Source: Lytechinus pictus (lineage: Eukaryota). From it: DNA of 64,000 bases. The stretch spans positions 10,542,001 to 10,606,000 of the forward strand of contig NC_087250.1 in assembly GCF_037042905.1 (NCBI RefSeq), read 5' to 3'. Within the stretch, counting starts at the first letter, position 1, and each line of letters opens with the position of its first letter. The notes beneath the pieces are model-generated. The model worked only from the letters and a program-made list of their open reading frames with translations. It was not told where the DNA came from and did no database searches. The position numbers and the translations under genes were made by a program. Shown here in pieces: positions 1 to 64,000 of the stretch.

Positions 1-342
1 ATACATAAGAGCTCGGTCTTGGTACCAGAATTTTTTCATTCACAATTGTTAGGAATGCTATAAAGAATATTTTCACCAAAAAATAGCATTCTAGGAGCTT
101 TATTTAGTGAATCAGAGCAAAAAGTATGATTTCATGAATAAATTAGCATAATTAATTCATATAAAATGAAAATATATGAATTCAGTGAAATTTACCAATG
201 CAACTGCGTAGATTACGTCATTCTCTACCATCATGCAAATTTTCGTTGTGATCGCGCAATCCACGGCTGAGATCTTAAGGGGGGGCCATAATGGCCCCCC
301 CCCGGGAATGACAAGAATCAAAATACCCCGGGAGATTGAGGG
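1..342. mobile_element. Right end of a related piggyBac-like element (truncated by the window edge)
   Basis: Similar to 57095-57441; ends …gaggg followed by TTAA. Confidence 0.7.
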
Positions 343-959
343 TTAACAATATGTATTCATGTCATGTCTAGACAAGAAGACAAAAAAAAAAAAATCTGTG
401 TATGGAGTTTGCTAAATCTCTTAAAAAAACCCTCACTGTAATAACTGGGTACCAAAAAGGAAAAATGTCTCAATCTCATTAAGAAGTGTTCCAAACTTTG
501 CTCAGATAAAATGCAAAACAGATCGTTTTAGAAAAAGTGCAATGCCATATTTCATTGATTTACTAAATTCTGAATAAATTATTACTTTCATACCCTTGAA
601 ATCAGCACAAATTTTTGGCCATTGTTCTATTCTTCATTTCAATCCAATTACTATTTGAATTTTTAATTGTCGAATATTGTATTTACATAGTTTTTCTTTT
701 CTTTTATTTTATTTTATTATATTTAATTAATTTGTACGCATGCTTGCTCTTTAAAAATTATTTATTATCTAGGTGAACATCTTATTGTAAACATGCTAAT
801 ATCAGCCTTTTGGCTGTGTAACATGTATTGTTTTTATACAAAATAAACTATGATTGAATTGAATTGAATGTATTGCACATGATATGGTACTTTTTGTTTT
901 GAGTGCCTCTGAATATTTAGAATTATGAATTATTAATATCATTATTATCATTTTCACAG

Positions 960-1088
960 GATTTGAATGTGGAGGAGTTTTTACCGTTACCCAAGTCCGA
1001 AGAACTTGTTGCCGTGGGAGCATCGTTAGACCCCGAGAAGAGCGTCGTCCCCATCACACACGGGACAAGAAGACGTGTGGGAGATCTG
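960..1088 (+). CDS. RP2: RP2 coding exon (129 nt, phase 0/0)
   Basis: ttttcacag acceptor, gtaaat donor, open frame DLNVEEFLPLPKSEEL…RRRVGDL. Confidence 0.85.
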
Positions 1089-4000
1089 GTAAATATATAT
1101 ATTAATCAATACCACTATATTGGTTTAAACATTTAAACCTGACTGTACTGTGCCATAGTAAGCATCTTCCTGGAGTAGGGAGGGGGAGGGATGTCGCTCA
1201 AGCCCCCTACGGTTTTGACGTGGTACATGTGTTCATTTAAAAGAAAATAAATGCATGTAAGCTCCAAATTATTAAGACAGTTTCTCCCCCAAAAAGTCAA
1301 ATTTAATCATTTATATATGTCCAATTCCTGACTACAGGAATGATTTAAACTATCAAACATACATTTTGCTTCAGATGCTCTTTGCAATTCACTGATGAAA
1401 ACAAAAAAGCTTAAACAGTATTAAATGTTTTTTATATTCATTGACACCAATTTATGCCAACAAGCTCATTATGTACTTCATTCAAATACATAAGAAAGTT
1501 TATTCATATCGTTTTTGTTCATTTTCTTTTATGTTATAGACATGTCTGATGTTGGTGTTTCGGAACGAGCATTCTGACGAAAGGATTAGAGCCATCATTA
1601 GGGAGGTTCACAAATCTGTAAGTATAATACAAAGTTCATTTATGCTACCCCCCTTGCCCACCCCCCCCTTGCCCTTCCCCCCTCCCCCTCCCCCTTCCAT
1701 ACTCGATCAATATCAGTTTTAAAAAAAAGTGTCGTCATTAGACAGATTTATAACTGGGTGATTTGACAAGTCAATGATAGTTGTAATTTAGTAAAATAAC
1801 TTACTGCCATTCAAAGTCTTTATGTACCCCCCCCTCCTTCCCGGGGGGGCCAATCTCTAGTAGTCTTTGACCACCCATAACTTATCTCTGTTGAAAGAAG
1901 AATTGGTAAGGATCACCATTTGACAGACATTGCAAGCTTGTGAGTTGAAAGCGAACGATAGGTGGAAAATTCAGTGTTAACAACTGGGCAATCCTGGTTT
2001 TTATGACCTCCCCCATTTGACCCCACTTGTTCCCTTTTATCCTTCTTACTTGCTGTACCGCAATCTCATAAATCATGGGGGATCGATCATTTTAGTATGC
2101 TGGGCCATTCCTATGGAATATACTTCCAAACGACATTATGCTATTTTTTTGTGTATACCACCTTAAAAATCATGAGAAACCTGGTTATTCACGCAAGCTT
2201 TCAAGTAAATTTAATTCTTCCCCTCTTGATAGGTTCCCATTTATTTTCTCTTTACTGTCTCTTTCATGTTGGATATCGGTGCATCACAAATGTCCATGTT
2301 ATTATTTTATCATTACATGGTTCCCACAGTCATGGAAAGTCCTGAAAAATCCTGGAAAAATTTGTGGTTGTGGAAAGTCAGGGAAATTGGAAAATTTGTG
2401 AAAAGTCATGGAATTGCATTTACCTCTCGGCTATGGCAGCTTTCCAGTTTGTTGTGTCTCACAACTCTCATTCTCTGATCATACTCTGCTATCGTAATTG
2501 GTGTTCATGATTTCCATTTCTCCCAGTTTTGAGACATCCCAACTCCCTGGAGGTCACAGGAAATCATGGAAAGCAGCAATGGAAAACTCATGGAATTCTG
2601 TTTTCAAATTTCTGTGGGAACCCTGCATTATAACTCGTTATGTTACAAGATTTGTTTTACTTTGTCTGTTCTCTTGAAAGTAAAAAGTCAGGGAGCGATG
2701 CAGTCAATCGCGAAAAAATATCAAGGGGAGGTGCTGAATCAGCCCCCCCCTGTCTTCTTAGGGTTATATTATCCTTCCTACTCTTTCATAGGTTTCCATC
2801 TATTTGCTCCTCTTTACTGTTGCATGAGCATCTTTGGATACCAGCACATCACAAATGTACGTGTAATTATTTTTATCATTATGATTCGTTTTGTTACAAG
2901 ATTTGTTTTCCATTGTCTGTTATCTTTTGTGGAGCGTTGTGGCCCAGTGGATTAGTCTTCGGACTTTGAAACAGAGGGTCGTGGGTTCCAATCCCAGCCA
3001 TGGCGTAATTTCCTTTCGGCAAGAAACTGATCCACAATGTGCTGCACTCAACCCAGGTGAGGTAAATGGGTACCGGTAGGGAGTAATTCCTTAAAAAGCT
3101 GTGTGCGCTATGAACGCCTAGCTTAGCCGGGTAATATAGGAGCGCCTTGAGCACCTAACAAGGTGGATATGTGCGCAATATAAATACCCTATATTATTAT
3201 TATTATTTTGGTAGAGTGACTGTGTACTACTCAACACAAGACAGACAAAATTGAATGAGCAAGATGTGATGAGGATGTTCGGCGGAAACCCTGTGCATAA
3301 GGAAGCTACGAAGAAAGGTAATCAAATAAATGTGACCAGGGGACCGTGTCATCAACATTTTTGTCCGACAAGTTGTCAGATCTGACATCTTTCCTTGATT
3401 CTGATTGGCTGAGAGGCACTGTTGCTATTGTAACTGTCGGATAAAATAGGACTTGTTGGACAAAACGTCCGACAAGTCCTTTCATGAAATGCTCCCCAGG
3501 GGCCCACTGCAGAAAGAGTTGCAATCAATTGCAAATCTAAAAATCAAGCGTAACTTGATTTTCTACCAATCGACAGCGCGCATCTGGGACTTGCGATTGA
3601 TTTTTTGGCTTGCGTTTAAATGTGACTCTTTCTGCAACGGGCCCCTGGTACCACAAAACCAACAATAAGTTGTCCAAAATGAATTCTGAGATATCATTGA
3701 GCTGAGAGAGCGCATCCTAAGCTTTATAATGGTATATAACTTGTCAAAATTGATCAACGATAACCTACAAAAGTGAGAGCTATCTTAAAAAAAGAAAAAA
3801 TAAGGAGGAAATAAGGTTTGAACTTTGGGTTCACTCAAGCATGAGATGTGCTCATAGTGCAATCTCGGTGAAACTTCCAAGCAGTCTGGGAAAAACAGTG
3901 TCAAAGAAACTCTTACACATGGATATCTCATCTTTTATTTAACTTTACAACATCAAATTTTGACATTGTGAAGAAGAAGAAGAAATTACTCTTTCAGATA

Positions 4001-4904
4001 AGAAATACTCCAATTTCTGCACTTTGAAGACCAAATTTCTATTTTGGCTATTTACAGAGTTCCTTCCCTGGTGACTTATTGTGAGAGAGATCGCCAGCCA
4101 CTAGGGTCGGGTCAAACCGACCAACCACCGGTGAAATTTCCTGCAGATTGGTCAACCCATGAAACAAAGAAAAAAGTTAGAAATGCACTAGAGTCGAAGA
4201 CTCGCAAGAAACCTGTTTAAGAACTAAATTTCCTAAAACTTGATATTATTCACCAAATGGGACTTGTGAGACTACCATGCTTGACTTCTCCATTATAATT
4301 TATCGTTCCAGATTGTTAGAATATTGTTGCATTTGCGCTGCTTTTTTTTGTTTTAAAGTATTGCATTCCTCGCTTCTAGCCGTGAGCTGGTTCTATAACT
4401 CCAGCGGAGTATTTACGATTTGCAAACAAAAATTAACTTAGCCGCGTCCATACGTAATGCAAGTATATCATAACACTTTATTTAATTCTTTGTTGTTATT
4501 TTATTTTCAATACGTTATTACTACTACATTGTAAGTAGCCTTGCAGAAAAATACAGTGTAGGCAAATGATGATTGTGCTCCCACAAAAAATGCAATTTGC
4601 CTTGCCCAAAAATGGCAACTAGGTTATATCATAATGGTCATTTGGCAGAAGTAGTTGTTGGAAACAGCCATGGTGTAGAAAATATTAATTTGTCTCCTTC
4701 AACATGCCTTCCTTATATTTCTCTCCTCATATAGGCCTTGTCACATCACTGGAAATCAATGGCACGGACACAATTAACAGATGCCGGAGCATCATCGAGC
4801 AGGTTGCTGGTGACTGCGTCATATACCTATCCGCAGATCAGGAAGCGGCCTCCCGCGATCACGACAACTGGGTAAATTTCATCGATTCCCAGATGACCAT
4901 GTGA
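960..4904 (+). CDS. RP2: RP2/XRP2 (retinitis pigmentosa 2 homologue, ARL3 GAP), 3' part: last four coding exons; 5' exons lie upstream of the window
   Basis: Manually spliced GT-AG exons 960-1088, 1540-1617, 3215-3317 and 4735-4904 join in frame: DLNVEEFLPLPKSEELVAVGASLDPEKSVVPITHGTRRRVGDL-TCLMLVFRNEHSDERIRAIIREVHKS-SDCVLLNTRQTKLNEQDVMRMFGGNPVHKEATKKG-LVTSLEINGTDTINRCRSIIEQVAGDCVIYLSADQEAASRDHDNWVNFIDSQMTM*. From memory this matches the C-terminal NDK-like region of vertebrate RP2 (…VPIPTTEEL…SIVPISRG…CLVVLF…GPVIALEFNG…FADIQMGI). Confidence 0.88.
1540..1617 (+). CDS. RP2: RP2 coding exon (78 nt)
   Basis: atgttatag acceptor, gtaagt donor, TCLMLVFRNEHSDERIRAIIREVHKS. Confidence 0.85.
2316..2625. 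mobile_element. MITE with 5-bp TSD (hAT5-like)
   Basis: catggttcccacag / ctgtgggaaccctg ends; TSD catta. Confidence 0.72.
2929..3207 (+). mobile_element. tRNA-derived SINE, full length
   Basis: A box tggcccagtgg, B box ggttccaatcc, core ctgcactcaacccaggtgaggtaaatgggtacc, tail gagcgccttgagcac…(tat)n. Confidence 0.88.
3215..3317 (+). CDS. RP2: RP2 coding exon (103 nt)
   Basis: ttttggtag acceptor, gtaatc donor, SDCVLLNTRQTKLNEQDVMRMFGGNPVHKEATKK(G); phase fits both neighbours. Confidence 0.8.
3338..3645. mobile_element. Two abutting short MITEs
   Basis: 3338-3497 (tgtccgacaag inverted motifs) plus 3499-3645 (ggggccc…gcagaaagag family). Confidence 0.65.
4735..4904 (+). CDS. RP2: RP2 terminal coding exon (to TGA)
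   Basis: Pyrimidine tract plus atag acceptor; GLVTSLEINGTDT…FIDSQMTM* (overlaps track ORF 4704..4904). Confidence 0.87.
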
Positions 4905-6294
4905 GCAGGAAGCCATGGCTGATTGAGGCTGTCATCTTAGATTTCATTGATTTAAGTCCCACATGCAGTGATTTGTGTTGGGTTGCGCCATGTAGTCCCA
5001 TATAGAGTGGATTGTGTAAGTAGGAAGGGGGTGTGTAGTCCCATATGGGGTGGATTCACGTAAGTCGTGAGGGCTTGTGTAGTCCCGCCTGCTCTGTTTT
5101 GAGTAAGGATTCCCTGCAGGGTAATATTGGCATGAAGTTCACTTATTTTAATATTTGAAAGGGTTTGTGATTGATTCAAAGAAAAGTGCAGTACTTAATA
5201 ACAATATTTTGTATTCAAGGCCTATCTCACTGTCTGTAGGGAGATGCATGGGTGCAAATCCATGCCATTTGTAACCTCACACATCAACAACATGTATTTG
5301 GTGACAACTGCCTTTTGTGTCACCAATTGTACATGTGTGATGTCGTCTACAGGATTGCGAGGCCGATTGTGACAAAAACGTCTTTATCTAATATTTATTT
5401 ATAATAGTTATTGATGCAAATTTACTTATGAAATCATAATCATTTGATTGATAAGATTGAGCTATTTGATTTAAAATGCTTGTGTGATGATTGAAAGTAT
5501 GTATGGATTTTTCATTTAGTGGTGTGATAGGTTACAAATAATGCACAGGCATGAGAGTGTGAGTGGCCATGCAGCACATCAGAGTTTTATATTGTGTGAG
5601 AAGCATGAGGCACTTGCGCCAAACATTTATGTGTAATTACCGAGATGCCTGCATTAGCTCATTACCTTTCCAATTTCAATCTGTGCATTATTTACTTTAT
5701 AAATTGTTTCAGCATTTTGAGAATTTGTTAATCTCTCAAAATTTCCTCACATCAATTGCACAGACGAAGAGGCAACGTTTGTCTTTTATTGTGAAATCAC
5801 ATTAGTGTTGCCAATATAATTGCGGGGCCGAGTAACTGCCTCAAAATCCTTGCCATAGCCTTTGACTTCATTGGCATCACAGTTTTATGCCGCAGAGGTT
5901 AAGTGGTGCATCAAAAAAAAAATGCACAGTGCTGCAACGACCATTGCAGCATTGTATGGGTGCATAGAATTAAAGTGTGAACACATGATTTGCGTAAGCA
6001 ATCGCCATTGGCTACATCCGTGAACTTGTCTTAATTTTGATTTTGACAATGAAAATACCTCACCCTACCCATGCCACTGGCTGTGATTTTGTACAAATGT
6101 GTGAGTGGTGCAAATTTTACTAAAGCGATTATTGGCTTGTAATATATGCTTCACGTTTGTTACATGTTTATGTTACCTTTTATGTCCAAGGAAAAGTTTT
6201 TTTTGGCATGTTATATTTTCCTCTCAGCTTTTAATTTGGACAAATTGCAAAAAAACCCAAACATTTGGAGGCATAAAATATAACCTTCTCTTAA

Positions 6295-6870
6295 AGGACA
6301 AGTCCACCTCAACAAAAAGTTGATTTGCATAAAAAGAGAAAAATCCAACAAACATAACACTGAAAATCGGATGTAAAATAAGGAAGTTATGACATTTTAA
6401 AGTTTCGCTTAATTTCACAAAACAGTTATATGCACATCCTGTTTGGTATGCAAATGAGGAGACTATGACGTCATCCACTCACTATTTCTTTTGTTTTTTA
6501 TTATATAAAATATGAAATATTCTAATTTTCTCCCCATTGAAAGTGATACAATGATTAATTCCTCCCTGAACATGTGGAATTAGCATTGTTTAATACTATA
6601 TGGTTCAGTCAAGTTGGTCCTTATTGTCAAATCTATAAAAAATGACATATTCTGTAATTCAAACAATAAAAAACAAAAGAAATAGTGAGTGATGGACATC
6701 GACTGACTCACCTAGTTGTGCATGTCACTGTTTTGTGAAAAATAAGCGAAACTTAAAAATGTCATAACTTTCTTATTTTACATCCGATTTTGATGAAATT
6801 TTCAGCACTATGCTAGTTTGATTTTTCTCTAATTATTCAAGTCAGCTTTTACCTGGGGTGGACTTGACCT
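6295..6870. mobile_element. TTAA-flanked MITE with long TIRs (Kolobok-like)
   Basis: ttaa-aggacaagtccacc … ggtggacttgacct-ttaa; inverted copy at 43544-44148. Confidence 0.8.
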
Positions 6871-7311
6871 TTAAAAAGTGTAATATACTACCTTCTCTTA
6901 AAAAAAGAGCACTGAAAATAATCGCTAATTGTATCATGAATTTTGTTTTCCTGTTAATAACAGAAGTATGTTGTTATATGACATGTAAAGAGACAAGTGT
7001 TAGAAGCATTTTTGTAGAAACTGTATCTTTTTTATATAATTAATTTATGAATACTACTTGAATGTGTATACTTGTATTGTATGTATTGTGTGTTAAATCA
7101 TATATTTGTTTGTACCTTGACATTAATCTGTATTCATTGCATGTTTGTGTATTAAGAATAGATAATGTGAATTGAGTGAATGTTATATTTGATGAATGTG
7201 CTTTATATGTATCTGATTGAATACATGATTTTATCCTGCGAGTAAGAACAGTTCACAAGTTTTATTAAATCTCTCCCTTTGGGTTTTATCCATTTATCAG
7301 CTTTGTATTAC

Positions 7312-7505
7312 TCATCATCATCATCAGCATCACCACCAGTATGGTCATCATCATCATCACCACCATCATCATCATCATCATCATCACCACCACCATCATC
7401 TTCATCATTATCATCACCATCATCATCATCATCACCACCACCATCATCATCATCATCACCACCACCATCATCTTCATCATTATCATCATTACCTTGTTCA
7501 CCACC
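7312..7505. repeat. (CAT/CAC)n microsatellite
   Basis: Directly visible. Confidence 0.95.
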
Positions 7506-10500
7506 CATTATTAGTCTGTATTCCACCAGACATAAAACCTTGATTTTTTTCTCAATTATCTGTGCTATGTGTACATGCTTTTATAATTTTCTATAGGGGA
7601 AGCAGATAAAATGCTGATAAATATTGGTGGAGGTTTGATGAAATCCATCAATGAGTGACAGTTACAAAATAATAAAGCCTAATTTGTGACGTCATATGTG
7701 AACAACTCCACCGTACATCATGTACATGTAAAATACATTCCATCAATTTTTTTTTTTTATTGGAGCACTGATAAATAATATCATTTTTCTTAATAGGAGG
7801 TATGATATGGCTCTTGCTCAATAAAATCACTTTCACTTTTTTTAGAAAATGTTTTATTATGGAATTTATATCACACAGAAATGGAGCTGCTCGTCTGTGG
7901 CATCACAAAACCCAAAGTTAGCAATCCATAAAGTTCCTATTCTTTGACGGATTTCCACCAAACCTTCACCGAAAAATTTTCTCTACTTTTCTGCTTTTAT
8001 TAAAACAAACTTATTGTGAGGGTGAAATTCCCCTTGAAGAATTCAATAATTTTGCTCATCTTTCGATTGTAATGTATTTTCAAATGGCATCACCTTGGTT
8101 TGTTTATTAATGATGTAATATTTCATTTTGAATTGATTATTGTATATTACAGATCTTTCTTACATGTATGTATATGTATATTGAGATCAATGTTGAATAA
8201 AGCAAGTACATAAACTATAGAATACCTGAGAAAAGTTTAATACATGTATTTCTTTTATGTCATATATTCTTTAACTGTTGACCAGGCTTTAGTCACTAGT
8301 GTTATACTGGTTTTCATGGGGCTCAAAAATGTGTTGCGCTTGACCGATGTAGAAAATTTCAAATTCTATGTGGCAAAAGGGTGCCAAACATGGTTAGTTT
8401 TGGAAGCTTTGACATTCATTTGCTAGTCTTTTTTTTAATTCAAATTGAAAAAAAAAAAAATACTTGTGAATGTTTCCCTCGTCCTTGTACGATACGATTG
8501 TGGACATTTATGTCTTTTGTGAAATTTTTTGGAACCTTGTGAATACCATGCCTAAAAACTAGGTAAATTCCATCATATTCATAAATACAATAAATTTCCC
8601 AGACTTGTTCTGAGCATTTAAAGCAAATGGGGAAAAACAATATACATCAAATATCATGTCTGGCTATGCTCAAAACAAGCAATTTTTCTGCAATAATTCA
8701 ATAAAATGTCACATTCATTTTGCGAGTAATTTAATGTTAAATGTCATGGAAAGAACTGTTTAAATGGTGTAGATTTCAAATTGTGATGCTTTGAAACTCA
8801 CTAAATCGCCCATGAACATTACTGGCTATTTCGGAAGAATTACAAACAAGTAATTTCATTCCCATCCTCATGCTGACACCACTATACATGACAATAAAAA
8901 TCTTTAACAAATTTGCATATAATCAATCTCTTTATATTTTAATTATAGGTGAATATTTTATTTACATTAAATCAATGTAGAGATTAGATCATGATTATTC
9001 ATTTGATTTAATAAATTATGAACATTTTCATTTAAATACAGTGGAAACATGGCACAGTAAAACATCCTATTTGAAACAAGTCTTCATTACATAATATGCC
9101 AAAAGTGTTTATTTACCTCTTCATCTAATATGCTTTTCACACTGCATTTGCTTAACCTCATACTATCTTTTTTGGGGGGTTTCACACTGTCTTTCTTAAC
9201 CCCATGCTATTTGCTTAGCCGGGGTTAACGCCTTAACCCCGGACTATCGCAGAGCTCATGAATATTGATGATTTTCCCACACAGAGCGTGATTAACATGC
9301 AAATTCGACTTCTCTGATTGGCTTATGCTTAGCCCCACTTTTCATTTTCCCAAGAGGCATTGTGAATTTTGGCCTGTCCGCTGCGACCCCATTGGCGCAC
9401 CGTATTGAGAATCCACCAAATTCTCACATTTAATCACACACAACAATTAAAGGGGGGAATGCAGGAGAGCCGCTATGAAAAGACGCGAAGTGCCTTAATG
9501 AGACGCACAGACGCCTGACAAGGTACAAAAGTCCAATTATGTCAACTAAGGCTGAATTAAAACAAAATAAATGATAGTCTAAAATTCTTACATTTGATTG
9601 TCATGCTGTTTGGTCCAATTCTACGATCAACATCTGAAATGTATACATGCGTAGTTACGATTAATCCACTAAAAAAACTGAAGCAAATCAAACCCACTGA
9701 GGCTGAATTGAAAAAAAAAATGATAGTTTAAAATTCTGATTTTACATCTAATTGTCATGCTGTTCGGTCCAATTAAACGATCAAAATCTTGTGCAGTTGC
9801 GATTAATCCGCTAAAAACTCAAATATACACAGGCAGTGAAACCACTGTCAAGGAGGCTTTGTTTACAAAGACTTGTGAATGACTAGAGTCATTCTTAAGA
9901 ACGGCGCACATTACACATACAGCACGATTTTTCAACAAATCACACTTTGCATTAAAAGTAAAAGCTCCAAGAATTAACATTTCACTTGAAGTTTGGCATA
10001 ATGCTAGATATACCAAAATCAGAATTCTACTTTGCGGAAAGTCTTGTGGTCGGTGGAAAGTCCAAATCAGCTTCAAGCCGATGATGACGTCATTACGACT
10101 TGGAATTGAATGTGCTTTAATTTGTGCACGAAAGCTCCAAATAGACTGGGATTTTGGTTTCAATATACATACTGTTCGCAACTATGATTGTTAATATTTT
10201 ATGGGTGGGAATTTACATATCAAATGTTGTTACAATTTCTTTGAAAATCGGGTTGCAATGGATCGTGTAGTGTGTGCCAGGCTGTGCTGTGCCGACGTGC
10301 ACTTAAATAAATGCATAATCCCATTGATTAAATTACAGTGCAGTAGCAACTTCCTCTCAGCTTTGAACTTAAAAATAAGTGATACAAGAATTTGATTGCT
10401 CACACCGTGGACCCTACTAGGGTCCAAGCTCACATTGTTTCCATCTTGACAACAATTGCTTATCTTCAAGAATAAAAATTTGAAGAAAATAGACAATTTA

Positions 10501-12715
10501 TAGATATTAAAAATATAGCTTTCCATCATAATACATGAAACTCGATTTACAACAAAATTTGAGAATCATCTAATTCAGAAAGAACATGAAGTTCATGCAC
10601 GCAACAACATTTCATACAAGAGTGGCAATTAATTGTAACTATGGCAGTTAATTATCGCCAGAAGTATATATGTCAGAGACAATATGGAAATAAAAAATCC
10701 ATAAAATACAAACTTAAGGCAATATCATCACCATATGTCATACCAACAAGGCACATTCACTCATACAACCATCTACATTAAGCATTACATTAAATAGGAG
10801 ATTGGTGATTTATTAATATTTTGATTGCACACATTCTAAATAACACATCTTTATACATATAGAGTTCAGTCAGCATTAATTGACCTTTCAAAACATTGAG
10901 TTATGTCAGGGCATATTTTCTGACTAGGGGGTTGTTTCACAAAACTTTAAGTACGACTCAAGAGTCGCACTTAAATGCCAACGCCTACACGATATGCAAT
11001 GCGCAAACTTATTGATCAAGACGCAGTAGTGCGCGTCCTCTTGGCATGGTCTGATCAATGCGGTCATGCCTTTTCTGACACACACAACTCGGCATTTAAG
11101 TCGTACTTAAATCTTTGTGAAACGCCCCCCTGATTATTAATAGCATGATTGTCTATTTGCCAAGTCAAACAAGACTCACGTTAAGCAGATCATGGCCGTA
11201 CGCAGCAGGGGCAGTTGCCCCTTCGAAAGTCCGAAAAATCTGTTTTTCAATTAAAATTCACCCCCCCCCCCCCCCCCCCCCCGGAAAAAAAAAATCACCA
11301 AACGTGTCCACAGAATCCTTCGATTTCACATTAAGAAATGCAGAAGTACTCACATGTCACACTCTGTCGCTTTGGTTCCTCGCTTTTGAGTTTCTTCAAT
11401 TTTTATGCATCTCCCCCCCATCCCCTAAGAAAAAAAATTAAAGTCCAGCCAAAAAACAGATTACTATGGTTCCACAAGGTTTGAAGCAGAGTTTCATAAA
11501 AAATTCCATGTCACTTTCAAGTCCATCAACAAAGCTGAAAGTATATTACATGACAGATGGTAAATATTCTGTCCCAAATATACGGATTTCGGCTGAAAAC
11601 TTGCATCTTTTTATGTTCCTTAAATATCCAATCGCCAATTTCAGTCAATACTTATTTAGTAAAGCTGCAAAATTTTTAACACATATATTGATTGATATTT
11701 AAAAAAAAACCCAGATGACTATGGTCCCACAAGATTTGATGCAGAGAGTTGCATCTAAAATTCCATATCCGAGTCATTTATCACATCCATCAACAAACCT
11801 AGTATATTACATGAAAGATAGTACATTTTCAGTCCCAAAAATACAGATTTTGGCTGGAAACTTGCATCTCTTTATCCCTTGAATTATCCAAATTGCCAAT
11901 TTAAGTCAACACTTTAGAAGCTGCAAAAAAATTTCACACATATATTGATTGATGTAAACAAATTATATAACAAAATAAACAGCATCTGTATCATACATTT
12001 TTGTCACTAACATGAATGTCCCCCTCTTTTCTTGTACATAATAAATCCTTATAAGAACAGAAAATGACAAAAACCAGTCATTAATACCAATTTACCAAGT
12101 GACCAAAATCAAGGAATTTTAACATTTTTTTGTTCACGCCCTCTTTAAAAATAGGAACAAAATTACGAAATGCGAGCGCGGAGTGCAAGCGGGATATTTT
12201 GAGCTACGTATCGAGGTAAACAATTCCTTAAATGTAACATGAATATCGAAAGTTGCTACGTTTAATTCTTGTTCCATTATAATTTTCAGATTTCGCATAA
12301 TTTCCTGGAATTTTTTCATTTCCCGAACCTTTCCTGGAAAAAGTAAAAACTCTCCTGAAATTTCGGGAAGAGTGAAAACACTGCTGCAACGTCAACATCT
12401 AAAATGCATGTCTGTTCAGAATATCTTCTAGATATGATGTACACTCACTGTTTTCTTGACAATTCAGTGTGCTCCTCTTTGTTTACAAAAGACATAATTG
12501 TGCAAATTTACCTGTAGGAACAAATGATGACATTGATGGATTTCCATATAGTCGCGATTGACTGAATCAATCGCAATTCTTTGTAAGACGAGGCTGTGGT
12601 CACACTCTCTATCAATCATTTAATTAGGTCCCAATTAGTGACTTTTAATAGAACATGGAGTATTAATCCTAAAACAATGGATTTCTTTGGCCCATCGTCC
12701 GATCGTCTGTTTCAT

Positions 12716-29744
<17,029 letters not shown>

Positions 29745-30378
29745 GGTAACAGGTCTGGTGAATCCTTGGAAGATGGGAGAATGTGGTAAATGATAAATAC
29801 ACCTACAGAAATGAAATAAAAAAATGACAATGATAAGTGACTTTCTATAGAGTACCGAAGTGATGACATCACAAAAAACTTTTTTAAAGCATTTTAGCGT
29901 GTTTGATACCATATTTTGGTAGAGCATGATGAACCCCCCCCACTACCAAAATTTGGTGGGAATCGGTCCATGGGGGCCATAGATATGATCTCATGAATTC
30001 ATAATTGGCTCCAGTGGAAGTCAGTGTATTATTGGCCTGGTTCTAAATTTAAGAACCAGGCCAATAATACATTGACTTCAATGGGACTAATTATGTATGC
30101 AAGAGGTCATATCTTGGGGCCCCATGGACCGATTCCCACCAAATTTGGGTTGTGGGAGTTTTTCATCATGCTCAACCAAAATATGGTTAAAAAAATGCTG
30201 TTGATGATGTCACACTTCAGTACTCTAAAGGCTCGTATTCTAAAGTCGGTTTAAACCTAGACCATGGTCTAACCCTGCGCAAAAAAAGTCAAATATTGTT
30301 TACATTGTACTGGTAAATATTTTTCTTTAAATTTACTGTGCTCTTTCCTAATGCTTTAATTGCGAAGACAACTATCTT

Positions 30379-30652
30379 GTAGCGGTGTTGTGGCTCAGTG
30401 GATAAGTCTCTGGACTGTGAACCACAAGGTCCGGGGTTCAAATCCCACCACAGCACTAGCGTCCTTTGGCAAGGCGTTTATCTACATTTGCCACTCTCCA
30501 CCCAGGTTTAGTTAATGGTTACCCGGTAGGAAAGTATTTCTTGAATGCTCGATGCGCGGGATCAGGGTATCCGTACTAAAGCCGGGGTAATAGTATCCAG
30601 CGCTTAGAAACATTTGTATCAAGCGCTCTATAAATGTTGCATATTATTATTA
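30379..30652 (+). mobile_element. tRNA-derived SINE nested in a palindromic MITE
   Basis: tggctcagtgg A box, ggttcaaatcc B box, ctctccacccagg core, agcgct…(tat)n tail. Confidence 0.82.
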
Positions 30653-32987
30653 TTTTTATCCCTCCCCAGAAAGTTAAGATTGATTTGAGTGTCAAATGAG
30701 CTAGTAAATTGAACCTCGACAGTTTAAGATGTATATCACAATTGGCTTTCCATAGTTAAACCACAACTTTACACCAGGATTTAAATTAAACCCAACTTCA
30801 GAATATGGGCCCTAGGGGGTCTAATTACAGGGTTCCCAGCTTTTCAAGAAAACAAAACTCCCTGATTTTTCCCTGATGAAGTTTAAAAGTTTACATACAC
30901 CCCATGGAACATGCAGTGAAATGTGTTCGCTCGCCAAATATCGTAGAATTTACTATATCTTCAGAAATATAAATACGAATAGGGTTGACCCTAACCCATG
31001 ACAAATTTTGTATTAAATGAAAGAGCGTATTAAGCTCTTTCACATGACTGGGATGCCGTTTGGATTAAAGAATATTTCAGGTAGAAGAAAAAAGTAGCAT
31101 TTGTGCCAAATGTATTCTATTGTTATTTATTATATTTTCAAACATCGTTTCATATAAATATATAAATGTCAAATCTATGATTTATATTCCATTTTCTATC
31201 ATGATATGTCACCACTGAACAAAAAAGTGTAATCTGAAATGTTTGTGTTGAGAAGTACATGTAACTAGCACAAATATGAAATTCCTGTAAATTTCAAAAT
31301 GAAATTTAACTTTCAAAATCATCATACAGAATAAAGAAAGAGAGAGAGAGCGAGAGAAAGAAATCATTTGATGATAATAAATCCTAGGTTTGTTGACCTC
31401 AAACAACCTCTGACGCTTGTTAAATAAACTTGTTCAAAATTTCAACTTGCCTTTGAGTGGTCCAACCGCTCTTGATCGTTGAGAGATATCTGATAGAGTT
31501 CCTGATCGGGTGCCACATACATGTAGACTCTTGTCAGCAGTCTAAGATAACAAAACATTCATAAAGAGAAGGAAATCATTAATTAGGACGAACATACATA
31601 CAAAAATACTTTTGGGGGTGTTTCACAAAGATGTAAGTGCGACCTAAAATCAGGCTTAGCGCCGATGCGAACATGATAGAGTTTAGTTTTAGGAGCAGTG
31701 AACGGCGTAGCAGTCCTCTGTTCGTTCGAGTCAACATCGTCGTCTGCCCTTGTTCACTACGGATGCGAATATTTTAGATTTTACTCGACTTGTACGTGTA
31801 CGTACGTGCACGTGAAAAGCATAACCTGGGGTACCATCGCCTGGCGACCCGTTCAGTTGATGCAAAGGTGCAACTTGTGCACACTAGCCCTTTCACTTGC
31901 TTTGATTCCTTTTTACGTGAGTTAGGATATATCGATATATATTTTGGAGATCAGAAAGCAATTTCAAATATGATAAACATAATTCATCGTACAACTAACA
32001 TTCATTTTGTGAAAAGTCACTGAAAACTGTATTTCAGAAGGGAAAGGTTGATCTTCATGCTGAGCTTGAGCGGTTAAAATTACATCACTCACGTACACGT
32101 CGACTATGATTTAGGAGAACCGCACAAAGGCGAGGTTCTCGATTCTGATAGTCGACATGTGTGAGGACCTGAGGCATATGGCAGCCCAAAAAATGATGTC
32201 ATCTCGTACCAGTCGTCTATGTCGATGTACGTTTTTAAAAGTGCTCATTAAATACGCAGAAGGGACATTCTTGGTCACATGTATGGCAAATCTTGAGCAG
32301 CTATAAATCTAAACATTTTAGAGATTCATAAAGTCTACTTGATTTTGAAAGTTTAAATTTTCATTTTTACATTAAAAGGAAAGAAAAAATGAAATTAAGC
32401 TTTCAAAATCACGCTTCTGTGTGAAATCACACACATGACCCACTTCTTTTGACCTCTGACCTTGAACCTGCATATTGGAGACAGCAAATGACTGAATGAT
32501 TTTGCTGGTACACATGTTTTCTAGAGACTACAGCCCGCATACACCAAATGCAGGCTCAATCTTCAACGGGTAAAACACTAATAATGCACATCAAATAAAA
32601 TTAGAAATAAAAGAGATGAATGAAAATTATCCATCTATAGGCAATGAACTTTGAGTTTGTATAATATAGACTTTAATACTCTCCAATTTACCAAGTAATC
32701 CCATGACTCTTTGGTATTAATAATGAACCACGGCCACTTCCTCTTATTGTCATTAAGTATTTGCTTTTACATCATACCAAGGCCAACTAGCAATGCCTAT
32801 TTTACTTCATACATCATTTACAAATGTACCTTCACCCTACAAAATGGAATCTTATCATGGGCCATGGGATACGTTGCTGAGAAAAGTTGCCGCACAAAAT
32901 TTACACAAATTATCAAAAGCACTGTCGAACAATCAATCATATTTATCACCCAACAGCTGCTGAATACCGGTAATTAAAAAACATACA

Positions 32988-33302
32988 GGCCCGTATTCTG
33001 AAGTCGGGTTTAATTTAAACTCAGGTTTAAAGTTGTGGTTTAAGTATGGGAAGCCAAAAGTATCAAAATTTTTATTAAGTTGTATGTTTCTTATGTTTAA
33101 GTACTGTGCTCTTTCCTGATTCACCGATGGTGAAGACAATAATCTTTTCATATTTCCTAGACAATCATGACTGATTTGAGAGCCAAATGAGCTTAAGTAT
33201 GATATCTCTACTGTTAGTGATTTATGTAACAATTGGCTGTCCATACTTAAACTACAACTTTAAACCTGAGTTTAAGTTAAACCCGACTTCAGAATACGGG
33301 CC
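32988..33302. mobile_element. Palindromic MITE (ggcccgtattctgaagtcgggttt family)
   Basis: About 60-bp near-perfect TIRs; relatives at 22797-23075, 24791-25117, 26881-27302, 30230-30812 and 60290-60345. Confidence 0.8.
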
Positions 33303-33436
33303 TATGTGTGCACAACCATTTAAACTGGTTGTTAATGTTATTATAATGACAAGTACAGTAGATCTACATGTACTTGAATTTCTTTCTTGACTATAGCTCT
33401 CTGGTGATCAACTCCATACTCCATACATCAACTCCA

Positions 33437-33790
33437 GGAGGCAGCGTAGCTCAGTCGGTTAGAGCGCACGTTTCGGATAAGATCGTAGATCTCAACATGA
33501 GGGGTTCGAGTCCCGCTCATGCCGAAACGCGTCTAACAAAAATCTGATGCTATAGCGTTGTGTGTAAGTGTGCCTCACCACTGTATTCAGTGCAGTTGTG
33601 AATGCAGTTGGAAAACACTCCATCCATCGGAAAGGATGTAAATGTTGGTCCCGTGTATAGGAGAGTCACAACCTATGCACGTTAAAAACAATACACTATT
33701 CGTCAAAGAGTACGGTGTTCACCCGGTGTATTGCACCTGCCGGTCCCGGCAAAATTCAGGTCAAGTCAATCTTGATGTTCATATGCCATA
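33437..33790 (+). mobile_element. tRNA-headed SINE with a Deu/Nin-like central domain
   Basis: A box tagctcagtcgg, B box ggttcgagtcc; body …tcggaaaggatgtaaa…ggtcc…gttaaaaa…cactattcgtcaaagagta…cccggtgt…ggcaaaattc resembles the DeuSINE (AmnSINE1/SINE3-type) core as recalled. Confidence 0.68.
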
Positions 33791-33969
33791 ATAATCAATG
33801 TAATGATTGTGGGCATTAACGGAAAGACAAGACAAGATATGTATCCAGCTAGAAATTAATCACAATAACATGAGGATACATGTACTTTGACAGTGCTTTT
33901 TCCCAACATCAAGTAAAAACCTGCACAGAGCACGAGGGTGAATTCACCCAGACAATCAGGGCCCCTGGA

Positions 33970-34226
33970 CAGTGGCGTACCTAGGATTTTCCACAGGGGG
34001 GGGGGGGGGGGCAAAACCGTCCGCCAAAAAGGTCTTCAATCACAAATAAAGGATTTCGTACCAGAAAAAAAATTTACAAGCAAAAAAAAAAAAAAGAAGC
34101 TCGTCAGGGGGGGGGGCAAAAAAGGTTTTCAAGCTCGTCATGGGGGGGGGGGGCAGGGAATCCTTTGCATGGGTTGTGACTCGTCAGGGGGGGGGTAGAC
34201 TGCCCCCCCCCCTAGGTACGCTAGTG
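33970..34226. mobile_element. hAT-like MITE
   Basis: cagtggcgtacctagg / cctaggtacgctagtg TIRs; perfect 8-bp TSD cccctgga. Confidence 0.82.
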
Positions 34227-34597
34227 CCCCTGGAGATCCATAGCATGCAAATAACAGGGCGAGCTTATCAAGCCTGCACGGTACTATACTGTAGATCACG
34301 TACGTACAGTGTCAATGCAAACTTCTTGAATACGCATTGATCACAAAATTACATGTACAACATTGTTGTGATTTTCTTATCAAACATTCAAAGTACAAAG
34401 TTGACTGTTGATAATGGTAAGATCATCGGAGTAGCTCATCAAGGACTAGGCTTGTACACCCTCTTCAATTGATTAGTTATTGATTAATTAGCATCTATCA
34501 GGCAAAGAACTGAAATGATATGCACTACATTTTGATACAGCTCTGTAATTGTACATGCTGTATCTTCATACACATGTAGGGCTATGTTTTCAGACAA

Positions 34598-34870
34598 CAA
34601 TAATAATAATGGCTGGATTTAAGCGCTTTTTGCCTGAGGATACAAACCGCTGCTAAGTGCTATCATTACTTTGGCTTTAGCTTTGCAGTCATATAGGCGC
34701 TGAAGCATAGTTTTTCCAACCAGGTACTCATTTCATACCTACATATAAATGGGTTGCATGCAGCACAATGTGGGTAAATTTCCTGCAGAAGGAAAACGCA
34801 ACATGGCTGGGAATCGAACCTAGGTCCCTCAGATTGAAAGGGTGTCAAAACCACTAGACCATGATGCCCC
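34598..34870 (-). mobile_element. Degenerate tRNA-derived SINE
   Basis: Similar to 26268-26531. Confidence 0.7.
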
Positions 34871-35501
34871 CAACACAATGTACACGCAGTAAACAAGGAT
34901 CTACATGTAATGAGAAAGTCTAAAATCTGAGTTAATTGTAGATTCAGAGAGTGACACAGGGGTAAGAGAGACCTACATGTAGACAATTATTAGGTGATCT
35001 GTCTGTTGACAGATCACCTCTTGTGTTTCTATGAATTTTCTTTTTTATTTATTTATTCTTTTTATTTATTTTTCTTTTTCCACCCTCTTCTTGTTCCACC
35101 AAAATCAGAAAAACTGTTCTATCAATTTTCATCAAATTATTATCAATTATGCACAGTTATCATGCGATGTGTACGAAACAAGTTCAACGTCAAATGGTCA
35201 TCGTGACGTCATCTACGCGCCATTTTGTAAAATCACATTATCAACAATATCTTCATCATCAATCATCAAAAATGAACAATATTAACATGAAATTAACTTC
35301 AGATCATGGGTCAACTGTCCATGTGATCAAACGTCATTAACACGTCACAACACGCATGTACGCGCGCGTCAAAATTTTAGAATGCTCAAAATCACTTTTT
35401 GATCAAAGTAGAGTACGAATCAGGTCATTTAAAGCATTTCAAGAATTTGCGCGCTCACGCGTTTTCGCGGTAACGTCGTTACGCAATGTAGAATCGCCGT
35501 T

Positions 35502-35758
35502 TGTGACGAGATAATAATACACGTTTAAGTCTGGAGTACAGACTAGAAAAAGAATATCGCTATGTGAACAACGGACTTGTGAATCTGAATCGTCATGTGT
35601 ACATTTTGTAAATAAACTGTTTTTAAACGATTTGACACGGCGTGGCTTGTTTGCTAATTCAGGAGTGTCTGAATGGAGAACAAGATTCAGGAGGTTTACG
35701 TTGGAGTTTGTCCAGTACAGGTAACAATAAGAGCTTGTCAGGACCAGCAAACGTAACA
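35502..35758 (+). repeat. 5' LTR
   Basis: TGTGACG…CGTAACA; AATAAA at 35611-35616; 3 substitutions versus the 3' LTR. Confidence 0.97.
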
Positions 35759-35759
35759 G

Positions 35760-35777
35760 TGGGGGCTTGTCCGTGAA
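35760..35777 (+). promoter_or_regulatory. Primer-binding site, tRNA-Pro type
   Basis: tgggggcttgtccgtgaa, 1 nt after the 5' LTR; resembles TGGGGGCTCGTCCGGGAT, the complement of the tRNA-Pro 3' end. Confidence 0.8.
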
Positions 35778-36460
35778 TCAATCCTCCGCCTAACAGTGGG
35801 GGCTTGGTGAGAGTCGACCCAGAACTCTCGGCGTAAGTTATATCTAAGTACCGTATACCGTATAATGCTAGCGCCGGCGCGACAAAGTCGCATGAACGTA
35901 TTCGAAGAGTGTGCAATCGTATTCACCGTGAAGATTGTCATTAGACATTTGCATGGGTGTGTGTACACGTAGATGTAATGCCAGTGTGTGTGGATATCGC
36001 TGTCAGTTGTTGTGTATGACGCTGTGTGGTGGCGCACAAGGTTGAGTATGGCGTGCCGTTTGTCCCATAGGCAATTCCATGTATTTCAGTGTGTCTCGCT
36101 ATGCGATGTGTTTTTGTCACGTAGTGTTGAATGGAATTTGGGTTGATGATATTTCAACTGGTTAACCATTTTTTAAAGGGTTGCTGTGTCGGTTAATGGA
36201 AACTGACAGTGTCGACTGGAGTCAAGTTGACAGTGTGGTTGGAAAAATTTTCAACTGGGGTGACCGAGTCAGGTTACCGTTTCTGTAGGTTGAGGTCATA
36301 TCTACAGGGTCAGCCAGGTCAGGTTGACATTTTCTTCTGTGGTTGATATCATTTTCAACTGTGATAACCGTATTGGTTATTGTCTTGGCTAAGAATTAAA
36401 GGTTTTCTTTAGCTGTTTCTAGTCTTTTCAGCGTTAAAGATTAGGGGTCTTTTGTTGACC

Positions 36461-39400
36461 ATGGCGGAATTTTCTTTGGATGATTTCGTTGATTCTCCCA
36501 GTGTTGAGAAGTTGCTGGTTCTGAAGAAGGTTCATCTCTTGGAGATTGCTCATCATTACCAGGTTGCTGAGGTAAGGAATACTTGGCGTAAATTAGAAAT
36601 TCTGAAAGCTGTAATTCAGTGGTTAGTGGAAGAGGAAGATGTTCTGCCACTTGAAGCTTTATCTAAGGTTCCGATTGAGTCTGTGAATGTGGACTTGACA
36701 GAGAAATTGCGTTTGAAAGAGTTGGAACTAGAGATAGCGAAAGTTGAACTTGAACGAGAACAAGTAGTTTTGAGAAGGGAGCATGAGAATGCTAGAGAAA
36801 GAGAAGAAATTAGGCAAGTAAAGTCTGATTTTGATGTTGCGAAACATGTTCGAATGGTTCCCGTTTTTCAGGAGGGGGAGGAGATAGAGAAATATTTCCT
36901 TCACTTTGAAAAGGTAGCTGTTAGTTTGAGTTGGCCGCAAGAAAAATGGTCACACTTGTTACAATCTCAGTTGAAGGGTAAAGCTCGAGATGCTTATTCA
37001 GCTTTGTCAGTTGATGATGCGGGTCGTTATGACATTGTAAAAGCAGCAGTGTTGCGTGCTTATGAGCTTGTACCGGAGGCGTACCGTCAACAATTTCGGA
37101 AAACACGCAAAGATGAGACCGAAACTCATCTTGAGTTTGCTAGGCGCAAACAACAGTTGTTTGATAGATGGAGTTCGTCACTCCATGCAGATAGCTTTGA
37201 TAAGCTTAGAGAAATAATTCTTCTCGAAGAGTTTAAGCGTAGTGTGCATTTCGATGTTAGGTTGCATCTTGAAGAGCAGCAAATAGGAAGGCTTAATGAA
37301 GCAGCGAAGCTTGCAGATGATTATGCGCTAACGCACAAAATCACAAACAAAAAATCAGATGAGACAAACAAATCTGGAAAGTGGAAAAACAAAAACAAAA
37401 ATGGTGCTTCAGCACACAACAAGAAAGAAGTAAAACCACAATCTAAAGATGACGAGCAAGAAAAGAAATGCTATGCATGTCACAAGGTTGGTCATTTTAA
37501 AGCAAAGTGTCCTACACTTAAAGGAAAAACAAGTGAATCAAGTAATGCACATCCAAATGCATTTGTGAATAATTTGCTAAGTTCAGAGATTAGGATTGAG
37601 CCAGTTAACTTAGAGAAATTGAAAAAGCAATATGAACCGTTTGTTTCTGTAGGATATGTTTCCCTAGCTGGTAGTGTCGAAGCAAGAAAAGTGAAAGTGT
37701 TGCGTGATACTGGTGCTTCTCAGTCTTTGATCTTGGAGAGTGTGTTGCCTTTTGGTGGGAAATCTTGTGTTGGAACTAGTGTTTTGCTCCAAGGAATAGG
37801 AGATGGCTTTGTAAAAGCACCCCTTCATGTGGTAGACTTGAAATCAGACCTTGTTTCTGGTAGTGTGAAAATGGCTGTGAGACCATCACTTCCGGTGGCA
37901 GATGTTTCCATCATTTTAGGGAATGATCTTGCTGGTGATAAAGTTGTACCATGTCCAGTTGTGAGTGCTATTCCGTGTGAGAGTAGTAAAACAGAGCAGT
38001 TGGTTGCAGAATTTCCTACTGTGTTTCCGTCTTGTGCTGTAACTCGTTCGATGGCAAAGAAAGTAGAGACTGAATCGAAGTCTAGTGAGCTAGATGATGT
38101 TAACTTGGGAGATTCTTTCTTTTGTCGTTTGGTTGATGATGAATGTGAATCAAATGTGAATGAGGGTGCAGGAGAAACTCAAAGTACAGAAGAGAAAAAT
38201 AAATGTGAACCAATGCCGATAAGTAAGAGTAAGTTGTTGGAGGAGCAACAAAAAGATCCTCAGTTAGTATCCATGTTTGAGAGAGCGATCTCTGAGGAGG
38301 AGGCATTGACCGTGCCTGTTTGTTATTATACGAAGTCAGGTGTTTTGATGAGAAAGTGGAGGCCGATAGATGTTCCTGCTGATGAAGTTTGGAAAGAGGT
38401 CCACCAGATTGTAGTTCCTTCTACTTATAGGCCAGAAATACTTAGTCTTGCTCATGATGCACCACTTGCAGGTCACTTGGGAGTCTATAAGACTCGGGAG
38501 AAAATCCTTTCTCATTTCTTTTGGCCGGGTTTACAAAAGGATGTTGCAAACTATTGCAGAAATTGTCATGTATGTCAGGTAGTAGGTAAACCGAATCAGA
38601 AAATACCAGTCGCGCCATTAAAACCAGTGCCAGCGTTCGATGAACAGTTTGCAAGAATTATCATAGATTGCGTAGGTCCGCTTCCGAGGACAAAAGCGGG
38701 TAATGAATTCCTGTTTACCATTATGTGCGCAAGTACCAGGTATGTCGAAGCGATTCCACTTAGACGTATCACCGCAAACAATGTGAGCAAGGCGCTGATC
38801 AAGTTTTTCACGACTGTAGGATTACCGCGTACCGTTCAGTCTGATCAAGGATCAAACTTTATGTCGAAAGTCTTTAAGCAAGTGCTAGGGCAGTTAGGGA
38901 TTGAACATGTAGTTTCTAGTGCATACCATCCTGAATCGCAAGGAGCACTTGAGAGATGTCATCAGACACTCAAGAACATGCTCAAAACATATTGTTTGGA
39001 GACAGAGAAACAATGGGATGAGGGAATTCCACTGTTGCTATTTGCTTTGAGAGAATCTGTTCAAGAATCTCTTGGTTTCAGCCCATTTCAGCTCGTGTAT
39101 GGACATGAAGTCCGTGGACCCCTCAGGTTGTTGAGTGAAAGGTTGTTGTCAGATGAGGAAGATGTAAATATGTTGGACTACGTATCGTCTTTCCGTGAGA
39201 GATTGCATCGTGCTTGTGAAGTTGCTAGGAAGAATTTGTCTGATTCTCAGGAGAAAATGAAGTCTTGGTATGACAAGAAGTCCAAGGAAAGGAATTTCAA
39301 GGCAGGTGATGAGGTTTTGGTTTTGTTACCAGTAGTTGGTAATGCTTTGCAGGCTAGATTTACTGGACCGTATACCATTCTGAAGAAAGTTGGTGATGTT

Positions 39401-41008
39401 GACTATGTCGTCAAAACTCCAGATAGAAGAAAAACAAAGCGTGTATGTCATGTGAATATGATAAAAGCCTATGTTCGAAGAGATGATGAAAAGAAAGCAC
39501 AACCGGTGTTGAGTGCTGTAGAATCTGAGCTGAATGATGAAAGTGAAGAGATGTATAACATTGAGAGAAATGAACCATGTGTGAAATTGAAAAATTCAGA
39601 AGTTCTAACACACATCAATGACAAACTAACCCACTTGTCTGAGAAGGAGAGGAGGGATGTGAAAGACCTGTTGAATGAGTATCCGCAGTTATTTGCAGAT
39701 ATCCCATCTCGTACTGATGTTGTTGAACATGATGTTGATGTGGGAGATACCGCCCCAATCAAGCAGGCACCTTATCGTGTTAACCCAGTAAAGATGAAGA
39801 ATCTTGAAAAAGAAATAGAGTACATGCTGCAGAATGGCATCATCGAGCCAAGTAGCAGCGCATGGTCGTCGCCATGCATCTTAGTTCCGAAACCGGATAA
39901 GTCGTATCGTTTCTGTACCGACTACAGAAAAGTCAATTCGAGTACAAAGACCGATTCTTTCCCGATACCGCGCGTAGATGACTGTATTGACCGCATAGGC
40001 AAGGCGAAGTATGTGAGCAAATTTGATCTGCTTAAAGGCTATTGGCAGATTCCGTTGACTAAGAGAGCGCAAGAAATATCTGCATTTGCTACACCCCAAG
40101 GCCTATTCCATTACACTGTGATGCCATTCGGTATGAAAAACGCGCCGGCTACATTCCAAAGACTTGTGAATCGTCTTGTCTCTGGTCTTGAAGGCTGTGA
40201 AGCTTACATAGATGACTTGATTGTGTATAGTGAAGATTGGAAAGTTCATGTACAAAGAATCAGAGATTTGTTCAGGAGATTGTCTGATGCCAAATTGACA
40301 GTCAACTTGGCAAAGAGTGAGTTTGGAGGTGCTACTGTTAGTTTCTTGGGTCACGTTGTTGGTTCAGGTCATGTTCGACCACTCTCAGCGAAGGTAGAAG
40401 CTATTCTGGCGTTCCCAACTCCAACCAACCGGAAGAAACTGATGAGGTTTCTTGGCATGGCAGGCTACTACAGACGATTCTGCCATAACTTCTCTGATGT
40501 CGTCGCCCCGCTGACCAATCTACTACGCAAGGAGGTGAAGTTCATCTGGTCCAGTGACTGTCAGAGTGCTTTTGACAAAGTGAAAGCACTCCTATCTACC
40601 AATCCTGTACTGGTAGCTCCAGATTTTAGTCAGCCATTCTCTCTGATGGTTGACGCTAGTGATGTGGGTGCCGGAGCTGTTCTTACGCAGAAAAATGAAC
40701 AGGGGACAGACAGGCCCATATCGTTCTTCTCAAGGAAGTTTTCGAGCAGTCAGAGAAATTATTCCACTGTGGAGAAGGAAACTTTGGCGTTAATCTTTGC
40801 ACTGCAACACTTTGAAGTGTATGTGAGTGGATCTCAACATGCATTGGACATATGGACAGATCATAATCCTTTGACGTTTCTAAGTAAGATGAAAAACAAA
40901 AATCAAAGACTTACAAGGTGGAGTCTACTGCTCCAAGAGTACAACTTGAACATTAGACATCTACCGGGAAAAGACAACATTATTGCAGACACATTGTCGC
41001 GAGTGTAA
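36461..41008 (+). CDS. Gag-Pol polyprotein: SCAN-like capsid region, CCHC zinc knuckle, aspartic protease, integrase, reverse transcriptase, RNase H
   Basis: Uninterrupted ORF, first ATG accATGg at 36461. Motifs: CYACHKVGHFKAKC (37469-37510), LRDTGAS (~37700), integrase HHCC + IIIDCVGP / SDQG / PESQGALE and GPY (~38450-39375), YIDD (40205-40216), VDASDVGAGAVL…TDHNPL…ADTLSR (40650-41005). Confidence 0.97.
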   Translation: MAEFSLDDFVDSPSVEKLLVLKKVHLLEIAHHYQVAEVRNTWRKLEILKAVIQWLVEEEDVLPLEALSKVPIESVNVDLTEKLRLKELELEIAKVELEREQVVLRREHENAREREEIRQVKSDFDVAKHVRMVPVFQEGEEIEKYFLHFEKVAVSLSWPQEKWSHLLQSQLKGKARDAYSALSVDDAGRYDIVKAAVLRAYELVPEAYRQQFRKTRKDETETHLEFARRKQQLFDRWSSSLHADSFDKLREIILLEEFKRSVHFDVRLHLEEQQIGRLNEAAKLADDYALTHKITNKKSDETNKSGKWKNKNKNGASAHNKKEVKPQSKDDEQEKKCYACHKVGHFKAKCPTLKGKTSESSNAHPNAFVNNLLSSEIRIEPVNLEKLKKQYEPFVSVGYVSLAGSVEARKVKVLRDTGASQSLILESVLPFGGKSCVGTSVLLQGIGDGFVKAPLHVVDLKSDLVSGSVKMAVRPSLPVADVSIILGNDLAGDKVVPCPVVSAIPCESSKTEQLVAEFPTVFPSCAVTRSMAKKVETESKSSELDDVNLGDSFFCRLVDDECESNVNEGAGETQSTEEKNKCEPMPISKSKLLEEQQKDPQLVSMFERAISEEEALTVPVCYYTKSGVLMRKWRPIDVPADEVWKEVHQIVVPSTYRPEILSLAHDAPLAGHLGVYKTREKILSHFFWPGLQKDVANYCRNCHVCQVVGKPNQKIPVAPLKPVPAFDEQFARIIIDCVGPLPRTKAGNEFLFTIMCASTRYVEAIPLRRITANNVSKALIKFFTTVGLPRTVQSDQGSNFMSKVFKQVLGQLGIEHVVSSAYHPESQGALERCHQTLKNMLKTYCLETEKQWDEGIPLLLFALRESVQESLGFSPFQLVYGHEVRGPLRLLSERLLSDEEDVNMLDYVSSFRERLHRACEVARKNLSDSQEKMKSWYDKKSKERNFKAGDEVLVLLPVVGNALQARFTGPYTILKKVGDVDYVVKTPDRRKTKRVCHVNMIKAYVRRDDEKKAQPVLSAVESELNDESEEMYNIERNEPCVKLKNSEVLTHINDKLTHLSEKERRDVKDLLNEYPQLFADIPSRTDVVEHDVDVGDTAPIKQAPYRVNPVKMKNLEKEIEYMLQNGIIEPSSSAWSSPCILVPKPDKSYRFCTDYRKVNSSTKTDSFPIPRVDDCIDRIGKAKYVSKFDLLKGYWQIPLTKRAQEISAFATPQGLFHYTVMPFGMKNAPATFQRLVNRLVSGLEGCEAYIDDLIVYSEDWKVHVQRIRDLFRRLSDAKLTVNLAKSEFGGATVSFLGHVVGSGHVRPLSAKVEAILAFPTPTNRKKLMRFLGMAGYYRRFCHNFSDVVAPLTNLLRKEVKFIWSSDCQSAFDKVKALLSTNPVLVAPDFSQPFSLMVDASDVGAGAVLTQKNEQGTDRPISFFSRKFSSSQRNYSTVEKETLALIFALQHFEVYVSGSQHALDIWTDHNPLTFLSKMKNKNQRLTRWSLLLQEYNLNIRHLPGKDNIIADTLSRV

Positions 41009-42070
41009 ACTGAATCCTTAACTTTGAACAATTTGATAACTTCGAATTCGTGTGAACTTTGAAGTCTGGACAATGGAAGTTTAACGTCGTGTGTATCAAT
41101 GCGAAATTCGGACAACGAAAGTTTGATATCATCAATGTGATAAACAGTGAACGTTTGACATCGTGTTATGTCATCGTGACGTTTGAGCAGTGAACATTTG
41201 ACAGCGTGTTAATTCATCGTGACATTTGAACTGTGAACGTTTGATATTGTGTATAATCAAGGTGAAATTTGGAAACTGCACTTTCTGTGAACTGTGGAAC
41301 TTGAAACTTATTTCATCATGTGAATTTATACCTAAATGCTTACTTGTCATCTCAATTTAATGGATACTCCGGAATGGACTCTTTACCATGTTTGATTTGA
41401 AAGTGAACTGAACTTGTGTTTTTTTCTGGATTTCGGCATGCCAACTGTGCTCATGTTTACACTATATCTTGGATCAAGTAATCTGAACCTACTGTGAATC
41501 TTCATGAACATTCAATGAACCCTAACACTGAAGCAATGATGTTGAACTTCGTTGAACTGAAACTATAGTTGGAAGAAGATATTGGAAATCAGAAGTTTGA
41601 ACTTACATCTTGAATGATTTCTCGTATTATTGACTTTTTGACTCAGTGAAGCAATGCTTTTTATATTGCATTTCTCATAACACTTGGAAGTAATACCATG
41701 TATTTTTATGTTGATTATTCATATGAAATTTCTTATGACTATGTTTATTACGAACATACATGTATTTCAGAACATGCGTGTACCTTTTGATGAAGAAGTT
41801 TTACTACATGCATGCGCTATCAATACATGTCTGTTTTACTCATTTCATATATACTATGTTTTATATTATGCTTATCTTTGCCAAAGTATACAAAATTGCT
41901 GCACAAAGAGCGTGAAATTGAAATAAGGCATTTCGATATGTTTTAATGCATTAACTGTGTTTGGTTAAGGGCTATATTCATTGTGATAATGTTCGTTTAT
42001 ATTAACAAGCAAAATTTGAGTTGCGAACATACTTATTGCAATTTCTTTGAAAAATTATAAGCATGTTTTT

Positions 42071-42081
42071 AAGGAAGGGAG
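42071..42081 (+). promoter_or_regulatory. Polypurine tract
   Basis: aaggaagggag immediately 5' of the 3' LTR. Confidence 0.85.
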
Positions 42082-42338
42082 TGTGACGAGATAATAATAC
42101 ACGTTTAAGTCTGGAGTACAGACTAGAAAAAGGATATCGCTATGTGAACAACGGACTTGTGAATCTGAATCGTCATGTGTACATTTTGTAAATAAACTGT
42201 TTTTAAACGATTTGACACGGCGTGGCTTGTTTGCTAATTCAGGAGTGTCTGAATGGAGAACAAGATTCAGGAGGTTTACGTTGGAGTTTGTCCAGGACAG
42301 GTAACAATAAGAGCTTGTCAGGACCAGCAAATGTAACA
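42082..42338 (+). repeat. 3' LTR
   Basis: TGTGACG…TGTAACA, preceded by the purine tract aaggaagggag. Confidence 0.97.
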
Positions 42339-43543
42339 CCGTTTCTTTTACGTCAATGCATTTATAATGAAATTCTGATTAATTTGATACCTTGATCAAC
42401 CTTCTACGACCAGTAGTAAAGGAATTAGCTTCTATCAAATTTTGAATAACGCGCGCACGCGCGCGTTCACAATTTAGGCCAAATATGTGGAAAAACATGC
42501 CTTTACAAAATTTAATATAACTCTTCGGATAGTCCGTTGACCCTCAAATATTCTTTTAAATTCCGATAGAGTATGAATTGTAGATGTGATTTCATGTCAC
42601 ATTTGACCCTAAATTTTATCATGACGTCATCAAAATGGCGTCGGAACTAAAATTTTCCATTTTTGTTTTATGACGTTTTAATAATTTTGCAAATATGACT
42701 ATAACTCCGTAAATATTGGTCAATTTTCGCCCAGTTTTTTTATATGTTGTAGCTGAATACATACTCTTTCTAATGTAATGGCTATATTAACATTTAAAGG
42801 AACGGATCATCCTGAAAAATGGCAAGTTATAAAGGCATGTCATTTTCGCTCATTTTGTGTGCAATCTCTATGGGAAATGACTTTTTCTCAAAACTGGATT
42901 TTACATTCCTCTATTTCGCGAGCCATATCTCCATTTCTAATCGTCGGTTTTCTCTTAGCTTGAAGTATAATTTAGCTGAGATTGTAAGCTATCGCAATCT
43001 GGTCTTATTTTTCTGATAAGAAGCCGGGATCATGCCCGTATTTTTCTTGAAAAATTGGATTTGAGATCCTCTCAATTTGCTTATGTGTAAAGTCTATGGG
43101 AAATAGTGCTTATGTGTATTAGTCTATGGGAAATAGTGTAGCTCAGTTGATAAGGCACCAGACTTGCGTCCTTAGGGTCGAGGGTTCGAGCCCAGGGGTG
43201 AATATGAGAATTTTTCTTTTCTTTTTTGTTTATTTTCAACATTTCACAAATGGTCCTTTATGACCATTACAATGTATATATTGCACAATAAAATAGTTTT
43301 AAAACCGTTTTATTATAACTTGTACATATACCATGTGTAACACTTATTTCACAAAACTTTTCATTTCCCTCTTTTCAAGGGTATTCAACATGTTCTCTTC
43401 GTAATAAAAGTTCAGTTTTGAATATGATCATCGTATTTATCTCAATAAACATGGTGATTGTATTCGTGATCATGAAAATCAGAGACAGATCACCTAATTC
43501 GTCCTCATGACGAATTAAAGTTCTAGTTTGTTTTGTGTTTTAA

Positions 43544-44148
43544 AGGTCAAGTCCACCCCAACAAAATGTTGATTTGAATACACGTATAGAGAAAAATCAA
43601 ACTAGCATAACACTGAAAAAACTTCATCAAAATCGGATGTAAAATAAGAAAGTTATGGCATTTTAAAGTTTCGCTTATTTTTCACAAAAAAAGTGATATG
43701 TACATCTCAGTGACATGCAAATGAGACAGTCGATGATGTCCATCACTCACTATTTCTTTTGTTTTTTATTGTTTGAATTATACAATATTTCATTTTTTAC
43801 AGATTTGACAATAAGGACCAACTTGACTGAACCATATAGTATTTATAAAACAATGCTAATTCCACATGTTCAGGGAGGAATTACTCTTTGTTTCACTTGA
43901 CAATGAGGAGAAAATTAGAATATTTCATGTAATGAAATACAAAAGAAATAGTAAGTGGATGACGTCATCAGTCTCCTCATTTGCATACCAACCCGGATGT
44001 ATATAACTGTTTTGTGAAATTATGCAAAACTTTAAAATGTCATAACTTTCTTATTTTACATCCGATTTTGATGAAATTTTCAGTGTTATGCTTGTCGGAT
44101 TTTTCTCTATTTATTCAAATCAACTTATGGTTGGGGTGGACTTGTCCT
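43544..44148. mobile_element. TTAA-flanked MITE with long TIRs (Kolobok-like)
   Basis: ttaa-aggtcaagtccacccc … ggggtggacttgtcct-ttaa. Confidence 0.8.
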
Positions 44149-44179
44149 TTAAGTACGTTTCATTCTCCGCTGGCGATAT

Positions 44180-45075
44180 TAATGATGATAATGTGGTGGC
44201 GGTGGTGGTGGTAATGATGATGTACATGTACATAGGCTGCGGAAACGGGCAATCGTTTCCCGGCCCCTGATGCAGTGAGGGTGGTAGTGATGTTTGTGGT
44301 TACCATTGTTATTGTCATGGAGATGGTAATGAGGATGATGATGACGATGATAAAGATGATGGTGGAGATGATGATATAATAATGATGCTGATAATGTGAT
44401 AATGATGATGACGATATTCATGTTGTAATGATGTGATGATGAAGATGACCAAATGATGATGATGATGATGATGACGATGATAATAATGATTCTGATGGTG
44501 ATGATTGAATGATCATGATGATGTTGATGATGATAAAATGATGAGGATGAAGGTAATGATGTTGATTATGATGGTAATGATGTTGATGATGATGATAGTG
44601 ATGGTAATGATGAGGATGATGATGACGATGATAATAATGATTCTGATGGTGATGATAAAATGATCATGATGATGTTGATGATGATAAAATGATGAGGATG
44701 AAGGTAATGATGTTGATGATGATGATAGTGATGTTGATGATGATGATAGTGATGGTAATGAGGATGATGATGATGATGATGGTAATGATGATGGTAATAA
44801 TGATGGTGATGATGACGGTAATGATGTTGATGATGTTGATGAGGATGAAGGTAATGATGATTGTGGTGATGATGATGGTAATGATGATGTTGATGAAGAT
44901 GACTGATGATGATAATGATAAAATGATGGTGACAATAACATGATGATGAGGATGAAGGTGATGATAATGGTGATGACGATGGTGTTGTTGATGACGATAA
45001 TGATGATGATTGATGATGATGTAGATGGAAGCTCGAGGCGAAAGGTGAAATCATTGCGGTCGTGATGATGATAAT
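44180..45075. repeat. (GAT)n degenerate microsatellite
   Basis: Directly visible. Confidence 0.95.
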
Positions 45076-45714
45076 AACAGATCTGAGTTAATGTGATAAT
45101 TATCAATCAAATGATAATTATCAATCAAATAATAATTATCAATGATATGATGTACATGTATATGGCAAGTTTTTTGGAAGAGATTATTTTACAATACAAT
45201 GATCCAGCCAACAAATTATAATAATAATATAATAATAATATAATAATAAATAAATAATAATAATAAAAGACAATCAAGAGACATACATCAAAGTTAATAC
45301 TAGCCTTACGCCATGTAAAATTTCATGAGAAAATCATGATCATTAGAAAGTCAAAATAATTGAAAGAATTCAGCCCTATTTATGATTTCACTGTTAAAAT
45401 AGGGAGGGATATTTAACAACATCCCCCCCACCACCATTGCCAACAGCGCATACAGATACTGACATGATGATTCAAAGATACAGTACCTAGAGGCTGATAC
45501 GCAATAGCGGTTAAAAGCTACAGAAATCCTTCCATCTGATTGGCTGATCAATGGTAAATGTCTTAAAAGAAATTGTCTTTATGAAACGGGACCCAGGAGA
45601 AGATCAACTTCCTGAGTATTCTTGTAGCCAAACATGAATAGCACGTGCTGAAATCTTGCAAGTTAATTTTAGATTAAAGGATCCTTCACATCCACTCCAT
45701 GATGAACATTAAAA

Positions 45715-46000
45715 AATAATAATAATAATAATAATTAGACTTATTTCGCGCCAAATCCACTCTGTAGAGTGCTCAAGGCGCTTTTTAGGAAATTATAAAA
45801 GAAATTAAGAAGAATTGAAGAGAAATGTTTTGAGGTAATGTTTGAAAGTTTCAGAGGTCAAGCACTGTTTGATGTTTTCAGGGAGGCTATTCCATAACTT
45901 AGAGGATGAGTAAACAAATGATCTTTCACCCCAGGTTTTGGAAACTTTGGGGGTAACAAGAGAATTGGAAAAGGAGGAACGTAAGGATCTTGAAGGGGTA
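45715..46000 (-). mobile_element. 5'-truncated L2-like LINE 3' end with (TAT)n tail
   Basis: - strand reads PSRSLRSS…WGERSF…KLWNSLPENIKQCLTSETFKHYLKT, followed by gcgccttgagcac…tail. Confidence 0.75.
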
Positions 46001-46117
46001 TTTGATCAGTGAAATGAGGTAAAAAAACTTCAAACCCATCAAAGGCAGCAGAAAGTATTAAAGCAATTAGGGTCGCGAATCATACATAAATAGTTTCCCA
46101 GACAATGATATCACAAT

Positions 46118-47022
46118 AGGGCCGTCTGCACCATCCCGAGTTTTAAAATTAGCACGCTATTTCTGATCTGGCAAATTATCCCGATCTGCACAATCTCGAG
46201 ATTATTTGTAATGGAGACACAATTATCGCGATAGTTCGTAGGATTAATCTTGAGATTGCAATCCCAAGTCAACTTGGGATTATTTGCAAATATTTTACAA
46301 ATTATGGCGCTAAATTGCAGGTGCAGACCCACTCGGAATTATTTCTTCACGGCGATGGTGGAGACAGGGTTTCTTGAATCTAGAGATTAATCGCGAAGAG
46401 GGCCGATCGGGCTAAAGTCTCGAGATTGAGCCAACTCGGGATGGTGCAGCACCGCCTAAGGCCAACAATTTACAACTAGGGCTAGGACTACAAGCAAGCA
46501 AGCACACAAACACACACACAAAAATATTAAATCAAAGAGGCGACAAATTTCATGAGGCTCTTGTCAATCAAACTTATTTGTGGTTTCAAGATTAGCTCCA
46601 GCTGGAACATCACTCATCTAAAGGCGGTGCTGCACCATCCCAAGTTTGCTCAATCTCGAGATTTTAGCCCGATCGGCCCTCTTCGCGATTAATCTTGAGA
46701 TTCAAGAAACCCCGTCTCCACCATCACAAGAAGAGCGATTCCTGCTCGAGCGAGGCATCGATGCATTATGGTCTGACGCCGTGAATAAATAATCCCGAGT
46801 GCGTCTGCACCTACGAATTAGCGCGATAATTCGTAAAATAGCGCGCTATTTTGCAAATAATCCCAAGTTGACTTGGGATTGCAATCTCGAGATTAATACT
46901 ACGAACTAGCGCGATAATTGCATCTCCATTGCAAATAATCTCGAGATTGTTCAGATCGGGATAATTTGTCGGATCAGAAATAGCGCGCTAATTTGAAAAC
47001 TCGGGATGGTGCAGACGGCCCT
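46118..47022. mobile_element. Two inverted copies of one MITE (46118-46457 and 46622-47022)
   Basis: Each has TIRs tgcaccatcccgag / ctcgggatggtgca; the internal sequences are reverse complements of each other. Confidence 0.8.
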
Positions 47023-47254
47023 TTGGAGGAAACAGATTCTTGAGGTCAGATAGAAGACCCAGTTCCAGGCCTAATGTAATTACGTAACCCAGGCATTATG
47101 ATCTAGGCTAATAATAATAATTAATAAAATTAACATTATTTGTATAGCGCTTATCACAAAACATGTCTCTAAGCGCTTTAGAAAGAGAGAAGAAATATCA
47201 GCAAAAAACTAAAGTAATTGTACATGTATAGTTCATAGTAGACTGTATTAAAGT

Positions 47255-48657
47255 AAGCTTGTAACCGATTTTGCAATCGGCAACCGATTCCATTCGATTT
47301 CACCACAATCGGCAATCACTTGCCGATCTTCGATCATGCCCCTTGAAGGAAAAAATCGAAAATAAAAAATCGGCGTAGATCTGGTTACAGTGCGTGATCG
47401 CTCAGAACATATTTCAAGATTGTTTTTGAGGTGCTAGCTATTTAGAGGTCGCATTATTCAGGGAGAAAGTCGCGGTATTATCTATGGCAATGTTTAAGGG
47501 GATAGATATCTTCTCTTCCAACTCATGGTGATAGCGGATGCCGCCGTGAACTTTGAAAGGTCGTATTACCGACGGAGCTCACTGCGTTACTCTCTTACAT
47601 CGTTTATGATTATATACATTTTATTTTCAACCTCGTGGTGATAGCGGATGCCGTCGTGAACTTTGAAAGGTCGTATTACCGACGGAGCTCACTGCGCTAC
47701 TCTCTTACCCCCTTTATAATGATATAAATCTTCTCTTCAACCTCGTGGTGATAGCGGACCCCGCCATTAACTTTTAAAGACTGTACTATTGACGGAGCTT
47801 ATTGCGTTACTCTCTTACATCGTTTATGATGATATACATTTTATTTTCAACCTCGTGGTGATAGCGGATGCCGCCGTGAACTTTGAAAGGTCGTACTATT
47901 GACGGAGCTCATTGCGTTACTCTCTTACATCGTTTATGATGATTTACATTTTATTTTCAACCTCGTGGTGATAGCGGACCCCGCCGTGAACTTTTAAAGA
48001 TCGTGCTACTGACGGAGCTCACTGCGCTACTCTCTTACCCCCTTTATGATGATAGACATCTTCTCTTCAACCTCGTGGTGATAGCGGACCCCGCCGTGAA
48101 CTTCAAATTGATTTGAAAACGCTAGCTACCCAAAACATTTTAATAACATATTTCAAATCATCGTGTGTGCTTGCGTCGTCTACTTCATTTTAATTGCACT
48201 TGCGACTTTAAGATGATGCGTCGTAAGAGATCATTCCAATAATTCTAAATCGCTAGCACCTAAAAATACTTCTAAAAGATGTCCCGCCGATCGTTCATTA
48301 ACCTGTGATCTATGAGAAATATTTTCATTTTATTTTCCTTTGCGCCTTTGCTCGGAAGATGCGTCTTTCGTTTATCTTTCTAATGAAAATCACTCGGTTT
48401 ATTTTAAAGCAATAACACCTCAAAATCCCTGGCTTTAAAACATGTTCCAAACGATCGCGCATGTTGGCGACTTCCATTCCAATGCATTCGTCTTTGTGAC
48501 TTTGTCAGGAAGATGCGCGCGACCGCGAACAACATTTTGATGTATTCCTTTGTTTTTAAACATCGCCGATTCGATTTTCGATTCGATTTCGATTTTAGAA
48601 GCTTAACTGCCGATCCGATTTTCGATCTGATTTTTGATCCGATTTACAACATTATTA
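47255..48657. mobile_element. Putative non-autonomous DNA transposon carrying the 110-bp array
   Basis: ttgtaa / ttacaa near the ends; clustered ccgatt / aatcgg motifs at both ends; internal inverted matches (47391-47410 vs 48442-48461); 8-bp flanking repeat attaaagt. Confidence 0.55.
47521..48103. repeat. 110-bp tandem repeat array (5.3 units)
   Basis: Units start at 47521, 47631, 47741, 47851, 47961 and 48071 (cctcgtggtgatagcgga…). Confidence 0.95.
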
Positions 48658-48664
48658 ATTAAAG

Positions 48665-49480
48665 TGTAACAGTTGAGTGGCTTCACATGCAAAGGGAAAG
48701 GGTATTTTTAACAAAAAAGTAGGGTTTTAACATGGATTTGAAAGTCTCTGTTGGATCTGCTTGTTTGATACTTTGTGGTAGATTGTTCCAGAGATGAGGG
48801 GATGCGGAATAAAAAGATCGTGAACCATAAGATTGGGTATTGGTGGCAGGAACTGATTTGTTTCTTGAGCACAAGTTGCGGGAGGGTGAATATTCTGATA
48901 TCAACTCTTGAAGATAGACTGGAGCTGATTTCTTCAAACATTGGAATGTCAGCAAGAGGATCATAAAATCAATTCGTTTCGGGATCTTTAGCGTGTGAAG
49001 CTCTCTCAGCAGTGGAGTGACAGACTCATGTGAACGATGATTAGCAATCACTCTAGCGGCTGAATTTTGTACTCTCTGCAGTTTGTTAATTCGTGCATCA
49101 GTCATATAAAAGACTGTTGCAAAAGTCAATGCGAGACATGACTAGTGCCTGAACGAGTCTTTGGGTGGTCTTTTTTGAGAGAAATGGACGGATGCTACCA
49201 ATTTTATGCAACGCAAATTATGAGGCAGATATGCATACATTGTTCACAAGAGTCTTCAGAAACAGATTATTATCAAATGTGACCCCTTAGTTTCTGGCAC
49301 ATGGAGAACATTCTACATCAGTACCATCTGAAACAAATATCACCAATTGGACTACAAGTAGTACAAGTCCGATGCCTGCTAACAAAGTGTAAACATTCCG
49401 TTTTAGTTTAATTTAACTTCAATCCATGCTGTATAGACCAATTTTAAATGTCTGTAAAACAGACGTTAACATTAATAAGA
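48665..49480 (-). pseudogene. Degenerate L2/CR1-type LINE ORF2 3' fragment
   Basis: KLQRVQNSAARVI…VTPLLRELH…RIDF…APVYLQELI…PSRNL…LWNNLP…FKSMLK, with frameshifts upstream. Confidence 0.85.
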
Positions 49481-51657
49481 TCTAGCATGGTTGGTGATTA
49501 AAAATTTGTTATATTTGATTTAAATCAGATATTTTTTTTAAATTGAAATCAGATTTTTTAATTTATTTTCTATTTTTATAAAAAAATGTTTTTAGGGAAA
49601 TTTAGAACAAAGCACAAACACCAATAAATATAATCCTTTACATTGACATAAACTTAAAAATCATACATTTCACTACTATTACTAAATTACTTCTTCGCTT
49701 TTTATTTCATAATTACATCAAGTAGATCTACATGTAAAAAGAGAATTTTTAGAAAATATTAAAGTCATGAAGATGCTGACAATTTCTGCTTTGTCTGCGT
49801 CCTCTGAGGTACAATGTAGAGAGCTCCTACTGACTGCTTCAATCAAAGTTAATGAACTTTCTTGGTATCACTAGTATAGGGCCTAGACAGCTGGCAGCCG
49901 TCTGTTTCGAGGAGTTTTTCAACATTTTTTAATTTTTTTAATTTCTCCTCATATTTGGTGAGTGGAGCCAACGTAGTTCAGCGGAACAACCAACACAACA
50001 TAGACCAAAGCTTTTGGTCTATATAGGGCCTAGCTACATTTAATTTGGACAGCTGGCAGCCGTCTCTTTCGAGGAGTTTTTACACATTTTTAAAAATTTT
50101 TGATAAATAATTATTATTACAATTATAATTATTTATTATCAAGTTTCAAATTTCATCATAATTTGTTAAATAATAATTTGTATCTATATATTGTTCAAGA
50201 CGGCATTTTGTTATCGCTTATCGAAGCTACGTCATAACGAAGCGGTTCACAGTTCAAGGGTCAAGCCTATTGTATTGCGGGGTTTGCGAATGGATCGAGG
50301 GATTTACACGACTCAACACGAGATCAGTCTGGTAAGAAACCTCTCATTTTTACAAATAGTTTTTTTGCACCTTCATAAAAATATGCATGATTATTAGGCG
50401 TATGACTGTACAGATAAATAAAATGCAAGTTAATTGCAACAACTTTATGTCATATGATTTGCAGGTTTAACATGGATTTCCTAGCCCTAGGGAAATCCAT
50501 CCATGTTTTGATGTCTCGCTTAGCCTGCATGGGGGAGGGTTTCAAGGCATCGTGATGAATAAGACAGTATAGGCCTATGTCAAAATATTAAAAAATATAA
50601 TCACGAAGTCCTCAAGGCTACGCCCACTCCTGTAACACAAAGGTTAGCAATGATCGTAGAACATTTTTCTATGATTGATTGCATTGACTACAATGTACAA
50701 AAAATCGTGAAAATCAAGCGTACGATCAATTGCTAACCTTCGTGTTACGGGACCCTGCTCCACTCCCTCCAGTTCTCAACATGATAATTGTGCACCGCAG
50801 CTGCTGCAACGATCGACCCACTACTATGGAATGCCTTTAATGGCTTGCCAGCATGGCCAGTGAAAAAAATCAAATTATGCCAGAGGAGCAGCGAAATTAT
50901 GCTAAATCACGATAATTATGCCAAACCGTTTTGGACCCTAGGATTTTCCACAGGGGGGGGGGGGGGGGAGCATAACCGTCCGCCAAAAAAAATTGACAAG
51001 CAAAAAAAAAAAAAAAAAAAGTCTTCAATCTTCAAAAGATCAAAATTATGCTAAATCTTACTAACGTTACCGGTATTTTATTATGACAATTGACAGATTC
51101 TTTGCTTAAATTAAAAAAGTCTAATTATGCCCCAAATAATGCTGAAAGGGTCGAAATTATGCCAGAAAGCATTAATTAGGCCTAGGCCCTAGGCCTATGC
51201 CAGTTCTGGCAACGTTGTGGCTAGACAGGAATAACCGTCGCTTCTGTGGATTTATTAAACAATTTCTGACATTTTACTATAATCCCCATAACTATTGGTG
51301 CGTGAGCCAACTCAGTTCAGCAGAACAACCAAAATACAGAGACTGAAGCTTTTGGTCTACGGACTACGTTGTGGCTAACTCAGGGAACTCCCGCCCCGCC
51401 GCACTGCTCGGGCCGGAGCTCCCTGGGTTACGTTGTGGCTTGCTCAATCGAGAAGCGAGCGGTGGATAAAATGCAAATCGCTGCAGCAGCGAGTCTGCTC
51501 AGTTCGCAATCCCATTCCGCCAAAGCAGTACAGATTCATTATCAGTTAATACGCATCATTCATGGAACGAAATGACAACAAATACATATGAAAACTATGT
51601 TTAATCAACTTCACATTTCTGGAATGGCGTAAACAATACCAAATTCTGACAACTTAC

Positions 51658-51770
51658 CGAACAAAATAGGCTCCCAAAACAAAAGGGCTCTTACGCAAAT
51701 CTCTATAGGCCTATCTTGAAAAGAAAAAGCACACGACAGAAATTATGTTATGGCGAGATGGCGCTGTTTG
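51658..51770 (-). promoter_or_regulatory. Candidate promoter and non-coding first exon of the ALDH3 gene
   Basis: Consensus donor (…TTCG/gtaagttg) at 51656-51657 on the - strand; YY1-like agatggcg near 51756-51763; local CpG enrichment. The ATG exon at 29.8 kb has an acceptor, so an upstream exon is needed. Inference only. Confidence 0.4.
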
Positions 51771-51854
51771 TTTTTGTTTTCGAAGAGCTATTCATTCTTC
51801 TCCTTCGAAGCTTCTTCCAGTCAAGAAATCATTATTTTTGCCACTGCTTTTTGA

Positions 51855-52215
51855 GCTTTGTTTTTCTTTGAGAGGGTGAATAGCTTCTTTCTTCTTCAGT
51901 TTTTTCTGTTCAATTTTTTTCTTCTTGTTTTTGTTTTGTTTTCTGTTTTTTCTTTGTCTTCCCTCTTTTTTCTTAAGTTCTTTTCTTTTCCCCTTTTTTT
52001 GTTTCTCTCCATTTCTTTGCTTTTTTCTTTTCTTTTCTTTCCCTTTCATTTCATTTCTTTTCTCTTTTTCTCTCAGTTCTTTCCTTTTCTTTTTCTTCCT
52101 TTTATTTTTCCTTTCCTTTCCTTTTCTTTTACCTTTTCCTTTCCTTTTCTTTTCTCTTTTCTTTTCTTTTCTTTTAATTTCTTTTCTTTTTTCTTTTCTT
52201 TTTCTTTCGCTTTTC
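51855..52215. repeat. Pyrimidine-rich (TTTTC/TTTCC) low-complexity tract
   Basis: Directly visible. Confidence 0.9.
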
Positions 52216-54120
52216 AGCAGAAGTTCTGCTGAATATTTTTCTGATAGAGGGTACCATAGGCCTATACACCAATTGATGTGTCTAGTTAAATGAAAACGAA
52301 TTATGAGACATATTTTAATTAATGCATATGAGGAGTTTGGTTGCAAAACGGGTTAGGTCCATTTTGACCATTCCGAGTAAAATCACTTATTGCAATATTC
52401 TTATGAGAAACTAAATTGTCACGATGAACTTACCCTATCATGTGAACATAAAATTGGGTATAAATTATAAAAGAAATTTACCTGTCCTCAATTTTTTTTC
52501 TGTCATATATTTTTTCAAGAATTATCATTGTGGACCTAACCCCTCTTGCAAGCAAACTGAAATGAATCCAATCCCTTTTGAATAAAAATGTGATTCTTCT
52601 TTGCCACTTTTATTCACGTTTTAACGTAAATTTGACATTTACTTTGGTATAATATAAGAGCGACTAAAAATGTAAATGTTTTTAGACAGAAAACAATAAA
52701 ATTTATGGAAAATTGACCTAACCCCTCTTACAAAATGAGCATTTCAGAAGAGTTTGGTTGCAAAAGGCAGTGGCGTAACTACGGGGGGCATTGGGGCACG
52801 TGCTCCCCCCCCAAAAAAAAAGGGGGGAGGAGAAAAAGACGGAGAAAGGAAAAGAAACTTATATTACAATTATATTATGTTACTGTATATTACATAAGAT
52901 TTTTTTTCCCATAATTTTATGAAACATAATTCCTCAGGACCTATGTCTTCATTGTTCATGGTGCCAGTGGCGTAACAGGCGGGGGGGGGGGGGGGGGGCA
53001 GGGGGGGCAAGCTGCTACCCCCTGGCGGAGCTCACCGGGAAAATAAAAAAAAAACGGGAAAAAGAAAAAAAAAGGGGGGAGGGAAGGGAGGCTCGGTGTA
53101 AAAATGGCAGAGGTAAAAATGGCAGAGGTAAAAATGGCAGAGGTCATAATGGTAGAGGTAAAAATGGTTTTAAAACCCCATGCAAAAAAATATCAAAAAG
53201 CCCCCGCATGTAAGCCCTACATAGATTAACTAAGAAAGGTTCTAAGAAAATAAAAATAATGGAAAGGGTAACATTTTAAAATCATAGATAGATCGTCTGC
53301 ACAAAATTGATAATCTTTTGGTTGGAATATCTTATTTTTTCTGGACTCTCATGGACAGCCTTCTCATGTCAAATCGCTGTATTAATATTCAAATTTGAAG
53401 CACACTCTAGATCGCAATTGTACTTAATTCATTAAAGGGGGAGTTCAACCTCACATAAAATTCATTGTAGAATAGCAGAAAAAAAAATAAAATGATATTG
53501 GTGAGGGTTTTAGGAAATCCATCAAAGATTAAAAAAGCTACACTTTTATATTTTAATGATGACGTCATTTGCGAGCAGTTTTCCCATATTTGGTGTATAA
53601 AAAATACTAATGAAATGTAATTTTCTAGAAAAAAAATCAAAATGGTTTTTATTGTATATCTTCAGTATATATCAAGAGACAAATCATTTCACTTACGCCC
53701 CTGACATATTTTTTAAAAACAATTATGAACCATTTTGCAGTGCATACAATGTCATGGGGCAGCTTTCCATATATTATGACGTCACACCCTAAAACTTAAA
53801 CTTCTAATAACTTTCTTGATCTTTTATGGATTTTTCCTCAAACCTTCACCAATATATTTTCTGCTATTTTTATTATTCATTAGGGCGAACTACGTCTTCA
53901 AAACAGCCCCCATGCAGAGAATGGTACCTATTATAACCTATATAAGAAACACCCATAAATTTGAATCCCTAATTCGCTACACATTTCAAAATTCATGTGG
54001 TAACAGTTACCATACACTAGTTTGGGAACCTGACATCCACTTGGACTATAGCTGCAATGAGGTATTGCTCTAAAGACTGCACAATAATCGTATCATTTCC
54101 ATTTAACGTATCACATTAAT

Positions 54121-54368
54121 CAGGGGCGGATCCAGGATTTTCCAAAAAGGGGGGGGGGGGCACATTTTCCTAAAATGACACGCAAAAAAGTTTTCCACCT
54201 ATAACTTAAGGTAATTCGTCCACAAAAATAATTAGCAAGCAGAAAAGGGCCTCGCTTTAAAAAGGGGGCACACTTGAGTTAGAACCGCATATTTGCTAAG
54301 ATTTTAATTGTACATCTCAAGGGGGGGGGGGGGGCACGGGCCGGCTGTGCCCCATGGATCCGCCAGTG
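54121..54368. mobile_element. hAT-like MITE
   Basis: caggggcggatcca / tggatccgccagtg ends; TSD acattaat / acatgaat. Confidence 0.7.
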
Positions 54369-54785
54369 ACATGAATATCTATTCATCATGAACCATCATG
54401 ATGTGGAAATAAAGAAAATTATCTTTATTACAGAATGTTCAGTTATTTTGTGTTATCCAGGTTAAACTATGAAAGTAGTTCAAAGTAAACCCGAACTTGT
54501 TCGTTTCGGAGGGTTAATGGCTGCACACATTGGTGTTTACATTAAAAAAAATCGTTGGGTTCGCATGTGACACGCTGTTCTGCTTACGAACTTAAGATCC
54601 TTTCATTAGTCACTAATTGAAATCATTTTGGCAAGAAAATGGTTGAGTTTAGTCATCTAAATGACAAAGTATAGACCTAAAATGACAAAAAACAACATAA
54701 TATTTAATCAGTTCTTATAGCCCATTTCGTCGACAAGAGTCCGGTCAAGGATAATAATTATTGTGACGTAGCCTATCTTTATCAT

Positions 54786-55032
54786 CTTTACCTCTGCCAT
54801 TTTTACCTATGTCATTATACCTCTGCCATTTTTGCCTCTGCCATTTTTACCTCTGCCATTTTTACCTCTGCCATTATTACCTCTGCCATTTTTACCTCTG
54901 CCATTTTTACCTCTGCCATTTTTACCTCTGCCATTTTTACCTCTGCCATTATTACCTCTGCCGTTTTTACCTCTGCCATTTTTACCTCTGCCATTATTAC
55001 CTCTGCCATTATTACCTCTGCCATTTTTACCT
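54786..55032. repeat. 15-bp minisatellite (tacctctgccatttt)n, about 16 units
   Basis: Directly visible; explains the repetitive ORFs at 54807-55171. Confidence 0.95.
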
Positions 55033-56671
55033 GGCACCGGGAAGGGAAAGGGAAAGGAAAGAAAAAAAAGGGGAAAGGGAAAGGAAAAGGGAAAGGGAAA
55101 AGAAAACTAAGAAAAAACATAAAAAAGGGAAAACTGAAAGATAACGGGAAAAGGAAGGAAAAAAAAAACAAATGAGAAAGAACAATTCGCCCCGATATAC
55201 AAATACATTAGCATGATTAGTAAGACAGGGAAATAAATTAAAGATGACAAAAAGCCAAACAAAAGCGGGAAATAAAGGCAGAATGGAATTAGCCAAAATC
55301 TAAATTGGAAAATAAAGAATAGGGACAAGATAACGTACACTACCGGGCTGCCGAGGATTGAGATAACGAGCGGGAAGAGAAATGGATGGTATATAGTATA
55401 ATGTCGTATGAAAGGCTATCATAAACTTGCTAAATCTCCAAAGGCTCTGTCCAAGAGTCAAGACCCCGTGCAGTGGGGGCTCTTCATCTGTAACCTTTAA
55501 TGGGTTCTATAACGGTCCCCTATATGGACCCTTCCTGCATTAAGCTTTACGTTGAAGCACTGGCGTACCGGGGGGTGGTTCCACAGCCAAGGGGAAATAA
55601 AAGAAAATGAAGGAGGCAGCGAAATGAGATGAATGAAAAAAAATAAATGACATGATATTTGCTATAATGATGTAACAATCTATCACATAATTAGAATTTC
55701 ATTTTAACAGGCCTTTTTTTTCTGGCTCGCTTCGCTCGCTGGCGACTTTTTACAAATTTTCCCACATTTGCTATGGTGTGCCCCTCACAATATTTGGATG
55801 ATTACGATACACAACTGTATTGAATTTATGTGTTGTGTTAAAGCTATATGAATATACACGCAATTTGATTGAAATAAGTGGCCATCTGTAAGGTTTAAAA
55901 TGGCTTTGATATCAAGAGGTTCCGGGGCTCTGTCCTGGACCCCACCCATTCAGGGATTTTATATGGATGAGTTTAGACCATGGCCCCCAACAGTTCTAAA
56001 ACCAAACAAAAAAAATGAGGAAAGAAAGGAAAGTGTATTATATTTTTCTGAATATCACGTTAAAATCTATCTTCATGTTAGATTCTCATGAAAAGGGGAT
56101 TTTTTTTTATCTCGCTCGCTTCGCTCACTCGGGACCTATATTAAGCTACTTCTTGCCAGAAGCGCGATACTCGGCCCCCTCGAGCATATAGAGCTTCGCC
56201 CTGATGCTCACAATCATAACAAAAATCCTGTTCACCGTGGCGTACAAAAAAAGAGAGAAAAAAGGAAAGAGAGGAGGGTGAAATATGATATCATCTTTTA
56301 ATATTATGTCAAAATCTATCACAAAATTTGATTTTTGCAATAAAAATGTCAAAAATTTTTGCTCGCTCGCTTCGCTCGCTTATATATATTTGCCCGATAC
56401 GCCATATCGCCCCTTCAAATTTTTGCCTTATGACGCCATTGCCTGTTCCATGATATAACCGGGAAATTTTTGGCTCTTGCCCCCCCTGGCCACCGACCCC
56501 TGTTACGCCGCTGCCTGGTGCTCGCATTGTCTGTTTAACTAGATATAATATATCAAATATTTTTCGGAACACTATAGTTTTCAAGTATATTTGAGAAACC
56601 TGACGTTGTCAAATTAAGTCAATGTACACCAAATATACAGTGCGTCCCAGAAAAAACGAAACCGAGATTAA

Positions 56672-57441
56672 CCCTAAAATGGCCGGGGGGGGGGGGTTGA
56701 ATCAACCCCCCCCTAAACATTTTCTGCGATCATTCTGCTGCGCGAAATTTTTTGACCGCGCCACTCGCAGAGTTTATACTTTTAAGTCTCGCGCATCTTT
56801 TGAGACCAAATTTACGACGCCCGGGTACGCGGTTTCGAAATTACGCAACATTTTGTAAGTGCATGTCAGACCAAAAATTGTTCCAAAACGTGATTTTGTG
56901 TACAAAGTCAATGCAAATTGAGTTTTCTCATCTTATTCATAAAGATATGATTATTTTTATTTTAAACAGCTGAAAGCAATTGATTTTAGCATAATTATGC
57001 TTCAAAAAGGTTGTGCAATAAATCTGGTGAAAAAACAAAGAAAAACAAAAGGTTGAAAAACAAAGAAATACATAAGAAATTCATAAAACAATAAAATACA
57101 TAAGTAATTGATTTCCAAACCGAAGTTTTTTTCAATTGCCATTGTTAAGAATGCTACAAAGAATATTTTTACCAAAAATAAGCATTCTAGGAGCTTTATT
57201 TAGTGAATTAGAGCAAAAAGTATGATTTATGCATAAATTAGCATAATCAATTCATATAAAATAAAATCTCATTATTTTGGGAAATTTTACCATACAGCCT
57301 TGTAGATTACATCGCACACTACCAGCGTGCAAATTTTTGCGGCGCTTGCGCGATCGGCGGCCGAGATCTCAGGGGGGGGGGATTGAATCAACCCCCCCCC
57401 CCCGGCCACAGAACAGCAAAAAAAGCCCGGCCTAGTTAGGG
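56672..57441. mobile_element. piggyBac-like non-autonomous element
   Basis: TTAA flanks, CCCT…AGGG ends; inserted in another repeat that begins tacagtgcgtcccag at ~56636. Confidence 0.85.
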
Positions 57442-59265
57442 TTAAGCGATGATTTATCATAACTTAATCATAAAATAGATAAATGACCTACCAATGTAAA
57501 GCCTAGTATCTCCTCTTTCATCTGATATTACTTAGATTATTCCTCATTCACGCACGAGTGAGCAAAAACAATTTGAAGAAAGGATGCCAAAAACTCATTT
57601 GGCGAGGGGTATCTGAATTTCAAAAAGAAAATCACATGCCTAAAAAGTTCAATATCTGCTCTTTTATTTGATACCTTAATCACAAAAAATGGTCAATGTT
57701 CTTGAAGAATGCTGTAAGACCTCACCGATTTTAAGTCTTTCAGTGGTCTTTCAATTGTCTCCGTTCTATGGAATGGGGGCCTAATGTCATGTTAAACATA
57801 AATTGTAGAGAATTCTTTATCTTTACCAAAAATTGGCAAAGGATTACATTCCAACACAATATGAACAAAAGTTTCTTCTGCTTCACAGAACATACAAGAT
57901 GTGTCATTAGCTTGAAATATTATAATGCATTATTTTTTTTACGATTTATAAATCTTGCATAAATTAAGGCCCCTGTTTGGAACTGTTTGTGGGTGATCCG
58001 CCATTCTCGCAAACAATACCGCGGTCCAATTACTTAATGAAATAACGCTTTCATTGGAATAAAAAACAACAACAAACAAACCAAAAAAGGAAAAAAAACA
58101 AAAAACCCAAACCACAACTAAGCAAATTACAAAAACAAAGCAATTCCGACAACGGGAAGCAACCCCAATCACGGCAAGTGTTCATATATTGATAGATACC
58201 CCGACCAGCCTACGACTATCCACACTCGTGTGTGACCTGGTGCGGGCCGGGGGGGGGGGGGGGGCACTATAATTTGGAAAAGTTAAATGTAGGGTTGTGA
58301 AACCATAAGAACTCAAGTTGCTTATGAACTCGATGGACCTCTGCAAATGGGGGTGCATGCATGGGAACAGTGAATTCAACATGAAATGGGAGTCTTCGAG
58401 ATAATGATGCCTTAAAATGAGGGGCTTAGGGGCCGAACGTACCTATACTGCCATTTTACGCGAGACCCCCCCCCCCGATATGTGACTTTAAAGGAACTGA
58501 GCCTCCCTTCCTCCCTTCCTCCCTTCTCCTCAATCACCAATAAACGCGTTGGCCATTTAATATACGTCTCACTTCGGTGGCTACTTCCCCTATATGGCTA
58601 TTATCCTCATCTTGACCATCCTCAACCATACCCAATTAGCGTAATGGTCAAAATAGGAGTAGACCTACTATATTCAGCCCAACCCCCTCTGAAGCCAATT
58701 TGATGCCGCATGCAAGGATAATTTTTTAAAGATATTATTATCATCAAAAGAGATAAAAGAACAACATTGAGAGAAAGTAAAGGGGATGCCTTGGAAGAGG
58801 GGATGGGGGGGGGGGGGGTGGCATAACAATGCATATTCCGTCGGTGACTTTAAGACACTGTTCAAAATGAATTCCTGTATGAGTTTTGATCGAGATGCTT
58901 TTTTGTGATACTGAAGGAGCATTTAGCCTACTAGTCATGATTTGTTTTGTATTGAATGTTTTATGATTCATTTATTTATTCATTTGTTCGTTTGGTGGAG
59001 GTAACTATCATTTAACATTAAGCGTACTAATTAGCCTACTATGCCAATTTGATAAAAAAGAAGAAGTTCCAAGTCATAACACATAAACTGCTCACTTAGT
59101 ATAAGTATATTTTGCATTTGATGTATTTTTTTCAATATGAAGAATGAATAAAGAATAACGTGAAGGTCTATTTAGTATATTAGTTTTCCAAGGATTGTGA
59201 TGGGATAATTTCCATGATTAATTTGTTATCACTCTAACTCATTGCTTCGTTAATTAATTGGACCT

Positions 59266-59412
59266 GGGGCCCGTTGCAGAAAGAGTTACGTTTAAACGCA
59301 AGTCAAAAAATCAAACGCAAGTCCCAAATGCGCGCTGTTGATTGGTTGAAAATCAAGTTGCGCATGATTTTTAGAGTTGCGATTGATTGCAACTCTTTCT
59401 GCAACGGGCCCC
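59266..59412. mobile_element. ~147-bp MITE (ggggcccgttgcagaaagag family)
   Basis: TIRs visible; near-identical copies at 3499-3645 and 61642-61788. Confidence 0.8.
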
Positions 59413-59702
59413 TGGATTGGATTGTCTGCCGGAAGAGATTGAAATTGATGACCACTCTAATTTGGAAGTTGGCGTGCTATATTATAATGGCATGCTATTC
59501 AGTCGTCCAAGATATTGTATGTCAACGTGGGCTTAATAAACCGTGCCGAAGCCATAATTTTCACCCTGGTTGATGCTGATTTCTACCAGTTCAAAAAAGA
59601 CGATTTAAAAAGTGACACAATTTTGCTTAAGTTGTATCCTCATCCAGCCACTGGAACCACCCAACGATTCGAGGCTTTTCTGTTTGACTGTCCTAATGAC
59701 GT

Positions 59703-59839
59703 ATAATAATAATATAGGGTATTTATATTGCGCACATATCCACCTTGTTAGGTGCTCAAGGCGCTCCTATATTACCGGGCTAAGCTAGGCGTTCATAGCG
59801 CACACAGCTTTTTAAGGAATTTCTTCCTACCGGTACCCA
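59703..59839 (-). mobile_element. SINE 3' fragment
   Basis: Near-exact reverse complement of 3067-3200. Confidence 0.8.
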
Positions 59840-61641
59840 CCGGTATATACACCTTACGGTCAGAAAAATTTGACAACGAAGACGATTTAGCAAGACGATT
59901 TAGCAAGAGGGAAGGAAGAAAACAAGAAGAACAAAGTTTTGAAAGATTAAGATAAAAAAAAAAGCACAAGGAGAGGAAAGGCGAGCAAGAGAGACACAGA
60001 AGAAGAAAACCAATAAATTAACGAATGCGAACAAGGAGTGGAATATAAGAATCAATAGAAGAAGGAGAAGAAGAAGAAGAAGGTGGAGAAGGAAGTGTAT
60101 TACATAGAGAGCAGAATAAGTATAGGCCTACTGGAGGAGTGAGAAAGTGAAAAAGAGTAAGGAGTAGGGATGAAGTGAAGGAGAAAGGAAAGTGGAAGAA
60201 GAAGGAGGATAAGAAACAAAAAGCGAGAAGGGAAGATTATCAGCAGCAGTGGCTTGACTTCAACACCAGCATTGGTGACAACAAAGATACCCCTCGTATT
60301 CTGAAGTCGGATTTGATTTAAACTCTGGTCTAGAATACGAGTCTCAATGCTTCATCAATCATCAGGACTTGACAATACGGAAGAATCCCGTGGTATGCAG
60401 ACAGTAAAAAGACTGAAATTTAGGAATAAGATGGTGAGTTATCTTCTAAAAATAGTCACTATCAGGAGCTCACCCTTTAGAAAAGGTTTGTTTTAAAAAT
60501 ACCAGAAGAGAAATAGTTTAAAGGAAAATCAATCAAAGATTAATAAAGTTAAAAGTGATTTTTTTTATTTGTGACGTCATTATAAGAGAATATATGTGTT
60601 AAATTGAGTATACAATGCATAAATGTCAATTTTTCAATGGTTTCCATGGTGACTAATTTCTCTATCTTTCATGAGAAGTTATAAAATAATTTCTCATCTG
60701 TTGATGTTCTGAAGGTGCAATGAAAACCATTTTCACCTTTCCAGTAGAAAATGACGCTTTATTTATTTATTTTGTTTTACACACGAAAAATTGAGAAGTT
60801 TCTCGCATAGGATGTCACAAGTCAAATAATTACAATTCTAACAACATTCTAAATATTTGATAGATTCCCTAACACTTAACCAACATTTTCATTATGGTTT
60901 GCAACTTTTTCAATAAGTTTTCTGCCTTTTTGGCCCATTTTTTTATCCTCCTCATACGTTTTCTCTTCAAGTTATAATTCTTTTTTTTGTTTTAAATTCT
61001 GAACTTCCACCATAAGTGAATAATATTATATATTTTGTTCATTCTTGATCATTAGATCCTAACGCTTTGCACCATTCTTCAAATAGCAGTTTATATAGAT
61101 GGTAAGTTCTCTCATAATGATCATGCCTACTGGAAAGAACACAATGTCCCACGGTGTGTTCACAGTGTGGAAAACAATATGGAATCATTTTCACTCTGTT
61201 AGATTTGAGTATTTCAACAGACGAGTGTGATTCACATAGTCGACCATGTGAACACACTGTGAACAGTCACACCGTCGAGGTGTCCACAGTGTGAAAATAT
61301 CTTCACACTGTTGAATTTGAGCATTTTAACAGTATGAAAAATAAACTATTTTCACATCGTCTTTATGTGAATACACTGTGTCACATACTGTGTGACACTA
61401 TGTTTCAAGAAGGGATGCTTATGATTAGTTTTTATTTTTAAGGGAGTAGATAGGCCTACCTCTTTGAACTATTTAATGCGAAATGGGTTGAAATATTATG
61501 TTTGAGGTGTGTAAATCGCGAGTTTTTAGCAATTCCTACGCACACGCAATTCTGGAACGTTGAGAATCTATTGAAAATGGTCATCAGATCACGATGAACG
61601 GCTAAGAGGTCATTGTCGAAAATTGGTAAACCGGGACAGCA

Positions 61642-61788
61642 GGGGCCCGTTGCAGAAAGAGTTGCAATTAATCGCAACTCTAAAAATCATGCGTAACTTG
61701 ATTTTCAACCAATCAACAGCGCGTATTTTTGACTTGCGATTGATTATTTGGCTTGCGTTCAAACGCAATTCTTTCTGCAACAGGCCCC
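61642..61788. mobile_element. ~147-bp MITE, same family
   Basis: Inverted copy of 59266-59412. Confidence 0.8.
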
Positions 61789-62074
61789 TTAAGATTCGGA
61801 GCTGACGAAGAATTGCAAATGCGTCGTTTGTCCAGAGCCCATGGCGACACTGCTGTTTTGATTCAACCAATTTTCGACATAGGCTGCTTTGTTATGAAGG
61901 GCATTTGACAATAGATTCTCAGCGTTCCAGAAAGTGTCTGCCTAGTGGTAGTAAAAACTCCCTAATATGTTCAGATGAATAACTAAAGATCCAGGAAGAG
62001 GAATGTTTTAAAAGAGAATAATGTCATTTTTTGGATGTATATGACTACATGATAATAATAATTGTAATAGTAAT

Positions 62075-62740
62075 AATGCAGTTCAAGTATAGCGCATATC
62101 AAATTATGTCATAACGTCCCTATGCGCTTCCAGAGGACTTGGATATTATTACCCTGGCTTTAGCCCCGCAGCCTTTTACAGCGCGTTGGCATTTCAAGGA
62201 ATGAATTCCTGCCGGGTACCCATTCATCTCACCTGGGTTGAGTGCACAATGTGGATAAATTCCTTGCTGGAGGGAATTACACCATGCCTGGGATTCGAAC
62301 CCACGACCCCCTGTTTCAAAGTCAGAAGATTATTCCACTGGGCCACAACGCTCCACATTGGCATTCATTATTTTTATTTTCGCAGTAGACATGCCCTTCT
62401 AGCTTATGGAAGTTACAACGACCTATCAAGTCATGTAACGACTATATTTTACGACTATATATGTGAAGAGGGGGGGGGGGCGTCGTGGTCTAGGGCTTAC
62501 GTCTCTTGTCTTTCAATCAGAGGGACGCGGGTTCAAATGCCAGCTATTGCATGTTTTCTTCAGCAATAAATTTACCCCAATTGTGGTGCACTCAGCTAAC
62601 CCAAGTGAGTTGAATGGGTACCCAGTATATTATTTCCTTGAATGCACTAAGTGGAGGAAGACAGCTCGAGCTAAAGCCGGAGTAATAATATTAACAATGC
62701 GCCTCAGAATTCATTACTTTCAGATAAATGGTGCTATATC
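62075..62740. mobile_element. Two head-to-head SINEs (62075-62356 -, 62478-62740 +)
   Basis: Core and A/B-box motifs as in the other copies. Confidence 0.75.
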
Positions 62741-64000
62741 GTTTGGAGTAATGGTCATTCTTGGCTGCACACTTGAACTACCCGGGCCCGGCCGTCTTAC
62801 AAAGAGTTGCGATCACTGATCTCTCCTCTACAGGAGAGATCAGTGGTTGCGATTGATCCGATCAACCACAACTATGGAAAGCCAGCAGCGTCAACATCTA
62901 AAATACGTGTTGAAAATATTTTCCAGATATAATGTATATTTATACATTAATTGTTCTGTTGAAAATTCAGTGTACAAAGGATATTGTGCAAATTTCCTGC
63001 AGTAAAAATTATGACATTGATGAATTTCCATACAGCTGTTGATCGGATCAATCGTAACTCTTGGACCTTGGCAGTATGAGGAACCCTAGGTAGACCATTG
63101 ATGCTGCTGAGTAGGGCCATCCTCCCGTTTTCATTTGTCAACTTCACTTTACAATTCGTGGAGAGCCATGCAACTCATAATTACGAAATCTGTAAAACTT
63201 TAACATTTTGCTATTTTATACACAGGATTGGAAAATCTTGAAAGGCCGTGCATTTCCTTCATGCCATGTAGCTTTATTACATCGCGTAATAATGACGTCA
63301 TCGAATTAATCCCGAAGATTTCAAGCAAAATGATGACAGACAATGCCTTTAACAGAAATCTTGAGGAAACTACGATGTTAATGTGTTCTTTGCCAGGTAT
63401 GAAAATAAAGTTACTTGAGTGTGATAAAAGTGAGTGAGAGAGAAACAAAGAGGGGGGGGGATCAAGAAAGTTGCTATAATTATTATAATAATAAACATGA
63501 ATTTGTATAGCGCAGTTTTTATATGAATTTATTCGGCTGCACTTGTTCAGAATTCTTTTTACTGAACTCTACATTGCTCATTTATATTTCACAAATTATA
63601 TGCGCAGTTGATAACAAATCAATGAAATAATGGAAAATCGATGTGCAGTTTTTGTTTACCTTTGTACTGCTTCACTCCCTTCTCACGGTGACGATCATAG
63701 GACCAAAGAAGACTAGCATGAAGAGAATGTTATTCAGATGACAATTACAGTCACCTGTTAGTGAATTCGTTATCTAAGCGATGAATGTCCACCTCTTCAT
63801 AGGTCCATGGTTTAACAGTAGGAAGACCGGGCTTACTCGACCATTGGCTCATTAGCATAATTATATTCTTTGTTAGGTTTCCGTCACTGATCTATAACAT
63901 GAGAGTGGATTCATATTCACACATGACTGACATGAGCTTCTGCGCAAATCGTTTCTGATGTGCCTCAATATTTATTGTTTGTAATCCGTCTTGCATGAAC

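What the first reader, a model, noticed from the sequence alone, without database searches (positions are those of the whole stretch)
35502..42338. Intact, young Gmr1-like gypsy element with copia-like pol order (PR-INT-RT-RH)
Seen: one 1515-codon ORF in which the integrase (HHCC, D-D-E, GPY at ~38450-39375) precedes RT (YIDD) and RNase H. The RT/RH and GPY motifs are gypsy-type. The LTRs differ at only 3 of 257 positions, and the TSD, PBS and PPT are intact. Established: this inverted order defines the Gmr1-like deuterostome gypsy group. Inference: a recently inserted, possibly still mobile family, lying antisense to the ALDH3 gene, upstream of it or in its probable first intron.
Basis: partly seen in the sequence, partly recalled or inferred. 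Interest (0 to 1): 0.7.

Follow-up and report, generated by a model that had tools for sequence, protein, structure and literature searches.

The report
Young Gmr1-type jumping gene, sea urchin
This is a complete, fairly young copy of a known kind of jumping gene with its enzymes in swapped order, lying just upstream of an aldehyde dehydrogenase gene in a sea urchin; it is ordinary.

Summary
35502-42338 is a complete LTR retrotransposon: 257-bp LTRs with 3 differences, a CCGTT target duplication, PBS, PPT, and one 1515-aa ORF ordered SCAN-capsid, CCHC, PR, INT, RT, RH. INT and RT/RH each match Ty3 best and no copia family was hit. The copia-like order is therefore a rearrangement within gypsy: the Gmr1-like clade, long described.

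Three corrections:
(1) The group is not deuterostome-only. Papers report it in crustaceans and annelids, and same-order relatives here include molluscs and a sponge.
(2) The host is most likely Lytechinus pictus. The element lies 3,984 bp upstream of the ALDH3A2-like start codon, outside the coding region; a first-intron position is untested.
(3) It is young, not brand-new. LTR divergence is 1.2%, and about 17-20 amino-acid changes on its own branch match neutral ageing. Other full-length copies are 97-98% identical.

The element sits inside a high-copy repeat, so the empty-site joints seen in reads do not prove polymorphism. Current mobility is not shown. No named Gmr1 or copia reference was available for the tree. 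New member of a known kind; low interest.

The parts
35497..35501 (.). 5' target-site duplication CCGTT
   Evidence: joints that skip exactly the element plus one TSD (6842 bp) in runs X1 and X23
35502..35758 (+). 5' LTR, 257 bp, TG...CA, AATAAA at LTR position 110
35760..35777 (+). primer-binding site, 1 nt after the LTR; most likely tRNA-Pro (assignment recalled)
   Evidence: 15 of 18 letters match an MLV leader sequence seen in primers of PMC3651342; related element L001 has the MLV-type version after a similar LTR end
35791..35806 (+). 16-bp duplicate of the LTR end plus the start of the PBS
   Evidence: identical to 35754-35769; one motif hit only in L001
36461..41008 (+). single gag-pol ORF, 1515 aa (P0001)
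37073..37336 (+). SCAN-like capsid C-terminal domain of Gag
   Evidence: PF02023, E 1.1e-12
37469..37510 (+). CCHC zinc knuckle
   Evidence: motif; PF00098 E 0.018, below the curated cut-off
37676..37930 (+). aspartic protease, DTG at aa 416
   Evidence: motif; RVP E 0.0044, below the curated cut-off
38414..39475 (+). gypsy-type integrase: HHCC, D736-D795-x35-E831, GPY/SH3 C-terminal module
   Evidence: best solved match Ty3-G residues 1089-1450, E 5.9e-35
39884..40357 (+). reverse transcriptase core (D1189, YIDD 1249-1252)
   Evidence: RVT_1 E 2.3e-32 and no RVT_2 hit; Ty3 best; D1189 checked
40622..41005 (+). RNase H, ending the ORF
   Evidence: PF17917 E 1.1e-36
41009..42070 (+). 3' non-coding region with a 43-bp x3 tandem repeat at 41143-41271; no env-sized ORF (longest ATG ORF 72 aa)
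42071..42081 (+). polypurine tract abutting the 3' LTR
42082..42338 (+). 3' LTR
42339..42343 (.). 3' target-site duplication CCGTT
12719..31518 (-). neighbouring ALDH3A2-like gene, coding exons (context only; start codon 3,984 bp from the 5' LTR)
   Evidence: L. pictus P0165 (546 aa) maps along its whole length at near-complete identity
35168..35496 (.). left part of the high-copy interspersed repeat that hosts the insertion (limits approximate, from depth bins)
   Evidence: summed contig depth about 1.2e5 in X11 versus about 700 inside the ORF
42344..43055 (.). right part of the host repeat (limits approximate)
   Evidence: depth 2.5e4-1.3e5 in X11

Best explanation
A full-length, autonomous-type Ty3/gypsy (Metaviridae) LTR retrotransposon of the Gmr1-like clade, from a young multi-copy family in Lytechinus pictus. 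Inferred cycle, from established LTR-retrotransposon biology: the 5' LTR drives one transcript. It is translated as one Gag-Pol polyprotein, which its own protease cuts into capsid (SCAN-like C-terminal domain), nucleocapsid, integrase and RT/RNase H. Minus-strand DNA is primed by a host tRNA (probably tRNA-Pro) at the PBS and plus-strand DNA at the PPT. The integrase makes a 5-bp staggered cut, giving the CCGTT duplication. Because the domains are released by proteolysis, their order can change without loss of function; the integrase-first order is an old rearrangement of a gypsy pol, not a copia graft. This copy inserted into an older interspersed repeat about 4 kb upstream of ALDH3A2-like, roughly 0.6 million years ago (range about 0.1-1.7 on the same borrowed rate), and has been drifting since. 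SHOWN: anatomy, domain order, gypsy affinity of INT and RT/RH, multi-copy family, existence of the uninterrupted target sequence. INFERRED: primer identity, processing, age, neutral decay. NOT SHOWN: present mobility, polymorphism, any effect on ALDH3.
For: Anatomy. RT/RH matches Ty3-G residues 568-1008 (whole-protein E 9.7e-122) and INT matches Ty3-G 1089-1450 (E 5.9e-35), so the two gypsy blocks are swapped relative to Ty3. No RVT_2 hit at E up to 10. 120 of the 120 best relatives have INT before RT, and 96 of 120 show the full SCAN-PR-INT-RT-RH order. In an RT/RH tree all 34 INT-first sequences plus one of unknown order form a clade (FastTree support 0.94) apart from 13 INT-last gypsy-type loci. 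INT and RT/RH trees both put the query in the same 6-member group with L. pictus and S. purpuratus relatives (support 0.995 and 1.0). A 15-member 90% cluster is all L. pictus, 12 gene ids, 4 proteins of exactly 1515 aa at 97.3-98.2% identity. The branch to this copy is 17-20 aa against 19.5 expected from LTR divergence under neutrality. Published definitions fit.
Against: No named Gmr1 or copia reference was in the tree; the outgroups are unnamed metagenome loci. The age rests on 3 substitutions (95% interval 0.24-3.4% per site) and a rate prior from strongylocentrotids (0.01 per site per million years, PMC3637829). Two database versions of one L. pictus gene id differ by 33 aa (P0122 and P0131), so allelic or assembly differences can mimic copy divergence. 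The PBS departs at 3 of 18 positions from the MLV-type sequence.
Confidence: 0.93

Rival explanations
1. The family is still transposing and this copy is a segregating insertion (present or absent between individuals).
For: Unbroken ORF with all checked catalytic residues. Joint 35496 to 42339, which skips the element plus one TSD, is seen in 2 contigs of X1 and 1 read of X23. RNA run X23 gives mean depth 1.6 in the orientation expected for sense transcripts versus 0.3 opposite, about 68 versus 12 read-equivalents in the 6% of the run that was read.
Against: The flanks are a high-copy repeat, so the empty joint can come from paralogous repeat copies. A variant joint with other letters at the site occurs in X1 and X9, and the shorter side is only 22-27 letters. 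The LTRs are not identical. Full-length copies are all about equally distant (25-41 aa), with no near-identical pair among the 5 compared. RNA reads were laid from 90% likeness, so they may come from any copy.
Confidence: 0.35
2. The element lies inside a 5'-UTR intron of ALDH3A2-like and is spliced out, rather than lying upstream of the promoter.
For: A pyrimidine-rich stretch ending in AG lies about 25 nt upstream of the annotated ATG, which suggests an upstream non-coding exon.
Against: That exon was not located and could lie in the 4 kb between gene and element. No splice joint crossing the element was among the 15 joints shown, with 231 hidden.
Confidence: 0.3
3. The element is a Ty1/copia member, or a recent copia-gypsy chimera that took its integrase from copia.
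For: The order PR-INT-RT-RH is the copia order.
Against: RVT_1 and not RVT_2; gypsy-type H2C2 and GPY/SH3 integrase modules; both INT and RT/RH match Ty3 best; INT and RT/RH trees agree on the nearest relatives.
Confidence: 0.01
4. A domesticated host gene (SCAN- or integrase-derived) rather than a transposon copy.
For: Gmr1-like elements gave rise to host SCAN domains and to GIN1, GIN2, KRBA2 and SCAND3.
Against: Paired near-identical LTRs, a TSD, multiple copies on different contigs and a neutral-level amino-acid divergence.
Confidence: 0.01

Closest known systems
Gmr1-like clade of Ty3/gypsy LTR retrotransposons (cod Gmr1, sea bream Saugg1, tetraodontiform Gmr1-4, shrimp GyRex4, annelid LGF3)
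   Same: Integrase upstream of a gypsy RT/RH (PMC8220671, PMC3587641, PMC6238403 passages). SCAN-encoding gag followed by PR, IN, RT-RH (bioRxiv 2025.03.03.638093 passages). One fused gag-pol ORF of 1506-1634 aa without env (PMC11117352 table).
   Different: Only the host and the family. The LTRs (257 bp) are shorter than the 337-518 bp listed for pufferfish Gmr families. It has a short duplicated LTR-end/PBS stretch. No direct sequence comparison with Gmr1 itself was possible.
Saccharomyces Ty3-G Gag-Pol (PDB 7q5b, 4ol8)
   Same: Best solved match for both RT/RH and integrase.
   Different: Ty3 has the integrase after RNase H; gag and pol are joined by a frameshift (recalled); no SCAN-type capsid match.
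Ty1/copia (Pseudoviridae)
   Same: Domain order PR-INT-RT-RH; single ORF.
   Different: The enzymes are not copia-type: no RVT_2 hit, and the integrase has a GPY module.
L. pictus LOC135156718, LOC135156194, LOC129278695; S. purpuratus LOC115921856
   Same: Same family in L. pictus (97-98% aa, same 1515-aa length) and a sister family in S. purpuratus (72% overall, 81% over aa 620-1515).
   Different: Annotated only as uncharacterized proteins; this copy's exact protein is not in the collection.

Membership tests
Gmr1-like clade | Integrase upstream of RT/RNase H in pol | tested here: met
   Pfam positions INT 652-1005 before RT 1142-1299 and RH 1388-1494
Gmr1-like clade | RT/RNase H of Ty3/gypsy type | tested here: met
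   RVT_1 and PF17917/PF17919, no RVT_2; Ty3 is the best solved match
Gmr1-like clade | Gypsy-type integrase with GPY/F module | tested here: met
   H2C2, p58_C and SH3_Tf2 hits; aligns to Ty3 integrase over 361 aa
Gmr1-like clade | SCAN-like capsid domain in Gag | tested here: met
   PF02023 E 1.1e-12; feature described in passages
Gmr1-like clade | Single fused gag-pol ORF, no env | tested here: met
   1515 aa without stop; longest 3' ATG ORF is 72 aa; compare PMC11117352
Gmr1-like clade | Phylogenetic grouping with named Gmr1 references | tested here: inconclusive
   INT-first sequences are monophyletic (0.94) against INT-last loci, but no named Gmr1 or copia sequence was available
LTR retrotransposon (intact insertion) | TG...CA LTRs, TSD, PBS, PPT | tested here: met
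LTR retrotransposon (active) | Current transposition: new insertions, identical-LTR copies | not testable with these tools
   No genome was held; the empty-site joints are ambiguous
Ty1/copia | Copia-type reverse transcriptase (RVT_2) | tested here: not met
   No hit at E up to 10
Ty1/copia | PR-INT-RT-RH order | tested here: met
   shared with the Gmr1-like clade, so not diagnostic

The most novel reading that the evidence does not exclude
The family is still transposing in this model sea urchin, and this insertion segregates in the 5' leader or promoter region of ALDH3A2-like and changes its expression. That would make it a natural regulatory allele and an observable active Gmr1-like family. 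A separate, better-supported side result: the same SCAN-PR-INT-RT-RH order in the sponge Dysidea avara suggests that the rearrangement predates bilaterians or has moved between phyla.
Probability: 0.07. Interest if true: 0.45.

Novelty: new member of a known kind. Interest (0 to 1): 0.17.

Why it matters
It matters little alone: the swapped pol order is a documented exception among gypsy elements, and more than 5,000 database proteins are related. Its use is practical. It marks an unannotated young family in a developmental model urchin, whose other copies are mislabelled as uncharacterized host genes. It offers a datable insertion next to an aldehyde-detoxification gene. The relatives in a sponge and in molluscs show that the 'deuterostome' label is out of date.

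Tried and rejected
Genome-wide copy count and LTR survey: no genome is held for this window; only one copy lies in the window.

Viral contigs: 0 of 15 pattern matches encoded a relative. Rfam over 29000-49000: no hit. The only tRNA-like gene in the window is undetermined (19686-19760), so the primer could not be tested locally.

Folding of the LTR-end/PBS region was unremarkable (z -0.57). The duplicated PBS was considered as a special feature and set aside, because L001 has one motif hit only.

The run search listed no holder on record as RNA. The empty-site joints were rejected as proof of polymorphism because the flanks are repeated. ALDH3 5' splicing was not resolved.

Horizontal transfer to this urchin was considered and is not supported: its nearest relatives are other echinoids in both trees, and a coded second organism (run X11) holds a family about 95% identical.

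Paper searches for Gmr1 in sponges or cnidarians showed no relevant listing. Only 15 of 2,826 and 15 of 125 listings were seen, and the library lacks the original Gmr1 papers, so absence from print is not claimed. 'Lytechinus + LTR retrotransposon + gypsy' gave 6 papers, none by title on this family. Earlier scan notes: nothing by sequence or place; two by the word Gmr1.
Full report
OBSERVATION. Two 257-bp direct repeats lie at 35502-35758 and 42082-42338, begin TG, end CA and differ at 3 positions. CCGTT flanks both ends; a 5-bp match by chance is about 0.001. A PBS-like tract starts 1 nt after the 5' LTR and an 11-purine tract abuts the 3' LTR. One ORF, 36461-41008, gives 1515 aa without a stop. 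The 1.07-kb 3' region holds no ATG ORF over 72 aa, so there is no env. No second copy lies in the window.

DOMAINS. Pfam gives SCAN 205-292, integrase 652-1005, RT 1142-1299 and RNase H 1388-1494. The zinc knuckle and the protease score below their cut-offs but show their motifs. The catalytic residues checked are present: PR D416; IN HHCC and D736, D795, E831; RT D1189, D1251, D1252; RH D1398, E1440, D1467, D1510. Against solved structures the C-terminal part matches Ty3-G residues 568-1008 and the integrase part matches Ty3-G 1089-1450. Both blocks are therefore gypsy-type and swapped relative to Ty3. RVT_2, the copia RT family (role recalled), was not hit at E up to 10.

RELATIVES. A search with residues 620-1515 gave 5,385 proteins at E of 1e-20 or better among 8,000 candidates scored. 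Of the best 120, all have INT before RT and 96 show SCAN-PR-INT-RT-RH. Named ones come from sea urchins, sea cucumbers, a brittle star, a crinoid, a hemichordate, two bivalves and the sponge Dysidea avara, whose protein has the same Pfam order. INT (121 rows) and RT/RH (120 rows) trees both place the query in one 6-member group with L. pictus and S. purpuratus proteins. A second RT/RH tree had 54 rows: 33 selected proteins (all named ones plus about every sixth unnamed) and the 21 of 43 metagenome loci with over 300 aligned residues. In it the 34 INT-first sequences plus one of unknown order form a clade (support 0.94) apart from 13 INT-last loci. No named Gmr1 or copia sequence was available, so membership rests on architecture plus this monophyly.

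LITERATURE (passages only, found by term search; no paper was read whole and no supplements were opened). Gmr1 elements are gypsy elements with integrase upstream of RT (PMC8220671; PMC6238403; PMC2774666). They carry a SCAN-type capsid followed by PR, IN and RT-RH (bioRxiv 2025.03.03.638093; PMC4592553) and have a fused gag-pol of 1506-1634 aa (PMC11117352). Protostome members are reported in shrimps and crabs (PMC3587641) and an annelid; PMC8556966 lists Gmr1 among clades found in several phyla; flatworm families are filed as Gmr1/Osvaldo (PMC12801592). About 200 Gmr1-like copies are reported in a frog genome (PMC4131045), and PMC3670739 places Gmr1 within the Osvaldo clade. The original descriptions (Butler, Goodwin and Poulter; Goodwin and Poulter) are recalled, not read.

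HOST AND POSITION. An ALDH exon of the window is 100% identical to L. pictus ALDH3A2-like P0165, and the whole 546-aa protein maps to minus-strand exons from 31518 to 12719. The host is therefore most likely L. pictus. The element is 3,984 bp upstream of the start codon, on the other strand, outside the coding region. An AG acceptor-like site just upstream of the ATG suggests a non-coding first exon, but its place is unknown. No splice joint across the element was among the 15 joints shown, with 231 hidden.

FAMILY AND AGE. The 90% cluster holds 15 proteins, all L. pictus, under 12 gene ids; 4 of the 15 are exactly 1515 aa. The five full-length proteins including this one differ pairwise by 25-41 aa, a star-like pattern that suggests one burst. 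LTR divergence is 1.2% (95% interval 0.24-3.4%). If the ORF has aged neutrally at half that value, 19.5 missense changes and 1.3 stops are expected, with a 0.28 chance of no stop; the observed branch is 17-20 aa. An open frame is thus compatible with unselected decay and does not show activity. [quoted passage not shown] Caution: two versions of one gene id differ by 33 aa, so haplotype or assembly differences contribute.

READS. Four of the 24 listed runs were laid on 29600-43500 at 90% likeness. Both flanks are a high-copy repeat: X11 depth is 1.2e5-1.3e5 there against about 700 in the ORF, and X1 and X9 show the same pattern more weakly. A joint that skips exactly the element plus one TSD occurs in 2 contigs of X1 and 1 read of X23; a variant joint with 4 other letters occurs in X1 and X9. 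The uninterrupted target therefore exists, which confirms a true insertion, but it may come from paralogous repeat copies, so polymorphism at this locus is open. RNA run X23 (6% read) gives low depth over the element, 1.6 versus 0.3 by orientation, consistent with weak sense transcription of the family, not necessarily of this copy. Run X11, another coded organism, holds a family about 95% identical.

MECHANISM. By established LTR-retrotransposon biology the element makes one transcript and one polyprotein that is cut by its protease. It primes reverse transcription with a host tRNA at the PBS, probably tRNA-Pro: 15 of 18 letters match an MLV leader sequence seen in primers of PMC3651342, relative L001 has the MLV-type version, and the tRNA assignment itself is recalled. 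The second strand is primed at the PPT, and integration makes a 5-bp staggered cut. Proteolytic release of the domains explains why their order can change. The anatomy and ancestry are shown; priming, processing, age and decay are inferred; mobility and any effect on ALDH3 are not shown.

VERDICT. A real, well-preserved, fairly young member of the known Gmr1-like clade. New member of a known kind; interest 0.17.

Noticed in passing
window 23326-23560 and 20451-20703 (minus strand): Degenerate tandem copies of the first 90-100 bp of two ALDH3 exons lie in the introns just upstream of the true exons; at least one keeps the acceptor context. They could be decoy or alternative exons.
   Followed up: partly
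window 35754-35806: The last 5 nt of the LTR plus the start of the PBS (16 bp) are repeated 37 bp downstream, giving a second, shorter PBS-like site.
   Followed up: partly
P0117 (Dysidea avara), P0088, P0107: Sponge and bivalve proteins with the same SCAN-PR-INT-RT-RH order, about 51% identical over the whole length; the sponge cluster has 16 members. No sponge Gmr1 report appeared in the listings seen.
   Followed up: partly
P0026, P0032, P0053: Gmr1-like polyproteins labelled as bacterial (Candidatus Thiodiazotropha, Campylobacter sp.) nest among animal elements; probably host DNA in bacterial assemblies.
   Followed up: no
P0123: A 501-aa family member lies on a contig of the same length as the one holding ALDH3A2-like P0165 but differs from this copy at 15 of 501 residues: another copy on that chromosome, or another allele.
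   Followed up: no
window 43538-44153 and 6290-6876: MITE-like palindromic element of about 615 bp, present twice at 85% identity.
   Followed up: no
window 32981-33313: Inverted-repeat element with further copies near 22787-23053, 27089-27310 and 30665-30811.
   Followed up: no
window 47522-48103: 110-bp tandem repeat, 5.3 copies, 87% matches.
   Followed up: no
window 48683-49141 (minus): 152-aa frame that resembles the C-terminus of a LINE reverse transcriptase (by eye, recalled); no Pfam hit.
   Followed up: partly
window 19686-19760 (minus): tRNA-like sequence with an undetermined anticodon inside an ALDH3 intron, probably part of a SINE; it shares sequence with 34750-34861.
   Followed up: no
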